This document shows, piece after piece, positions 1 to 64,000 of a stretch of DNA of 64,000 nucleotides. The DNA lies in assembly GCA_041478555.1 (NCBI GenBank), contig JBGOWI010000001.1:42073-106072 (forward strand). Direction: 5' to 3'. Position 1 is the first letter of the stretch. Each line of letters starts with the position of its first letter. This DNA comes from Phycisphaerae bacterium (lineage in GTDB: Bacteria > Planctomycetota > Phycisphaerae > Sedimentisphaerales > UBA12454). Below the pieces are notes generated by a model. The model was given only the letters and a program-made list of their open reading frames with translations, was not told the DNA's origin and did no database searches. Both the position numbers and the translations under genes were made by a program.

Positions 1-933
1 GCGCTTCTGTTAGGTATTCTTGCACCTGCTCTCCGTATGGTGCGCAGGATTGCCAAGGATATAGGACAAAGAGCGCAGTTTCACAGTATTGATGTTGGGC
101 TGGAAACCTACTCCGGCGAAACGGAGCAGTATCCCGATTCCACTATTCGGCCCTCTACAGATGGCGAACCGGATAACGCTCCTTTTACTGTAGGCGCTCA
201 TCATCTGGCCGAAGCCCTTGTCGGCAGGGATATGCTCGGTTTTGACCCGTGGACTACCTGGGACTCGGAAAAAGATGACACAATCGGCGAATATAAAAAT
301 ATCTATGCCAGCAAAGATCCCCCGAAGTCTTCCACTGATGACCAGATTACCAAAAGCCTTGACCGCAGGAAGGGCCCCTATTTAAGTTCTGACAGTGTCG
401 AAGCTTATCAGATTGCTCAATTATATACCGACACCACCATTAAAACTGGCGATGTCTACCCCGGCAATCTTGACAAAACCGCTGTCCCAAGCACGACTTA
501 CTCTCCTGCCCCTGTGCTTACCGATTCCTATCGTGTAAAGACAATATCCCTGCCGAACGGCAAACAGGCAAAAGCCGGCTCGCCGATTCTTTATTACAGG
601 GCAAACATTACGTCAAGGGAGTTTCGCAATTCTACGTTGCCGGTACCAGGAACCATTTCGGATCCTTGTGCTGCGGCGAGTATCTTCAATAGTTTTGATA
701 ATGAGAAATTGCTCGCGCTGGGCACCATAATGGACCAGAACAAAAAGCATCATTTTGATAAGAATTACACTTCCGGATCAATTACAGGACGTGAGCTTTT
801 TTATGATGCGATTACAAATCCCACGATTACAACTCAGGTAAGACCCTACAACCAGACAAGCTACATACTTGTTTCAGCCGGTTTCGACGGCATATTCGGA
901 ACGCCGGACGATATTTACAATTTTAGTCAGTAA
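1..933 (+). CDS. pseudopilin-like protein, 5' end outside window (paralog of the next gene)
   Basis: Frame 1 is open from base 1. ALLLGILAPALRMV is the tail of a prepilin hydrophobic helix. The C-terminal LVSAGFDGIFGTPDDIYNF mirrors LISAGNDGLYGTKDDICNF of the next ORF. Stop TAA at 931-933. Confidence 0.65.
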   Translation, partial: ALLLGILAPALRMVRRIAKDIGQRAQFHSIDVGLETYSGETEQYPDSTIRPSTDGEPDNAPFTVGAHHLAEALVGRDMLGFDPWTTWDSEKDDTIGEYKNIYASKDPPKSSTDDQITKSLDRRKGPYLSSDSVEAYQIAQLYTDTTIKTGDVYPGNLDKTAVPSTTYSPAPVLTDSYRVKTISLPNGKQAKAGSPILYYRANITSREFRNSTLPVPGTISDPCAAASIFNSFDNEKLLALGTIMDQNKKHHFDKNYTSGSITGRELFYDAITNPTITTQVRPYNQTSYILVSAGFDGIFGTPDDIYNFSQ

Positions 934-942
934 ACGTAGCCA

Positions 943-975
943 CCCCCTCCGCTTCTTGTGAAGCAAGAAAGGGGG
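943..975. repeat. hairpin repeat CCCCCTCYGCT..GAAGCAAGARAGGGGG (copy 1), probable terminator
   Basis: CCCCCTCCGCTTCTTGTGAAGCAAGAAAGGGGG lies directly after the stop at 933. A near-identical copy is at 60226-60260. Confidence 0.6.
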
Positions 976-1010
976 TGTCCTGGTGGCTAAAAATTGAAAA
1001 GGGTGGAAAA

Positions 1011-2036
1011 ATGAAGACCGACAGGTACAAAGCGTTTACCCCGTTAGAGAAAACCACCAATTCTAATCTGCGCTCATTACTGCCAAAAGAAGAAAGTGGT
1101 TTAAGGCTGCCGCTATCACTCCGAGGTTCTCTAACGGGGTTTACATTGCCGGAGCTTTTGACGGTGATTGCGATAATCGTAATTCTTATAGGGATTCTTA
1201 TGCCGGCCTTGGCTCAGGTAAAAAAGCTGGCAAAGGAAACCAAGCAGAAGGCACAACTCGGCAGTATCGACGTTGGCGTAACCCTCTACAAAAACGATTT
1301 CGGCGAATACCCGCCGTCGCACGGCTCAAATGCCCCGGCTGACAGTGATTGTTTTCCCTACTGTGGCGCCCAGACGCTTGCAGAGGCTATGTTCGGCCAG
1401 GACCTGCTTGGTTATAGTACGGATTCAAATTACACGAATGAAGGTATAAACAACACCATCCCCCAAACACCCATAGACAGACATTATGTCTATCCCGGGA
1501 TGACTGATGTACAGAGGGATGCGAGTCTGCATAGACGTAAAGACCCTTATCTTGACAGGACAAATATCGGTGTTTTTGACCCTTGCCAGATATTTAATCG
1601 AAACACTTATCCTTACCATTTGGTATCGGACAGATATGTAATTTGTGATGTCTTTACCGCTGTAAACAGAGAAATCAATGGAAAAACATATAAAATCGGC
1701 ACACCTGTCCTGTATTTCAGGGCAAACCCTTCTCCGGTAAATCCGGAGCTTATCCCATACCTTCCTACCGATTTCTCGGCTAACCATGAAATGAACATCT
1801 ATAACTACAGGGATAATTATTTTCTTATTATGCTCAAAAGCATAGCCGACGGAAAAGACCATCCGCTTAATGGCACGTTTTACGGTTTTATCGGAGACCC
1901 GATGATTCTGAGAATAGACGCGGCAACTTGCGGAAGGCCTGTTCGGCCGGACTCGTTTCTTTTGATTTCCGCAGGCAATGACGGTTTATACGGCACAAAA
2001 GACGATATTTGTAATTTTAACCCTAATCTCCCGTGA
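1011..2036 (+). CDS. prepilin-type N-terminal cleavage/methylation domain protein (T2SS / type IV pilin-like pseudopilin)
   Basis: Track ORF 975..2036, with an ATG at 1011 behind GGTGGA. Class III signal motif G|FTLPELLTVIAIIVILIGILMPAL with Glu at +5. C-terminal SAGNDGLYGTKDD motif. The leader is unusually long, about 44 aa. Confidence 0.75.
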   Translation: MKTDRYKAFTPLEKTTNSNLRSLLPKEESGLRLPLSLRGSLTGFTLPELLTVIAIIVILIGILMPALAQVKKLAKETKQKAQLGSIDVGVTLYKNDFGEYPPSHGSNAPADSDCFPYCGAQTLAEAMFGQDLLGYSTDSNYTNEGINNTIPQTPIDRHYVYPGMTDVQRDASLHRRKDPYLDRTNIGVFDPCQIFNRNTYPYHLVSDRYVICDVFTAVNREINGKTYKIGTPVLYFRANPSPVNPELIPYLPTDFSANHEMNIYNYRDNYFLIMLKSIADGKDHPLNGTFYGFIGDPMILRIDAATCGRPVRPDSFLLISAGNDGLYGTKDDICNFNPNLP

Positions 2037-2057
2037 TGCGATTTGTTATTTTTGACA

Positions 2058-2666
2058 ATGAAAAGAAAACAAAACAAGAACGGCCTGACGCTCGTGGAGA
2101 TTCTGGTCGCTGTCCTGATAATAGCGATTCTGGCGGCAGGGCTGTATTCTGTCAGCAATTATCTTGAAACACAATCCAAAATAAAACTTACCAAATCGAC
2201 AATCGAAATTCTCTGCACCGCACTTGAGCAGTATCGCGATTTCTACGGCAAATTCCCTTTCGAGGCTGGTATAGATTATGGCCGAAACCAACTTCAGTCA
2301 AATGAGGCTAATGGTCTTAATGGTAATGTTTCAGATAACAAATGTGCCGATTTTATTGCCCCGGACTATAACGACATATATTCCTCAAGTGAGGCGTTGT
2401 ATTATTTTTTGAATCAGTTCCCGGCCGGCAAAAAGATTGTCGATTCCATAAATCGTTCGCTGCTTACCAATAAGGGCGAGAAGGGCAAAGAATATTTTAT
2501 CAGGCTTAATGTTGATATGAAGTGTTATCCGCTGATACATATTATTGACCCGTGGAAATATCCGTTAAGGTATACATACGAGCAAGGCGATAATTTTCCG
2601 CTTGTTATATCTGCCGGGCCGGACAAGGATTTTAATGAACCCACTGATAATATCAGCAGCCGTTAG
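2058..2666 (+). CDS. GspG-like major pseudopilin
   Basis: ATG at 2058 gives MKRKQNKNG|LTLVEILVAVLIIAILAAGLY (prepilin motif, Glu +5). C-terminal VISAGPDKDFNEPTDNI resembles the GspG C-terminus. Confidence 0.75.
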   Translation: MKRKQNKNGLTLVEILVAVLIIAILAAGLYSVSNYLETQSKIKLTKSTIEILCTALEQYRDFYGKFPFEAGIDYGRNQLQSNEANGLNGNVSDNKCADFIAPDYNDIYSSSEALYYFLNQFPAGKKIVDSINRSLLTNKGEKGKEYFIRLNVDMKCYPLIHIIDPWKYPLRYTYEQGDNFPLVISAGPDKDFNEPTDNISSR

Positions 2667-2710
2667 CCACAAAGGCACTCCGTTAGGAGTCCCAAGGACG
2701 AAGGCACAAA
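2666..2710. repeat. GCCAC-type 8-9 nt periodic intergenic repeat
   Basis: GCCACAAAGGCAC...GAAGGCACAAA lies directly after the stop at 2664-2666. Related copies are at 3719-3776, 4593-4662, 8589-8613, 59870-59886 and 60107-60131. Confidence 0.6.
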
Positions 2711-2763
2711 TAAAAAGGAAGTAGGGAAATAAGGAAGAAATTAAAATAATCGGTGTAATCCGT

Positions 2764-2794
2764 CCGCCGAAGGCGAGACCTCGCCAAATGGCGG
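2764..2794. repeat. hairpin repeat CCGCCGAAGGCGAG..CTCGCCAAATGGCGG (copy 1)
   Basis: Imperfect palindrome. A second copy in opposite orientation is at 19952-19982. It is followed by TCTGTGGTTAAAAAAAATG, which runs into the start codon at 2817. Confidence 0.6.
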
Positions 2795-2816
2795 GTGAAA
2801 TCTGTGGTTAAAAAAA

Positions 2817-3686
2817 ATGAGGTCTGCGGTTAAAAAAAAACGAAGACAAAAACGCAAGAGCGCATTTTCCCTTATCGAAGTGCTTGTTGTGATTGTGATA
2901 ATCGCAATGCTTGTCGCTCTTGCGATACCCGGCATAAACGCAATGCAGAAGTCTTTTAACTCTACCGGCGCAGAAGGGATGATTAGCGCAGCCCTTGCAA
3001 CCGCAAGAACACTTGCGATGAGCCATCAGCAATACGCCGGCGTTAGATTCCAAAAGATTTATGATAAAAAAGGTCCCCTTGAAGCCAATCAGTATATGGT
3101 TTTTATTATCTATGATGAGGATAAGTCAGGTCTTACCTGCGGCTTTATTGCTGTAGAAGGTTATAAACCCGTAAAACTGCCGGAAAATGTCGGCGTATTC
3201 GATTTGAAGGTAAGAAGATATACTGTTAGCTCAAATCCAAGAGATTGCGGTTCCTCAATAAATGAAGGAGATTTACTTGTAGGTGATCTCGATGACTCTG
3301 TTGCTGCGAATCTTGACCCCGATAATAACAATAGGAACATTACCGATATTTCCACTTTTTCAATTGTTTTTTCTCCTTCAGGCAAACTCGTGTCTCACGA
3401 AATAAGATGCAGAAATAAAAACGCCGCAAGCCGTAGTAATGACAGCAGCAACGATGATATTTTTAATACGAAAAATAATGTTGAGAAAAAGCCGCCTGTA
3501 GGAATGTTCATACAGGATGATTTTGATGATTACGGAATAGGCGTTGAGACGAGTCGAACGAAGTTTGTCATATATGACCGAGCCAAGTTCGAAAAAATGG
3601 CGGCAACAGGCAATCAGAGATGGAATTATCTGAGTGAGCTTAAGTCCATATATGTAAATCCCTACACCGGCGAGATTATTAAGTGA
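2817..3686 (+). CDS. prepilin-type pseudopilin (GspH-like position)
   Basis: MRSAVKKKRRQKRKSA|FSLIEVLVVIVIIAMLVALAIPG has a prepilin cleavage/methylation motif with Glu +5. It sits fourth in the pseudopilin operon. Confidence 0.7.
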   Translation: MRSAVKKKRRQKRKSAFSLIEVLVVIVIIAMLVALAIPGINAMQKSFNSTGAEGMISAALATARTLAMSHQQYAGVRFQKIYDKKGPLEANQYMVFIIYDEDKSGLTCGFIAVEGYKPVKLPENVGVFDLKVRRYTVSSNPRDCGSSINEGDLLVGDLDDSVAANLDPDNNNRNITDISTFSIVFSPSGKLVSHEIRCRNKNAASRSNDSSNDDIFNTKNNVEKKPPVGMFIQDDFDDYGIGVETSRTKFVIYDRAKFEKMAATGNQRWNYLSELKSIYVNPYTGEIIK

Positions 3687-3718
3687 AAAGTTAAAAGTGA
3701 AAAATAAAAAGAAATTAT

Positions 3719-3776
3719 CTCTGTGTTCTCGGTGAGCTCTGTGGCTAAATAAAAAATTATGAACTCTGTGGCTAAA
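3719..3776. repeat. GCCAC-type repeat (reverse orientation), two CTCTGTGGCTAAA units
   Basis: CTCTGTGTTCTCGGTGAGCTCTGTGGCTAAAT, then CTCTGTGGCTAAAAAT. The second unit encodes codons 2-7 (NSVAKN) of the next ORF. Confidence 0.6.
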
Positions 3777-4589
3777 AATAGCGGTTTCTCTTTAACTGAA
3801 GTCTTAATGGCTGTGGGCATACTGTCTATTGGGATGATGCTTATAGCGACGATGTTTCCTGTCGGCATTTATCTAACGAGTGTTGCGTAAGAAAGGACAA
3901 TGGCTGCGATTGTCGCCGATGAGGCCTTTGCAAAGATTCAGCTTTACGGCTTTGAAAATCCTTCCGATTCATCGTTTTATCAGTGGACTTTCGATTATGA
4001 ACAGGCCCATAATGACCCGTGTCTCGGCAGCAATCCACGTTTGCCCGGCAGCTACGATTTATTTCCTGATATTAACGAAATCGACCACAGCGAATTTTCA
4101 TATCCTTCTGTTGACCCTGCGATGGGCAATCGCCAGTATTACTGGTCGGCCCTGTGTAAAAAACTGAATTCCGACCCGTGCGACACGCAGTATCAGGTAA
4201 CTGTTTTTGTGGCGAGAAAGACATCGCCGAATCTTACATACTACTGGCATGACCCATACTGCTGCTATGACCCCAATTCATCCAGCAGGCCCAGAGTTAT
4301 TGATGTGAATGTGGAGGGCTCGCCGAGCGGACTGGACAAGCTGAAAATTTCGGAACCAAACAAGGCAAAATATGTCAATCCATCGACAACGATATTCGAT
4401 ACCGGGACAGGCCAGCTGTACCGTGTTGCGGATAAGATTGGGATTGGTAATGTTGACGCGAATATTGTTACGCTTGATAGAAACTGGGACGCGACTCCGC
4501 TGCAGCGTCCTGTCTGGCTTATTCCGCCGCCTGAAACCGGCGGGAAAAATGCCGATATTGAGGTCTTTCAAAGAATAATAAGATTTTAA
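3759..4589 (+). pseudogene. GspI-like minor pseudopilin interrupted by an in-frame TAA at 3888-3890
   Basis: ATG 3759 gives MNSVAKNSG|FSLTEVLMAVGILSIGMMLIATMFPVGIYLTSVA, then a stop. The same frame continues ERT-MAAIVADEAFAKIQLYGF into track ORF 3900..4589. Both start positions are divisible by 3, so the pieces share a frame. Confidence 0.7.
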
Positions 4590-4592
4590 GGA

Positions 4593-4662
4593 GCCACGAA
4601 GACACCAAGACACTAAGTTTTTTTAATTACATCTTTTCTTTGTGCCTTGGTGGCTAAAAAAA
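4593..4662. repeat. GCCAC-type imperfect inverted repeat running into a start codon
   Basis: GCCACGAAGACACCAAGACACTAAG ... CTTTGTGCCTTGGTGGCTAAAAAAAAATG. The two arms are imperfect reverse complements. It sits between the stop at 4589 and the ATG at 4664. Confidence 0.6.
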
Positions 4663-4663
4663 A

Positions 4664-5707
4664 ATGAGAAAAGGATTTACAATATCGGAGCTTTTGGTTG
4701 CGATTGGCCTGCTTGCGGCTGTGCTTGCGGCGTCAACGATGATTTTTCATTATTCGATAGATGCTCAAAGAACCGCCGGGGCAACTGCCGAAATTATGCG
4801 AAAGCTTCGGACAATTACCGACCAGCTTAACGCCGACTTTGCAGGTCTGCGAAAAGATGGAGAGATTTTCGTTGTCTGGACAGCTGAACCTGACTCGTAT
4901 GAGAGATTTGACAGGATAATGTTTTTTGCCAATGGCGACTTTCAATCCTATGGGACCCCTGTGATTCGCGGCAACCTTGCGAGGATTAGTTATATGCTGG
5001 CAAAAAGAGATAATGTGAGGGCCCCCTCGCAAGCCCCACAGAAGCGAATACTTGCGAGGACTCAACATATTATTACATCTGCTACATCTGCACTTCCTGA
5101 CCATGGCCTTTTAAACATTGGTTCACTTACTCCGGCTAACCTTAACACATGGCACAACATTTATGAGTACGACACGATATCTTTGGAAGGGTGGAAGAAT
5201 ATTCCGTGGTGGCCGGACAAAGCGGAAATACTCGCAGCTATTACCGATGTAAGAACCGACAGTCTCGTTGGGGACGACTACCTAATTGGGGCAACGGTTA
5301 ATCACGCAGACCCGAATTCGGTTCACATGCTTTTATGTGAGGGTGTGGGAGAGTTCAAGGTTCAGGGCTGGTATGCTGCTAAGAAACGATGGGTGCCGGA
5401 AGTTGACCCTGACGGGGACGGGGATTTAACGGATTCGGATTTCTTTATAATACCTGGTGATGGGATTGACCCTGTTCAAGCCCCCGGAGTATTGTATCCT
5501 TATCCACCTGAATACGGGATGGTAAGTCTTGGGGATGGATGGAAGGTATCCGAGAATAACTATTTTCGAGAACTGTTGAATGAAGCGAATTTTGATTCTA
5601 TTCCTGGGCTTGGACGGGCGCTGAAGTTCACCTTTACATTATATGACTCCAAAGGCATCATTAAAGGCGGCAGAAGGTTTGAGCATATTGTTTATATTGG
5701 AAATTAA
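4664..5707 (+). CDS. prepilin-type pseudopilin (GspJ-like position)
   Basis: MRKG|FTISELLVAIGLLAAVLAASTMIF has a prepilin motif with Glu +5. A 347-aa globular body follows. Confidence 0.7.
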   Translation: MRKGFTISELLVAIGLLAAVLAASTMIFHYSIDAQRTAGATAEIMRKLRTITDQLNADFAGLRKDGEIFVVWTAEPDSYERFDRIMFFANGDFQSYGTPVIRGNLARISYMLAKRDNVRAPSQAPQKRILARTQHIITSATSALPDHGLLNIGSLTPANLNTWHNIYEYDTISLEGWKNIPWWPDKAEILAAITDVRTDSLVGDDYLIGATVNHADPNSVHMLLCEGVGEFKVQGWYAAKKRWVPEVDPDGDGDLTDSDFFIIPGDGIDPVQAPGVLYPYPPEYGMVSLGDGWKVSENNYFRELLNEANFDSIPGLGRALKFTFTLYDSKGIIKGGRRFEHIVYIGN

Positions 5708-5712
5708 TAAGG

Positions 5713-5857
5713 AAATCCGAAGCACGAAATCCTAAATACGAAACAAATACAAAATTCTAATTTTCAAATGTTCAAAACGACAAACGTATAAGTTTCAGTC
5801 ATTGGGATTTCGGTAATTCGAATTTGTTTCGGATTTCGATATTAGGATTTCGGATTT
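5713..5857. repeat. ATTTCGG-rich long hairpin element (copy 1), REP/MITE-like
   Basis: The left arm AAATCCGAAGCACGAAATCCTAAATACGAAACAAAT is an imperfect reverse complement of the right arm GAATTTGTTTCGGATTTCGATATTAGGATTTCGGATTT. The core AAATGTTCAAAAC is shared with the copy at 8638-8746. Confidence 0.65.
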
Positions 5858-5893
5858 TGCGATAGCAGGCTCCTCTTAAAGGACGGTGAGGAT

Positions 5894-8569
5894 ATGAAAG
5901 AAAAAAGAAAGATGCAAATTGAGCAAGGTAAGGCTGGCTCGGCTCTTATAATGACGGTGGTTCTGACTGTGCTGCTTTCGATAATTGCCGTGATGTTTGT
6001 GGCTGTCGCCCGGATGGATATGGCTTCTACGAGCAATATCGCAGACAACAAAATGCTCGATTCAGCGGTTAAATCTATTGTCGAGATTATCAATAGACAG
6101 CTTGTTCTCGACACGCCTGGCGTAGCAGTACCGACGCAGGAATACTATGATTATCCCGATTCTTTAAACGGCTGGCTCGCAAATCTTGAACCGTACCTTT
6201 ATGATGATAAGGGAACACCTGATACAAATGATGATATTTATTATTGGCGGCAAATCAGCGATGTAACAGGATATCTGTCGGGAAGGAAATTTGCTATAAG
6301 AGATGTTAGTGTGGACCCGCCGGGCAATGCAAAGGTTGTGAAAGAATATCCTGAAATCATATTGGATGCAAATGGCGAGCCGAATGCTGGTAAACTGGAT
6401 GATGGCAGGCTTAACAATGAGTATAGAGGGCAGGTAGCCGATGCTGATGGAGACGGTATCCTTGATTCAAAGTGGTTTGAACTGAAAAATATGCGTACGT
6501 CCAAGGGCAAACCGATTTATGCTGCCGTCAGAGTCATAGACAACGGCGGGATGGTTAATATTAATACCGCTTACTCATTCGACGCCGATGATGCAAACGC
6601 AAATGAAATTGACGGCTCAAGTCAGATGCAGGTAAATCTTAGAGGACTTTTGAAAGGAAGCGACACAATCAGCAAACTACACGAGGCCCGCCGCGGCAGC
6701 GGAGACCCGAACTGGGATAGTTTCAGTCGTAAGGTTATCTGGAATTATGGCGTCCCGGACGGCAATTATCTTCCCTTTGATATATCTGATGAACTTGAAC
6801 TAAGGTACAGGTATTGTATAGATGGCAAAATTATTTCACGATTCGAAGTAAATGACCCGTGTACTGTTAAAGGTGCCGGCACAGCAAATTTTGGCAACTT
6901 GTATGATGGTAGTACGACAGATGGCGATAACCCTTGGGCTTCCAATTGGCGTCTGAGTGACTGGCAGCACAGGATTACGGACCCCTGTTATCCCCATGCC
7001 GACCGCAGGCATTTGCTGACGGCTTTGAATCTCGACAGGATTATCGACCCCGATGGTGGTAAGATGACTAATATAAATGACGCTGATGTTAATAATTTAT
7101 ACAGTAGTATTCGCAGAGGTCTTTTTGATGCTAATCCTGCTTATCCAGATGTCAATGGAGTAGCTGCTCAAATCGCAGTCAATATAATTGATTATCGGGA
7201 CAATGATTCAAATGTTACTGCCATTGATGTGAATGGTGTTACTTATTACGGTTTTGAGCGGCCCTGCATTTATATATCAGAACTGGCATGTGATATTAAC
7301 GTAGATGGGCCTCACAGGTCTTACGCAGTTGAGCTTTATAAGCCTTATCCTGAAGATGGTGACCCTAATGGATGGAAGCTTTTTATTGATAGTGACCAAT
7401 ATGATGTTAACTGGTCGGGGACAAAGCAATTCTGTATTATGGCGTGGCAGGATTTGAGTTGTCCAAATTGTCCATTGACAATTATTGATTATAATAATGC
7501 TTCAGTCCAGGTATTTGATAATTCTGTTGCTCAGAAGGTGGTATTTAACACGGTAAGTGGGTCCGCCGATAGTATCGTTTCATTGGTGCGTGATGTTTGT
7601 GGTGTTAATGTTGTAGTAGATTCTCATATTATTCCCAAAGACCAGTTTCCGGAAGATAGTAGTGAACACAGTATCCAAAGAGATATTGCGAAACATAAAT
7701 GCATACGGCGTCGTTTGTGGGCAAGTGCTGCCGAGGCGAATACTCCGACGCTTGGGAGTGTGAATAACTACATCAGCCCAGACGCGAATTTAATTCAGGC
7801 ACATCCGGCAAACAGCGATTTTAATAATATCGGCCAGATAGGAATGGTTTTCCGCAAAGCGGCTTATTATAAATATGGAGACTTGCCGACCGATGTAATC
7901 GGCTATGGCGTTAATAAAACAGAACCTGACGTTCGTCTGAATCTGGCTGACCCAGATTTTCAGCAAGTTTTCAAATACCTGACCGTTATCGACCCGTACA
8001 ATTTTCATCCGACGGACCCCAATTATGCCGACGAGAGGAGGATTAAAGGCAGAATAAATATCAATACAGCGCCTGCGTATGTGCTGGCACAATTGCCGTG
8101 GGTTTCGCAGAGGAAAAATAACTACAATGATGCCAATCTCGCCAAAGCGATAATTGCTTATAGGGATAGAACCGCGGTGCCGAGCGGCGACCCTAATTAC
8201 AGTAATCGGCCGGGCGCTGCCGGTTTTGGAAGCATTGGCGAACTGTGCGATGTGTGTGATGTTAATATTAGCACTCTGAATTTCGGAATTGATTATTACA
8301 GTCGTGATGGTATAGACCAGACAGGATTTCCTGACCTGACCGGCAGTGATGGTGCGATAGATGATTTTGAGGAGCGCGATTTGATTTTCGCCCGAATCAG
8401 CGACCTTGTAACGGTTCGCAGCGATGTATTTACCGCTTATATACTGGTGCGAATCGGCACAGATGGTCCGCAGAAAAGGGTTATAACGATTCTCGACCGC
8501 AGCGGCGTAACGGCTGCCAATAACAGGGTTGCCATAAGAGCCTTCCAGCTTACGCCGGAAGCGAGGTAA
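5894..8569 (+). CDS. GspK-like pseudopilin, very large (891 aa)
   Basis: The N-terminal GSALIMTVVLTVLLSIIAVMFVAVARMDM is a non-methylated pilin-like helix, as in GspK. The C-terminal part carries GRININTAPAYVLAQLPWV (GspK-type INxNTA helix-hairpin-helix motif). It is last in the pseudopilin operon. Confidence 0.65.
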   Translation: MKEKRKMQIEQGKAGSALIMTVVLTVLLSIIAVMFVAVARMDMASTSNIADNKMLDSAVKSIVEIINRQLVLDTPGVAVPTQEYYDYPDSLNGWLANLEPYLYDDKGTPDTNDDIYYWRQISDVTGYLSGRKFAIRDVSVDPPGNAKVVKEYPEIILDANGEPNAGKLDDGRLNNEYRGQVADADGDGILDSKWFELKNMRTSKGKPIYAAVRVIDNGGMVNINTAYSFDADDANANEIDGSSQMQVNLRGLLKGSDTISKLHEARRGSGDPNWDSFSRKVIWNYGVPDGNYLPFDISDELELRYRYCIDGKIISRFEVNDPCTVKGAGTANFGNLYDGSTTDGDNPWASNWRLSDWQHRITDPCYPHADRRHLLTALNLDRIIDPDGGKMTNINDADVNNLYSSIRRGLFDANPAYPDVNGVAAQIAVNIIDYRDNDSNVTAIDVNGVTYYGFERPCIYISELACDINVDGPHRSYAVELYKPYPEDGDPNGWKLFIDSDQYDVNWSGTKQFCIMAWQDLSCPNCPLTIIDYNNASVQVFDNSVAQKVVFNTVSGSADSIVSLVRDVCGVNVVVDSHIIPKDQFPEDSSEHSIQRDIAKHKCIRRRLWASAAEANTPTLGSVNNYISPDANLIQAHPANSDFNNIGQIGMVFRKAAYYKYGDLPTDVIGYGVNKTEPDVRLNLADPDFQQVFKYLTVIDPYNFHPTDPNYADERRIKGRININTAPAYVLAQLPWVSQRKNNYNDANLAKAIIAYRDRTAVPSGDPNYSNRPGAAGFGSIGELCDVCDVNISTLNFGIDYYSRDGIDQTGFPDLTGSDGAIDDFEERDLIFARISDLVTVRSDVFTAYILVRIGTDGPQKRVITILDRSGVTAANNRVAIRAFQLTPEAR

Positions 8570-8588
8570 GAAGAAATTAAAAATTGTA

Positions 8589-8613
8589 GCCACAAAGGCA
8601 CAAAGGCACTAAG
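8589..8613. repeat. GCCAC-type 8-nt periodic repeat
   Basis: GCCACAAAGGCACAAAGGCACTAAG lies about 20 nt after the stop at 8567-8569. Confidence 0.6.
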
Positions 8614-8637
8614 AATATAGGAGTCAGAAGAGAAAAC

Positions 8638-8746
8638 TCGAAGCACGAAATCCGAAATACAAATGTTCAAAACAGTTTGTTTCGGTCATTTTGGAGTTTT
8701 GGTAATTCGGATTTGTTTCGGATTTCGATATTCGGATTTCGGATTT
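8638..8746. repeat. ATTTCGG-rich long hairpin element (copy 2)
   Basis: TCGAAGCACGAAATCCGAAATACAAATGTTCAAAAC ... GGTAATTCGGATTTGTTTCGGATTTCGATATTCGGATTTCGGATTT. It sits between convergent genes, and its right end overlaps the mcsB stop codon. Confidence 0.65.
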
Positions 8747-9794
8747 AGTTTAATTTCGCCCTTAGGGTCTCTGCGCGAAGAATATCTCTCTGTTCGGCAT
8801 CGAGATTTTGGCCTTTGTTTATCTGAAGATGGGCCGGCTGGGTAAGTAAAAACAATTCATTTATTGTGTCAATGGAGATTTCCTTGACTCTGCCCATATT
8901 GATTCCCATTCTGAGATTGCTCAAAAGGAACATCGCCTCGTGCGAGCTGATGAGCCTTGCACTTTTCAGTACGGCCAGTGCACGGGAAATTCTATCGTCG
9001 AGAATATTGGAATCTTTTACCAGTAATCTGTCGCGGGCAAGCCTTTCATATTCGACAATCTTTGGGATTATCACAGCCATGAACTCCTCGACAGTTTTTT
9101 CCTCGCTGATGCCGAGTGTAACCTGATTTGATACCTGAAAGAAGTCGCCGACCGCCTCGGTGCCTTCGCCGAACAAGCCGCGAACCGCAAGGTTCATATC
9201 CTTTGCAGCCTCGAACAGCTTCTTGAGCTGGTCGGTCATCTTGAGACCGGGCAGATGAAGCATCACAGAAACCCTGATGCCGGTGCCGAGATTGGTAGGG
9301 CAGGCGGTTAAAAAGCCCAGCTTCGGACTAAAGGCATACTCGATTTTTCTGCCGATGGCATCGTCAATATCGTTAATCCGCTGCCAGCATTTGTCCAGAT
9401 TAAGGCCGGCAGCCAAAACGCCAAGCCTTAAATGGTCCTCTTCGTTTATCTGAGCGGCAAAAAGTTCGTTTTTCGCGATTACAACACCTCGCGGCCCCTT
9501 TCCTGCTGCCAGATTGCGGCTGATAAGCTGTCTTTCAACGAGCAAATCTCGTTCAAGGCTGCTGCCGTGCGCTATATCGATAAAAAAGATATCGCCAAGC
9601 TCGCTGAGAGAAAGAATAGTCTCCTTGAGAATTTGCAGTATCTGCTGCTTTTGCTCATCATTACAGCGGGAAATGAACTTATGTCCCGACAGATTGCGCG
9701 CAAGCCTTATGCGCGACGATATCACAATATCGGATAAAGGAGCCTGGGGGCTGAACCACTGTGAAAGTTTCGAGCTTAATTCATTAAGTCTCAT
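8745..9794 (-). CDS. mcsB: protein arginine kinase (ATP:guanido phosphotransferase)
   Basis: SSRIRLARNLSGHKF and CPTNLGTGIRVSVMLHLPGL are guanido-kinase active-site motifs. 349 aa. Its start overlaps the mcsA stop by 4 nt. Confidence 0.85.
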   Translation of the reverse strand: MRLNELSSKLSQWFSPQAPLSDIVISSRIRLARNLSGHKFISRCNDEQKQQILQILKETILSLSELGDIFFIDIAHGSSLERDLLVERQLISRNLAAGKGPRGVVIAKNELFAAQINEEDHLRLGVLAAGLNLDKCWQRINDIDDAIGRKIEYAFSPKLGFLTACPTNLGTGIRVSVMLHLPGLKMTDQLKKLFEAAKDMNLAVRGLFGEGTEAVGDFFQVSNQVTLGISEEKTVEEFMAVIIPKIVEYERLARDRLLVKDSNILDDRISRALAVLKSARLISSHEAMFLLSNLRMGINMGRVKEISIDTINELFLLTQPAHLQINKGQNLDAEQRDILRAETLRAKLN

Positions 9795-10351
9795 TGCAGC
9801 GCCTTCAACCTGTCTCTGAGTTTTGCAGCAAGTTCGTAATCCTCATCACGGACGGCTTTTTCAAGCTGCTTTTTGAGTGTTTCAATTTCATTTTCAGTTT
9901 TTATTTTTTCTTCCTCCTTCGCAGCATTGCTGCGGAGGACAGGCTCCTCCTTCGCGGCATCGCTGCACAGAACAGGCGGTGTTGCACCCACAGGAATTTT
10001 GCCTTTATGTGTCAGATTACCGTCATGAGCCTTTTCTATAATCTGCTCCAGAGACTTTCCGAAAACTTCATAGTCATTCGGACAGCCGAGCAGGGCATTT
10101 TTGCGGAACATTTCCATCGTCATGCCGCAAACAGGGCAGCTCGTCCGGCCTTCATCTCCGAGCTGCTCATCTGTCTGCTGGTGTGCAGCAATCAGAGAAC
10201 TTAAAAGCTCATTGAGCGAAAGCTGACTTTTTGTCGTTATGCCCTCTTTCTGGGCACAGCTCTGGCAAAGATGACTTTCAGTCCTCTGGCCGTCAACTAT
10301 CTCGGTCAGATGAATTGTAGCCGTCCTGGTTTTGCATATCTCACACTGCAT
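9791..10351 (-). CDS. mcsA: McsA-like UvrB/UvrC-motif zinc-finger protein (activator of McsB)
   Basis: Cys pairs CEICK..CQSC and CPVCG..GCPNDY. C-terminal UVR motif VRDEDYELAAKLRDRLKAL. Translationally coupled to mcsB. Confidence 0.8.
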   Translation of the reverse strand: MQCEICKTRTATIHLTEIVDGQRTESHLCQSCAQKEGITTKSQLSLNELLSSLIAAHQQTDEQLGDEGRTSCPVCGMTMEMFRKNALLGCPNDYEVFGKSLEQIIEKAHDGNLTHKGKIPVGATPPVLCSDAAKEEPVLRSNAAKEEEKIKTENEIETLKKQLEKAVRDEDYELAAKLRDRLKALQ

Positions 10352-10428
10352 AAGTCTCTGCTTATAAATAAGTTATGTATAAGTCCTGCCCTGGCACCGT
10401 TACTAATATCGGCAATAAAACAAAAAGA

Positions 10429-10803
10429 CTAAACAGGTAACCTTTCGCTGTATCTGGCCCGGCAGCCTGCTGTCTCTGTTACTTCTACGTATAAAAGGCT
10501 GATTCGTTCCGGCAGGCGGTTTTTTATACTGTCATAAATATATCGGGCAACATTTTCGGCTGAAGTATTCATATTTTCAAAGCATCGGCAGTCTTCAAGT
10601 TTTCGGCCGTCAAGCCAGCTGACTATACCGTCCAGAATCTTTTTTAGTTTATTAAAGTCAAAGAGCAGCTCATTTCCATCAAGATTTTCGCCGCCGACAG
10701 CAGCTTCCACTATCCACTCGTGGACGTGATACGGTTCTGTCGTGGAAGCGATTTTAAGCTGATGACCCGCACGAAAGTCTGTTGTTACCGATATCGTATA
10801 CAA
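10429..10803 (-). CDS. 6-pyruvoyl-tetrahydropterin synthase family protein (QueD-like)
   Basis: 124 aa. FRAGHQL ... YHVHEW resembles the PTPS/QueD F-x-A-A-H ... H-G-H pattern but is not canonical. Confidence 0.55.
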   Translation of the reverse strand: MYTISVTTDFRAGHQLKIASTTEPYHVHEWIVEAAVGGENLDGNELLFDFNKLKKILDGIVSWLDGRKLEDCRCFENMNTSAENVARYIYDSIKNRLPERISLLYVEVTETAGCRARYSERLPV

Positions 10804-10814
10804 TTTTTTTGGTC

Positions 10815-11315
10815 CTATCCAGCGCCTTTTTCGGCGAGTCTTTTCTGCAGTTTTTCATAGACGCTCTGTGGAATCAGGTTCGATACATTGCCGCCAAGCG
10901 CTGCAATCTCTCTGATAAGAGCCGAACTTGTAAAGCCGTATTGCTCGCCAGTCATAACGAAAACCGTCTCAATACCCGCTACCGCACGGTTTGTCATAGC
11001 AAGCTGAAATTCATACTGAACGTCAGTCAAATTCCGCAGACCCCGCAAAATTACCGTTGCGCCTACGCTTGCGGCATATTCGACAGTAAGACAATTATAG
11101 CTTTGAACGCTTACGGCTGGGATGTCTGCAACGAGCGGCTTTATCATTTCGACTCGCTCTTGCAAAGTAAAGAGCGGCTCTTTTACGGGGCTGTTGCCCA
11201 CAGCGACAATCAGTTCGTCGAAAAGTTTTATGCTGCGCCTGATTACGTCCAAATGGCCATTGGTTATCGGGTCAAATGAACCCGGAAAAACCGCTCTGAC
11301 AAATTTGTTTGCCAT
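10815..11315 (-). CDS. coaD: pantetheine-phosphate adenylyltransferase
   Basis: AVFPGSFDPITNGHLDVIRRS (nucleotidyltransferase T/HxGH motif), 166 aa. Confidence 0.9.
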   Translation of the reverse strand: MANKFVRAVFPGSFDPITNGHLDVIRRSIKLFDELIVAVGNSPVKEPLFTLQERVEMIKPLVADIPAVSVQSYNCLTVEYAASVGATVILRGLRNLTDVQYEFQLAMTNRAVAGIETVFVMTGEQYGFTSSALIREIAALGGNVSNLIPQSVYEKLQKRLAEKGAG

Positions 11316-11447
11316 ATCACGCCTTTCAATTCAGGATACATAGAGATTATAACCGAAATGAACCCTGCGTCAAATAGCGGAAAAGAAGAAAAAAACCCGT
11401 GAAGACCTTGAAATTGATATTATTTTCACAAAGGTTGGAAATAAAAA

Positions 11448-13673
11448 CTAATCGGCCTGTTTACTCTTTGAATTTTTATCTTCAAGGGACTTAAGATAGT
11501 TTTGAAGCTGGGACACTGCTTCGTCCTGCTTATGGTTTTTCATCAGTTGGATATATTTTTTCAGCACCTCAATTGCTTCATCGTATCGTCCCTGTTCTTC
11601 CAATGCTCTTATGAGATTATTGTAATAAGCCGGCTCGTCAGGATTCAAGGTAAGCGCTTCCTTGAAGGCTTCGGTAGCCGCCTTGAAGTCTCCCATTTCG
11701 ACAAGAGTATCACCGAGACGTCTCCAGCTTTCGTGGTGAGTAGGCCTTTCGGTTATTTCTCCTCGAAATCCCTCTGCAGCCTGGCGAAACTGCTCCATTG
11801 CCTGCTCTGATTTTTCTAGTCCTTCTAAAGCTATACCTAAACTGTAATAAATGCTCGCTACGCTGATTTTACGTTCGGCCTTGTCATTGTATTCGATAGC
11901 TTTATTGAAAGCCTCTGCTGCTTTCTCCAATTCACCCATTGTGCCATACATAATCCCAATTTCATTGTATGATTGTATGGAAGCCATAGGAAGAGCCTTT
12001 ATGGCTGAGAGATAATTTTTGATGCTTTCTGCAAACTGTCCTTTTTCTTCAAGTTCCTCGGCCCGCTCAAAGTATTTTTCGGCTGAAATCTCCTTTGCAC
12101 TATTGCGGACCACCGGGGCGAGCAGATTTTCTACAGGGCAGTAGTCGTCTGTTAAAACAAGATGTCGGGATTTCTGCCTGAGCTTGTCGATATCCGAATC
12201 GTCCAGATACCATAGTTTCAGCTCTCCCCCTTTGTATTGTGGAATGATATTTTTCAAATCCAGTTTGTGTTTGGCAGCGACAATCACAAAAGTGTTACGG
12301 GATGAGCGAGGTTCGTTGTCAGCTGCTACATAAACGTAAGGGAATGTTTTTTCAAGTGTATTTATGAACGAGCCAAGGAACAGGCCGGAATCAAAAATAT
12401 CCAGCAGGTTTATCATATATACACCGTCATCGCTGAGAATTTCAGAAAGCTTTTCATCGAATTGTCGTGTTACAAGCTGAAACGGCACTGAATAATCATT
12501 AAAGGCGTCACCATAAATAAAATCGTATTGCGGTGTTTCTTTGCCACTGTGTTTTTGCTCGAGCAGTCTGTCAACGTAGTTGCGGGCATCCATATTGATG
12601 GTGTTTATCGTCGTATTCTTTTCCAGACCAAAAGCTATCATCGCTGCTTTGGTTACAGCAGGGTCGATTTCAGCGACATCTATCCTGCTGCCCGGCCAGA
12701 CCTTTTCAATATATCTGGGGAAAACGTATCCGCCGCCGCCAATAGCCATCACACAGAGCTTTTCTTTATTTTTGGCCAGTCCCTCTGTTACCGCAGCATA
12801 AACTTTCGTATAAGAATATTGCAGGTTAAGTATGTCGTCCATCAGGATATCACTGTGCCTCAGTTTATCCTGCAAAAAGAGACGTCTGTTTGGATTATCG
12901 ACTGCCTGTCTGACAGTGATATGGTAATATCTGCTTTCGTCTTCGTAGAGAATTTTTGGGTCTGGCTGTGCTCTAAGTGCGATGGATGCACCGGCTTTTT
13001 TGGCCCATTCAGCGGGTATCATTGCCATAGTCATCAGGGCAATGAAAACTACTGCCCATATGGATAAAGGCCAGAATCTAAACCAATATAGGATGCTAAG
13101 CAGCAGTAAAACGACTCCGATTACCCAGATAATAGTTATGGTTCCCATCGCGGCTATCAGCCAGTAACCGGCTGTGAATGTTCCTGCAATACTGCCGGCC
13201 GCTCCCCACGCATAGATGTCTCCTATGGTTCTGCCTGTTGATAGTCCCCGGTCGAGGGCCATCTTCGCAACCACTGGACTTATCGTTCCCAGCAGTGTGG
13301 ATGGAAGCAGGAATACTATAGCGACATGTGTAAACACGTGCATAGGCCAGTTGAGGTGCCACAGCCATATCCACTTGCCTGCGAGGTTATTTAGGATTAC
13401 TGTCACAATGCAGGTAGCCGAACAGACAGCGAAAAGCACAGCTATGGTCTTTCTTGGAGGAAATTTATCTGCGATTCGGCCGCCGAGATAATTACCTATT
13501 GTAATGCCGGCCAGAATTACGCCGATTACCGCTGTCCAGGTATACAGAGATGAGCCGAGGTAGCGGGCAATCAGTCTGCTGGCAACAAGCTCCAGCACCA
13601 TAATGCAGAAGCTCGAAATAAATACAGTAGCGCTGGGAATGAAAATTGATATGAAACTTTTGGATTTGCTCAT
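11448..13673 (-). CDS. fused polytopic membrane / spermidine-synthase-like / TPR-repeat protein
   Basis: The N-terminus has many hydrophobic helices. The central VMAIGGGGYVFPRY ... VAEIDPAV is a class I methyltransferase / aminopropyltransferase fold. The C-terminus has TPR-like repeats (AEAFNKAIEYN, ATEAFKEALTLNPDEP). Confidence 0.7.
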   Translation of the reverse strand: MSKSKSFISIFIPSATVFISSFCIMVLELVASRLIARYLGSSLYTWTAVIGVILAGITIGNYLGGRIADKFPPRKTIAVLFAVCSATCIVTVILNNLAGKWIWLWHLNWPMHVFTHVAIVFLLPSTLLGTISPVVAKMALDRGLSTGRTIGDIYAWGAAGSIAGTFTAGYWLIAAMGTITIIWVIGVVLLLLSILYWFRFWPLSIWAVVFIALMTMAMIPAEWAKKAGASIALRAQPDPKILYEDESRYYHITVRQAVDNPNRRLFLQDKLRHSDILMDDILNLQYSYTKVYAAVTEGLAKNKEKLCVMAIGGGGYVFPRYIEKVWPGSRIDVAEIDPAVTKAAMIAFGLEKNTTINTINMDARNYVDRLLEQKHSGKETPQYDFIYGDAFNDYSVPFQLVTRQFDEKLSEILSDDGVYMINLLDIFDSGLFLGSFINTLEKTFPYVYVAADNEPRSSRNTFVIVAAKHKLDLKNIIPQYKGGELKLWYLDDSDIDKLRQKSRHLVLTDDYCPVENLLAPVVRNSAKEISAEKYFERAEELEEKGQFAESIKNYLSAIKALPMASIQSYNEIGIMYGTMGELEKAAEAFNKAIEYNDKAERKISVASIYYSLGIALEGLEKSEQAMEQFRQAAEGFRGEITERPTHHESWRRLGDTLVEMGDFKAATEAFKEALTLNPDEPAYYNNLIRALEEQGRYDEAIEVLKKYIQLMKNHKQDEAVSQLQNYLKSLEDKNSKSKQAD

Positions 13674-13817
13674 AGTTTATTTTCCTTACTTTATCGCGGG
13701 TAAGATATATCGAAGGGGAATATAGCAAATTTGCCTGTTTTCCACAAGAGGGTTTTCAGCAGGCAATTAGTCTGCCGAGAAGGGCCTTTTTAAGGGTTAA
13801 AAATCTTTTCGCAAACT

Positions 13818-14972
13818 TCAGGCGCCAAAGTTTTGGATGAAGGCCTGCTCGGATTTTGTCAAAGCAGCAATACCGCCAAGCCTCTGCGCATTATACCTGA
13901 CAAATAACGAGCTGCAAACGACCTGCTCGACAATTGAAGCAGATTTAATACTGCCGATGACAAACAGGCCGAGATTTTTTACGAGAAATGCAACAGGAGG
14001 TTTCTGCCCCTTTGCAATTTGTTTTTTCAGACCGGCGGCAATCTTATCTTCTTGAAGTTTTTCCAGCCAAACAGCAGGGCCGTTACAGTAAATAATCTCG
14101 TTCGGATTCAAAGGGCCGGCCTTAAGCAGTCGGCCTGCGTCTCTCTTTTTTGCAAAAGCTGATATTACATTGTTATGAAAAAAATGTAGCGCCTGATTTT
14201 GGCCGGTTGCTTTGAAAAATGCATCTTTGATTACCAGTTTTGCATTTCTTATGGCTTTGACATCAGGTTTTTTAATCTTTTTGGCAGCAGGGCAGGTTAA
14301 TTTCTTTCCGCAGCGGTTTATTACCTTCCAAACAAGCCGCAGGGCCTGCGCCGGTTTGGCAGCGGAAATAAAAAGACCGTGCTTTTCGAGAAATAATATT
14401 TGAGGCAGCTGGCCGTGCTTTTTCTGATATTTGCTGCTCAAGTCCGCAATTTTTTTCGCAAGAGCAAAGCCGGGATTGGCATAGGGAACCCATAATGGCG
14501 GAAACATTTCACAGGCAAATAATTTCTCAATTTTCACTTTGCCGTTTTTTGAATTTACAAAAACGCCGACAGTAGTCGGGTGAAGGTGAATAACGCACTT
14601 ATCGAGAAAGGCGTGGAGATTAGCCTCGATGGAAGGGCGAAAATTTCCTTTTGTATTATCCTCGCAGGCGGCCAGCAGCCGTCCGGCAACCGCAGTTTCT
14701 CGTTTCCGCAAACCAAGTTTCGCAAGTTTTTTGTCTTTGATTATCCCTCGAACTTTTGCAAGGGTCATTCTTCGCCAGCCTTTATTTTTGCTCATATCCC
14801 CCATCGCTGTGCCGCTTGCCTTTACGAACATAAATCTTTCGTCGGATGTCTTTACGCTCGTATTTCCGCTGCCGCCCTGAACAAGCCAGGGGTCTTTGCC
14901 CACCCTGCGGCTAATCTCTATCAGTTCCGTAAGTCCCGCACCTTCTTTATGTTCTTTTAATCTGCGTTTCAT
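13818..14972 (-). CDS. class II aldolase/adducin-domain protein (like the N-terminal half of aldolase/short-chain dehydrogenase fusions)
   Basis: LVQGGSGNTSVK motif near the N-terminus, and IHLHP. 384 aa. The assignment comes from remembered motif similarity only. Confidence 0.45.
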   Translation of the reverse strand: MKRRLKEHKEGAGLTELIEISRRVGKDPWLVQGGSGNTSVKTSDERFMFVKASGTAMGDMSKNKGWRRMTLAKVRGIIKDKKLAKLGLRKRETAVAGRLLAACEDNTKGNFRPSIEANLHAFLDKCVIHLHPTTVGVFVNSKNGKVKIEKLFACEMFPPLWVPYANPGFALAKKIADLSSKYQKKHGQLPQILFLEKHGLFISAAKPAQALRLVWKVINRCGKKLTCPAAKKIKKPDVKAIRNAKLVIKDAFFKATGQNQALHFFHNNVISAFAKKRDAGRLLKAGPLNPNEIIYCNGPAVWLEKLQEDKIAAGLKKQIAKGQKPPVAFLVKNLGLFVIGSIKSASIVEQVVCSSLFVRYNAQRLGGIAALTKSEQAFIQNFGA

Positions 14973-15001
14973 ATTATTGGCATTTCCAACCGGTTATTTA
15001 T

Positions 15002-15050
15002 CCCGCCACCTTCTTTTTATTCTTTTCTAAATATTTTAGAAGGTGCGGGG
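15002..15050. repeat. CCCGCACCTTC / GAAGGTGCGGG hairpin repeat (copy)
   Basis: CCCGCCACCTTC ... GAAGGTGCGGGG. The same arms recur at 16962-17008 and 29614-29721, with a half-site at 20042-20050. Confidence 0.65.
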
Positions 15051-15413
15051 TTCATTTTTGCCTGCTTTAAATAATGTAGGCTACATTTGACAGGTTTTTT
15101 TTGCAAGCAAAACCTGTCCTGAGTTTGACCTGTGGTGAGCGCAGTCGAACTGTCGAAGGATGGGGGACAAAAACCTCGCAAAAAGGCAACAGAGCAAATA
15201 TAATTTAACAGCCGAAGAATATGTAATGTAGAGCATGGAATATAGAAGGGACTGATTATGAGAATATCAGTTGAGGAAGTTTTTGAAACGGTAAGAATGA
15301 CTATCGAGCAGAGCTTCGATAGGAAGAATACCTGCACAAATCCAGGCGTTAAGGAATTAAAAAGTTAAAATTTTAATCTGCTGTGTTTCGTTTATCGGTA
15401 CTTTTAGTTTATC

Positions 15414-15454
15414 GTTTACAGTTTGCTGTTCACTGTAAACTGTTCACTGTAAAC
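15414..15454. promoter_or_regulatory. perfect 14-nt tandem duplication TGTTCACTGTAAAC x2 with an upstream inverted GTTTACAG; candidate operator
   Basis: Read directly: GTTTACAG at 15414-15421, unit 1 at 15427-15440, unit 2 at 15441-15454. It lies about 80 nt upstream of the ORF starting at 15537. Confidence 0.3.
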
Positions 15455-15536
15455 TTTTCATTTACGAGTCGCGCAACCACAACCGTTTGACGATTTTATT
15501 TAATCGGTGTAATCCGCGTAATCCGTGGTTTGAAAG

Positions 15537-16115
15537 ATGTGGAATATTTTTGAATATCCGTTTGTCGGCATTGGACTTGCAGTTGTTTCGATGATTGCCC
15601 TTTGGATTTTCGGGGCGTTTTGTCCTGCCAAGAAACGCCGGTGGCATTTTGCTGTGCCTTTCGTAATTGCAATTCTGGCGTTTGCAGTCGCATTTTTTGT
15701 TCAGACCGACAGAGAAAAAATCCTCAGCGCTGTAAGCAAAGGCATCAAGGCTTTCGAGCTGCAAAACATAGAGCCCGTTAGCCAAATAATTGCTGATGAT
15801 TATTCCGATGCTGCACATAGTTTAAAAGAGCTGATACTTGCCTATTGTCAGGCTCTTTTTCAGACTGCAGCAGTGGAAAAAGTAACCACGTTCAGCAGAA
15901 ATACTGAAATCAACGGCGTAAAGGCAGTTTTTACAACTGAAGCTCTTGTCAAATTTACAGAAAACAGCGAAATCGCACAGATGGGCAAGGCATTTCTGAT
16001 TGTAAAGGCAAGATTCTATTTTAAAAAGACGCCGGCCAAAAAATGGCTTATAAACAGTTCTGAAATCCTCGAACTGGATAGAAATCCGGTCAGCTGGAAC
16101 CAGCTCCGCAATTAG
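15537..16115 (+). CDS. hypothetical membrane-anchored protein
   Basis: Two N-terminal hydrophobic helices (VGIGLAVVSMIALWIFGAF, FAVPFVIAILAFAVAFFV) followed by a soluble domain of about 120 aa. No recognisable motif. Confidence 0.5.
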   Translation: MWNIFEYPFVGIGLAVVSMIALWIFGAFCPAKKRRWHFAVPFVIAILAFAVAFFVQTDREKILSAVSKGIKAFELQNIEPVSQIIADDYSDAAHSLKELILAYCQALFQTAAVEKVTTFSRNTEINGVKAVFTTEALVKFTENSEIAQMGKAFLIVKARFYFKKTPAKKWLINSSEILELDRNPVSWNQLRN

Positions 16116-16265
16116 GTTATTTATTGATTCCTGTCCAACCAATGGTACTGCACAAGGGATTTATATTTAACCAATGTTATAAGTAATTACCCAAAAAAAA
16201 GTTATAAATTAAAGAAAATATTTTTATAAAATAGTTAAATATTTACTTTACTTTTAATAATATTA

Positions 16266-16274
16266 TGGTATAAT
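16266..16274 (+). promoter_or_regulatory. extended -10 element TGgTATAAT
   Basis: TATGGTATAATAC lies about 28 nt upstream of the ATG at 16302, within a very AT-rich leader. Confidence 0.45.
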
Positions 16275-16301
16275 ACACCAAAATAAATTTGGAAAACTGT
16301 G

Positions 16302-16961
16302 ATGGCTGCTAAATGCAAAATCAATTACGTGATGTTGAAAGTAAAAGGTAATATAGTCAAACTTGACCCTGATGTTTATTACCGGATTGTGAACACAAAT
16401 CCTGAATTTCGAAGAAAATTCCAAAGGCCGTTAAATCTCGACAAAGATGGTTACATCTCTGTTCGCATTGGCAGTCATCCCACAAAACGTCAGAGTCTTT
16501 CTCATTTTGTGATGGACGCCCGGCCTGGCCAGATTGTTGACCATATCAATGGAAACCCGTTCGATAATCGCAGGGTCAATCTTAGGCCGGTGGACTTTCG
16601 TCAAAATAAATTAAACTGCAAATGCACTAATGCTACCGGTTTTTACGGCGTTTTAATCAAAGCAGATAGAGGTTATAAATATTATTTCGCGCAGTTTTAT
16701 ACTAAGCAGGGCAAACGATTGACTTTCAATACGCCGTTTACGGATGAGGGTTTGCTCCTTGCCGCTTTGGCGCACGACAGGTTCGTTTTTCAAAATGAGG
16801 AAGAGAACTACGCACGGCTTAATTTTGAGAATTTTAAATTCAAAACGTTTAAATATTTATTGTTAAACGCCGATTTGGATGAAATAAAAAAACAAATCAA
16901 AAATTCGCCGGCTTTACCCGCCGTAATTTCCCCGCCTAAGGCGCACGACCGCGATATTTAG
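16302..16961 (+). CDS. HNH homing-endonuclease-like protein with AP2-type DNA-binding domain
   Basis: GQIVDHINGNPFDNRRVNLRPV is an HNH_3-type motif. It is followed by TGFYGVLIKADRGYKYYFAQFYTKQGKRLTF..LLAALAHDRF, which is AP2-like. The architecture is typical of phage homing endonucleases. Confidence 0.7.
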   Translation: MAAKCKINYVMLKVKGNIVKLDPDVYYRIVNTNPEFRRKFQRPLNLDKDGYISVRIGSHPTKRQSLSHFVMDARPGQIVDHINGNPFDNRRVNLRPVDFRQNKLNCKCTNATGFYGVLIKADRGYKYYFAQFYTKQGKRLTFNTPFTDEGLLLAALAHDRFVFQNEEENYARLNFENFKFKTFKYLLLNADLDEIKKQIKNSPALPAVISPPKAHDRDI

Positions 16962-17008
16962 CCCCGCACCTTCAGTTGATTCAAATTCGAATATTCGAAG
17001 GTGCGGGG
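16962..17008 (+). terminator. 12-bp-stem hairpin CCCCGCACCTTC..GAAGGTGCGGGG directly after the stop
   Basis: The arms at 16962-16973 and 16997-17008 are perfect complements. The stop codon is at 16959-16961. No T-run follows; a -35 box follows instead. Confidence 0.5.
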
Positions 17009-17037
17009 TTGACTTTGAAAAGAAAAAGAGATAGAAT
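17009..17037 (+). promoter_or_regulatory. near-consensus sigma70-type promoter TTGACT-17-TAGAAT (cassette copy 1)
   Basis: TTGACT at 17009-17014, 17-nt spacer TTGAAAAGAAAAAGAGA, TAGAAT at 17032-17037. Copy 2 at 18041-18069 differs by one base. Confidence 0.6.
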
Positions 17038-17145
17038 TTTGTGCGTCATGGATGAAGCAACAGAGGAAAATTAAAAATCAAAAAGCAAAAGTCTACCTAA
17101 ACAGAGAGAATCGATTTTTTTATTAGTGACTAGCGAGAGTGACTT

Positions 17146-17631
17146 ATGAGATGGATTAAAGATTTTTGTCTTGAGATATTGAAAAAGTTAAAAGAGAATA
17201 TTGCTGCCGCAATATCATTATCTTTTCTTTTTGTCATATCTTATGTTTTTAAAAAATATTTAATGAAAGAGTATACTTTTACTCTACCTCTTTGGGTATG
17301 GATTGCTCTTTGCATTGTCATTTCCAGCACAACCGTAATCATATTAAAGATGATTGACTACCGACATAAACCAAAAGTCCTTATGGATAAAGATGATATA
17401 TTCAATAAACTTCATTGGTGGTTAGGGCAACAAATATGTTTTGTAAAAGAACAAACAGATGACAATAGAGTAGTTACTTGGCATTTCAACTTAATCGATA
17501 AAAAACTAGGACTTAAATCTGGAAGTGCTAAAAAATTCTTACCAGCAATGTTTGACACCAAGCCTAAACCATTTCCTATTACTATGCTGAACAAAGGTGA
17601 AGAAACTATCGCAATCCGCTATGATTTATGA
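17146..17631 (+). CDS. hypothetical two-helix membrane protein
   Basis: Hydrophobic helices AAAISLSFLFVISYVF and LPLWVWIALCIVISSTTVIIL, then a soluble C-terminal domain of about 90 aa. AT-rich codon usage. Confidence 0.55.
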   Translation: MRWIKDFCLEILKKLKENIAAAISLSFLFVISYVFKKYLMKEYTFTLPLWVWIALCIVISSTTVIILKMIDYRHKPKVLMDKDDIFNKLHWWLGQQICFVKEQTDDNRVVTWHFNLIDKKLGLKSGSAKKFLPAMFDTKPKPFPITMLNKGEETIAIRYDL

Positions 17632-17692
17632 CTTTGGCCATGGTTTCAATTTAGACTAATAAAATTATAAATGACAGAATAGGAGAAACAAA

Positions 17693-18019
17693 ATGCCGCG
17701 ATTTGAGGAATTGCGTCAGCCTTTGTCCGAGATTTTAACAGAGGATACTGGTTCATATTGGCTTGCCTATCAAATTTTGGAACGCTTGCGTATTCGTTTT
17801 CCTGAAATTCTCAGAGAACTGGAGGAACGATATGGTACAGGTTATGGAGTTGGTGGTGGACACCAATTCAGACCTGATAGCGCAATAGCATTATGTTTAT
17901 TCGACTGGCCGGAATGTGTTGAGACAAGAATGTTAAGAGGTAACGGTTTACGAATCGGAGAAATCATAGCAACAGATGATAGGATGGGAATATATCGCTG
18001 GATAGGACCAGTTACATAA
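17693..18019 (+). CDS. hypothetical small cytoplasmic protein
   Basis: 108-aa ORF behind AGGAGAAACAAAATG (a strong Shine-Dalgarno). No recognisable motif. Confidence 0.55.
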   Translation: MPRFEELRQPLSEILTEDTGSYWLAYQILERLRIRFPEILRELEERYGTGYGVGGGHQFRPDSAIALCLFDWPECVETRMLRGNGLRIGEIIATDDRMGIYRWIGPVT

Positions 18020-18040
18020 AAAAGGTTGATAAAAATTCGG

Positions 18041-18069
18041 TTGAGTTTGAAAAGAAAAAGAGATAGAAT
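18041..18069 (+). promoter_or_regulatory. promoter cassette copy 2, TTGAGT-17-TAGAAT
   Basis: TTGAGTTTGAAAAGAAAAAGAGATAGAAT. The spacer and -10 are identical to copy 1. Confidence 0.55.
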
Positions 18070-18212
18070 AAAACGTAGAACGGTTGAGGTTGCGAGGCTC
18101 GAAAAGAAAATAAAAAGTAAAAGGTAAAAAATAAAAACCACAGATTAAAAATTAAAAAATAGGTAAACGTCTCCTATTTATTCTGTTTATTATTCTAATC
18201 TGAGTTTTGCAC

Positions 18213-18701
18213 ATGAGAATCAGGATTTGGAAAAATTTGGCTAACATAAGATTTAAAGCGTTCTATACTAGCGAGTGTGCACACTTGAGTTATCATGCAG
18301 GTAATATAATCTCCTTTATTTTAGCTTTTGCATCTGCTTCAAGCGTTGCAGCTTGGGTGATGTGGGATAAATTTCCTTGGTTATGGGCTGGGATAGTTGC
18401 ATTTTCACAGCTACTTCATGTTGCAAAACCCTATTTGCCATATGTAAAAAACGAAAGGGATTATATTGAAATGTCCTTTGAGTATGAATATTTGTATATG
18501 AAATATGAGAAACTCTGGCATGAATACGAAAAGAAATATCTGGATGACAGACAGACCGAAGAACAGTTTTATCAGCTCAGAAATAAAGAAATTGAGATTG
18601 AGAGTAATCATAAATTAGTATATTGCCCAGAGATTAAATGGATAATGAATAAGGCAGAAAATAAAACAATAACTGCATTAAAATTGAATTTTTGTTTATA
18701 A
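18213..18701 (+). CDS. hypothetical 2-TM protein, possibly SLATT-like
   Basis: An N-terminal amphipathic helix, then a TM hairpin (IISFILAFASASSVAAWVMW / WLWAGIVAFSQLLHVA), then a charged helical tail (EYEYLYMKYEKLWHEYEKKY). The SLATT idea comes from architecture only. Confidence 0.5.
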   Translation: MRIRIWKNLANIRFKAFYTSECAHLSYHAGNIISFILAFASASSVAAWVMWDKFPWLWAGIVAFSQLLHVAKPYLPYVKNERDYIEMSFEYEYLYMKYEKLWHEYEKKYLDDRQTEEQFYQLRNKEIEIESNHKLVYCPEIKWIMNKAENKTITALKLNFCL

Positions 18702-18711
18702 AGGATGAATT

Positions 18712-18861
18712 ATGAATGAAAGCGAGCATCCCAAACAACCACCGCCACCACCTCCACCACCGACACATCCACAACCCTCTCCTATACCACCAGATCATCA
18801 GAGAGGGGTGCCAAATATGCCAAACATACCACCGCCACCACCTCGTCCACCACAAAACTAG
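18712..18861 (+). CDS. 49-aa proline-rich micro-ORF (not in the ORF track)
   Basis: AAGGA lies 6 nt before the ATG at 18712. MNESEHPKQPPPPPPPPTHPQPSPIPPDHQRGVPNMPNIPPPPPRPPQN, then TAG at 18859-18861. It starts 11 nt after the upstream stop. Confidence 0.4.
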   Translation: MNESEHPKQPPPPPPPPTHPQPSPIPPDHQRGVPNMPNIPPPPPRPPQN

Positions 18862-19031
18862 AGATATATTGCGGGCTTGAGTATTATAAGCAAAAAAGGA
18901 GGAAAAGACGTATTTTGTTGAATCGGCAGAGATTTTGGAAGATATGAAAAATCTTAAAAACAAACGGTTTTTCCGGATTTCGCCCACATGGTTAATACTA
19001 TAAACATTTTAGAGGAAAGTGAGTACCAAAC

Positions 19032-19757
19032 ATGGCTGCAGCGCATTTGTGTGTAGAGGAAGTCATCCAAGCATTGGTAGAATTGGGGGGAGAGGCCAAG
19101 TGGAGTGATATTCGAAAACTTGTTACAAAGAAACGTGGCAATTCCTATGCACCATACAAAGACTGGCTTAATTATCGCACTACTATGTTCCAACTCGTCC
19201 AGCAACATTGTGAAGGCTACGAGAAATTTATTGGCCCAATTCTTTTTCAAAAAGTCCACAAAGGACGATTCTTATTAGTCTCGACACAGCCTAAAGTATC
19301 GCTCACCACAGGCATAGATATAACTCATGATAACGACAAAGACTTCGTACGTATATTACCTATGAGCTTGACTCCGATCGCTGCGGATATTGCTGAACCA
19401 CCGATGCGTATGTCGTCGGAGATATATCGTATTCTTCGAGACACTAAACTGGCCCGTGAGGTCAAGGTAAGCCATGGGTTTCAGTGTCAAGTTTGTCATA
19501 ATCCTCCGTTGAAACTAAGTGACATTAAATTCTATGCAGAAGTTCATCATATCAAGCCACTCGGATCGCCGCACAATGGTCCCGATATCCAAGAGAATAT
19601 CTTGTGCGTATGTCCCAATTGTCACGTTCTCCTTGATTATGGAGCTATCTTGCTCGATCTCGGCCAGTTAAGTACTTCTACAACCCATACTATAGGCCGC
19701 AAATATGTCGACTATCATAACCAACAAGTCTTCCGGAAGGTTAAAATTGAGGGTTAA
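19032..19757 (+). CDS. HNH endonuclease with N-terminal winged-helix (Mrr_N-like) domain
   Basis: CQVCHNPPL...EVHHIKPLGSPHNGPDIQENILCVCPNCHVLLD is an HNH/McrA-type Cys4 plus His-Asn-His core. The N-terminal EEVIQALVELGGEAKWSDIRKLV is wHTH-like. Confidence 0.75.
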   Translation: MAAAHLCVEEVIQALVELGGEAKWSDIRKLVTKKRGNSYAPYKDWLNYRTTMFQLVQQHCEGYEKFIGPILFQKVHKGRFLLVSTQPKVSLTTGIDITHDNDKDFVRILPMSLTPIAADIAEPPMRMSSEIYRILRDTKLAREVKVSHGFQCQVCHNPPLKLSDIKFYAEVHHIKPLGSPHNGPDIQENILCVCPNCHVLLDYGAILLDLGQLSTSTTHTIGRKYVDYHNQQVFRKVKIEG

Positions 19758-19808
19758 GAAACCAATTCTAGTGAATTTGGTGCAGGCTAACTAAAGATAA
19801 ACGTTAGC

Positions 19809-19838
19809 AACCATTTTGCGCGCATACGCAAAATGGTT
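19809..19838 (+). terminator. perfect 12-bp hairpin AACCATTTTGCG-CGCATA-CGCAAAATGGTT
   Basis: Read directly, about 50 nt after the stop at 19757. The T-run is weak (AATTTC). Confidence 0.45.
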
Positions 19839-19951
19839 AATTTCTAAACAAAACGGAGCCATTAGATTCAACAGACGCGGCCGCCAAGGTCGGAGAAGAA
19901 ATACCTTAAGACGATTTTTAACTGCCACCAGTGCGCTGAAACACTCGATAC

Positions 19952-19982
19952 TCGCCGAAAGGCGAAGTCTCGCCAAAGGCGG
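19952..19982. repeat. hairpin repeat TCGCCGAAAGGCGAAGTCTCGCCAAAGGCGG (copy 2)
   Basis: Same family as 2764-2794 but in the opposite orientation relative to its flanking GGTGGC..TAAAAA segment. Confidence 0.55.
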
Positions 19983-20110
19983 AAAAGCGATTTGAGTAAT
20001 GACGGGGAAATTAACGTACTCTGCTGCCACAATACAAATAAGTGCGGGGTTGACCAATCGTGTTCGTTCTGTTATCGTGTCCAACAGTTAATATATTTGG
20101 AGTAAGTAAA

Positions 20111-22258
20111 GTGAGCGCATTGTCGAGAGTATTCAGATACATCAAGCCTCAATGGCCGAGGGTTATTCTTGTCGTCCTGCTGGCTATTCTGATTGGCGTA
20201 TTGTTTTCAATCAGCTTTGCTACGATTCTGCCGCTGCTGAAGGTTATGATGGGCGAAGAGGGCCTCGGCGGCTGGGCCGACAGAAAGGTCTGTCAGTGGC
20301 GATACGGCGTTGAGTTTTACGTCCCTGAAACCGCAGATTTCACCGGTGCCGGCACCAAAGATATAGCATATTATCTTCTCGTTACAAATGTCAGGGAAAA
20401 CAGTCTCGCTCTGAAAGCCGGCATAAGAAAACAAGACAGAATTACCAGTGCAGAGACACAATCGGTACAAAACGCGAACGAAAGAATTTTTGCCTCTAAA
20501 ATACTTCAGAAACTTGCAGCGGCCGGCGGGGAGAGAAATCTGAAAATACAGTTAATGCGGATGGATTCGACGGGCGAACTTAAGCAGGTTGAACTCGAAA
20601 TGGAGCCCGGCATCAAGCAGGCCTATGTAAATTACGTGCAGCGGCTGGCAAGTGTCATGCCGCGTGAGCAGAGCAAACAAGCCAAGCAGCAAACCGTTGT
20701 GACAATTATTCTGCTTATGGTTGTGGTTACGATAATGCGATGTTTTGCCGGTTTCTCTCAGGAATATCTTGCCAATAAGGTAGTCCAGACTGCCGTTACA
20801 AATCTGCGGACGGATGTGTTTTCGCATTCGATGGAGTTGCCGCTCGGTTTCTTTTCAAGCGAAGGCACAAGCGATACGACCAGCAGGCTGATTAACGATA
20901 TCGGCGCAATAAGCAAAGGTGTTACTGTTCTGTTGGATAAAGCCCTGCGCGAACCGTTAAAAGCCATCGGAACTCTGGTCTTTGCATGGCTCATAAGCTG
21001 GCAGCTTACGCTGGTTTTTCTCGCCTGCGCACCTGCAACGGTAGCGCTCGGTGTTGTTCTGGGCAGAAAGATAAAAAAAGCCACCAGGAAGGCGCTTCTG
21101 AGCAGCGCCTTGATACTCGGCAAACTCGAAGAGGCAATGCGGGCAATAGCAGTTGTAAAGGTTTATAATCGTCAGGATTATGAACGCCAGGTATTCAGCG
21201 GTGTAAACGCGACATTTTTGCGCAGGGTGCTTCGAGGCGTAAAGATTGACGCGGCAACGGGGCCGATAATGGAAGTGCTCGGAATGTTTGCAGGCTCGGC
21301 GGCTCTTATAGTCGGAGTTTACTGGGTTACGAGCGCTAAGATGGACCCGAGCGCATTTTTTACTCTGCTTGTAATGCTCGGAGCCACGGCTGAATCAATG
21401 AGGAAAACCAGCGATGTCTGGAACAAGGTTCAGCAGGGAAATGCTGCTGCGGAAAGAATCTTTGCTGTTGTTGATATGCCTGTCGAGCCTGAGAAAGAAA
21501 ATGCTGTATCAATCGGTGCGCTGAAAAAGCAAATTGAATTCAAGAACGTATCATTTTCATATCCCAAGAGCGACAGAAAGGTTTTGCGGGATTTAAACCT
21601 CACTATCGACGCGGGCCAAACCGTCGCTGTCGTTGGACCAAACGGTGCCGGTAAAACGACCCTGGTAAATCTTCTGCCGCGATTTTATGACCTACAGGCC
21701 GGACAGGTGCTTTTAGATGCGGTTGATATCAGGGATATAAGCCTGAAAAGTCTGAGAAGCCAGATAAGCATGGTCAGTCAGCAAGTTATTACATTTAATG
21801 ATACCGTTGCTGCAAATATCGGCTACGGCAAGACAGATGCTACTATGGATGAAATTATAGCTGCTGCCAAGAGAGCTTATGTGCATGAATTTATCGAGCC
21901 GCTGCCGGATGGTTACAATACGGTTATCGGCGAGCACAGCACAGGTTTCAGCGGCGGGCAGCTGCAGAGAATCATAATCGCAAGGGCGATACTGAAAAAC
22001 CCGTCCATTCTGATTTTTGACGAGGCAATGAGCCAGGTCGATGCAGACAGCGAAGCAAAAATACACAAGGCGCTCGCTGGAATTATGCGCAACAGGACCT
22101 GTTTTATAATAGCTCACAGATTCAGTACGGTTATGTCGGCAGACAGAATTGTTGTTATGAATAACGGCGGAATTGTTGCTCAGGGTGTTCACGAAGAACT
22201 TGTCAAGGACTGCACCTTATACAAGAGCCTGTATGAAACACAATTGATTGTAACTTGA
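20111..22258 (+). CDS. MsbA-like ABC exporter (fused permease/ATPase) with an extra-cytoplasmic insertion
   Basis: Walker A GPNGAGKTT, signature FSGGQLQR, Walker B ILIFDEA. GTG at 20111 lies behind TGGAG. About 150 aa lie between TM1 and TM2, including the PDZ-like stretch ENSLALKAGIRKQDRITS. Confidence 0.8.
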   Translation: MSALSRVFRYIKPQWPRVILVVLLAILIGVLFSISFATILPLLKVMMGEEGLGGWADRKVCQWRYGVEFYVPETADFTGAGTKDIAYYLLVTNVRENSLALKAGIRKQDRITSAETQSVQNANERIFASKILQKLAAAGGERNLKIQLMRMDSTGELKQVELEMEPGIKQAYVNYVQRLASVMPREQSKQAKQQTVVTIILLMVVVTIMRCFAGFSQEYLANKVVQTAVTNLRTDVFSHSMELPLGFFSSEGTSDTTSRLINDIGAISKGVTVLLDKALREPLKAIGTLVFAWLISWQLTLVFLACAPATVALGVVLGRKIKKATRKALLSSALILGKLEEAMRAIAVVKVYNRQDYERQVFSGVNATFLRRVLRGVKIDAATGPIMEVLGMFAGSAALIVGVYWVTSAKMDPSAFFTLLVMLGATAESMRKTSDVWNKVQQGNAAAERIFAVVDMPVEPEKENAVSIGALKKQIEFKNVSFSYPKSDRKVLRDLNLTIDAGQTVAVVGPNGAGKTTLVNLLPRFYDLQAGQVLLDAVDIRDISLKSLRSQISMVSQQVITFNDTVAANIGYGKTDATMDEIIAAAKRAYVHEFIEPLPDGYNTVIGEHSTGFSGGQLQRIIIARAILKNPSILIFDEAMSQVDADSEAKIHKALAGIMRNRTCFIIAHRFSTVMSADRIVVMNNGGIVAQGVHEELVKDCTLYKSLYETQLIVT

Positions 22259-22300
22259 TTGCAACAACTACAGCGGACATCGGATATAAGGTAATTTGTT

Positions 22301-23464
22301 GTGCCTAATATCAGGTCAATAGCAGATATAAAGACGGCAATCGATTTTGAGTCGGTTCTTGTAAACAAGTTCTCAGGGTTTTATACGTTCGGGACAGGTC
22401 TGCTGGAAGGATTTGCAAGACTTAAAGAAAGACCGCAACTGATATTGTTTTGCTCATGCCATTTTGCAGAGGACGCAAAAAAAATAATTGAAGATAAATA
22501 TCAGAGCATAACAGAACTTAAAGTTCTTAAGATAAAGATGGGATGGCTGGAGAATTTCTGGAATCATTTTAATTGCCCTAAACTGGAGCGTTGGACGGGT
22601 GATTTTGATATCTATCATTGTTTTCATCATTTGATGCCACCGACCAGGGGTAAACCTCGCCTGATGACAGTTCATGACCTGCGACGATATAAGCTGCCGC
22701 AATTGTACGTCAAATCAAAGCTCGGTCTTTTTGAGGCTGCTGTTAAAAAAGCAGACCATTTTCTGACTGTATCTCAGTCAACAAAAGAAGATTTGTGTTC
22801 GGTGTTCGGAATAGCCGAAGATAAAGTTGATGTCGTACCACTGGCATCAGGAATTGACCCTGTCTTTTACTCGGAATACGAAAAAAAAGGTATTAAGAAC
22901 GAGCTGGAGAAAAAAATTGCGCAAAAGCTACAGGATTATATTGTTGTTATTTCATCACCGGACAGCCGTAAAAATATACCGCGAATAGTTGAAGCGTTCC
23001 AGGTTGCGCAGAAGTTTTTGCCCGAAGGGTTAAAACTTGTTGTGGTAGGACAGCTTGCCAAGAAGGAGCGTGAGTTTGTGCGAAAGTTGAGGGTCAATTA
23101 TTATCCTAATGTTGTCTGGGCGGGAGTTGTTGATGACCTGCGGCCATGGCTCGGCTGTGCAAAGGCGTTAATTTTTGCCAGTCTTTATGAAGGTTTTGGA
23201 ATCCCTATACTCGAAGCATTTGCCTGCGGCACAGCGGTAATTACCTCAAACTGTTCATCAATGCCGGAAGTCGCCGGTGATGCGGCCTTGTATGTTAACC
23301 CATTAAGTACAGAATCTATAGCTGACGCGATTGTAAAAATTTTAAATGATGAGCCACTGAGACAAAAACTCATCGCGGCGGGAAGAGAAAGAAACAAGCT
23401 CTTTACGTGGCAGAAAACCGCACAGAAAGTTATAAAGGTTTATGAAAAGTTGGCAGGAATTTAG
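22301..23464 (+). CDS. glycosyltransferase family 4 (GT-B)
   Basis: EGFGIPILEAFACGTAVITSNCSSMPEVAGDAALYVNP is the E-x7-E GT4 motif region. Confidence 0.8.
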   Translation: MPNIRSIADIKTAIDFESVLVNKFSGFYTFGTGLLEGFARLKERPQLILFCSCHFAEDAKKIIEDKYQSITELKVLKIKMGWLENFWNHFNCPKLERWTGDFDIYHCFHHLMPPTRGKPRLMTVHDLRRYKLPQLYVKSKLGLFEAAVKKADHFLTVSQSTKEDLCSVFGIAEDKVDVVPLASGIDPVFYSEYEKKGIKNELEKKIAQKLQDYIVVISSPDSRKNIPRIVEAFQVAQKFLPEGLKLVVVGQLAKKEREFVRKLRVNYYPNVVWAGVVDDLRPWLGCAKALIFASLYEGFGIPILEAFACGTAVITSNCSSMPEVAGDAALYVNPLSTESIADAIVKILNDEPLRQKLIAAGRERNKLFTWQKTAQKVIKVYEKLAGI

Positions 23465-23820
23465 CAGAAAAGGACTTTCGATGCGGTGATTATACGTTAA
23501 TGCCGATTCGACTCTTTAACAGTTCGCTGAGCTTCTGCATAATAAGTTCGGGGGTTTATCTCGGTTTCATAGATTTTTCAAGTCTTTTTATAATTGCATT
23601 ATGGCCCAATTTATGTATAATGTCGTCTTCAGGATTTGTAATTGCCGAGTAAGAATGAGCACAACTGGAACGAGTCAGCATAATACCGTTATCTGTCCGT
23701 GGGCTAAAACTGTAAAAGAAGCCGAAAAAAATATCCAAAACATTTTTTTTCGATATCACTGGGCAAATGAGCATTTCAATAGTTATGAGGGTAGTTTTTT
23801 AGTAATGAGCAAGACTGCCA

Positions 23821-24702
23821 ATGCCACAAGTTAGCGTAATAATACCAACTTACAATAGAAGTGTCCTTGTAAAAGAGGCTGTCGAGAGCGTCCTGGCTCA
23901 GACGCTTGGCGATTTGGAGGTGCTGGTTGTTGACGACGGCTCAACCGATGGCACCAGAAAAACCATTGAGGCAATCGCAGATAAACGGGTGAGATATTTT
24001 TATAAGGAAAATGGCGGTGTCTCAAGCGCAAAAAACATTGGACTGAAAAAAGCAACGGGTGAGTATTTAGCATTTCTGGACTCTGATGATTTGTGGGAGC
24101 CTGATTATCTGAACACAATGATTTCGGCGATAGAAAAAGATGAAAAGTATGGCGCAGCTTACACAACTTTGGACCAATACTATACAGATGGAAGCATTAC
24201 AAAAAGATACAGGGAAAAACATTGTGTTTCCGGCAAAATAACCTGTAATTTCTTTAATGTGAATTTTATATGGATACAGGCGCTGGTTGTCAGAAAAAAA
24301 GTTCTGGATGGTTGTTCTTTTGATGAAAAATTGTTAAGTTGCGGAGATATAGATTTTATATTAAGGCTCACGCTGAAAACCGAAATTCTGTATGTTGAAG
24401 GCAGTCTGGTAAAAAGAAGGGTGCAGCTAAACAGCATTTGCAGAGTGAACGATGGATGTCTTGTGAGCATCAACAAGGCATTTGTGCTGGAGCGCTTCTA
24501 TAACGAAAATAAAGAAGTCTTCTCTGATAAATCAAACGCCTGTAAGAAAATTTCAGGGACATACAGGGAGATAGGGGAGAGATATTACAACAAAAAAGAT
24601 TTTCAAAACGCTATTTGCTCAGCCAAAAAAGCAATCCACTACAACAAAGTAAATATTAAAAATTATATCCTGGCAGCTAAATCATTTTTGAGTTTAAAGT
24701 AA
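23821..24702 (+). CDS. glycosyltransferase family 2
   Basis: VSVIIPTYNR ... VVDDGSTDGT ... FLDSDD are the GT-A DxD-type motifs. Confidence 0.85.
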   Translation: MPQVSVIIPTYNRSVLVKEAVESVLAQTLGDLEVLVVDDGSTDGTRKTIEAIADKRVRYFYKENGGVSSAKNIGLKKATGEYLAFLDSDDLWEPDYLNTMISAIEKDEKYGAAYTTLDQYYTDGSITKRYREKHCVSGKITCNFFNVNFIWIQALVVRKKVLDGCSFDEKLLSCGDIDFILRLTLKTEILYVEGSLVKRRVQLNSICRVNDGCLVSINKAFVLERFYNENKEVFSDKSNACKKISGTYREIGERYYNKKDFQNAICSAKKAIHYNKVNIKNYILAAKSFLSLK

Positions 24703-25839
24703 AGAAATTCTGTTTTCAATTTCTGTATCGTAAATTTTTTCCTCTCTTTTTATTGCCACGCTGTGGCGGAAGTTTTCACGAATCTGCTCTTTTGCGGCGG
24801 CAATCATTTTTATTTTCTCATCATCCGGCATATTCGCAGTCTTCAGCATCGCCAGGTAAAGAGCGTTGGAATCCCGCGGCTCAACAAGAAATCCATATTT
24901 GCCGTTATCGAGTATCTCCGGTATCCCGCCAGCGTTTGACGCGATGCACAAAATGCCTGCCGCCATTGCCTCCATAAGCCCTCGCGGCAAGCCCTCGGCA
25001 ATCGACGACAAGACAAAAATATCTATCGCGGAATAAAACTCTGGCATATTATTGATTTTGCCAAGAAAATGAACCGAATCAGCCAGACCGGCTTCCGCGG
25101 CCTGTTTTTCAAGCTCATCTTTCAATTCGCCTGTACCAGCGAAAAGCAGCAGGGAATTTGGCATCTGTTTTTTCACCTGCGCAAAAGCATCAATTAAAAA
25201 TTTTTGTCCTTTTGTCTCTGTCAATCTGCCGGCAGTTCCAAAAACCAAAGCATCTTTTTTTATGCCAAATTTTTCAGACCGTATAATATCGCTTTTTGTA
25301 ACTTTAGAAAATTTATCATAATCTATGGAATTCCCCACAGAAATAACTTTTTCGGGGTCAACCGAAGGATTGTTTAAAATGATATCCTTTTTTACAGCTT
25401 CTCCGACAGTCAATATCCTGCTAACCCATCTGAAAATTACACTATTTATAAGCCGTCTGCCAGGATTTTTGGTTCGTCCTGTGCCGTGGACATGTGCAAG
25501 AATAATGGGAACGCCAGCAAGTTTTGCAGCGAAAACTCCATGGACAGTGGCTTTGTGTTGGTGGCAGTGAACAATGTCAACTTTCTCTGCCTTAAGTAAT
25601 CGAGATAATTTCCAGATTATTATTGGGCTAAAAGATGGTGCGTATTTTTTTAATGAAACATAAAGGACTTTTTTTCCTTTTTGCTCAAATATATTCGGAT
25701 TTTTAAGGTCTTTTGCGTTGTACACAAATATCATTTCATATTTTTCAGGGTTAATCCCTAAAAATACAGGCATTCTTGACGGAATATGGCCTTCATCTTT
25801 TGAAAAAAGTCTTGCTACAATAATTTTTCCATCACGCAT
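24694..25839 (-). CDS. glycosyltransferase family 4
   Basis: EGLPRGLMEAMAAGILCIASNAGGIPEIL. Start chosen at the ATG at 25839 (MRDGKIIV) behind AAGGAAA; the track ORF extends to 25944. Confidence 0.8.
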   Translation of the reverse strand: MRDGKIIVARLFSKDEGHIPSRMPVFLGINPEKYEMIFVYNAKDLKNPNIFEQKGKKVLYVSLKKYAPSFSPIIIWKLSRLLKAEKVDIVHCHQHKATVHGVFAAKLAGVPIILAHVHGTGRTKNPGRRLINSVIFRWVSRILTVGEAVKKDIILNNPSVDPEKVISVGNSIDYDKFSKVTKSDIIRSEKFGIKKDALVFGTAGRLTETKGQKFLIDAFAQVKKQMPNSLLLFAGTGELKDELEKQAAEAGLADSVHFLGKINNMPEFYSAIDIFVLSSIAEGLPRGLMEAMAAGILCIASNAGGIPEILDNGKYGFLVEPRDSNALYLAMLKTANMPDDEKIKMIAAAKEQIRENFRHSVAIKREEKIYDTEIENRISLL

Positions 25840-26093
25840 ATTTGTTTTCCTTAACGGCTCAGAGTATATTTGCCGGACGGGGCATTCTATATCCGCAGGC
25901 GAAAAACAGCAATCCATTTTCCCTTCAAATGCAACTCCTAACATAGGGGAAACAGGTACTTCGTACCCTGTTCCCCCTGAAATTTCTATAAATTTATTTT
26001 ATTGCCTTTTTCTGATATTATGAGACAATAACAATTCGCTGAACTGTGCAAGCAGAGCATATATTACAAAGTCGGAGTACCGGGAGATTTCTG

Positions 26094-27536
26094 GTGTTTC
26101 GGGTTAATCGCAAGATAGTAGCGTGGGGGATAACTGTTATTTTATGTACCGTCTGTATTGCGGTAGTTTGCGGCGTGCGCGCTAAGAAATCGTGCTGCTC
26201 TGAACCGCCAAAAGTTTTTTCCGCTCCTGATGTTTGTAGCCCTGCTGAGACTACTGATAAACCGCTTCCAGAATATACCCAAATTGGCCTTCCACCACAA
26301 CCCGTTAAAAACGTAAACTTAGAACCTACCCCCGTAGTAGAACCAAACTCGCCTGCTTTACCTGCAGAGCCAAACAAGGAACAGATAAAAAAAATGGTGA
26401 TGGCTAAAATCGCGGCTGCAATCTCTGGTAGCAACAAGGGGGCAAAGGTACGCAGAGACAGGACGAAATTATTTGCGGTTTTGCACGATGAGACCAGTCC
26501 TCTGAAAAAACGCTGCAATGCTGCATTTATCCTTGCCAGAGAGGCCAATGATACAACGTTTTATCAGTTTCAGGATATGTTTTATGATGCACAAACCCCT
26601 TCGGAATTGAAAGCCGCCATATTGGCTGGAATAGGATATTCAGACGATCCTGCGAAAATTGAGCTGATTAGGGATGGTCTCAAGGATAGTAATGAGGATG
26701 TTGTGTGCGGTGCAATAAGAGGGTTGCAGGGATTTTCAGAAGATTATGCGGTTGATATGCTTTCTGATTTTGTCAATTCTGAGGATGCCGCAGAAAGAGT
26801 TAAAAATGAAGCTATTTCGAGCCTTGGAGGTATACAAAATCCAGCTTCTATAAAAGTCCTTACGGACGCATATTATGCGTTTTTAAAAGCCGGCAACAAT
26901 AATTTCTCAACCGAAATCATCGCAGCGGCAGGACAAAAAGATTTCAGCCAGACACAGGCGTTTTTTACAGATGTACTTAAAAACAGCGGAACTGATGTTT
27001 CATCTCGTCTTGCGGTTGCTGAGGCTCTCGAAAATTCTGACGGTCAGGTAAGTTCTATATTAACATCTCTGCTCCACGACTCAGATGGCGAAGTTAGGGC
27101 CGCCGCCGCGTGGAGTTTGGCCACAGCTACGGAAACCGGAGATATCTCAGCGGAATTACTGGCTGTGGTCAAACAGGAAACTGATTCCGAAACCAAGAAA
27201 AGGCTGTACCAGGCCTTGGGCAACCAGGAAAATATCAATGCAGCCGAAGTCATTCCCTCTATCACTGCGGAAACAGATATTTCCACAAAAATAGCGGGGT
27301 ATGATCTTGTTGCAACAGAACTCTATGAAAAAGACCCGCAAATTCAGGATTGGTTTGTAACTCAGGCTCTGCCGATACTTAAAGATACTGCCCTTAACGC
27401 TACAACTCTGAATACAAGATTAAGCGCTGTAATCGCGATAAAAAAAGCTGGGCTTGCACAAACTGAAGAGGTATTATCTGAAATTGCGGAAACCAGTAAA
27501 GATGAAAAAGTTATCCGGGCAACCGGATTAAAATAA
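26094..27536 (+). CDS. membrane-anchored HEAT-repeat protein
   Basis: N-terminal TM helix WGITVILCTVCIAVVCGV. Repeated HEAT-like units (LKDSNEDVVCGAIRGL, LHDSDGEVRAAAAWSL). The start is uncertain (26046 or 26094). Confidence 0.6.
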   Translation: MFRVNRKIVAWGITVILCTVCIAVVCGVRAKKSCCSEPPKVFSAPDVCSPAETTDKPLPEYTQIGLPPQPVKNVNLEPTPVVEPNSPALPAEPNKEQIKKMVMAKIAAAISGSNKGAKVRRDRTKLFAVLHDETSPLKKRCNAAFILAREANDTTFYQFQDMFYDAQTPSELKAAILAGIGYSDDPAKIELIRDGLKDSNEDVVCGAIRGLQGFSEDYAVDMLSDFVNSEDAAERVKNEAISSLGGIQNPASIKVLTDAYYAFLKAGNNNFSTEIIAAAGQKDFSQTQAFFTDVLKNSGTDVSSRLAVAEALENSDGQVSSILTSLLHDSDGEVRAAAAWSLATATETGDISAELLAVVKQETDSETKKRLYQALGNQENINAAEVIPSITAETDISTKIAGYDLVATELYEKDPQIQDWFVTQALPILKDTALNATTLNTRLSAVIAIKKAGLAQTEEVLSEIAETSKDEKVIRATGLK

Positions 27537-27566
27537 AGGAACTTAAATTTATTAGGAGAAAGAATT

Positions 27567-28355
27567 ATGAGAACAGATGGAGAATTATTCAAGCGTATAA
27601 GGTATATGCTGGTGGCTGTATTATTCATATCGGCTTGCAGTACATTTGCTGATACATACACATACGACTTATCGACCGACCTTAATGTATGGGACATAAC
27701 TGGTACATACGATAATGACGCGATTGTTGTAGGCTGTGGAATCAGTTATACAATGACACAAGACAGTGCAGGGAAAATTACAGGTTATGGAGACGCCTCT
27801 TGCAGCGTTGATGGGTACGATCTCGATATGTCTTATACTCTCAAAGGCTCAGTAACTCAGAAAAATAATGTTGCCACCGTTAAATGTACTATAAAATTTT
27901 CCGGCTGGATATCCGATGGTGTTGATGATTATAAATTCAAAGCCAGCGAAATAGTTACCGCCATTATTAATGCCATATCAAATACTATTGAAGGTAGGGT
28001 TAAAGTATGTGTGTCCGGCGCAGGATGCGAAACAGCAGATTTTGACTTAACTCTCCCTGACGATATGGACGGTTCAGCGGGACTTTCGATGGATGTTAAC
28101 TCAACTAACGCCAGAGGAACAAAGTTAGGCGGTACTGGCACTTTAACGCTCTCAAATGGCGATGTATATAATTACAACATCAAAGGCAGCTTCAACGCCA
28201 AAAAGGGACTGGATAAGCTTACCTTAACCGGTGTTGGCAAGCCGTCGCCAGGTAAATTTACCCTTGTCATTAACGACAGCAGCGATAACTTAAACTCGTT
28301 AAAAGGCAAGTCGCTGGGACAATCGCTCGCAGCGTCTAATATACCTGCCGAGTAA
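27567..28355 (+). CDS. putative lipoprotein, function unknown
   Basis: Signal peptide ending in the lipobox ISAC|S (LVAVLFISACS). 262 aa with a beta-rich composition. Confidence 0.6.
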   Translation: MRTDGELFKRIRYMLVAVLFISACSTFADTYTYDLSTDLNVWDITGTYDNDAIVVGCGISYTMTQDSAGKITGYGDASCSVDGYDLDMSYTLKGSVTQKNNVATVKCTIKFSGWISDGVDDYKFKASEIVTAIINAISNTIEGRVKVCVSGAGCETADFDLTLPDDMDGSAGLSMDVNSTNARGTKLGGTGTLTLSNGDVYNYNIKGSFNAKKGLDKLTLTGVGKPSPGKFTLVINDSSDNLNSLKGKSLGQSLAASNIPAE

Positions 28356-28383
28356 AACCGCCTTACAGATATCTTTAAATATT

Positions 28384-28424
28384 AAGCCTGACATTCGGAA
28401 ATGACCGTATGTCAGGCTTTTTTA
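28384..28424 (+). terminator. rho-independent terminator
   Basis: AAGCCTGACAT-loop-ATGTCAGGCTT followed by TTTTT, about 30 nt after the stop at 28355. Confidence 0.8.
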
Positions 28425-28595
28425 TTATGGCTGTGTTGTACCAATTGGTATTGGATTGTCGCTGTTCTTGGTGTGATAAATACAAATCGTTTCGTATTTT
28501 TGCGGATTGATGCCGCAGATTACCGGCGTTCTCGATAGAACGTCCCCACCATATTTGGGACAAAGTCTTGCTGCGATGTATTTGCCGTTTTGCAT
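28425..28595 (-). pseudogene. N-terminal fragment of a GT4 glycosyltransferase paralog
   Basis: MQNGKYIAARLCPKYGGDVLSRTPVICGINPQKYETICIYHTKNSDNPIPI aligns by eye with MRDGKIIVARLFSKDEGHIPSRMPVFLGINPEKYEMIFVYNAKDLKNPNIF, the N-terminus of 24694..25839. It then stops. Confidence 0.6.
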
Positions 28596-28599
28596 AGTT

Positions 28600-29613
28600 T
28601 TAGCGGCCCGCATACATTTGCTGATAGTACTGCTGGTAACTGCCGCTGGTTACATCGCTGAGCCATTTCTTGTTTTTCAGATACCAGTCAATGGTCCTGC
28701 TTAAACCCTGTTCAAATGTTATCTGCGGTTGCCAGTTGAGTTGCGAAGTAATTTTTGAGGCATCCATTGCATAGCGCCTGTCGTGGCCGGGACGGTCTTT
28801 GACGTGGGTTATCAGCGATTCGGGTTTTTTAAGCAGTTTAAGAATTGTTTTTACAACCTCAATATTGGTTTTTTCGCAGCAGGAGCCTATGTTGTAGATT
28901 TCGCCGGGCTTTGCTTCTGTCAGGACCTTCCAAACGGCTCTGCAATGGTCTTCGACGTGTATCCAGTCGCGGATATGCAAGCCGTCGCCATAGACGGGCA
29001 ATGGTTTATCATTCAAAGCATTGTTTATCATCAGCGGAATCATTTTCTCCGGGAACTGATAAGGGCCGTAATTATTTGAGCAGCGGGTTATATTGTAATT
29101 CAGTCCCCAGGTATGCCCGAAGGCTTTGACAAGAAAATCGGCGGCTGCCTTGCTTGCCGAGTATGGTGAATTGGGAGACAGAGGCGTTTCTTCGGTGAAT
29201 TTGCCGGTCGGACCTAAAGAACCATATACCTCGTCAGTTGAAATCTGTAGAAATTTCTCATTTTTTTTATCGCAGGCGGCCTGCAGCAGAGTGAGCGTGC
29301 CGGTTACATTGGTTTCGATGAAGATTTTGGGACCTACAATTGAGCGGTCAACATGGCTTTCGGCGGCAAAGTTAATTATTGCCTGAATTTTGTATTTATC
29401 GATTATTTCCTCAACCGCTCGGCCGTCGCAAATATCAGCTTTGACAAAGACATGATTAGGGCGATTGAGAAAACCTTCAAGATTTTCAAGGTTGCCGGCG
29501 TAAGTGAGTTTGTCGAGATTGACAATGAAGCAATCGGGATGGTCGGTTAGAACCCATCTTACAAAATTACTGCCTATAAAGCCTGCTCCGCCTGTAACGA
29601 GAATGCTTTTCAT
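28600..29613 (-). CDS. rfbB: dTDP-glucose 4,6-dehydratase
   Basis: ILVTGGAGFIGSNFVR Rossmann motif and YSASKAAADFLV catalytic YxxxK. 337 aa. Confidence 0.9.
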   Translation of the reverse strand: MKSILVTGGAGFIGSNFVRWVLTDHPDCFIVNLDKLTYAGNLENLEGFLNRPNHVFVKADICDGRAVEEIIDKYKIQAIINFAAESHVDRSIVGPKIFIETNVTGTLTLLQAACDKKNEKFLQISTDEVYGSLGPTGKFTEETPLSPNSPYSASKAAADFLVKAFGHTWGLNYNITRCSNNYGPYQFPEKMIPLMINNALNDKPLPVYGDGLHIRDWIHVEDHCRAVWKVLTEAKPGEIYNIGSCCEKTNIEVVKTILKLLKKPESLITHVKDRPGHDRRYAMDASKITSQLNWQPQITFEQGLSRTIDWYLKNKKWLSDVTSGSYQQYYQQMYAGR

Positions 29614-29721
29614 CCCGCACCTTCTTTCTGCTTATTCTTTTTTAAAAAGTTGACGTATGCAATATTCAAGCCTTTATCCTTTCAAAGATATATAATACAT
29701 TGAATATTTGGAAGGTGCGGG
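29614..29721. repeat. CCCGCACCTTC / GAAGGTGCGGG long hairpin filling the rfbD-rfbB gap
   Basis: The arms at 29614-29624 and 29711-29721 are complementary, with an inner palindrome GCAATATTCAAG..ATTGAATATT. The element abuts the rfbB start codon and lies 3 nt from the rfbD stop. Confidence 0.6.
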
Positions 29722-29723
29722 AT

Positions 29724-30563
29724 TCATAGCGTTTTCAAAAACCTTTCAAGCGGTTTTTGCCAAACTTCTATTGGTTTGTCAAGCAAAGACTGTATTTTAT
29801 CACAGCAGAATCTGCTGCTGGCAGGTCTTTGTGCCGCGGTCGGGAATTCATTCGATTTGCAGGGGATAACTTCTATGTTCATTTTAAGTTTTTCAAGGAC
29901 AAATTTTGCTATGTCGTATCGGCTTGTAAAACCGGCTGCTGCATAGTGAAAAAGACCCTGCGGTTTTTTTGCAATAAGTTCACGAATGACCTTTGCCACC
30001 TCCTGAGTCGCGGTCGGTGAGCCGAACTGGTCGTCAATAACTTTAAGGCTGCTTTTCTGCCGGGAGAGAGAAATTAGCTTGGTTATGAAATTATTGCCGT
30101 CTCTGCCATAAGTCCACTGAGTGCGGATTATGACAAAGAAATTATGATTCTCTGATAAAAGCACCTCACCTTTGAGCTTGCTTTTGCCGTAGACGTTTAT
30201 GGGGTTTGGCAAGTCGGTTTCGAAGTAAGGCGTCTCCTTTTTGCCGTCAAAAACAAAATCGGTACTTATATGAATAACGTAAATGTTTCTTTTGCGGGCT
30301 ATTTGAGCAAGGTCGCCTACGGAATCAGCATTTATTTTAAAGGCCTGTTCTGACTGGCTTTCGGCCTTTTCAACATCGGTGAAGGCTGCGCAGTTGATAA
30401 CGACATCCGCATCTTCAAGTGCTTTTTCAAGCCGGTTTTTATCGGCGATGTCAAAGTCAGGCAGGTCATAGGGTGTTATGTCCAGATTGTATTCGGCACA
30501 TAGATGATAAACGTCAGAGCCAAGCATACCCTTTGCGCCGAGCAGGATGATTTTTTCAGCCAT
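29724..30563 (-). CDS. rfbD: dTDP-4-dehydrorhamnose reductase
   Basis: MAEKIILLGAKGMLGSD, and YGKSKLKGE catalytic YxxxK. The start at 30563 overlaps the rfbC stop by 8 nt. Confidence 0.85.
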   Translation of the reverse strand: MAEKIILLGAKGMLGSDVYHLCAEYNLDITPYDLPDFDIADKNRLEKALEDADVVINCAAFTDVEKAESQSEQAFKINADSVGDLAQIARKRNIYVIHISTDFVFDGKKETPYFETDLPNPINVYGKSKLKGEVLLSENHNFFVIIRTQWTYGRDGNNFITKLISLSRQKSSLKVIDDQFGSPTATQEVAKVIRELIAKKPQGLFHYAAAGFTSRYDIAKFVLEKLKMNIEVIPCKSNEFPTAAQRPASSRFCCDKIQSLLDKPIEVWQKPLERFLKTL

Positions 30564-31083
30564 CTTTGCGCATCCAGTCGTATGGGATGTCGTTGTCGTG
30601 CGGATGAATTCGGAATTCATCAGGCTGACTGTAATTATAAACTTCGGTCGTTATGTTTATTATATATGCCTCTTCCTGACTTGTGCACATCCAGCCGTGA
30701 CAGACGCCGGGCGGTATCTTCAAAACCGCAGGGCAATGCTCACCCAGATAAAGCTGATTGACGCAGCCTTTGGTTTTTGAGTCGCTTCGTCCGTCATAAA
30801 GGGCGACCTTTACCGTGCCTTTTGCGACATAAAAATGGTCGGTTTGTTTCTTGTGCCAGTGCCAGGCCTTTACCACGCCCGGATATGTTGTTGTGAAGTA
30901 CACCTGACCGAATTTCTCGAAAAACTGGTCGTCGGCTCGTAAAATCTCGCCAAGCCTTCCTCGTTCATCAGGAAAGACTTTTGCAGGACATATCTTGACA
31001 TCTTCAATCAGGCCGGCCGAGCCTGTAACTATAATTGAGCCATCCGAAAATACTTTTTTGAGTTCTGCGATTTTTTTTGTCAT
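30556..31083 (-). CDS. rfbC: dTDP-4-dehydrorhamnose 3,5-epimerase family cupin
   Basis: DERGRLGEILR ... VVKAWHWHKKQTDHFYVAKGTVKVALYDGRSDSKTKG matches the RmlC motif pattern. Confidence 0.75.
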   Translation of the reverse strand: MTKKIAELKKVFSDGSIIVTGSAGLIEDVKICPAKVFPDERGRLGEILRADDQFFEKFGQVYFTTTYPGVVKAWHWHKKQTDHFYVAKGTVKVALYDGRSDSKTKGCVNQLYLGEHCPAVLKIPPGVCHGWMCTSQEEAYIINITTEVYNYSQPDEFRIHPHDNDIPYDWMRKDG

Positions 31084-31805
31084 TGCGGCGGTTCCTTAAT
31101 AACCAATTCATTTGCCCTGCCGAGCGATTCGAATATGCCGGCATCGGTCCACCAGCCGGCCAGAATATCATATTGAAGCTGATTACGGGCAATATATGTA
31201 TTATTCACATCCGTGATTTCGAGCTCGCCGCGAGCAGAGGGTTTTAATGTTCTGATTATGTCAAAAACGGAATTGTCGTAAAAGTAGATTCCCGTAACAG
31301 CGTAGTTTGTTTTTGGTTTTCGGGGTTTTTCCATGATTCTGGTTACTCTGCCTCTGGAGATTTCAGCGACGCCAAAACGATTAGGATTGGGGACTTTTTT
31401 GAGCAGCACTCTTGCCCCCTTTTTATGAGAGGAGAATTTTTGAAGATATGGTTTTAACGAGGCTTTGAAGATGTTATCGCCGAGAATGGCGACAACACCG
31501 TTGTCGTTGGCGAAACCTTCCGCAAGAGAAAGGGCCTGGGCAATGCCACCGGCCTTGTCCTGAACTTTATAAGTAAAGCGACAACCAGAAGAGCTGCCCG
31601 AACCGAGAAGATTTACCACGTCGCCCATGTGGTCAACACCGGTTACAATAAGGATTTCCCTGATGCCCGCTGAAATGAGTTTTTCAACGGGGTAATAAAT
31701 CATTGGTTTTCTTCCGACAGCCAACAGATGCTTGTTCGTAACCTTCGTAAGAGGCATCAGACGAGAGCCCGTTCCGCCGGCAAGAACGACACCTTTAATG
31801 TCCAC
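31080..31805 (-). CDS. rfbA: glucose-1-phosphate thymidylyltransferase-like sugar nucleotidyltransferase (short form)
   Basis: KGVVLAGGTGSRLMPLTKVTNKHLL. 241 aa. Overlaps the rfbC start by 4 nt. Confidence 0.75.
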   Translation of the reverse strand: MDIKGVVLAGGTGSRLMPLTKVTNKHLLAVGRKPMIYYPVEKLISAGIREILIVTGVDHMGDVVNLLGSGSSSGCRFTYKVQDKAGGIAQALSLAEGFANDNGVVAILGDNIFKASLKPYLQKFSSHKKGARVLLKKVPNPNRFGVAEISRGRVTRIMEKPRKPKTNYAVTGIYFYDNSVFDIIRTLKPSARGELEITDVNNTYIARNQLQYDILAGWWTDAGIFESLGRANELVIKEPPQ

Positions 31806-32045
31806 AACCTTTCTCCTTTAAAGAATCGGATTTAACAGAATTTTATATCCATCGGACTGATAAGTCAATTAAAGATGTTTCTGCGGACGGCAGATTATTA
31901 TTTGGACTAAACGACACAAAAATATGAGATATAACCGCTTGACCGGCTCCGGTTTGGCAGATATACTCAACGAAATTATAATTTGTCCGGCAGCGAAATT
32001 ACTCCAATCAGATGCTATCGGAGAAACAGGAATAAATTAACTAAG

Positions 32046-34013
32046 ATGATATTAGAAAGAATAAAAGCGTCAGCACAGATAGTACGTAAATTTTTGAAAA
32101 GCGACCTGTTCGCTTTTATTTTACGTTTTGCATTTGCGGCGATATTTGTATTCAGCTCCGTACTTTTCCTCGAGACCAGATTCTCGCGTGGACAAACGCG
32201 GTGGGATGCGGTGATAAGCGTAACAATGATAATGATGCTGTTCGCTCTGGTCGACTGGATTTCCAACAGAATTATCAAAGGTTTACTGGCGGCTTTTTTA
32301 GGCGCTTTTTTAATATTTTTCCATCTGGCTTACGGACTTTATTATAGATTCTTTTCCTGCCCGATGCCGTTCGATGTTTACCGCCATTTCGGAGATATTC
32401 CCGAAGTGGGTGGATACGGTATGGGGTTGCTGTCCTTGAAAGATACGATTATCGCAATCATACTGCCGCTGATATTGCTGACAGGGATTGTACTCCGACC
32501 GTTTAAAAACAAGGCTCGCCTGCCGCTTATCATCATTGTCCTGTTTGTAATAATCACCACAGGCTGGATATACAGAATCAATAGACCGTTGTTCAGATCC
32601 GTCAGAGATTTGGCGGTGCTGCCAGACTATATCCATCGCTTGGTATACTGGCACTGCACATTCGGCATCCAGCGGAACAAATATACAACCATAGTCAATA
32701 ACATTAATGACTATATACCAAGACATCTGGCCGGATACAAAATCGTCAAAGGTAAAGGCATTATGCTTGAACCGGTCGACAGCATCCAAAAAGAAACACC
32801 CAAAAAATATAATATCATACTCATACTGATGGAGTCCGTGCGGGCTTATGAGTGTGGTTTCCTCGGTGCAAATCCTTCATATACGCCGGCACTCGATGAG
32901 CTGGCAAAAAACGCCAGAATATTTACCGACTTCTATGCCAACGGCTCACAAACCGTCCGCGCCGAAATCTCCTGCCTCTGCTCAGTCTATTGTAATCCGA
33001 TAGGAACGCCAACCTATCTGGTCAACCCTACCGTAAAACTCATATCCCTGCCGCAAATTCTGATTGATAACGGCTATCAGACCCTGTGGTTCAGCGCATT
33101 TACCGCGAGCTTCCATAATAAAAGGACATTCTTAAGCAGACACGGCATACAAAAAATTTATGATAGAGACACTCTTCCGAAACCAAAACAGCCCGAAATC
33201 GCGTGGGGGATGAATGACTGCGAATTTTTCGATAATGTCTGGGATATTATAAAAGACGCAAATGAACCGTTTTTTGCACAACTAACAACCCTGAGCAATC
33301 ATGTTGCAAATTCCATCTATCCGGTAATGCCAAAAACCAAACCGGAAAGTGGCACAAAAGAATACACCAGATACGTAAACGGCACTTACTACACAGATTT
33401 TGCTGTCGCAGGATTCGTTACAAAAGTTCTAAACTCAAAACTTGCCGCCAATACCGTCGTAATCATCACAGGCGACCACGGTCTTTGGATATTTCCTGAG
33501 GATATTGCCAAGGACCCGGTGCGAAAAGTCGAAACGTATTTCCGCGTACCTATGTGTATCTGGGGACCACCGGAAGTTATTCAACCGGGTTATGACCAGA
33601 CACTCGGCTCTCACGTCGATATATCGCCGTCGCTGCTTGATATAATGAATATTAAAGCCGCAAATACTTTTCTGGGTCAATCCCTCTTCGATAGCGATGT
33701 CAAACCCGAAGACAGGTATGTTGCTATGTTCCTCGGGACCATTCCTATGCTCAGAAAAGGAAACGAATTTCTTATGCCTGAAATGGGTAAGAAAATTAAA
33801 AAAACCTACGTAAAAGCAGAAAGGATGAACGCGTACAGCAAAAAAGATCAAACTTATTTCTACTCCGTTGACGGAGATATACTTCGCGGAAATTATACGA
33901 CAGCAGCCATCCCCGATGACGGTGAAAGACAACATTTGTCTAATCTGCTCAACGATATAGTATTTCTTACCGTTTATGGGATATATTTTGATGCATATAT
34001 GGGAATCCGGTAG
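32046..34013 (+). CDS. LTA-synthase/sulfatase-family membrane phosphotransferase
   Basis: Polytopic N-terminus, then IILILMESVRAYE and VIITGDHG (alkaline-phosphatase superfamily motifs). Confidence 0.7.
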   Translation: MILERIKASAQIVRKFLKSDLFAFILRFAFAAIFVFSSVLFLETRFSRGQTRWDAVISVTMIMMLFALVDWISNRIIKGLLAAFLGAFLIFFHLAYGLYYRFFSCPMPFDVYRHFGDIPEVGGYGMGLLSLKDTIIAIILPLILLTGIVLRPFKNKARLPLIIIVLFVIITTGWIYRINRPLFRSVRDLAVLPDYIHRLVYWHCTFGIQRNKYTTIVNNINDYIPRHLAGYKIVKGKGIMLEPVDSIQKETPKKYNIILILMESVRAYECGFLGANPSYTPALDELAKNARIFTDFYANGSQTVRAEISCLCSVYCNPIGTPTYLVNPTVKLISLPQILIDNGYQTLWFSAFTASFHNKRTFLSRHGIQKIYDRDTLPKPKQPEIAWGMNDCEFFDNVWDIIKDANEPFFAQLTTLSNHVANSIYPVMPKTKPESGTKEYTRYVNGTYYTDFAVAGFVTKVLNSKLAANTVVIITGDHGLWIFPEDIAKDPVRKVETYFRVPMCIWGPPEVIQPGYDQTLGSHVDISPSLLDIMNIKAANTFLGQSLFDSDVKPEDRYVAMFLGTIPMLRKGNEFLMPEMGKKIKKTYVKAERMNAYSKKDQTYFYSVDGDILRGNYTTAAIPDDGERQHLSNLLNDIVFLTVYGIYFDAYMGIR

Positions 34014-34348
34014 CGGTTTGGAAATATGCGGATTTATGGAATACAAGATGGGCATTTTCCTCGCTCCACAGTCAAACTGTTCCAAGTCTCTGTTGCAGCG
34101 CGGTATGTCGCATCCTACCTTGGCAAGTTCATTGGCCTATTGCAAGGCGGGCGGGAGAACAGCTGCCAGAACCGCTATAGCAGTAACAACAATAAGTTCT
34201 GCAAGAGTAAAGGTTTAAAATGGCAAAGGGATAACCTTATACAAAAAGACTTCTGAGTTTTTTAATTGCGATATTATTTTGTGTCGTATAATATACTCCA
34301 AAAAGTTTGCAAATTTACATTTTCGAGTAAAAGTGAAAGGAGAGAATA

Positions 34349-34603
34349 ATGGAGTTTTTTTATTGCCGAATAATGACAGTCATGTTGATGGTACTAATCG
34401 TCTGTGTTTTTGCCGGGAAAGCTTATGCAGCACCGGGGGTTTTTGCCTACATTGATCCGGGTACTGGCAGTTTTATACTTCAACTTCTCATTGGGGCTGT
34501 CTGTGGCGGTCTATTTGCCGTCAAATTATTTTGGAACAAGATAAGCAGCTTTCTGAAAAGACTATTACCCTCAGGCCGGAAGAATGGAAACAGCGGAAAG
34601 TAG
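34349..34603 (+). CDS. small membrane protein
   Basis: Signal-like helix, then the IDPGTGSFILQLLIGAVCGGLFAV helix and a basic tail. Overlaps the next gene by 20 nt. Confidence 0.5.
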   Translation: MEFFYCRIMTVMLMVLIVCVFAGKAYAAPGVFAYIDPGTGSFILQLLIGAVCGGLFAVKLFWNKISSFLKRLLPSGRKNGNSGK

Positions 34604-35969
34604 CCAGACTATCGCAGCCTCTTTTCGTGATCCGAGCGGTTTTCTGTTCCGGCGCGAAGGACACATCTATCGGCAGATAAACACCAGCTACAAAGAAAAT
34701 TACGATCTCTTAATAAACTCCGGCTTGTACGACAACCTCGTAAATGCGCAACTTCTCATCCCGCACACCGAAGTTAACATCAACAGCCGATTATCAGATG
34801 AGGCCTACAAAATAATTGCTCCTGAAGTTGTGCCATTTATATCCTATCCGTATGAATGGTGCTTCAGCCAGCTGCAGGATGCCGCACTTATCACGCTGGA
34901 AATCCAGAAAAGGTCTCTTGAGTTTGGCATGTCGCTCAAAGACTGTAGCGCCTATAATGTGCAGTTCAGGAAAGGCAAACCTGTTTTTATCGACACACTC
35001 TCTTTTGAAAATTATCCCCAGAATCGCCCTTGGGTAGCTTACAGACAGTTCTGTCAGAATTTTCTCGCCCCTTTGGCGCTGATGAGCCTTACCGACATCA
35101 GGCTCAATCAGCTGATGAGAATCTATATAGACGGCATACCTCTTGACCTGGCAGGCGGACTTCTGCCGTGGAGCAGTTGGCTGAAGTTTTCATTGCTGTC
35201 GCACATTCATCTGCACGCCAAAAGTCAGGCGCACTTTGCAGACAAAACAGTGGATACGCACGGCTACGAATTGAGCCGTTTATCTCTGCTGGGGCTAATC
35301 GACAATCTGCACAGCGCTGTCAGAAAACTCAAATGGAAGGCCAAAGGCACCGAATGGTGCGATTACTACAATGATACTAATTACTCGGAGCACGGCCTTG
35401 AGCACAAAAAAAATATCGTCTCAGAAATGCTGAAAAAAGCTTCTCCAAAAATCGTCTGGGATCTCGGCGCAAATCTCGGCCTGTTCAGCCGTATTGCCTC
35501 CGACCGCGGAATCTTGACCATTTCATTCGATATTGACCCCGCTGCGGTCGAAAACAACTACCTTGAATCAGTCAGAAAAAAAGAAGAAAATATTCTTCCT
35601 CTGCTGCTGGACCTGACCAATCCGAGCTCTGGTATTGGTTGGGAAAACCAGGAAAGAATGTCTCTTATGAACAGAGGACCGGCTGACACGGTTCTCGCCC
35701 TGGCTTTGATTCACCATCTGGCAATTTCCAACAATGTCTCATTTGACAGGATCGCTCAGTTTTTCAGCAGAATTTGCAACTTCCTCATTATCGAGTTTGT
35801 ACCTAAAACGGACTCACAGGTCCGCAGGCTTCTGATAACCAGAGAAGATATTTTCTCCGATTACAGCCAGCAGGCCTTTGAATGCCACTTTGGAAAATAC
35901 TTCAGAACGCTTGACTGTGTGAGAGTTACTGATTCGGAAAGGTTTATTTATTTGATGCAAAAAGGATAA
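34584..35969 (+). CDS. class I SAM-dependent methyltransferase with N-terminal extension
   Basis: VWDLGANLGLFSRIAS is the glycine-rich SAM motif I, in the C-terminal half. The N-terminal FRDPSGFLFRREGHIYRQI domain is of unknown function. Confidence 0.65.
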   Translation: METAESSQTIAASFRDPSGFLFRREGHIYRQINTSYKENYDLLINSGLYDNLVNAQLLIPHTEVNINSRLSDEAYKIIAPEVVPFISYPYEWCFSQLQDAALITLEIQKRSLEFGMSLKDCSAYNVQFRKGKPVFIDTLSFENYPQNRPWVAYRQFCQNFLAPLALMSLTDIRLNQLMRIYIDGIPLDLAGGLLPWSSWLKFSLLSHIHLHAKSQAHFADKTVDTHGYELSRLSLLGLIDNLHSAVRKLKWKAKGTEWCDYYNDTNYSEHGLEHKKNIVSEMLKKASPKIVWDLGANLGLFSRIASDRGILTISFDIDPAAVENNYLESVRKKEENILPLLLDLTNPSSGIGWENQERMSLMNRGPADTVLALALIHHLAISNNVSFDRIAQFFSRICNFLIIEFVPKTDSQVRRLLITREDIFSDYSQQAFECHFGKYFRTLDCVRVTDSERFIYLMQKG

Positions 35970-35975
35970 CGCTGA

Positions 35976-37523
35976 ATGTTCAAAAGATGGTTAATAATTC
36001 ATCCTTTTCTGTTTGCCTTGTTTCCAGTCGTATTTTTATACTCTTATAATATAGATCAGGTGGCATTCTCTCAGATTCTTCTGCCCTCCGTCATTGTGCT
36101 GGCAGTAGCTCTGATTTTGTTTGCGCTGCTTGGATGGCTGCTTGGCGATACGCAAAGGGCGGCTTTAATTGTGTCTGTCCTTATGATTCTGTTTTTCTCC
36201 TACGGCCGTGTTACCGGCAAAGTCGGTCAGTCGCACATCAAATTCAGCGACAATAAGGTAATTATAGTATGGGCGGTCATCTTCGGCTGCAGTATATTCA
36301 AAATTATAAAGACACGTAAATCTCTGGCCCGTCTTACCAGCCTGGCCAACATCGCCGCTGCCGGAATGCTGGCGGCCTCCCTGATAAACATCGTATATCA
36401 CAGGGCAACGGATGTGCGTCCTAACGCAGCTTATCAAAATCCCGTAAACTACAGCAACGTTAGCGACATTAATTCGTCAGACCCTAATTACAAACCGGAT
36501 ATTTATTACATCATACTGGACGCTTACGCCTCCGACCACATCCTCAAAAAAATCTATAAGTACAACAATCATGAATTCACAGATTATCTCGAAAAGAATG
36601 GCTTTTATATAGCGAATCACAGCCAAAGCAATTATGCGACAACTTTTATGTCGCTGGCCTCGTCTCTGAATATGGAATACGTCGATAATATAGTTGCTCA
36701 GATGAACTCCGAATCTAAGGACCGTTCAATATTTTACAATATGATTGAAAACAGCAGGGTAACGAACTTTCTGAAGTCCAAAGGCTATAAAATCGTCCAC
36801 TTCGGCTCCGGCTGGGAAGGCACAAACTTCAACAGGTATGCGGATGTGCACTTCAACTGCGGTTGGATAGATGAGTTTATGATGGTGCTCATACGCACAA
36901 CAGTAATGGACTATTTTCTGGGAAAACAACTAATTGAACATGACGCCAGATATCGAATTCTGCAGAACTTTAAAAAGCTGGCTAAAATAGCCGATGGTAT
37001 TAAGGGACCTAAATTTGTCTTCATTCATTTTGTCTGCCCCCATCCTCCTTTCATCTTTGATGCCGACGGCTCAAAACTCCGCAAGACAGAACTCGAAATG
37101 GACGGAAGAACCTGGAACAATCATGAGTCGTACATCAGGCAGTTGCGCTTTGTAAACGGCAAGGTCGAAAAATTGATTGACCGGATACTGAGCAAATCAA
37201 AAACAGCTCCTGTCATCATCCTTCAGGCGGACCACGGCACAGCTTCGCTGGGCCGGCCTTCTCCGCCGCTGGAAATGACGGCTAAAGTCAAAGAGATACT
37301 CGAGGAAAGACTGCGGATTTTCAATGCCTACTACCTGCCCGGCGGAGAAAACCCTGCTTTGTACAGCGCAATTACGCCGGTGAATACTTTTAGAATCGTC
37401 TTTAATAAGTACTTTAATACAAATTATCCGCTACTCAAAGACCGATGTTACTATGGAGAATATAAGCATCCCTACATACTCACTGACGTAACTGACGTGG
37501 TAGCTTATGACGACACAAATTAA
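35976..37523 (+). CDS. sulfatase-like membrane hydrolase/transferase
   Basis: Four or five N-terminal TM helices, then IILDAYASDH and ILQADHGTA (alkaline-phosphatase superfamily). Confidence 0.65.
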   Translation: MFKRWLIIHPFLFALFPVVFLYSYNIDQVAFSQILLPSVIVLAVALILFALLGWLLGDTQRAALIVSVLMILFFSYGRVTGKVGQSHIKFSDNKVIIVWAVIFGCSIFKIIKTRKSLARLTSLANIAAAGMLAASLINIVYHRATDVRPNAAYQNPVNYSNVSDINSSDPNYKPDIYYIILDAYASDHILKKIYKYNNHEFTDYLEKNGFYIANHSQSNYATTFMSLASSLNMEYVDNIVAQMNSESKDRSIFYNMIENSRVTNFLKSKGYKIVHFGSGWEGTNFNRYADVHFNCGWIDEFMMVLIRTTVMDYFLGKQLIEHDARYRILQNFKKLAKIADGIKGPKFVFIHFVCPHPPFIFDADGSKLRKTELEMDGRTWNNHESYIRQLRFVNGKVEKLIDRILSKSKTAPVIILQADHGTASLGRPSPPLEMTAKVKEILEERLRIFNAYYLPGGENPALYSAITPVNTFRIVFNKYFNTNYPLLKDRCYYGEYKHPYILTDVTDVVAYDDTN

Positions 37524-37559
37524 AATTAGTGTTCTGTAGAAAGGCTTTTTGACAAGGGG

Positions 37560-37700
37560 GAATGATAGTCAGATTGAATATCAGCGCCGGAAGGATCATT
37601 TCCTGATTCTTGCTCTGTTGCGTTTTGTCATGGATGGTGTAGCCAAGTTTCCGTTCAACATTGAAAAGACCATCTATGCCTGCCGCCTCTGGCTGTAAGT
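37560..37700 (-). pseudogene. possible C-terminal relic of a DDE transposase
   Basis: The minus-strand frame reads QPEAAGIDGLFNVERKLGYTIHDKTQQSKNQEMILPALIFNLTI. This resembles the conserved IE..F..lK ... a.NL tail of IS4/IS5/IS1380-type transposases. A stop lies immediately upstream. Confidence 0.3.
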
Positions 37701-37972
37701 ATAAGTATTAGAATTAAAGCTGGTTTTTCATTACTCTTCGATATGAAGTTTTCGGCAGATGTTTGGGTTTTCTACCAGCTATCCATGGCAGCAGAAACAG
37801 GAATCTGTTTTTAATATTCATAAGACACCAGAATTCAGAAGATTATATATTACAGCGGAGCTGATTTTGCAACCATTTTTTGTTCGGGACCGACATCCAA
37901 AGTTTTCTTGTTTAGCCTTTTTAGTTGGCTTATAATCCTATTTTGCCCCATCTGATATTCGAAAGAGTCTTT

Positions 37973-38401
37973 ATGCTGCAGAAACAGACAGGTCTGTTAC
38001 GAATAAGAATAATTTCGCTTATCCTGTTATTTGCTTTGTCTGTAGCGGGCTTTTGGATGTGGAGATGCTATCGAGGCTGGTCAGAAAGCTGGATAAGATT
38101 TTATATTTCAAGTATCGTGTATGTAATGGTGTTATCTGTCGGTCTGTTTGCCATCCTGCCGAGTAGAAAAAATGTCCTGCGAATACCTTTGATTGTTTTT
38201 GTTCTGACCTGCGGCCTTGAGTTTCTACAGCTTTACAAGCCGCCGATTTTACAATCCTTCAGGGCAACATTGATTGGAGCGGCTCTTATCGGGACGGATT
38301 TTGTATGGCTGCAGTTCCCATTTTATATAGTGGGAGCATTATGCTCGTATTTGCTGTTGGGGTTCCTTTTTTCAATTCAAAATCCTCATTATCAGCACTG
38401 A
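37973..38401 (+). CDS. small polytopic membrane protein (DUF2809-like?)
   Basis: Four hydrophobic helices. LEFLQLY ... GTDFVWLQFPFYIVGA resembles DUF2809, from memory only. Confidence 0.45.
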   Translation: MLQKQTGLLRIRIISLILLFALSVAGFWMWRCYRGWSESWIRFYISSIVYVMVLSVGLFAILPSRKNVLRIPLIVFVLTCGLEFLQLYKPPILQSFRATLIGAALIGTDFVWLQFPFYIVGALCSYLLLGFLFSIQNPHYQH

Positions 38402-38697
38402 TAATGGCGTTTTTCCTCGAGAAAATAATCTTGCTTTGCCGATAAAGCTTTAGTATAGTACCTCGCAAGCCCGTGTCAGAAGGGGTAGCAATAGGAATAT
38501 GGGGCCGGCAGTATCACGGCATAGCTGGCTCAAGCCTCAGACAGGGCCCAACCGGTCCGAACCTGAACGGACACCGTGAAAGCAGAAAAATTGAAGATTT
38601 AAAATTTAAGATTTAACATTTGTGGATTCCTTCTGTCTTTTTTTGTTTTTACAATCCTTCAATTTTAAATCTTAAGTGTTCAATTTTAAATGACTTA

Positions 38698-38768
38698 TAC
38701 CCGGTGGTGTAATTGGTAACACAGGAGGTTTTGGTCCTCCCATTCCAGGTTCGAGTCCTGGCCGGGTA
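38698..38768 (+). tRNA. tRNA-Gln (anticodon TTG)
   Basis: Cloverleaf read by hand: acceptor TACCCGG/CCGGGTA, D arm GTGT-AATTGGTA-ACAC, anticodon arm GGAGG-TTTTGGT-CCTCC (anticodon TTG), T arm CCAGG-TTCGAGT-CCTGG. No CCA is encoded. Confidence 0.9.
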
Positions 38769-38795
38769 GGTAAAAAAATTAAAAATTGAGGGAAT

Positions 38796-40016
38796 ATGTC
38801 CGAAAAAGTTGCGATAATATTGGCGGCAGGCATAAGCAGCAGAATGAATACTAAACTGCCAAAGGTTCTCCACGAGGTCTGTGGCAGGCCGATGCTGGCC
38901 TATGTCCTTGATGCATGCAGAAGTGCAGGTATTGAAAAGGCTTATGTAATTGTCGGTTACGGTAAAGAACAGGTGATCGAGCAATTCAGCAATGATAAAA
39001 ATATTATCTGGATAGAGCAGACTGAGCAGAAAGGTACCGGACATGCAGTTATGTGCTGCAGGGAGCATTTGGCTGACTTTGATGGCGATACACTTGTACT
39101 CTGCGGCGATGGGCCTTTAATCAGGGTTGAAACCCTCAAGACTCTTATGGAAAAACATCAGAGAGAAATGTCGGCAGCAACACTGGCGACCGCTATTCTC
39201 GATGACCCAACCGGTTACGGCAGAATTATCCGGGATAGTTATGGAAATATTCAGGGTATTATCGAGGACGACGACTGCAGCCCACAGCAAAAAACAATAA
39301 GAGAAGTTAATCCGAGCTACTACTGTTTCAAAAACAAAATACTCTTTGAGACCCTGGACAGAATAACGCCTGACAATGTGAAAAAGGAATATTATCTGAC
39401 CGACGCACTCCATTTGATTATCAAGGCCGGACATAAGGTGGTGGCAGTTACCGCGGTGGCGACTGAAGATGCGATAGGAATTAACAGCCGTCAGCAGCTC
39501 AGCGAGGTGAGCAAAATTATGCAGCGCAGGATTCAGGACAGGTTCATGAAAACCGGCGTTACGATTGTTGACCCGCCGAATACCTGGATTGATGCACGTG
39601 CACAAATCGGGCAGGATACCATAATCGAACCGTTTACGTACATCCATGGAAAGGTCAAAATCGGACGAAACTGTCGCGTAGGACCATTTGCTTATTTGAG
39701 AGACGGCACTGTTCTCAAAGATGATGTGGTTCTGGGTGTCTTTACTGAAGTGAAAAATTCAACCCTTTCAGAAGGAGTAAGAGCCAGACATCACAGCTAT
39801 ATAGGCGACTCTCAGGTGGGTAAAAATGTAAACATCGGCGCCGGCGCAATAACAGCAAATTTTGACGGCGAGAAAGTCAATCCAACTCGAATCGGCGACG
39901 GCACCTTTATTGGACCAGGCTCGATTCTTGTTGCTCCGGTCGATATTCCGGCAGGCGCACATATAAAGCCTGGCTCGGTGAAACAATCGGAAAATATTGA
40001 AGGAAAGAAAAAATAA
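38796..40016 (+). CDS. glmU: bifunctional UDP-GlcNAc pyrophosphorylase / GlcN-1-P acetyltransferase
   Basis: AIILAAGISSRMNTKLPKVLHEVCGRPML, plus a C-terminal left-handed beta-helix hexapeptide region (NVNIGAGAITANFDG). Confidence 0.85.
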   Translation: MSEKVAIILAAGISSRMNTKLPKVLHEVCGRPMLAYVLDACRSAGIEKAYVIVGYGKEQVIEQFSNDKNIIWIEQTEQKGTGHAVMCCREHLADFDGDTLVLCGDGPLIRVETLKTLMEKHQREMSAATLATAILDDPTGYGRIIRDSYGNIQGIIEDDDCSPQQKTIREVNPSYYCFKNKILFETLDRITPDNVKKEYYLTDALHLIIKAGHKVVAVTAVATEDAIGINSRQQLSEVSKIMQRRIQDRFMKTGVTIVDPPNTWIDARAQIGQDTIIEPFTYIHGKVKIGRNCRVGPFAYLRDGTVLKDDVVLGVFTEVKNSTLSEGVRARHHSYIGDSQVGKNVNIGAGAITANFDGEKVNPTRIGDGTFIGPGSILVAPVDIPAGAHIKPGSVKQSENIEGKKK

Positions 40017-40027
40017 AGGGGCTGGAA

Positions 40028-40975
40028 ATGCTTTTGAATGAAAACATTAAAATTTTCAGCGGCTCAAGTAATCCGCAGCTTACGGAAAAGATATGCAGGT
40101 ATCTTGATGTGCCTGTCGGCGGAGCAAAAATTGAGCGTTTTCCGGACGGCGAAAAAATGATAAAATGCGAAGACGACGTGCGCGGAAAAGATTGTTTCAT
40201 CGTCCAGTCCGGCTGTGAACCTGTTGACGCCAATCTTGTTGAGCTTCTGATTTTCCTTGATTGCCTCAAACGCGCAAGTGCAAGCAGAGTAACAGCGGTA
40301 ATACCTTATTTCGGCTATGCAAGACAGGACAGAAAAGACGAAGGCAGAGTGCCCATAACCGCAAAATTAGTCGCAAATCTGATTACCACAGCCGGTGCCG
40401 ACAGAGTCCTTGCCATGGACCTTCATGCGGCACAACTGCAGGGCTTCTTTGATATACCGGTTGACCATCTTTTTGCCGAGCCGGTGCTCAGCAAATATTT
40501 TCAGAATAAAAAAATTGAAAAACTGACGATTGTTTCGCCGGATATCGGAAATATGAAAAGGGCGGCAAGATATGTCGAACACCTCAACGGCGAACTGGCG
40601 ATAATTCACAAAAGACGCGTAAACGGCAAAGAGGTTCAGTTCGGTGAAATTATCGGTACAGTCAAGGGAAGAAATGTTCTGATGTGCGATGATATGATTT
40701 CGACAGCCGCTACAATGTGCATCGCCGCAAAAATTGTCAAGGAACAGGGTGCGAATAAGGTTTTCATAGGCGCAACGCACGGCATATTTTCAGACAAGGC
40801 GGTTGAAAATATTGCTGACTCGCCGATTGATGAGGTGGTCGTAACCGACACCATTCCTTTGAGGGAAAATGTGAAAAAACTCAAAAATCTTAAGGTGCTG
40901 ACGGTTTCGGAGATTCTTGGTGAGGCCATAAAGCGCATTCACAAAAACGAGTCAATAAGTGCTATGTTTTGTTAG
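40028..40975 (+). CDS. prs: ribose-phosphate pyrophosphokinase
   Basis: IKIFSGSSNPQLTEKI ... ERFPDGE ... YFGYARQDRK ... MCDDMISTAAT (PRPP-binding loop). Confidence 0.9.
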   Translation: MLLNENIKIFSGSSNPQLTEKICRYLDVPVGGAKIERFPDGEKMIKCEDDVRGKDCFIVQSGCEPVDANLVELLIFLDCLKRASASRVTAVIPYFGYARQDRKDEGRVPITAKLVANLITTAGADRVLAMDLHAAQLQGFFDIPVDHLFAEPVLSKYFQNKKIEKLTIVSPDIGNMKRAARYVEHLNGELAIIHKRRVNGKEVQFGEIIGTVKGRNVLMCDDMISTAATMCIAAKIVKEQGANKVFIGATHGIFSDKAVENIADSPIDEVVVTDTIPLRENVKKLKNLKVLTVSEILGEAIKRIHKNESISAMFC

Positions 40976-41021
40976 TTGATTTTTTGTAAAGTAAAAGTTT
41001 AGGCTTTAGATGAGGTAAAAT

Positions 41022-41678
41022 ATGGTATCAAAAGAGCTGGTTCTCAAGGCCCAGATAAGAAAGGAGCTTGGTTCAAAGCATGCAGCAAAACTGCGATTGG
41101 CGGGCAGAATCCCTGCCATTATTTATGGACACGAACAAAAGCCCGAGGCTGTTATTCTCGATGCGCATGATTTTTCGGAAGGGCTTCATCACGGCCATAG
41201 ACTTTTCGATGTTGAGTTCGACGGCAGGAAGGAAAAACTGCTGGTTAAGGATGTGCAATATGATTATCTCGGCAAAAAGATAATTCATGCAGATTTAATC
41301 AGAGTCGACCTCAGCGAGAGAGTCAAGGTGCAGGTGCCGCTTGTTTTCAAGGGCACTCCTGCAGGCGTGCATGAGGGAGGACTGCTGGAAGAACATCTTG
41401 ACCGGGTAGAGATTGAATGTGCGGTTACCGATATACCGGAGTCGATTGACGTTTCGGTTAAAAGTCTCAAAGTCGGCGATTCGCTTCACGCCAGAGATAT
41501 TCAACTGCCGGCAGAAGTTAAACTCCTGACCGACCCGGATACGCTCCTGATAGCCTGCCATCTGCCTGTGGTGGCTGCCGCTGAAGAAATAGCTGAAGCT
41601 GTCCAGGAGCCGATAGTTCCTGAGGTCATTACAGAACGAAAACCAAAAGAGGAGGAACAGACTGAAGAAGAAAAGTAA
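41022..41678 (+). CDS. rplY: 50S ribosomal protein L25 / general stress protein Ctc
   Basis: GRIPAIIYGH ... VQYDYLGKKIIHADLIRV, a long-form L25 with an acidic tail. Its position upstream of pth is canonical. Confidence 0.85.
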   Translation: MVSKELVLKAQIRKELGSKHAAKLRLAGRIPAIIYGHEQKPEAVILDAHDFSEGLHHGHRLFDVEFDGRKEKLLVKDVQYDYLGKKIIHADLIRVDLSERVKVQVPLVFKGTPAGVHEGGLLEEHLDRVEIECAVTDIPESIDVSVKSLKVGDSLHARDIQLPAEVKLLTDPDTLLIACHLPVVAAAEEIAEAVQEPIVPEVITERKPKEEEQTEEEK

Positions 41679-41710
41679 GTTTCTGCGGCCGGTATGCCGG
41701 AAAGTACTTG

Positions 41711-42316
41711 ATGAACGAGATAAGATTAATAGCAGGTCTTGGCAATCCAGGCTTGGAATACCAGGGAACGCGCCATAATGTGGGATTTGAAGTTATCGAC
41801 CTGCTGACGAAAAAGCTGAAGGTTGAGCTGAACAGAGAAAAGTTCGGAGCAGCTTTCGGACAGGTGGGATTTGAAGATAAAAAGTTAATATTGTTAAAGC
41901 CGGTTCTGTTTATGAATAACAGCGGCCAGGTTCTTGCAACCGCTGCGAATTTTTACAAACTAACAGCCGACGGGATACTGGTAGTAACGGATGACATGGC
42001 CCTTGAGCCGGGTATGATACGACTTAGAGCCGGCGGTTCTGCCGGCGGGCACAACGGACTTGCTGATATTATCGAAAAACTGGGCACAGACGAATTTGGC
42101 AGACTGCGGATAGGCATCGGCAGCAGAAACCAGACGGCAGGAAGGGATTATGTGCTTTCAAGGCCGGACGAGACTGAAAGAAAGCTGATAGATACGGCAG
42201 TTACTGAAGCGGCAGAAGCTGTTCTGGTCTGGGCCAGCGATGGTATTGAAACTGCGATGAATAGATTTAATCGCAGATTGACAATGGACGACAGCGGCCA
42301 GTTCGGTAAACAATAA
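41711..42316 (+). CDS. pth: peptidyl-tRNA hydrolase
   Basis: LIAGLGNPGLEYQGTRHNVGF ... GGHNGL. Confidence 0.9.
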   Translation: MNEIRLIAGLGNPGLEYQGTRHNVGFEVIDLLTKKLKVELNREKFGAAFGQVGFEDKKLILLKPVLFMNNSGQVLATAANFYKLTADGILVVTDDMALEPGMIRLRAGGSAGGHNGLADIIEKLGTDEFGRLRIGIGSRNQTAGRDYVLSRPDETERKLIDTAVTEAAEAVLVWASDGIETAMNRFNRRLTMDDSGQFGKQ

Positions 42317-42372
42317 AATTTGAATCAGAAAATATATTGCTGTGATAATGATTTTGTTAAGGAGATATTGAT

Positions 42373-42843
42373 TTGGAAACCGTAACAAAAAGGTTGTATG
42401 AGGCGATGTTTCTTGTGGATTCCGCAGAAGCGGCGGCTGACTGGCAGGGTATAAATGAACACATAAGAAAGGTGTTCGAGCGTAACGATGCCAAAGTGGT
42501 CAATATTCACAAATGGGACGAGCGGCCGCTTGCCTATGAGATTATGGGCAGAAACAGAGGTACATATATTCTTGTTTACTTTAACAGCCCTTCAGACAGA
42601 ATTGCTTCAATTGAAAGAGATTCACAGCTTTCAGAAAGAATTATGCGGGTGCTCATCCTTAGGGCAGACCATGTAACAAAGGAAGATATGGAAAAAGAAA
42701 CTCCTGCCATGATGGTCGAAAGACAAGCTCGCAAGCCAGACGATTCCGAAGCGCCTTCTGTTGCTGATTACGAAGAAGCGATTGGCATCGAAGACGATTT
42801 TGAGCCGGAGCAGCAATCCGACGGGCAGACAAAATTAGATTAA
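42373..42843 (+). CDS. rpsF: 30S ribosomal protein S6
   Basis: YEAMFLVDS ... WDERPLAYEI, with an acidic C-terminal tail. First gene of the rpsF-ssb-rpsR-rplI order. Confidence 0.85.
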   Translation: METVTKRLYEAMFLVDSAEAAADWQGINEHIRKVFERNDAKVVNIHKWDERPLAYEIMGRNRGTYILVYFNSPSDRIASIERDSQLSERIMRVLILRADHVTKEDMEKETPAMMVERQARKPDDSEAPSVADYEEAIGIEDDFEPEQQSDGQTKLD

Positions 42844-42865
42844 AAGAATTTAGAGAGGGACAAAT

Positions 42866-43315
42866 ATGGCAAATTTCAATAAGGTTATTTTGATGGGAAA
42901 CCTTACAAGAGACCCGCAACTGTCTTACACACCCAGCCAGACGGCTGTAGTGGATTTTGGCATTGCAACCAATCGTCGGTGGACTGCTCAGGATGGTCAG
43001 CAGCGTGAAGAGGTCTGCTTTGTGGACTGTAGGGCGTTCGGCAAACCGGCTGAAACGATAAATAAATACTGTAAAAAAGGAAAACCACTGATGCTTGAGG
43101 GCAGACTTACATTTGACAGTTGGACAGGAAAGGACGGTGCCAAACGCAGCAGACTGCGGGTTACAGTAGAGAATTTTCAGTTTCTGCCTGCCGGCGGCAG
43201 CGGCGGCGGCGGTGAGCAGAGCGGAATTGCCGGCGATGAATCTCAAGCACCTTCCGAGGATGGCGGCTCGGCAAATGAAGCTCAAAGCGGCAGCAAAGAC
43301 GACATCCCGTTTTGA
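42866..43315 (+). CDS. ssb: single-stranded DNA-binding protein
   Basis: NKVILMGNLTRDPQL OB fold, a Gly-rich linker and the C-terminal DDIPF tip. Confidence 0.9.
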   Translation: MANFNKVILMGNLTRDPQLSYTPSQTAVVDFGIATNRRWTAQDGQQREEVCFVDCRAFGKPAETINKYCKKGKPLMLEGRLTFDSWTGKDGAKRSRLRVTVENFQFLPAGGSGGGGEQSGIAGDESQAPSEDGGSANEAQSGSKDDIPF

Positions 43316-43362
43316 GTTAACCGGAAAAATACAAATAAAGATAAATTTAGGAGAAGCTTTCA

Positions 43363-43632
43363 GTGAGATATCAAGGTTTTAAAAAGAAGACAGACACAAC
43401 CAAGAGAAGAAAACGTAGAGACAATGTCAGAGAGCAGAATCAATGCAGATTCTGTCGGTCGAAAGTAAAGTATGTTGATTACAAGGACCTTGAGGTGTTA
43501 AGCAAACTGCTTACTCACCGGGGCAAGATTTTCTCGCGTAAGCGCAGCGGCAACTGCGCAAGCTGTCAGCGAAAAGTCAAGCTGGCGATAAAACGGGCAC
43601 GTTTCATAGGACTGCTGCCGTTTACAAGTTAA
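43363..43632 (+). CDS. rpsR: 30S ribosomal protein S18
   Basis: CRFCRSKVKYVDYKD...LSKLLTHRGKIFSRKRSGNCASCQRKVKLAIKRARFIGLLPF. Confidence 0.9.
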   Translation: MRYQGFKKKTDTTKRRKRRDNVREQNQCRFCRSKVKYVDYKDLEVLSKLLTHRGKIFSRKRSGNCASCQRKVKLAIKRARFIGLLPFTS

Positions 43633-43692
43633 TTGTTCGTTTGTGAAAAAATCGACTTAAACCCCGACAGATTGATTATTGGAGATATTTGC

Positions 43693-44187
43693 GTGAAGGT
43701 TTTACTGTGTGAAGATATTGAAAAACTCGGCTGGTATGGCGATGTAGTCGAAGTCAGCGAAGGTTACGCAAGAAATTATCTGCTGCCGAAAAGAATTGCG
43801 ACGATTCCGACAGAGCAAAAAATAAAAGCCATGACCGAGGAAAAGGCCAAAAGAACTGAACAAAGAAAGTTTGACGACGAAGGGCTGCAAAAGGCTGCCG
43901 TAGCGGTCGATGGCGCAGAGGCCGTTATTGCAGCAAAGGTCAACGAGCAGGGACATCTGTTCGGCTCTGTTACAGAGAAGGAAATTGCCGAAAATCTCCG
44001 CCAGCAGGGTTACGAAATCGCCGACAAATTTGTGCAGCTCGATGAGCATATTAAGGAACTTGGCCAGCATACGGTTAACCTTAAATTCGCAGCGAATGTA
44101 ACAGCTAAAGTAAAAGTTACGGTAGTGCCACAAGGACAGGGTGTAGAAACAGCTGATGGCTCAGGAAGTCAGACAAACGCGGAATAA
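43693..44187 (+). CDS. rplI: 50S ribosomal protein L9
   Basis: GTG at 43693 behind TGGAGA gives VKVLLCEDIEKLGWYGDVVEVSEGYARNYLLPKRIA. The track ORF starts earlier, at 43633. Confidence 0.85.
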   Translation: MKVLLCEDIEKLGWYGDVVEVSEGYARNYLLPKRIATIPTEQKIKAMTEEKAKRTEQRKFDDEGLQKAAVAVDGAEAVIAAKVNEQGHLFGSVTEKEIAENLRQQGYEIADKFVQLDEHIKELGQHTVNLKFAANVTAKVKVTVVPQGQGVETADGSGSQTNAE

Positions 44188-45637
44188 GAAAGCTCAGACT
44201 GACGAGCAGATGGATTCTTCGACAAGCTCGAAGCTTATTGCCGGCAGAACTATGCCGGAATCGCTTGAGGCTGAGGCGGCGGTGCTCGGTTCGATGATGC
44301 TCGACCCGGAGTGTATTGGGCTTGTTGTTCAAAAGATAAAAACCGAAGTGTTTTATCGCCTTGAACATCAGATGATATTTGATGCGATTGTTGCCTTGTG
44401 GGAGAAAAAGGACAAAGATTTTGACTTAGTGCTGTTGCGGGACGAGCTAAAAAAACGCGGCCAGCTCGAAGAAGTCGGCGGGCCGGAATACCTTGAAAAA
44501 ATTGCCTACGCTGTGCCGTCCAGTGCAAATGTCGAGCATTACCTTCAGATTGTAAAAGAAAAGCAGATGCTCAGAGAGCTTATCGCCGCTGCCGGCGAGG
44601 TTATGACTGATGCCTTTGAAACGGCCGGAGACGTCGGCGGCAAGCTCGACAGGGCTGAACAGAAAATATTCAACGTAACGCAGAAAAAAATTACCGGCAC
44701 TGCAGTAGCAATCAAGGACCTGCTGATACAGGCGTTTGAAAGTATAGAAAAGCGCGAGGGACATCATGTTACGGGGCTTGCGACCGGTTTCCATAAGCTT
44801 GATGAGTTGACCTGCGGTCTGCAGAACGGCGAAATGATTATTATTGCCGGCAGACCGAGTATGGGCAAAACAAGTTTTGCTATGAATATTACCGAGTATA
44901 TCGGGGCTGATAGTAATATACCTGTCGCAATATTCTCTCTTGAAATGAGCAGACAGCAGCTTGTTGAGCGCATGCTGTGCAGCAGAGCCGGGGTTGATTC
45001 TCAGCGCGTAAGAAAAGGTTTCTTGAGTGACGAGGAATATCGACAGCTTCATGAAGCTGCCGACAATATGATTAACAAGCCCATATATGTCGATGACACC
45101 CCCGGCATTACGCCGCTGGAGTTGCGAGGCAAGGCAAGAAGGCTCAGGGCGCAGCACGGCATAAGGTGTATTGTTGTTGATTATCTGCAGCTTATGAGTC
45201 TCGGGACAAGAGTGGAGTCCAGGCAGCAGGAAGTAAGCGAAATGAGCAGGTATCTGAAGGCCCTTGCCAGAGAGCTTGAGATACCGGTTGTGGTTTTAAG
45301 CCAGCTTAATCGGGCTCCTGAAGGAAGAGAGGACCATAGGCCGAGAATGAGTGATTTGCGCGAGAGCGGCAGTATTGAGCAGGATGCCGACGTCGTGATG
45401 CTGCTGCATCGTGAAGATTATTACCGACGGGACAGCGGCAAGGAAGGCGAAGAAGAAGAAGGTAATAAGGAAGAAAAGGATAATATCGCTGACGTAATAA
45501 TAGCCAAACAGCGTAATGGCCCAACAGGGACAGAGCAACTGATATTTAACAGCCGGTTTACAAGGTTTTATGATATGTCGAGAACGCAGGAACCATCGCA
45601 GTTTGACCTCAAGTCCAAGATACAGGCGCCGTTCTGA
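44156..45637 (+). CDS. dnaB: replicative DNA helicase
   Basis: PESLEAEAAVLGSMMLD, Walker A AGRPSMGKTSFAMN, and IVVDYLQLM. The start is uncertain (44156 or 44210). Confidence 0.9.
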   Translation: MAQEVRQTRNKKAQTDEQMDSSTSSKLIAGRTMPESLEAEAAVLGSMMLDPECIGLVVQKIKTEVFYRLEHQMIFDAIVALWEKKDKDFDLVLLRDELKKRGQLEEVGGPEYLEKIAYAVPSSANVEHYLQIVKEKQMLRELIAAAGEVMTDAFETAGDVGGKLDRAEQKIFNVTQKKITGTAVAIKDLLIQAFESIEKREGHHVTGLATGFHKLDELTCGLQNGEMIIIAGRPSMGKTSFAMNITEYIGADSNIPVAIFSLEMSRQQLVERMLCSRAGVDSQRVRKGFLSDEEYRQLHEAADNMINKPIYVDDTPGITPLELRGKARRLRAQHGIRCIVVDYLQLMSLGTRVESRQQEVSEMSRYLKALARELEIPVVVLSQLNRAPEGREDHRPRMSDLRESGSIEQDADVVMLLHREDYYRRDSGKEGEEEEGNKEEKDNIADVIIAKQRNGPTGTEQLIFNSRFTRFYDMSRTQEPSQFDLKSKIQAPF

Positions 45638-45683
45638 AATGACCGGCCTTATTTGTTAAAAAACTTTGCAGGAAAGGGATTTT

Positions 45684-48029
45684 ATGCGGATTTTCGACTC
45701 CTGTTTTAAGGACGCCAAACTGCTGCAGGTTTCATTTTTTCCGTTTGTGCTGCTTTTTGCTTTTTATTGTTCTGCGCAGACAAGCGATGTTAACGCGACA
45801 GATTACGAAAAAATGACGATAGGCAGCGTTGAGACGGCAGGTAATGTTTATATCAGCAGGGAAAAAATACTCTCAATGGCGAGAAGCAAGGCCGGCCAGT
45901 TATTCAGCGACTCACAGGCCAGCCAGGATGTCGGCAGAATCACTGCTATTAAAGGTGTCGAAGTTGCCTATTACAGTATTGAGCCGGCTGGCGAAAAAAT
46001 AAAACTAATCTTTGTAGTGAAAGAAAAAAATGTTATTCGTATGATAACCTTCAGCAGAGATAAAAAATACGATGATAAAAAGCTGATTGAACAGCTGGGC
46101 TTTAACAGGGGCGATTATCTTGATAAATTTACTGCAAAAGCCGGTGCTGAAAAACTGACTGAATATTATTACAAAAGAGGGTACCCTTTTGTCAGGGTTG
46201 ATTTTGATGATTCCGGCATTGAGCAGGGCCGGCTCCATTATATAATTGACTGCGGTCAGAGAACCAAAATCAAAAAGGTGAGGTTTGAGGGAAATGCCTC
46301 GATAAAAAACAAAGAGCTTAAAAATGTCATCAAAAGCAAACCGAAAAATCTCGGTATTTTCCAGAACTTCTTCAAGCAGGAAACTCTCGATGACGATTTG
46401 ATTAAACTACAGAAAGCCTATGACAGAAGAGGTTATCTTGATACTAAAGTAACTGCTAAAACAAATTTTGGTAAAAATAATAAAAATGTCGAACTTGTTT
46501 ACGCCATCGAGGAAGGCAAACAATATAACGTTGAAAAAATAGAACTTGTAGGAAATGAATTTTACAGTGATGCAAATCTGACCGGCACATTCAGGCTCAA
46601 AGAGGGCCGGTTTTACAGCGATGAAAAAGCGGAATACGACAGAGATGAAATACTCAAGGCCTACAGGGAAGCGGGCTTTATCAATGTTGAGGTCGAGTCG
46701 GTCAGACGTTTCACACCTGATAACAAGATAACAGCTCAGTTTGACATAAAAGAAGGCGAGCGCTTCCGCATAGGACAAGTCAATATTTCGGGCAATAAGG
46801 TGACACAGGACAAGGTTGTAAGACGTGTGCTGGATGAGAAGGAATTTAAGCCGGGCGAGTGGTATAATGCCCATATTGCACAGGGAAACGGCGAAGGCGA
46901 ACTTGAGAAAGATATCAAAATGAATGTTTATACTGAAACTGCCACTATTACACCTGTAGGAGAAAAGCCCGGCCAGAAAGATGCTGAAGTCAGAATTACC
47001 GAGGGTAAGACCGGCTCAATACTGTTTGGCGCAGGTGTGAGCAGTACAGACGGCCTGATTGGGCAGGTGATATATGAACAAAGAAATTTTGATATTAAAA
47101 AATGGCCGAAAGACTGGCGAAAATTCTTTTCGGAAGATGCCTTTAAAGGCGCAGGCCAACGGTTAAGAATAGCACTTGAGCCCGGCACACAGGTGAGCAG
47201 ATATTCTATAAGCTTTACTGAGCCTTATCTTAAGGACAAACCCATTGCTATGACTCTTGCAGGGTCAATCTGGGAGCGAGAAAGGGAAAGCTATGATGAA
47301 CAAAGACAAAAAGGATACCTGGGCTTTACAAAAAGAATGAAAAATGGCCGGTATAGAATCTTGGCCTTTCGGCTCGAAAATGTAGCCGTAGAAAGCGTTG
47401 AAAGCGATGCCCCCAAAGAAGTAACCGATGTAAAGGGAGACAACTTTCTGGCCGGCATCAAACTTGGTTTCGGCAGAGATACGACAGACAACCGCTTTAC
47501 TCCTACCAAAGGCAAAAACTACGAAGTAAGTTATGAGCAGGTGGCGGGTGACTATACGTTCGGTATTCTTGATGGGACATACCGATGGTACAAAACGCTG
47601 CATGAGGACCTTGCCAGACGAAAAACCGTGCTGGAGACGAAATTACATGCTGCGACTATCATAGGTGATGCACCGCTGTTTGAAAAATTTTATGCCGGCG
47701 GTATCGGAAGCGTAAGGGGCTTTGATTATCGTGGAATAAGCCCGCGTTCAGGTCCGGACAATGACCCGGTTGGAAGCGACTGGATTGCAACAGCCAGCGG
47801 AGAAATCTCAGTACCGTTGACAAGCGAGATGCTCTCTGCACTTTTCTTTGTTGATACCGGTATGATTGATACCGGCGGTATCAGAGCTTCCGCAGGTATA
47901 GGTATCCAGATTATGATACCTCAGTGGTTTGGACCGGTGCCTATGAGATTTGAGCTGGCGGCGCCGTTTCTCAAGAGCGGTGATGATGATACACAGGTTT
48001 TCAGCTTCTCTATCGGCGCACTGTTTTAG
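45684..48029 (+). CDS. bamA: outer membrane protein assembly factor BamA
   Basis: Signal peptide, repeated POTRA-like units (IKKVRFEGN, VEKIELVGN, IGQVNISGN), and a C-terminal beta-barrel ending in FSFSIGALF. Confidence 0.85.
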   Translation: MRIFDSCFKDAKLLQVSFFPFVLLFAFYCSAQTSDVNATDYEKMTIGSVETAGNVYISREKILSMARSKAGQLFSDSQASQDVGRITAIKGVEVAYYSIEPAGEKIKLIFVVKEKNVIRMITFSRDKKYDDKKLIEQLGFNRGDYLDKFTAKAGAEKLTEYYYKRGYPFVRVDFDDSGIEQGRLHYIIDCGQRTKIKKVRFEGNASIKNKELKNVIKSKPKNLGIFQNFFKQETLDDDLIKLQKAYDRRGYLDTKVTAKTNFGKNNKNVELVYAIEEGKQYNVEKIELVGNEFYSDANLTGTFRLKEGRFYSDEKAEYDRDEILKAYREAGFINVEVESVRRFTPDNKITAQFDIKEGERFRIGQVNISGNKVTQDKVVRRVLDEKEFKPGEWYNAHIAQGNGEGELEKDIKMNVYTETATITPVGEKPGQKDAEVRITEGKTGSILFGAGVSSTDGLIGQVIYEQRNFDIKKWPKDWRKFFSEDAFKGAGQRLRIALEPGTQVSRYSISFTEPYLKDKPIAMTLAGSIWERERESYDEQRQKGYLGFTKRMKNGRYRILAFRLENVAVESVESDAPKEVTDVKGDNFLAGIKLGFGRDTTDNRFTPTKGKNYEVSYEQVAGDYTFGILDGTYRWYKTLHEDLARRKTVLETKLHAATIIGDAPLFEKFYAGGIGSVRGFDYRGISPRSGPDNDPVGSDWIATASGEISVPLTSEMLSALFFVDTGMIDTGGIRASAGIGIQIMIPQWFGPVPMRFELAAPFLKSGDDDTQVFSFSIGALF

Positions 48030-48075
48030 TTGAAGCGGTTGCGGTGTTTTTAGTTATGATTAAGAAAGGCAAATT

Positions 48076-48690
48076 ATGAAAACAAAAGATATCGTTACGA
48101 TAGTTTTCCTCGCAGGATTGAGTCTGGTTGTAATTGGCTTGGAATATTCTCTTGCTGCAAAAGAAAAAACGATAATGTCTCCAAAAATCGGCATTGTGAG
48201 CGTCAGGGAAGTTTTTGAAAATTGCCAGATGAAAGCTGAAGTCGAAAAATTGCTGGCTGCCGAGGGTGAAAAGAGATTTGCCGAACTGAAAAAACTTGAT
48301 GAAAGCGTAGAAAGTGATAAATCGGCATTGAGCAAACGCAAAGAGAATAGCCAGGATTATATGGAACTGCTCCAGGCACTGATGATAAAACAGTCGCAGC
48401 TTGATGCACAAAAAGGGTTTTTTCAGCAGGAACTCGCTGTAAAAGAAATGCAGGGAAAGGAAAAAATCTATCGTAAAATTCTTGAAGTTATTGCATCTGT
48501 CGCACAGGAAAAGGGACTGGATATGATTTTCAACAGGGACGACAATTATCTTAATAGACCTGATTTGGGGCCGCCTGCACAAAGCCCCGCAGACCTTGTT
48601 CTGACAACGAAAACTCACAAACTGCTTTATTTTAACCCCAGCCTTGATATTACTGCTGATGTGCTTGGTGCCATGAGTAAAAGTAAGTAG
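48076..48690 (+). CDS. skp: OmpH/Skp-family periplasmic chaperone
   Basis: Signal-anchor helix plus a long coiled-coil region rich in K/E/Q. Its position between bamA and lpxD is canonical. Confidence 0.7.
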   Translation: MKTKDIVTIVFLAGLSLVVIGLEYSLAAKEKTIMSPKIGIVSVREVFENCQMKAEVEKLLAAEGEKRFAELKKLDESVESDKSALSKRKENSQDYMELLQALMIKQSQLDAQKGFFQQELAVKEMQGKEKIYRKILEVIASVAQEKGLDMIFNRDDNYLNRPDLGPPAQSPADLVLTTKTHKLLYFNPSLDITADVLGAMSKSK

Positions 48691-48712
48691 CAATAAGCTT
48701 TTATCATAAAGA

Positions 48713-49765
48713 ATGACTGAAAATATACAAAAAAAATACACTGTTGCTCAACTTGCCGAGATAGCAGAAGCCCGGCTTATCGGCAGCGGAAAGGCGGAAG
48801 TCTGTCGAGCGGCGCCATTTGAATCTGCGGGACCGGACTGCATTACCTTTGCCGCAGATGAGGAACTTCTGAAAAATATTTCCGGCTGCAAGGCCGCTGC
48901 AGTGATTGTAAGCAGAAAGATTGATTCAGCCGTACCGCTGCTTGTTGTCGATAATGTTGAGCGGGCCCTGATTAAGATACTCAGGGAATTTATGCCGCAG
49001 CTCGATAAACCACCGGCGGGTATTCACAAAAGCGCAGTTGTGGAAAAAGGCGCTTCCATCGATAAGACCGCTTAGATAGGTCCTCTTGTCTGTATAGAAA
49101 AAGCTGCAAAAATCGGCCCGGGGACCATTATTGGGGCAGGTTGCAAAATCGGTGAAAATTCAATAATCGGCTCGGACTGCCGGCTTGAGGACAATGTTGT
49201 GGTTTATCATAACTGCAGCATTGGAAATAACTGCATAATCGGAGCAAACTCCACAATCGGTGCAACAGGCTTCGGATATTATTTCATTGACGGTCAGCAC
49301 CAGCAGATACCGCATACAGGCTCAGTTTTGATTGAAGATTGTGTCGAAATCGGGGCAAACACCTGCATCGACAGGGCAAAATTCGGGAACACCATAATCG
49401 GCGCAGGGACGAAAATAGATAATCTTGTTCAGATTGCTCATAATGTCGTAATCGGCAAATGTTGTCTGATTATCGCTCAGGCAGGCATCGCCGGCAGCAG
49501 CAAATTGGGCAACGGCGTTGTCCTTGCAGGACAGGTCGGCATAAAGGACCATATAACAATTGGTGATGGAGCTCAGATTGGCGCACAGGCAGGCGTGATA
49601 AATGATATCGGGCCGAGTAAACAGGTTGTCGGCTCGCCGGCTATAAACATCAAGGAATTTTTTAGACAGGTGCTCCTGAAACAGAAGCTGCCTGAAATGA
49701 ATAAGCAGTTGAAACAGCTTATAAAGAGAGTCGAAGAACTTGAAGCCGCAAAGAACAATAGCTGA
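48713..49765 (+). pseudogene. lpxD: UDP-3-O-acylglucosamine N-acyltransferase interrupted by an in-frame TAG at 49073-49075
   Basis: Track ORFs 48713..49075 and 49199..49765 share a frame. The 41 codons between them read [42 protein letters not shown], which are perfect hexapeptide repeats. The N-terminal YTVAQLAEIAEARLIG is LpxD-like. Confidence 0.8.
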
Positions 49766-51050
49766 AGAAGCAAAACTTGCCGGAAGAGGCATGTTCAGCG
49801 GAGCACAAGCACAGGTAAAATTTGCCTCTGCTGATGTCGATACAGGTGTTGTTTTTGTCAGAACGGACCTTGATGAGCCTGTACGCATAGAGGCGAATGT
49901 CCGGAATATTGCCGAACGCAGCCGAAGAACCGCCGTAAAGAAAGGCCAGGTTTCTGTCGAGACAATTGAGCACTGCATGGCCGCCTTAAGTGCACTGGAG
50001 ATTGACAATATCATTATCGAAATAGACACTCCTGAAATGCCGGGATTCGACGGCGGCAGCGGCGAATATTTCAAAACATTGAAAAATTGCGGCTTTGTCG
50101 AACAGCAAAAGCCAAAAAAAGAATTTGCCATCGCAGAAGCGGTCAGCCTCAGTGAGGCCGGAGCCTCAATTTATGCCCTGCCCAGTGATGGTGGTGCCCT
50201 TGAGATTACCTATGATATGGATTATACAAAACATACAGGGATTGGCAGACAGTTACTGACCTGTATGCTGACCGCCGAATATTTTGAAGCAAATCTTGCA
50301 CCTGCACGAACGTTCTTGCTCGAGGCTGAAGCAAGACAGTTCCAGGCTCGCGGAATCGGTATGCATTTAAGTCCGCGTGATATCCTTGTTATCAATTCAG
50401 ATGGGCCTATTAAGAACAGCTTCCGATTTGCTGATGAGTGTGTTAGACACAAGATTGTTGATTTAATTGGCGATATCGCCCTTATTGGCAGAAGAATAAC
50501 CGGAAGAATTGTCGCCTACAAAAGCGGCCATAGCCTCAATCAACAACTTGCCAGAAGGGTGCTTGAGCAGGCCGAACAGTATGACAGAATCAGCAAAGCG
50601 GGAACCGATGCCCTGCTTGATATTCGCAGAATTCAGAAGATTCTGCCCCATCGTTACCCGTTTCTGCTGGTGGATAAGGTTATTGAGATTGACGGCGACA
50701 GATTTATCAAGGGCGTCAAAAACGTTACATTCAACGAAATGTTTTTTCAGGGGCATTTTCCGGGAACGCCTATAATGCCGGGAGTGCTTATCCTCGAGGC
50801 AATGGCTCAGGTCTCAGGTCTGCTTTTTGCCCAGCGGCTTGAGCTTACCGGAAAACTCGCCGTCCTGATGGGAATGGATAATGTAAGGCTGAGAAAAAGC
50901 GTCGTGCCGGGCGACCAGTTGATTCTTACCGCCCAAACTGTCAGAGCCCGCAGCAAAATCGCTGTATGTAAATGCCAGGCAATGGTGGCAGGAATAAAGG
51001 CGGCAGAGGCTGAAATAAAATTCATGCTCGTTGACGAAGAAGCTGTTTAG
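49740..51050 (+). CDS. lpxC: fused UDP-3-O-acyl-GlcNAc deacetylase / 3-hydroxyacyl-ACP dehydratase
   Basis: The N-terminal [18 protein letters not shown]...[10 protein letters not shown] is LpxC. The C-terminal [16 protein letters not shown]...[23 protein letters not shown] is FabZ. A single 436-aa ORF. Confidence 0.85.
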
Positions 51051-51093
51051 ATAAGCGGTGAAATTTATTCGCAAAATTTCAGGAACAAAAATA

Positions 51094-51906
51094 ATGAGTA
51101 AAATACATCCGACAGCGGTTGTCGATTCAAGTGCCCGGCTCGGCAGAGATGTTGTAATCGGACCAAACTGTTTTATAGATGAGGATGCGCAAATCGGCGA
51201 CGGCTGTATTCTCGATGCCAATGTTGTAATCGGAAAAAATGTAAAGGCAGGTGAGAATAATATTTTTTATCCGGGCTGTTGTATAGGCAGAAATCCTCAG
51301 ATGCTCGGAGCAAAACCCGATACTCGTTTCGGCTCGCTTGAAATCGGAAATGATAATCTCATCAGAGAATTTGTAACCATACATCCGAGCATATACCCCG
51401 ATGGCACAACCAGAATAGGCGATAGCAATATGATTATGGTAAGCGTGCATATCGCGCATGACTGCACTATTGAGGATAAAACAGTTATCAGCAACAGCAC
51501 ACAGATAAGTGGGCACTGCAAAATTGAAACAGGCGTCTGGCTCAGCGGCACAGTGCTGATTCATCAGTTTGTAACTGTCGGCAGATGGAGCTATGCGGCG
51601 GGTTTTGCAGGGCTCAATCACGATGTGCCGCCTTTCGTCATTGTAAGCGGCCATTATCCGCCTGAGATCAGGGCCGTAAATATGAGGGGTTTGATGAGAG
51701 CCGGCCTGAATGAAGACCAGCAGCATGCCATTCTTGATGCCTTTAAGTTTCTATTCAGGAATAAATCTCCTCTCCTTCAAAGCGCAGAGGCTCTTGCTGC
51801 AAGAAACGGACTCGATGAGAATGTCAGGGCCATGGTTGATTCGATTATCAACAGCAGCAAGCACAGATTCGGAAGATATCTTGAAACCTTAAGGAGAGAA
51901 GAATAG
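51094..51906 (+). CDS. lpxA: acyl-ACP--UDP-GlcNAc O-acyltransferase
   Basis: MSKIHPTAVVDSSARLGRDVVIGPNCFIDEDAQIGDGC hexapeptide repeats, plus a helical C-terminal domain. Confidence 0.85.
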   Translation: MSKIHPTAVVDSSARLGRDVVIGPNCFIDEDAQIGDGCILDANVVIGKNVKAGENNIFYPGCCIGRNPQMLGAKPDTRFGSLEIGNDNLIREFVTIHPSIYPDGTTRIGDSNMIMVSVHIAHDCTIEDKTVISNSTQISGHCKIETGVWLSGTVLIHQFVTVGRWSYAAGFAGLNHDVPPFVIVSGHYPPEIRAVNMRGLMRAGLNEDQQHAILDAFKFLFRNKSPLLQSAEALAARNGLDENVRAMVDSIINSSKHRFGRYLETLRREE

Positions 51907-51910
51907 ACCA

Positions 51911-52927
51911 ATGGCCTCACAAATAAAACAGCTCAGAACGGCTGTGGTGGGAGCCGGAAAAATGGGGCAGATTCACGCCAAAGTCCTCAGCAAACTGCCT
52001 CAAAGCAGACTTGTCGCAATAGTTGATATTCAGTCCGACAAGGCAAAGAAACTTGCAAAAGAATATAAATGCCTCGCCTTTACCGACAGCAGGGAACTTA
52101 TAGGTAAAGTTGATGCCGTAACCATTGCTGCTCCCACGAAAAGCCATCTTCAGCTTGCCGAAATTTTTGTCGGCAGCAATATTCCTGTTCTTATTGAAAA
52201 ACCGCTTGCTGCAAGTTCGGCCGAGGGAGAAAAAATTGTTGCGCTTGCCGGGCAGAATAATACGGTTGTTGCCGTAGGGCATTCGGAAAGATGCAACCCC
52301 GTTGTGCAGGCGATGAAAAGACTCAAAATCGAGCCTAAATTTATCGAGGCGGTAAGAATCAGCCCTTATCCGTTCCGCTCAACCGACATCGGCGTTGTTC
52401 TTGATGTGATGATTCATGATATTGATATAATACTCGCTCTTGCCCAAAGCAAAGTAAAAAAAGTTGATGCTGTCGGCGTAAACGTGGTCGGCGATTATGA
52501 GGATATCTGCAATGCAAGGATAACCTTTGAAAATGGCTGTATTGCGAATGTTACAGCATCGAGACTTGCCCTTAAGACAACAAGAAAGATTCGTGTTTTC
52601 AGCAGGCAGGCCTATCTGAGTCTTGATTTTCTTAAAAAAGAAGGTGTTGTAATCAAGACAGACCCCAATATTGATGTGGTCAAGTGGATAAGGCAAAAAC
52701 AGGACGAGGGCAATTTTGACTTTGCCGGCATAAACTGGCCCGACTTGCTCCATATAGAACAGCTCGATATCGATGACAGGGAACCATTGCGGGTTGAGCA
52801 GGAGGCATTTTTAAATGCCGTTGCCGACAAAAATAATCGGCCTGAAGTAACTGCCGCCGAAGGTCTTGCCGCACTCCAGTGTGCGGAGGCAATCTTAAAA
52901 TCCCTCAAAGAGCATAAATGGGACTGA
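51911..52927 (+). CDS. Gfo/Idh/MocA-family NAD(P)-dependent oxidoreductase
   Basis: LRTAVVGAGKMGQIHAKVL Rossmann motif and an EKPLA motif. It lies directly downstream of lpxA. Confidence 0.75.
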   Translation: MASQIKQLRTAVVGAGKMGQIHAKVLSKLPQSRLVAIVDIQSDKAKKLAKEYKCLAFTDSRELIGKVDAVTIAAPTKSHLQLAEIFVGSNIPVLIEKPLAASSAEGEKIVALAGQNNTVVAVGHSERCNPVVQAMKRLKIEPKFIEAVRISPYPFRSTDIGVVLDVMIHDIDIILALAQSKVKKVDAVGVNVVGDYEDICNARITFENGCIANVTASRLALKTTRKIRVFSRQAYLSLDFLKKEGVVIKTDPNIDVVKWIRQKQDEGNFDFAGINWPDLLHIEQLDIDDREPLRVEQEAFLNAVADKNNRPEVTAAEGLAALQCAEAILKSLKEHKWD

Positions 52928-52961
52928 TTAAAACTCGGGGAAAATAATTTTGAATTTTTAA

Positions 52962-52992
52962 TTCTTAATTTTGAATTGTAGAATCGCCTGCG
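52962..52992. repeat. repeat TTCTTAATTTTGAATTG..CGCCTGCGG (copy 1)
   Basis: A second copy is at 61296-61326 (TTCTTAATTTTGAATTGCGGGACCGCCTGCGG). Related AT-rich AATTTTAAAT units are at 38590-38690. Confidence 0.6.
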
Positions 52993-53015
52993 GCGAAAAT
53001 TTATTTTATATTTAG

Positions 53016-53046
53016 CCCCCGGTTTTACCGGGGGTTTTCTTTTTTC
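53016..53046. terminator. bidirectional hairpin CCCCCGG-TTTTA-CCGGGGG plus T-run
   Basis: It lies between convergent genes (the + gene ends at 52927, the nfi stop is at 53025-53027) and is followed by TTTTCTTTTTT. A similar ATTTAGCCCCCG..CGGGGGTTTTTT is at about 59958-59995. Confidence 0.65.
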
Positions 53047-53705
53047 AGCCTTGTTACAATCTGATGGGCAAGTCGGCTCGGCTCAGGCAGGCGATACCTC
53101 CTGCAGCAATCAAGCACTATCCTTACTGCATCACAAAGTCTGCACTTATGGCCGACAGAAACGAAAACCGGCTTTACATCGTTGCGGGTTCTGACAACTG
53201 AGCCGATAGTTTCACCTTTGTCTGTTAATAGACTTGTTGAGCCTTTAGCCAATCCGGGCTGTTTAAAATCGCCAATGAGCCTGCTCTTGGCACAACCTAT
53301 TGTTGGAATATCAAGAAAAAGCCCCAGATGTGAGGCAAGGCCTAATCTCCTGGGGTGAGCAATGCCCTGACCGTCAACTATTACACAATCCGGAATCGTC
53401 TTAAGTTTTTCGATAGCGGCAAGACAGGCAGGTGCTTCGCGGAATGATAAAAGACCGGGAATATAAGGGAAATTAACGGCTTGTACCGCATAAGCAGTTT
53501 CAATAATCTCAAAGGTTTTTGCAGAAAGAACTACTGCACACGCAATTATATTTTTTTTGTCGCCGCTGAACGCACAATCGATACCGGCTATCGTTTTAAG
53601 CTTTTTATTAAATCCCCCCAGCTGCACCTGCCGCGAAAGGCTTTTTTGCAGCAGAGCAGCCTTTTTTGCAGAAATATTCCAGTTATGTAAATGCTTTATT
53701 TTCAT
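53025..53705 (-). CDS. nfi: endonuclease V
   Basis: IAGIDCAF ... PYIPGLLSFREAP ... VDGQGIAHPRRLGLASHLG ... PTIGCAKS. Confidence 0.9.
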   Translation of the reverse strand: MKIKHLHNWNISAKKAALLQKSLSRQVQLGGFNKKLKTIAGIDCAFSGDKKNIIACAVVLSAKTFEIIETAYAVQAVNFPYIPGLLSFREAPACLAAIEKLKTIPDCVIVDGQGIAHPRRLGLASHLGLFLDIPTIGCAKSRLIGDFKQPGLAKGSTSLLTDKGETIGSVVRTRNDVKPVFVSVGHKCRLCDAVRIVLDCCRRYRLPEPSRLAHQIVTRLKKENPR

Positions 53706-53827
53706 TCTGCTATGGAAAATACCATAAGAAAAACATTTTACTTCTTGAATGTTTCTGATACAATAGCCAAATCGGCTTATTGCGGTCTTTCAGCAGTCGG
53801 ATGCCGCAGCAAGAAGAAGGAAAGGTA

Positions 53828-56680
53828 ATGCAAAAATCGATTAAAATAACCGGTGCCTGTCAGCACAATCTCAAGAACATAAACGTTGAAATACCGCGCG
53901 ACAAATTTGTCGTAATCACCGGTATCAGCGGCTCAGGAAAAAGCTCTCTCGCCTTTGACACAATATACGCAGAAGGGCAGAGAAAATATGTCGAGTCATT
54001 AAGCGCCTATGCCAGACAGTTTCTTGAGCAGATGCAAAAGCCTGATGTCGAGAACATCGAAGGCCTTCCTCCTACGATTGCAATTGAGCAGAGAAGTGCC
54101 GCCAGCAACCCTCGCTCAACCGTCGCAACAACAACCGAAATTTATGATTACTGCAGGGTGCTTTTTGCAAGGGCAGGCACGCCGCACTGCTGGATTTGCG
54201 GCAAGGAAATTTCAAGCCAGCACGCCTCGCAGATTGTTGATAGTGTAATGTCTTTGCCGCAGGATACGAAAATTCAGGTCTGTGCCCCTTTAATTCGCGG
54301 CCAAAAAGGGGAGCACAGGGAAATTTTTGCGAGAATTCAAACTCAGGGTTTTGTGCGGGTCCGTGTTGACGGTATTATTTATGATGTCAAAAATATACCA
54401 AAGCTGGACAAGAATAAAAAGCACGACATAGCTGCTGTTGTGGACAGACTTATTATAAAAGATACGGTCCGCATCAGGCTCGCTGATTCAATTGAAGTTG
54501 CTTTAAAGCTCGGCGAAGGCCTGGTTTCTGTGATGGTGCAGGAGCCGAGCGGGGACAAGAAAAACGGCGGCGGCGGCCGGTGGAAAGACCTTGTTTACAG
54601 TGAAAAATTCGCCTGTAATGAACATCCCCACGCCTCTCTGGAGGAGCTTTCACCCAGACTTTTCAGCTTTAACAGCCCTTATGGGGCCTGCGGCAGTTGT
54701 GATGGCCTGGGCACGATACTCGAATTTGATGAAGACCTTATTGTCCCTGACAAAAATCTGTCGCTCGAAAACGGCGCCGTCGATGCCTGGCGAAAAGGCG
54801 GCAAGAGAATGAATATCTTTTACAGCAGGTTGATTATGAAATTCTGCAGAGATTTCGGCATAAGCAAACAGGCGCCTTTTGCCAGAATACCTGCCGATAT
54901 AAGAAAAATCCTGATGTGCGGAACAACCCAAGAAGATGAAAAAAAATTCAGCATCTATTTTGAGGGTGTAATTCCAAACCTTGATAAGAGATGGCAGAAT
55001 ACCTCCAGCGAATTTGTCAAGGCAAGATTGCACAGCTTTCTGTCTGAGCAGCCGTGCAGAACCTGCAATGGCGCAAGGCTTCGTAAAGAGGCAATTGCTG
55101 TTACCGTAGGCGGCAAAAGCATAAACGATGTGGCGCAAATGAGTGTCGAAGAGGCGCAGGAGTTTTTTGAAAACGTCAGGTTTGACGGCGAAAAGACCCT
55201 GATAGCAGTTCAACCCTTAAAGGAAATAAAAGCAAGATTGAAATTTCTTGTGGATGTGGGACTCGGTTATCTGACCCTTGACCGCAGAAGCGGAACATTA
55301 AGCGGAGGCGAAGCGCAGCGAATAAGACTGGCCACTCAGGTCGGAAGCGGCCTGGTCGGCTGCTGCTATGTCCTCGATGAGCCTACAATAGGTTTGCACA
55401 GGAGGGATAACGACAGACTCCTCGGCATATTAAGGCGATTAACGAATATTGGAAATACCGTTCTTGTCGTTGAGCATGACGAAGATGTCATTCGCAGCGC
55501 AGATTACATAATTGATATCGGCCCTGCGGCTGGAGAGCACGGCGGAGAGGTAGTTGCTCAGGGCAGTGTCGAAAATATATGCGCCTGTACGCGGTCTCTG
55601 ACCGGAGATTATCTTTCAAGAAGAAAGCAGATTGAGCTGCCGATTAAAAGACGCAGAGTTAGATTGTCTACCTGTATTGAGGTAAAGGGAGCGGCGGAAA
55701 ATAATTTAAAAGATATTGATGTTAAGTTTCCTCTTGGTACGTTTATCTGTGTAACCGGAGTTTCCGGCTCAGGCAAAAGCACACTTATAACGGAAGTGCT
55801 TTTAAAGGGTCTCAGGAGAAAATTATACTACACCGGAGCCAAACCCGGTAAACACAAAAATATTCTCGGCACGAGCCAGATTGACAAGGTTATTGAAATC
55901 GACCAGTCCCCCATAGGCAAAACCCCTCGAAGCAATCCGGTTACTTATACCGGCGTCTTTGACCTTATAAGGCAGTTATTCGCAAAGACAAGAGAGTCCA
56001 GAATCAGGGGTTATGCTCCCGGCAGGTTCAGCTTTAATATCAAAGGCGGCAGATGTGAACACTGCCAGGGACAGGGCACTAAAAGAATTGAAATGCATTT
56101 TCTCCCGGACGTTTATGTCGTCTGTCAGCAGTGCAAGGGGAAAAAATATGGCCCAGAGACGCTTCAGATTACATACAAAGGCAAAAATATAGCTGATGTT
56201 CTCGATATGCGTGTTGCAGAGGCCCTGAAGTTTTTTACAAATTTTCCGAAAATTGTGCGGTCACTGAAAACCTTGAGTGATGTTGGTCTCGGTTATATGC
56301 AGCTCGGACAATCCTCAACGACTCTTTCGGGCGGCGAGGCTCAGAGGGTCAAACTTGCCGCAGAGCTCGGAAAAAGCTCAACAGGCCATACATTGTATCT
56401 GCTCGATGAGCCGACAACGGGTCTGCATTTCGCCGATATTCATAATTTACTCAACGTCCTGCAAAGACTGTGCGATTTGGGAAATACCGTAATTGTAATT
56501 GAACATAATCTTGATGTAATCAAAATCGCGGATTATATTATTGACCTCGGCCCTGAAGGCGGGCAGGCCGGCGGACAGGTTATTGCAGCCGGAACGCCCC
56601 AGGAGGTTATCAAGGTTGAAAAAAGCTACACCGCTAAATATCTCAAAAAATATCTGAACGGCGATAAACAAAAGGCATAA
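53828..56680 (+). CDS. uvrA: excinuclease ABC subunit A
   Basis: [42 protein letters not shown], zinc modules, and a second Walker [14 protein letters not shown] at 53828 behind GAAGGAAAGG. Confidence 0.95.
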
Positions 56681-56682
56681 AC

Positions 56683-57750
56683 TTGAAGTCTTTTAAAACA
56701 TTGCAATGGATTGGCGATACGGCCGGTTTCCTCGAACTTATAGACCAGCGAAAGCTTCCGGCACAATTTACCTCGATACAATGTAAATCCGTTGAGCAGT
56801 TGTTTGAAGCCATAAGGACTCTTGCTCTAAGAGGAGCGCCCGCCATAGGCGTTGCTGCCGCGTTTGGTATCTGTCTTGCAGCCCAGGAAACAGGAAAATT
56901 AAAACTTTCAGATGCAGTTAGCCTTGTAGAAAAAAAAGCAGTTTTTCTTTCCAAGGCAAGACCCACAGCAGTAAATCCGTTTTGGGCCCTTGAGAGAATG
57001 AAAAATACAGCTCGCAATTTTGTGACTGAAAATCCGGATGCAACTGTAGAAAACTTGAAAAAATGTCTGCTTGATGAGGCACAGAAAATTTATAACGAGG
57101 ATGTCGAAATGTGCCGTAAAATCGGCATCAACGGAGAAAAGTTTGTTCCTGACGGCGGAGCGGTTCTTACGCACTGCAATGCAGGCGCTCTGGCAACGGC
57201 AGGAGACGGCACGGCGCTGGCCGCAATATTTGAAGCGCAAAGAAAAGGCAAAAAGTTTAAAGTTTACGTTGACGAAACAAGGCCGCTTCTGCAGGGTGCA
57301 AGACTTACTACCTGGGAGCTTAAACAGGCCGGGATTGATGTTACCCTTATCTGTGATAATATGGCAGGGGCCCTGATGAAGGAGGGTAAGATAAACGCTG
57401 TAATTGTCGGAGCAGACAGAATAGCTGCCAATGGCGATACTGCCAATAAAATTGGGACGTATACCTTGAGTATTCTTGCCAGAGCACATAATGTGCCTTT
57501 TTATGTTGCCGCGCCGTCAAGCACTTTTGATTTGAGTTTGAAAACCGGCGGCCAAATCCCGATTGAGCAAAGACCGCCGGATGAAGTGCTTAATTTTATG
57601 AATGTTCGGACCGCACCGCAGGATGTGAATGTTTATAATCCTGCCTTCGATGTAACACCGGCGGAAAATATCACGGCAATTATCACGGAAAACGCCGTTT
57701 TCCAGCGGCCGACAGAGGAAAAAATCAAAAAAATTCTCAGACAGGTTTGA
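56683..57750 (+). CDS. mtnA: S-methyl-5-thioribose-1-phosphate isomerase (eIF-2B alpha/beta/delta family)
   Basis: LELIDQRKLP ... TLALRGAPAIGVAAA ... THCNAGALAT ... VGADRIAANGDTANKIGTY. TTG start. Confidence 0.85.
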   Translation: MKSFKTLQWIGDTAGFLELIDQRKLPAQFTSIQCKSVEQLFEAIRTLALRGAPAIGVAAAFGICLAAQETGKLKLSDAVSLVEKKAVFLSKARPTAVNPFWALERMKNTARNFVTENPDATVENLKKCLLDEAQKIYNEDVEMCRKIGINGEKFVPDGGAVLTHCNAGALATAGDGTALAAIFEAQRKGKKFKVYVDETRPLLQGARLTTWELKQAGIDVTLICDNMAGALMKEGKINAVIVGADRIAANGDTANKIGTYTLSILARAHNVPFYVAAPSSTFDLSLKTGGQIPIEQRPPDEVLNFMNVRTAPQDVNVYNPAFDVTPAENITAIITENAVFQRPTEEKIKKILRQV

Positions 57751-57753
57751 ACT

Positions 57754-59550
57754 ATGAAGCAAAAAAAACAGAAAACCGCAGGAACTTCCAGCCAAAGTTT
57801 TTCCGGCCAGCTCCTGCAGCAGGCCGAGACAAGAAAAAAATATGTTGAAATTTTTTTGTTCTTTCTGCTCCTTGCGTTCGGCATTTATCAATCAATTATC
57901 TACTGGGGGCATCAGGCCGTGCCGCATCCTGATTTTAGCTGTTTTGCGATTATAGGTCGCCAGATATTATCCTTTCAGATGCCTACCGATTTCAAGAGAG
58001 TGCCGTTACTTGGGATACTTCAGGTGCTGCTCGGTAAGATTACCGGCGGACGATGCCCCGACTTTACCGGTGGCTGGCTGCTTAACTCAATAGCGCATTC
58101 ATTGACAGCCGTATTATTATGGCTGGCAGGTCGCAAAATCATCGGCCGTTCTGCCATCTTGTTCGCCCTCATAGCAATAATCAATCCCTGGGGCCTGCAG
58201 CTTTTAACTGAGGCTATTGCCGAAACCACGCTTCTGTTTTTTGTATGGGTCACTTTCTATTTTATATTCATAAGGTCAAAGTGGGCGTATGTATTTGCTG
58301 CACTGACGTCGATGGTGCGATACGAAGGTGCGGCTCTTATCCTTTGTGCCTTTGTTATGGATATGATAGAGGGAAAAAATAAAAAAGAACGCATCCTGGC
58401 TTTTGTTTATGCCTCGCTCGCCTCAATTCCGCTCTTCTTATGGCTGGCAGGAACCGTCTTGGAGCAGGGAATGGGCACAACACACTATTTCAAGGTATTC
58501 ACCAAAGAATACAAATCGCAGTTCGTTGGTGATGTGGCGGCCAAGACTGGCTTTATAAAACATGCCGGTATGCTCTGGCAGGTCGGGTTCGACTATCGTT
58601 TGTTTCTTCCTTCTCCCGGGGCAAGGGAAAGCTCGGCACAATTACTTACGAATAATTTAAGTAAGATAGTTGTTCTTGCCAGCTTCCTGTTCGGCTCTGT
58701 ATATGGTTTATGGAAGCGTCAGTGGAAAATACTGGTCTTGCTGCTGTTTTTTGTGCCGTACTTCTGGCTTCACGCAAAATATCCCTATCCTATGCCCAGA
58801 TACCACGCAACCGTATTTGCCATAGTTCTGCTTGTTTGCATTTACGCCCTTATCAGCTTCTGGAAACTGATAAATGACAAATTTAAATTGCCCAAAGGAG
58901 CGAAAGTTTGCTTGCAGTTGGTTGTAATAATAACGGCAATTATCTGGGCTCTTGGATTGTCAGGTTATCTTTCAATGTTAGCGCAAATGAGCACGGCCAG
59001 CGCCTCGCTGCCGCTTGTTTCAATACTGGTGGTGCTAATGGCACTTGTTGCCGGATTTCTTGCCTATAAAGGAAGCATACTTAAAGAAGTTACTATCCTG
59101 GCATTGATGATTCTGATTATTGTCTCGAATCAGTTTGCTGTGGCAGGTTTGGTGGGCAACGGCGCAAGTAATATCGAGTTTAAATATCTTGCGGACTGGT
59201 ATTGCCAAAACGCCAAAAAGGGAGAAAAACTTGTAACGACAATGGCCAATCTTCTCGCGTCAATGGCTCCGCAATATGCCGATGATTTCGTTCCGATAGA
59301 CGACTTCGCGGATGTAAATACGCCTGCTGAATTTGTCGAGAAATGTTACAGGAAAAATATTACCTATATAGCCTGGGATTCGAGAATCGGGCTTGCACCG
59401 GCAGACGACTATTACAAAATCTGGAAAATAGCAAACATCGCACCGCTTGCTGCAGGACGCGATATAGGGCCGTATCAGTTTATCACGCAGTTAGTAGCCA
59501 ACCAAAGACGTTATATAAATATCTATCGCCTCCGCAAACCGGCCAACTAG
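57754..59550 (+). CDS. large polytopic membrane protein (possibly GT-C-like glycosyltransferase)
   Basis: At least 10 hydrophobic helices followed by a soluble C-terminal domain. No firm motif. Confidence 0.5.
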   Translation: MKQKKQKTAGTSSQSFSGQLLQQAETRKKYVEIFLFFLLLAFGIYQSIIYWGHQAVPHPDFSCFAIIGRQILSFQMPTDFKRVPLLGILQVLLGKITGGRCPDFTGGWLLNSIAHSLTAVLLWLAGRKIIGRSAILFALIAIINPWGLQLLTEAIAETTLLFFVWVTFYFIFIRSKWAYVFAALTSMVRYEGAALILCAFVMDMIEGKNKKERILAFVYASLASIPLFLWLAGTVLEQGMGTTHYFKVFTKEYKSQFVGDVAAKTGFIKHAGMLWQVGFDYRLFLPSPGARESSAQLLTNNLSKIVVLASFLFGSVYGLWKRQWKILVLLLFFVPYFWLHAKYPYPMPRYHATVFAIVLLVCIYALISFWKLINDKFKLPKGAKVCLQLVVIITAIIWALGLSGYLSMLAQMSTASASLPLVSILVVLMALVAGFLAYKGSILKEVTILALMILIIVSNQFAVAGLVGNGASNIEFKYLADWYCQNAKKGEKLVTTMANLLASMAPQYADDFVPIDDFADVNTPAEFVEKCYRKNITYIAWDSRIGLAPADDYYKIWKIANIAPLAAGRDIGPYQFITQLVANQRRYINIYRLRKPAN

Positions 59551-59571
59551 CGACTAATAACCAGCGACTGA

Positions 59572-59832
59572 TTATTTGACTGCGATAACTTCTTTTACTT
59601 CCGGCACGCGCTCTTTTAGGAGCCTTTCGACACCCATCTTTAACGTCATTTGTGCACCCGGACAGCCCCGACAGGCCCCCTGAAGCCGAACCTTCACAGC
59701 GTTGTTTTTGTCTAATTCCACAAATTCTATATCGCCGCCGTCGTTCTGCAGCATCGGACGGATGCTGTCAATAACTTCCGTAACCTTGTCCTTCAAGGTC
59801 TTTTCCTGATTACAGCCACACTGCTCACACAT
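59572..59832 (-). CDS. NifU-like (Nfu) Fe-S cluster domain protein
   Basis: IRPMLQNDGGDIEFVEL...VRLQGACRGCPGAQMTLKMGVERLLKE (CxxC Nfu motif). 86 aa. Confidence 0.85.
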   Translation of the reverse strand: MCEQCGCNQEKTLKDKVTEVIDSIRPMLQNDGGDIEFVELDKNNAVKVRLQGACRGCPGAQMTLKMGVERLLKERVPEVKEVIAVK

Positions 59833-60106
59833 TTGAAAACCTCCTGATTAAAGGCCTCTACAGAAAATAGCCACAGAGTTCAGAGTTATTTAGCCCGCCG
59901 CCTGTCCCGCTCTGTCGGGGTTTCACGCCTGCCCTGAACAATGTTGAAGGGGCAGGTTTTTTATTTAGCCCCCGAATTTATTCGGGGGTTTTTTAATGCT
60001 TATAAAACCGCAAAACAGGCATTATAACCACCTTTCTATTATCCTTCCAGCTATTTTAACCCCTGCTGTTTGCAATCCCCTAAACCCTATTCCCTAAACC
60101 CTATTT

Positions 60107-60131
60107 CTTTGTGCCTTAGTGCCTTTGTGGC
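60107..60131. repeat. GCCAC-type repeat, reverse orientation
   Basis: CTTTGTGCCTTAGTGCCTTTGTGGC is the reverse complement of GCCACAAAGGCACTAAGGCACAAAG. It is preceded by a tandem CCCTAAACCCTATT x2 at about 60078-60106. Confidence 0.6.
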
Positions 60132-60149
60132 AAAATTTCGCTTTTTTTC

Positions 60150-60178
60150 TTGACTTTTGTTAGATGATTTGGTAAAAT
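60150..60178 (+). promoter_or_regulatory. orphan near-consensus promoter TTGACT-17-TAAAAT (TG-extended)
   Basis: TTGACT at 60150-60155, a 17-nt spacer ending in TGG, and TAAAAT at 60173-60178. No plus-strand protein gene follows. Confidence 0.45.
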
Positions 60179-60225
60179 ACTCACAAAGTTAGGCAAGAAG
60201 TAAATATTTGGCATCCAAAAATCTA

Positions 60226-60260
60226 TCCCCCTCTGCTCATTGCGAAGCAAGAGAGGGGGA
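60226..60260. repeat. hairpin repeat CCCCCTCTGCT..GAAGCAAGAGAGGGGG (copy 2)
   Basis: TCCCCCTCT pairs with AGAGGGGGA. Same family as 943-975. About 45 nt downstream of the predicted start site of the orphan promoter. Confidence 0.6.
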
Positions 60261-60321
60261 ATCCTCAATTTTGTATTTTAGATTTTGGATTAGAGGTTCA
60301 GGGGACAGGGAGAAAAATGCT

Positions 60322-60810
60322 TCAGAACGTCATCAAGTCGTACTCAAATTCAAATCGCAGTTTATGTTTGGCCTCTTCCTGAGCCAACTTCAGGAAAATA
60401 TCTCTGAGCTCCTGCTTGGGAACGATTGCCGCCAAATCAGTGTAAAGCTTACGTGAGGTTTCCTCCTTTTTCATTCCCACAACAAGCAGCTCAGCGTAAT
60501 TCATTTTGGGGTGCAGCTCAACGTCTTTTACATAATCGACAATGTCAAGCTTTCCAACTTCCTGGTCGCCTATTTCGACTTTGCCGGCCTTAACAGCTTC
60601 CAGCTTTGCCTTATGCTCCAACTCTTCTGCGGCCAAATCTGAAAGAACTTTGACCATCTGGGGCTTTTCTACCAGGCCTGCTAATTTCACATAAAAATTC
60701 CGAGCATCAATCTCTCGACTTATTGCAAAATCCAGAACTTCATCAACAAACTTGAATTTCTTCACATCATAATCCCATTTCCAGCTTTGCTTGATTTCTC
60801 CTTTATCCAT
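60322..60810 (-). CDS. ferritin-like / rubrerythrin-family diiron protein
   Basis: Two E-x-x-H motifs in helical context (AAEELEHKAKLE and AQEEAKHKLRFE). 162 aa. Confidence 0.65.
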   Translation of the reverse strand: MDKGEIKQSWKWDYDVKKFKFVDEVLDFAISREIDARNFYVKLAGLVEKPQMVKVLSDLAAEELEHKAKLEAVKAGKVEIGDQEVGKLDIVDYVKDVELHPKMNYAELLVVGMKKEETSRKLYTDLAAIVPKQELRDIFLKLAQEEAKHKLRFEFEYDLMTF

Positions 60811-61018
60811 ACCTTATATTCTACCGGCGACCTGCTCAAATGACAATAATTAGCTATATTTTTCTTTGATTTGCCTGTTTGGAAGGCATATAATTGTATC
60901 GCTTATTGCAGCTTTGCAAAGGCAAAAGAAAAGGAGCGTCAGATAGTTTGGTTCTGATATCGCCCGTGATTGCAGTAATGAGGACATTAAAACAAGCACA
61001 ATCAGAAAGGAACCGAAG

Positions 61019-61204
61019 ATGAAAAAGAGTTTAAAGCGACTGTTGCTCGTGTGCGCCGCGTTGGCTGTGTTGGCCTTCGTTGGTTGCGAGAAAAAAGGCC
61101 CAATGCAGAAAGCGGGCGAAAAGGCGGATAAAGCCGTCCAGAAGACCGGCGACGCCGTCAAAGACGCCGCCAAAGACACCAAGAAAGCCGTGGAAAATAA
61201 ATAA
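61019..61204 (+). CDS. small Lys/Ala-rich lipoprotein
   Basis: MKKSLKRLLLVCAALAVLAFVGC|EKK (signal plus lipobox-like VGC), followed by KAxxKxxDAVKDAAKDTKKA repeats. Confidence 0.5.
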   Translation: MKKSLKRLLLVCAALAVLAFVGCEKKGPMQKAGEKADKAVQKTGDAVKDAAKDTKKAVENK

Positions 61205-61295
61205 AGGCAGTTACCCGTTTCTATGATTTGCCAAATACATTTTTAGGTCTGTTCTCAGATTCTTTGAGGAGCAACGGAAGAAAAAAGTTTTGAGT

Positions 61296-61326
61296 TCTTA
61301 ATTTTGAATTGCGGGACCGCCTGCGG
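61296..61326. repeat. repeat TTCTTAATTTTGAATTG..CGCCTGCGG (copy 2)
   Basis: See 52962-52992. It marks the left edge of the AT-rich operon. Confidence 0.6.
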
Positions 61327-61408
61327 ACGCTGCGCGAATTAAAAATGTTTATTCAACATTAGTAATGGTTGCCAAAAATGGGTAAATGTCCACGGTTATT
61401 TCCCATCG

Positions 61409-62581
61409 CTAAATCTCTTCAATTCCTAGCGATTCTTCCTCTTCCACTTCCGGCACAGTTGCCACAAATTCCAGGGTGATCTCTTTTACATTCTTGCTTA
61501 AAGCTTCGATAAGTATTCTATTAAATCGTGATAGGAAACGCCGAGGATGAAAATCACATTCACGAATAACATTTTCGATAGCATCTCTTTTAAATGGAAA
61601 GACCTCATTAGGTGGTGCGGCTGATGGGTTCCTATAATGGTTTAAATGTTGGGTAACTATATCTATGCATTGATCCATATCTGGTTTACGTGTAAGAAGT
61701 GAAGCATATCCACCGGGAACCATAGGGAAAGATCCAGAAAGCCCCGCTACCGTCCATGCCTGACTGATTTTTTGCGCAGACTGCTGATGGGTTGTAAGTA
61801 TTATCGTAAAAAAGTTATTATTACTTGCCTCATTCCCTGCCCTAAAGAAAGCTATGCCAAAATCTTTTATGAAATTTTCTATCTCTGCCCTTGTAGATCT
61901 ATCAGTAAGGTTTTCAATGTCGTCTACAAGAAGTATTCCTCCTTTAAATCCAGCAGCTTTTAGACACCTTACTGTTTGGTTAAGGAATAGGTCTGAAAGT
62001 TTTACTAAAAACTTTTGATCCCAAGCGGTTGACATCTCTTCTAATCTGTATCTTGAAAAAGTTTCCAGATAGTCCTTTACGCTATCATTCGCTACAGCCT
62101 CCGCGAACTCTTCTTGAACACCAGCTGCCACAAGATTATCTTTGCTTACACAACTTGCCATATGCGAAAAAAGTTCATCATTTATGAAGGATCTAAAAGA
62201 TTCTTTATAAAGAAAGGCAACTTTCGACTTAAGTTGTTCTTTAAACGAAATATAACTACAGAAAAATTTGTCCTCACCGCCAAAGTAATTCTTGCCATAC
62301 CCCTTATTTATTCTGTGTTTCATGTAGATAGCCAAAGCAGTTTTTCCCATGCCTCGTCCTGTGGTTCTGTCCCCCTCTGCCCAAAGAAAACCACATCGTA
62401 TTCTGTCATCAAAAGATGTTTTTGTGCCAATAAATTTCTCATTGAATTCTCGGATTTCTCTTTCTCGAGCGTTCACAGAGAATATAGAGCCGTTTTCTCT
62501 TGGGTCTTTGGATTCTGGTTTAAGTATAGCTCCCCCTTTGGGGAAAGGGTTTTGTTTTAGTCCATAAATATCGTATCCCAT
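61409..62581 (-). CDS. ExeA/Orc-like AAA+ P-loop ATPase, unassigned family
   Basis: N-terminal YGLKQNPFP (like the FGLxxxPF start of ExeA/GspA/MshM-type AAA_22 ATPases). Walker A TGRGMGKTAL, Walker B GGILLVDDIENL, sensor-1-like TIILTTH. Acidic tail EVEEEESLGIEEI. Confidence 0.7.
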   Translation of the reverse strand: MGYDIYGLKQNPFPKGGAILKPESKDPRENGSIFSVNAREREIREFNEKFIGTKTSFDDRIRCGFLWAEGDRTTGRGMGKTALAIYMKHRINKGYGKNYFGGEDKFFCSYISFKEQLKSKVAFLYKESFRSFINDELFSHMASCVSKDNLVAAGVQEEFAEAVANDSVKDYLETFSRYRLEEMSTAWDQKFLVKLSDLFLNQTVRCLKAAGFKGGILLVDDIENLTDRSTRAEIENFIKDFGIAFFRAGNEASNNNFFTIILTTHQQSAQKISQAWTVAGLSGSFPMVPGGYASLLTRKPDMDQCIDIVTQHLNHYRNPSAAPPNEVFPFKRDAIENVIRECDFHPRRFLSRFNRILIEALSKNVKEITLEFVATVPEVEEEESLGIEEI

Positions 62582-62585
62582 ATTC

Positions 62586-63767
62586 TTATCTCCTTAGATT
62601 GACTTTTAATAATGTAAAGAATTCTCTCATAGGTTTTTCAAATATAATCGGTAATCGCTTTTCGGTGATTTTATCTCCTGCACCGGCATAAGTAAACGAT
62701 AGCCAATGTGGCTCTTCTTCATAGAGTTTTTTAAGATAAATATCAAATAGATTATCAGATATTTTCAACTCTCTGCACACCGTATCACGTACGGCTGCTA
62801 TTTTCATGTACCCAAAATCATCTTTATAGGTATTATAATTTTTTGCGATTGTTTCTTTAAAGATGTCCTTCATGTCTTCAAACGCAGGGTAATTAATATA
62901 TACTCTGCCCCCAGAGTAATCTACAGTTTTTGTGGCATGGTTAAAAGTTGGCTCAAAGTCAGAGATCAGATAAGTAACTTCAGCTGGAAACCCTTCAAAG
63001 TCAAAGATGGCATAATTAGTAAGTTCTAAAAATGTTGTTCGTGAACGAACAAAATCGTAAGCACGCCTGCTTTTGATATTCGGTTGAAATATCTCAGATA
63101 CTACATATTTTTCAATAACTGCCTGGAGGTTCTTAATCTTCTTAGTTTTTTTATCTATTGTATCGACATTCTTTGCTTTCAACAAACTCAGGATGCTATC
63201 CAGATTAAGATGCATGGGGGGATAATTTTCGTTTATAATCTTCACATATCTCTCTACAACTATCTCAGGATTTCCTCCACTCTTATCTAAAACTTCCGCC
63301 CGTACAGAAGGAGAAGGAATTGGTATTCCTTTCCCGCCAGATACTTCTTTTATACGTTTCAAAAAGTATTCGAATACTCTGTAGTTTTCTATCATCAATT
63401 TCGCGAAAACCTCTTTTAATCTCTCAGAATCCTTCTCTTCAATCAAAGATGCTATATTTTCTCCCTCGTTAGTCAATGCCAAGTGTCCATTTTCTTTGCG
63501 GATAAGTTTTATGTATTTAAGTTCTGCTATGATATTGTTAACAACCTTAATATCCACTTCTTTTGGTTTGGATGAAAGTCCGAACTTACTGGCTTTAGCA
63601 TCGTTATAATCATTTATCATTTTTTTGAAATATTTAAAAGTTTCAGGATTGCTTTCTACACGTCCACCTTTACGTTTTAGACCGGCTATTACATTGTAGA
63701 GATACTTAATATCGTGTGTGTTTCCTGATGGCGTGTTTAATTTCTTTTTGATTTCCATGATTCCCAT
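62586..63767 (-). CDS. hypothetical protein with probable winged-helix segment
   Basis: 393-aa ORF ending 4 nt before the ATPase start. IIAELKYIKLIRKENGHLALTNEGENIA looks wHTH-like. No catalytic motif recognised. Confidence 0.6.
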   Translation of the reverse strand: MGIMEIKKKLNTPSGNTHDIKYLYNVIAGLKRKGGRVESNPETFKYFKKMINDYNDAKASKFGLSSKPKEVDIKVVNNIIAELKYIKLIRKENGHLALTNEGENIASLIEEKDSERLKEVFAKLMIENYRVFEYFLKRIKEVSGGKGIPIPSPSVRAEVLDKSGGNPEIVVERYVKIINENYPPMHLNLDSILSLLKAKNVDTIDKKTKKIKNLQAVIEKYVVSEIFQPNIKSRRAYDFVRSRTTFLELTNYAIFDFEGFPAEVTYLISDFEPTFNHATKTVDYSGGRVYINYPAFEDMKDIFKETIAKNYNTYKDDFGYMKIAAVRDTVCRELKISDNLFDIYLKKLYEEEPHWLSFTYAGAGDKITEKRLPIIFEKPMREFFTLLKVNLRR

Positions 63768-64000
63768 GCTTGTCTCACCGTTTCAAATAAGTCATAGTAT
63801 TCGTTAATTTTATTTAAGGTTTCGGTTGGGTTAATCACAAATGATAGCGAGCCAATCTCAATCTTTTCATCTTTGTATCTAAAGAGATCAGAAAATGAGT
63901 AATCAGAACTTTCCCTCAGTGTACTGATATTTTCTACTAACGTCTCTGCTTTACTTTTGATCTCGCTTAATTCTTCCGGTACTTTTTGATAGAGGTCCCT
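63737..64000 (-). CDS. hypothetical protein, 5' end beyond the window
   Basis: The minus frame is open from base 64000: RDLYQKVPEELSEIKSKAETLVENISTLRESSDYSFSDLFRYKDEKIEIGSLSFVINPTETLNKINEYYDLFETVRQAWESWKSKRN, stop at 63737-63739. It overlaps the next start by 31 nt. It is absent from the ORF track because no start codon lies in the window. Confidence 0.6.
   Translation of the reverse strand, partial: RDLYQKVPEELSEIKSKAETLVENISTLRESSDYSFSDLFRYKDEKIEIGSLSFVINPTETLNKINEYYDLFETVRQAWESWKSKRN

Follow-up and report, generated by a model that had tools for sequence, protein, structure and literature searches.

An AT-rich insertion in a sediment planctomycete genome with a putative SLATT-fold/polyproline gene pair among independent units

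The window analysed here is a stretch of 64,000 nucleotides from a Phycisphaerae bacterium (contig JBGOWI010000001.1). Between a conserved gene encoding a 192-aa protein and the gene encoding an ABC exporter it contains an island (Table 1) with genes for two HNH nucleases (HNH1 and HNH2), the proteins P161, P108 and P164, and a Pro-rich microprotein. All six genes are present as the preliminary description had listed them. That description had also reported the lack of an integrase, a methyltransferase and a tRNA, and indeed no ORF of the island matched the first two families in profile searches and the nearest tRNA is placed at 38698.

Table 1. Features of the island and its flanks (positions in the window)
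Feature	Position	Strand	Remarks
Left flank, gene for 192-aa 2-TM hypothetical protein	15537..16115	+	conserved; outside island
Island	16099-20037		between the 192-aa gene and the ABC exporter gene
AT-rich spacer with promoter-like site ahead of HNH1	16116..16301	+	TTTACT-16-TATAAT at 16247-16274, TG before -10
HNH1, free-standing phage-type HNH (HNH_3 class), homing-endonuclease-like	16302..16961	+	Pfam, PHROG, tblastn
Hairpin CCCCGCACCTTC-N23-GAAGGTGCGGGG	16962..17008	+	directly 3' of HNH1 stop codon
Promoter-like element copy 1, GGTTGACTTTGAAAAGAAAAAGAGATAGAAT	17007..17037	+	TTGACT-17-TAGAAT, upstream of P161
P161, 161 aa, 2-TM N-terminus and conserved soluble C-terminal domain of about 85 aa	17146..17631	+	hydropathy, homologues
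P108, 108 aa, small cytoplasmic protein, winged-helix-like fold (weak matches)	17693..18019	+	AF2
Promoter-like element copy 2	18026..18069	+	TTGAGT-17-TAGAAT, upstream of P164
Motif CGGTTGAGGTTGCGAGGCTCG	18081..18101	+	in P164 5'UTR
P164, 162 aa, predicted divergent SLATT-fold 2-TM protein, putative membrane-permeabilising effector	18213..18701	+	profiles, AF2, Foldseek
Pro-rich microprotein, 49 aa, MNESEHPKQPPPPPPPP...GVPNMPNIPPPPPRPPQN	18712..18861	+	conserved P164 partner
HNH2, McrA/TagI-type zinc-finger HNH nuclease domain at residues about 112-240	19032..19757	+	Pfam, PDB, PADLOC
Right-hand spacer	19758..20037	.	includes 129-nt piece 19893-20021
Right flank, ABC exporter gene, 715 aa	20111..22258	+	conserved in Sedimentisphaerales and other Planctomycetota; outside island

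The conspicuous AT-richness reported earlier was confirmed by sliding-window analysis, since the 3 kb from 16001 have a GC content of 0.358, the minimum of the window (mean 0.441, sd 0.024). The GC content is 0.356 for 16116-19031 and 0.377 for 16116-20059, compared with 0.443 for the rest of the window. This bias sits only in P161 (GC 0.31, GC3 0.27), P108 (GC3 0.30), P164 (GC 0.33) and the spacers. Both HNH genes are host-like in composition, their GC3 values of 0.44 (HNH1) and 0.41 (HNH2) being comparable to those of the flanking genes (0.40-0.51).

DNA homology to relatives ends at 16098 and restarts at 20038. In the relative L040 the genes for the 192-aa protein and the ABC exporter are direct neighbours, with no island between them; L047 carries a different 3.9-kb cargo at the same site and L006 also has other cargo between the flanking genes. 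The homologues of the 192-aa gene in L040 and L047 are 65-68% identical, and the ABC exporter protein is 75% identical to that of L006 and 70% to that of L007. These findings (empty site, other cargo, homology breaks and composition) show that the AT-rich 4 kb were indeed inserted into a variable site of a sediment planctomycete genome. Nevertheless, the relatives with the empty site are not close ones, their ABC exporter being 55% identical, so the status of this site as a "hotspot" may be just ordinary synteny decay. The island, with both junctions spanned, was found on contigs of several sediment metagenomes, including those of a strain about 3% diverged; it was present in all samples examined, and no empty-site joint was seen in the sediment metagenome contigs examined. 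A sister strain differs by an indel of 60 nt at positions 16115-16176. The 8-nt match TGTCCAAC described at both borders was found at 16132, its second copy starting at 20078 and not at 20079. As an 8-mer is shared between two 100-nt windows in 13% of shuffles and in 17% of real pairs 3.9 kb apart (P about 0.15), this repeat is due to chance, as had been suspected.

Free-standing HNH homing endonucleases of phages are I-HmuI-like proteins of the HNH_3 class, some of them with AP2 domains, and HNH1 had been described as an HNH-AP2 gene of this kind. The phage-type HNH part of that assignment holds: the sequence retains a complete DH..N..N motif, the score against Pfam HNH_3 is 24.1 bits (slightly below the cut-off of 24.8), residues 23-144 match PHROG_99 (E=1.6e-17), and tblastn gave weak matches in 285 phage records (27-37% identity). 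The match to I-HmuI (1u3e) reached just E=0.18, and neither Pfam nor PDB searches revealed the AP2 domain. Unlike phage homing endonucleases, HNH1 is encoded by a bacterial chromosome at a place where no phage, intron or intein can be recognised. With its own predicted promoter, the gene most probably represents a selfish element or what is left of one. The hairpin that follows the gene belongs to a family of repeated hairpins, and a 12-mer of this hairpin is also found in inverted pairs at 14934/15039 and 29613/29711.

The two copies of the promoter-like element are identical at 30 of 31 positions. Segment 18036-18069 was found on 17-18 contigs per metagenome with differing flanks, its summed depth being about 265 in metagenome X1 (flanks about 9-12) and about 113 in X3 (flanks 2.6-5.9). 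Moreover, copy 1 together with the start of the 5'UTR is homologous to the DNA immediately preceding the P108 homologue of L093/L094. The motif CGGTTGAGGTTGCGAGGCTCG has an inverted copy at 15465-15485, upstream of the 192-aa gene, and is also present at position 4102 of L093, with a near-copy at about 2003. Thus P161-P108 and P164-polyPro each appear to be driven by a predicted promoter copy that is multi-copy in the source metagenomes, and its occurrence on many contigs suggests that the imported middle genes were wired into a host-wide promoter family.

The repeated promoter could also be read as a phage early promoter, in which case the island would be the remnant of a decayed prophage or phage satellite, with HNH1 as its homing endonuclease and the AT-rich small genes as morons, including holin-like or superinfection-exclusion membrane proteins. 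The duplication of the element, the small AT-rich genes on one strand and the phage relatives of HNH1 (the 285 records and PHROG_99) are consistent with such an origin. We consider it unlikely, however, because P164, P161, P108 and the promoter element had no match in the phage collection or in the IMG/VR scans, HNH2 gave just one weak McrA-like phage match, and the island has neither structural, replication or integrase genes nor an att-like repeat. In addition, many contigs that do not belong to the island carry the promoter element at a depth equal to that of this genome, and the element also precedes a P108 homologue whose chromosomal surroundings are normal.

P161 shows two hydrophobic segments by hydropathy, in agreement with its earlier description as a 2-TM protein. 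It has 12 homologue clusters (54-65% identity, one named as Planctomycetota) and no match in Pfam, PADLOC, PHROG, NCBIfam or PDB. The small protein P108, rightly described as cytoplasmic, has 35 homologue clusters. Its AF2 model (mean pLDDT 84.6) gave weak structure matches to PadR, Fur, FOXO and a Pol III subunit (E of at least 1.4e-3, TM of at most 0.48), which suggest a winged-helix-like fold. P161 and P108 form a predicted operon here; the downstream partner of P161 is different in every context examined, and the homologues of P108 are found in variable contexts without P161. The two 2-TM proteins, P161 and P164, are not related.

The gene for P164 begins with an ATG that is consistent with the family N-terminus MRxRxW. 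Only one clear membrane segment is evident by hydropathy, and the second one expected of a 2-TM protein is supplied by the AF2 model (all-helical, mean pLDDT 90.2) as a helix at 55-74. The best matches of this model in Foldseek BFVD are SLATT-domain proteins (probability 1.0, TM 0.53-0.65), with modest E-values of 7e-3 and weaker. The P164 family HMM collected 1259 representative clusters at E<=1e-3. Distant members of the family matched Pfam SLATT_4 (2 of 95, 1.9e-5), the PADLOC RT-associated SLATT (6 of 95, 8e-6) and the CBASS 2TM effector models (8, 4 and 4 of 95). The window protein itself had no significant match to any SLATT or defence profile, the best being a PADLOC 2TM effector with E=0.03. 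Based on these transitive profile links and on the AF2 matches, P164 is predicted to be a divergent SLATT-fold 2-TM protein.

In the literature, SLATT proteins figure as mobile effectors or accessories that form pores in CBASS, RADAR and RT systems (bioRxiv 10.1101/2021.12.02.470933); another one is ThsH, the effector of type VII Thoeris (bioRxiv 10.64898/2025.12.03.692087). P164 resembles SLATT proteins in its size of about 160 aa, in having a cytoplasmic helix at the N-terminus followed by a TM hairpin and helices at the C-terminus, in its structural best matches and in having some relatives that adjoin TIR genes. If P164 is SLATT-like, it would belong with the proteins that kill the cell by permeabilising its membrane as effectors of CBASS, RT-linked and type VII Thoeris defence, albeit as one missed by every current SLATT profile. 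Known SLATT systems include a generator of a nucleotide signal (SMODS, TIR, RT), whereas the island has none and none was detected in the window. Since tblastn with the partner proteins of P164 homologues found no TIR, DUF4062 or caspase-like gene in the window, and no island ORF matched a cyclase or RT family in profile searches, a classical signal-activated SLATT system is absent here.

A second difference from known SLATT systems is the obligatory, putatively translationally coupled Pro-rich microprotein. The polyproline micro-ORF noticed earlier proved to be a conserved gene: behind nearly every P164 homologue with enough downstream DNA, in about 27 distinct loci from three phyla, there is a Pro-rich ORF of 37-65 aa whose start is offset by -10 to +22 nt relative to the homologue's stop codon. 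In the window an AGGA is placed 8 nt upstream of its ATG. The motif is VPNxPxPPPPPP, and 25 of 26 distinct peptides, taken from Planctomycetota-type metagenome loci, Neptunomonas, Rheinheimera and other metagenome loci, fit a regular expression for a VP[NSD]xPxPPPP-type core that also admits [FM]PGH variants. Moreover, PGAP annotates the microprotein gene on a plasmid of Chondrinema (Bacteroidota; NZ_CP111068.1). The position and conservation of this gene argue for a partner of P164 made by coupled translation. No description of a SLATT protein with a Pro-rich microprotein partner was found in literature searches, and a tiny polyproline gene behind a SLATT-like gene seems to be undescribed.

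The neighbours of this pair are variable, with no constant partner across loci. In Neptunomonas the pair follows immediately, on the same strand, behind a ThsB_TIR gene and a caspase-like gene; a caspase-like gene is also near the pair in L126, a TIR-like gene in L127 and an AbiEii gene on the Chondrinema plasmid, and the neighbour census further includes DUF4062, ThsA_Macro, CHAT, AbiJ_NTD4, methylase and Tn3 transposase genes. The Neptunomonas arrangement recalls type IV Thoeris, published as two genes for a TIR protein and a caspase-like protease; however, the window contains neither gene and the pair mostly occurs without them. Similarly to type II toxin-antitoxin and Abi pairs, the two-gene module would pair a membrane protein of potentially lethal effect with a tiny partner, is mobile between phyla and is found near other TA/Abi genes. 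Unlike type II toxin-antitoxin systems, the putative toxin gene comes first and the partner, a peptide that is intrinsically Pro-rich, lacks a DNA-binding domain. We hypothesize that the cytoplasmic microprotein, made by coupled translation, regulates a P164 pore either as an inhibitor (antitoxin-like) or as a sensor. Upon infection the peptide could be lost or displaced, and P164 would then oligomerise and depolarise the membrane, resulting in abortive infection.

The middle genes might instead be lineage-specific accessory or stress genes in a regulon with a shared promoter, the SLATT-like/polyPro pair being a membrane stress or signalling module. The promoter element on at least 15 contigs per sample and upstream of the P108 homologue, which lies beside tRNA-modification and sulfatase genes, would fit this, as would the distant P108 homologues beside cold-shock, RRM and GroEL genes and the stability of the island in all samples examined, including the 3% diverged strain. 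This is possible, if rather doubtful, given that the P164 family is patchy over three phyla (45-50% identity) and also occurs on a plasmid, that its kin are beside TIR, caspase-like, AbiE, Macro, methylase and transposase genes, as is typical of conflict systems, and that SLATT proteins are so far known from conflict systems only.

HNH2 had been described as a wHTH-HNH protein similar to Mrr_N/McrA type IV enzymes. The HNH half is indeed of the McrA/TagI type, with 27 bits against Pfam HNH (cut-off 21.4), PDB matches to TagI (6ghs, E=3e-15), EcoKMcrA (6ghc, 4.4e-7) and ScoMcrA (5zmm, 6e-5), a match to PADLOC mREase_IV (1.9e-8) and the C-terminal CxxC...HH...N...CxxCH layout of these modification-dependent enzymes. 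Like them, it has no adjacent methyltransferase, and relatives of the HNH half, among them plasmid proteins annotated YDG/SRA-HNH, are fused to SRA/YDG readers. The N-terminal part of about 110 aa had no Pfam or PDB match; unlike the McrA family, it matched no SRA, SBD, EcoKMcrA-N or Mrr_N model, and the wHTH/Mrr_N reading received no support from any profile or PDB search. Given this novel N-terminal domain, HNH2 is no more than a candidate for type IV restriction; most probably it is a type IV-like nuclease without a methyltransferase, which would cut modified invading DNA.

The combination of nucleases and membrane proteins had been taken as reminiscent of a defence module. All six genes could then act as one cooperative system of sensor nucleases and membrane effectors, and their common strand, tight spacing and transport into the same site, together with a known defence theme, are in line with this. 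Nevertheless, no two of the five island families were found together by tblastn at any other locus (about 60 loci examined for one or other of the families), the promoter-like sites number three or four at the least and a hairpin separates units, and the HNH genes differ in composition from the middle genes. The lack of co-occurrence already largely refutes such a system, which is very improbable, and among the membrane proteins the defence flavour holds for P164, given its predicted SLATT fold and its TIR, caspase-like and AbiE neighbours. Since each family is found alone elsewhere, HNH1, P161-P108, P164-polyPro and HNH2 are four independent units and not one system. The analysis bears directly on the anatomy, homologies, fold, gene-pair conservation, neighbourhoods and insertion status, and we infer every function and activity. 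With moderate confidence, we regard the island as a horizontally assembled mosaic of defence and selfish genes at a variable site in an uncultured Sedimentisphaerales-like planctomycete, with a SLATT-polyPro defence-type module within it. The spacer at its right-hand end has no significant RNA fold and no Rfam match, and the 129-nt piece within it recurs on other contigs.

Taken as a whole, the AT-rich island between the conserved 192-aa gene and the ABC exporter gene is an ordinary mosaic in which each part has a known nearest kind, namely SLATT effectors, McrA/TagI enzymes and phage HNH homing endonucleases. The homing-endonuclease-like gene HNH1, the type IV restriction candidate HNH2 and the two orphan genes P161 and P108 are routine, and the main interest lies in gene P164, which encodes a putative SLATT protein, and in the proline-rich micro-ORF directly 3' of it. 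Every open reading frame listed in the preliminary description is present where it had been placed.

Coordinates of the genes, repeats and motifs discussed, in the numbering of the window
Feature	Coordinates	Strand	Remark
12-mer hairpin	14934-15050		inverted pair at 14934/15039
36-aa ORF	15246-15368		MRISVEEVFETVRMTIEQSF...
21-nt motif	15465-15485	-	upstream of 192-aa gene
192-aa gene	15537-16115		left flank, conserved
AT-rich island	about 16099-20037
Border 8-mer, first copy	16132		TGTCCAAC
HNH1	16302-16961	+
12-mer hairpin	16962-17008		12-bp stem, just 3' of HNH1 stop codon
Promoter-like element, copy 1	17007-17037		~110 nt upstream of P161
P161	17146-17631	+
P108	17693-18019	+
Repeated segment	18036-18069
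Promoter-like element, copy 2	18039		~145 nt upstream of P164
21-nt motif	18081-18101	+	P164 5'UTR
P164	18213-18701	+
Pro-rich micro-ORF	18712-18861	+	49 aa, directly 3' of P164
HNH2	19032-19757	+
129-nt piece	19893-20021		two CTCGCC..GGCG hairpins
Border 8-mer, second copy	20078		TGTCCAAC
ABC exporter	20111-22258		right flank
12-mer hairpin	29613-29722		inverted pair at 29613/29711
Nearest tRNA	38698

Homologues of P164 with 45-68% identity were found in metagenomes, Vibrio, Neptunomonas, Rheinheimera and a Crocinitomicaceae MAG, and a profile search of 1.84 billion representatives gave 1259 matches at E<=1e-3, 615 of them at E<=1e-10; no member was found in phage records or IMG/VR. The P164 of the window itself has no Pfam match at E<=1, and its best PADLOC match is a 2TM effector (E=0.03). 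Among the members collected with the family HMM, 2 of 95 match Pfam SLATT_4 (1.9e-5) and 6 of 95 the PADLOC RT-associated SLATT model (8e-6), which is also matched by 3 of 19 close members (2.4e-4), and distant members match in addition several CBASS '2TM effector' models. The AF2 model of P164 (pLDDT 90.2) has helices at residues 2-48, 55-74, 81-106, 112-132 and 142-159, with a long N-terminal helix that runs into TM1 and is followed by TM2 and three cytoplasmic helices; the hydrophobic segment covers residues 29-51. As modelled, the protein has the layout of SLATT proteins, a TM hairpin flanked by cytoplasmic helices within about 150-250 aa. The best structural matches in BFVD are SLATT-domain proteins (TMq 0.53-0.65, E 7e-3 to 0.18, probability 0.99-1.0 for most), to which P164 is predicted to be structurally similar; the PDB holds no sequence relative, and the fold comparison against it gives helical-bundle noise only. 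From the transitive profile matches of distant members, the AF2 model and the BFVD matches we conclude that P164 has a SLATT fold and represents a subfamily outside current models, one that escapes the present profiles yet is large (1259 representative clusters).

We inspected 45 metagenome loci and two genome loci of P164, about 45-50 in a family that has over 1000 representatives. In nearly all of those having enough DNA 3' of the gene, the P164 homologue is followed by a Pro-rich ORF of 37-65 aa whose start lies at -10 to +22 nt relative to the preceding stop codon. An alignment of the 26 distinct peptides shows 'MSN..KP' at the N-terminus, a Pro-rich middle that varies and a conserved 'VP(N/S/D)xPxPPPPPP(K/R)' at the C-terminus, and the most distant members (27-31% identical) carry the motif 'FPGHxNPPPPPP' instead. 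The loci in which the ORF is missing are contig ends, locus L147 and the L108/L110 lineage, where there is a C-terminal extension instead. The same pair occurs on a RefSeq plasmid of Chondrinema litorale, in which the 43-aa ORF was annotated by PGAP and the pair adjoins an AbiEii/AbiGii toxin gene. The conservation of position and motif across the inspected loci and the plasmid argues that the micro-ORF of the island is a real gene and the conserved partner of P164. Micro-ORFs taken for noise can be conserved system components, and annotation pipelines mostly miss them.

In Neptunomonas sp. XY-337 (locus L097, SPLL01000008.1, 6583-8640) the pair is immediately preceded by a TIR gene of the ThsB type and a gene for a caspase-like protein. 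These two resemble the TIR and caspase-like pair of type IV Thoeris, and the locus may be a four-gene variant. The genes of this locus lie on one strand in the order TIR, caspase-like, SLATT-like gene and Pro-rich micro-ORF. A caspase-like gene was found again in locus L126 and a TIR-like gene in L127. The neighbours of the pair appear otherwise variable but of defence-island type, a census of 79 neighbours including DUF4062, ThsA_Macro, CHAT, AbiJ_NTD4 and DUF6119, as well as a DNA methylase, a dCTP-deaminase-like gene, MazG and a Tn3 transposase. A TIR gene stands beside P164 relatives in a few loci only, and the window contains no TIR, DUF4062 or caspase-like gene, nor is any such family represented among the island ORFs. 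An operonic association with a nucleotide-signal generator or RT (SMODS, TIR, SLOG, RT), which would mark a member of the SLATT superfamily, was not found for P164. No description of a SLATT protein with a proline-rich partner was found in the literature, and no model of PADLOC, Pfam or NCBIfam covers such a combination; the subfamily with its obligatory polyproline partner appears to be undescribed.

SLATT proteins are among the commonest predicted bacterial immune effectors, and how they are held inactive and triggered is poorly understood. As is known from polyproline stalling, the synthesis of polyproline depends on EF-P, and because the microprotein contains runs of 5-8 consecutive prolines its synthesis may be expected to be unusually dependent on EF-P and on the translation capacity of the cell. 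SLATT proteins have been described as mobile pore-forming effectors or accessories in CBASS, RADAR and RT-based systems (bioRxiv 10.1101/2021.12.02.470933), and ThsH of type VII Thoeris as a SLATT effector activated by cADPR (bioRxiv 10.64898/2025.12.03.692087). Since the pair usually stands without a signal generator, we propose that the microprotein, which would be cytoplasmic, basic at its C-terminus and translationally coupled to P164, could regulate the P164 pore as an inhibitor or sensor. Upon infection the microprotein would be lost, P164 would be freed and the membrane permeabilised. We are tempted to go further and to regard the pair as a self-contained and widespread abortive-infection (TA-like) module that needs no TIR or cyclase, in which the microprotein would be a short-lived gate or translation-status sensor and a shut-off of translation by the phage would open the pore, a speculative reading that we consider rather unlikely. 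The pairing offers a concrete and easily testable handle on SLATT regulation, in which the microprotein may be an inhibitor, a sensor or a co-effector and EF-P or translation stress a possible input.

The product of HNH2 had been proposed to carry an McrA-like HNH domain, and database searches bear this out. A zinc-finger HNH domain makes up its C-terminal half (Pfam HNH 27 bits with a cut-off of 21.4, HNH_2 25.9 with a cut-off of 21) and matches TagI (E=3e-15), EcoKMcrA (E=4.4e-7) and ScoMcrA (E=6e-5) in the PDB. The motif CQVC...VHHIKP...ENIL...CPNCH can be read in its sequence and points to an HNH nuclease domain of the beta-beta-alpha-Me type in which cysteines bind zinc. The protein also matches the PADLOC model 'type IV methyl-directed restriction enzyme' (1.9e-8) and, below threshold, the NCBIfam 'PT-DNA restriction endonuclease'. 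In plasmid proteins an HNH half of this type is joined to various N-terminal domains, YDG/SRA among them, in the modular reader-plus-HNH manner of type IV enzymes, and as in type IV enzymes no methyltransferase was found beside HNH2 among the island ORFs. For residues 1-110 there is no PDB sequence match and the best Pfam match is DUF7517 (E=0.035), so that neither search confirmed the wHTH/Mrr_N identity proposed beforehand; a relationship of this N-terminal domain to P108 was rejected (hhalign probability 0.1%). Phage records gave one match to HNH2, which is weak. The gene most likely encodes a putative restriction nuclease directed against modified foreign DNA.

HNH1 had been described as a phage-type homing-endonuclease-like gene. 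Its product lies 0.7 bits under the cut-off of Pfam HNH_3 (24.1 bits), matches PHROG_99 'HNH endonuclease' over residues 23-144 (E=1.6e-17) and has tblastn matches in 285 phage records at 27-37% identity, many of them annotated as homing endonucleases, all of which agrees with that description. The match to I-HmuI in the PDB is weak (E=0.18). The catalytic DH...N...N residues are present, as in a predicted HNH_3-type nuclease. The AP2 domain that had been proposed was not detected in the C-terminal half (residues 105-220), which matches neither a Pfam family at E<=10 nor any AP2/ERF chain of the PDB, although the PHROG_99 match does reach residue 144. HNH1 is not housed in a phage, intron or intein with a recognisable homing site; it stands free on a bacterial chromosome, and its surroundings contain no phage genes. 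The most fitting description is that of a phage-type HNH homing-endonuclease-like gene that is free-standing, and it is most likely selfish.

The genes P161 and P108 and the polyproline ORF have no match in Pfam, PHROG, NCBIfam or PADLOC. P161 combines two TM segments at its N-terminus with a soluble C-terminal domain that is well conserved; it has no PDB match, and its family comprises 12 clusters (54-65% identity), one of them named as Planctomycetota. The gene 3' of P161 homologues changes with context, encoding 116 aa and then 186 or 200 aa. In one locus (L099, 6908-7753) a 281-aa protein that matches the PADLOC candidate family PDC-S32 (E=4.8e-9) and, weakly, ZorC is encoded two genes 3' of the P161 homologue, and a nucleotidyltransferase/HEPN pair lies nearby. 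The P108 family comprises 35 clusters, all from metagenomes or MAGs, and its AF2 model is confident (pLDDT 84.6), with winged-helix matches in the PDB fold comparison that are all weak. Close P108 homologues (77-84% identity) stand alone with no membrane gene upstream, and one homologue adjoins an Mrr gene. Distant homologues (L086-L091, e.g. L087 5863-6318) adjoin RRM, cold-shock and GroES/EL genes, and ahead of them a conserved single-TM peptide of 32 aa is encoded, MLLMSTTAWIVIGVAVVIVAVFIGTKIKDKYF, whose ORF is degraded in L092. A conserved P161-P108 pair was rejected, as the two do not co-occur in the other loci examined, and paralogy of the two 2-TM proteins P161 and P164 was rejected by BLASTP and hhalign.

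A 31-nt promoter-like element, GGTTGA[C/G]TTTGAAAAGAAAAAGAGATAGAAT, with the pattern TTGAC/GT-17-TAGAAT, is present upstream of both P161 and P164 in copies identical at 30 of 31 positions, and no further copies exist in the window. In loci L093 and L094, the stretch that immediately precedes the P108 homologue is homologous to copy 1 together with the beginning of its 5'UTR. This homology suggests that the promoter was probably P108's own, P161 having come between them later or having been lost in L093. The segment 18036-18069, which includes copy 2, was found on 17-18 contigs per metagenome sample with different flanks, several at the depth of this genome, and its summed depth is 20-40 times that of its flanks (about 265 against 9-12 in run X1, about 113 against 2.6-5.9 in X3). 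From these many contexts and the high depth the element looks like a member of a highly repeated, portable promoter family and not like a feature of the island, and short-read contigs break at it because it is so highly repeated. In this planctomycete, imported genes stand behind copies of this repeated, portable promoter-like element. A phage origin of the middle genes and of the promoter was rejected, since neither has matches in phage records or IMG/VR.

The hairpin after HNH1 shares its 12-mer, GAAGGTGCGGGG/A, with inverted pairs at two other intergenic places (loops of 23-100 nt in all three), with 6 matches against 0.16 expected, and would therefore be one copy of a genome-wide hairpin repeat that looks like a REP-like family. 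A 21-nt motif, CGGTTGNGGTTGCGNGNCTCG, which also occurs twice in the related contig L093 (4102 and ~2003), may be bound by a regulator.

The source of the window is an uncultured representative of Phycisphaerae/Sedimentisphaerales (Planctomycetota). Its ABC exporter shares 75% identity with the counterpart in an 'uncultured Planctomycetaceae' MAG and 70% with the one in a Sedimentisphaerales MAG, and the same DNA is found in many sediment metagenomes. The AT-richness noticed beforehand was confirmed: GC is 0.356 in 16116-19031 and 0.443 in the remaining window, sliding values are 0.31-0.39 from about 15750 to 18750, and the lowest 3 kb of all 64 kb start at 16001 (0.358; mean 0.441, sd 0.024). 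The AT-richness is carried by P161 (GC 0.31, GC3 0.27), P108 and the polyproline ORF (GC3 0.30 in each), P164 (GC 0.33) and the spacers, whereas HNH1 and HNH2 (GC3 0.44 and 0.41) resemble the flanking genes (0.40-0.51). As had been noted, there is no tRNA in the island, and family searches of its ORFs gave no integrase or methyltransferase. Neither an integrase or recombinase among the ORFs nor an att site or flanking repeats at the borders, as in an integrative island or prophage, were found beyond an 8-mer match. Both copies of this 8-mer exist, the second one base away from where it had been placed, and it was rightly suspected of being due to chance: shuffling produces a match of this kind in 13% of cases, and real window pairs share one in 17%. 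It is therefore uninformative, and its role as att site or target duplication was rejected.

We scanned 185,579 species genomes for the ABC exporter and compared the resulting 80 loci by tblastn and blastn. Homology to the DNA of relatives breaks off where the 192-aa gene ends (16098) and restarts at 20038. In locus L040 the exporter directly follows the 192-aa gene, and relative to L040 the island can safely be read as an insertion; none of the 80 exporter-bearing genomes contains island genes. In L047 the same site holds another 3.9-kb cargo encoding a 250-aa, a 109-aa membrane and a 702-aa protein, and in L006 (6810-9807) a 513-aa Ser/Thr kinase gene and small membrane genes lie upstream of the exporter. 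A hotspot at this site is only suggestive, because these relatives are distant (exporter 55-75% identical). The cargo of L047 occupies 6397-9645, and its 250-aa protein is dockerin-like. Both island junctions are spanned on contigs of eight metagenomes, among them a strain with about 3% divergence in which HNH1 is present too, and no convincing empty-site contigs were found in them. One joint of 16962 to 18036 was seen in run X6, with an anchor of just 24 nt and low coverage.

Rfam searches of 14500-20600 gave sub-threshold noise only, and a structured RNA in 19880-20035 was rejected (z-score about 0 on both strands). The 129-nt piece near the right border has no Rfam match and no significant fold; it is also present on further contigs, where the sequence to either side of it differs, and a variant lacks 19950-19982. 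On the left flank, the 36-aa ORF is the 5' remnant of a UPF0210/DUF711-type gene of 453 aa in L040 and L047, the remainder of which is deleted immediately left of the 192-aa gene. In the ABC exporter a PDZ-like insert at residues about 97-141 precedes the transmembrane domain (PDZ_2 E=2e-4, sub-threshold), and full-length homologues of the exporter are conserved in 80 Planctomycetota genomes.
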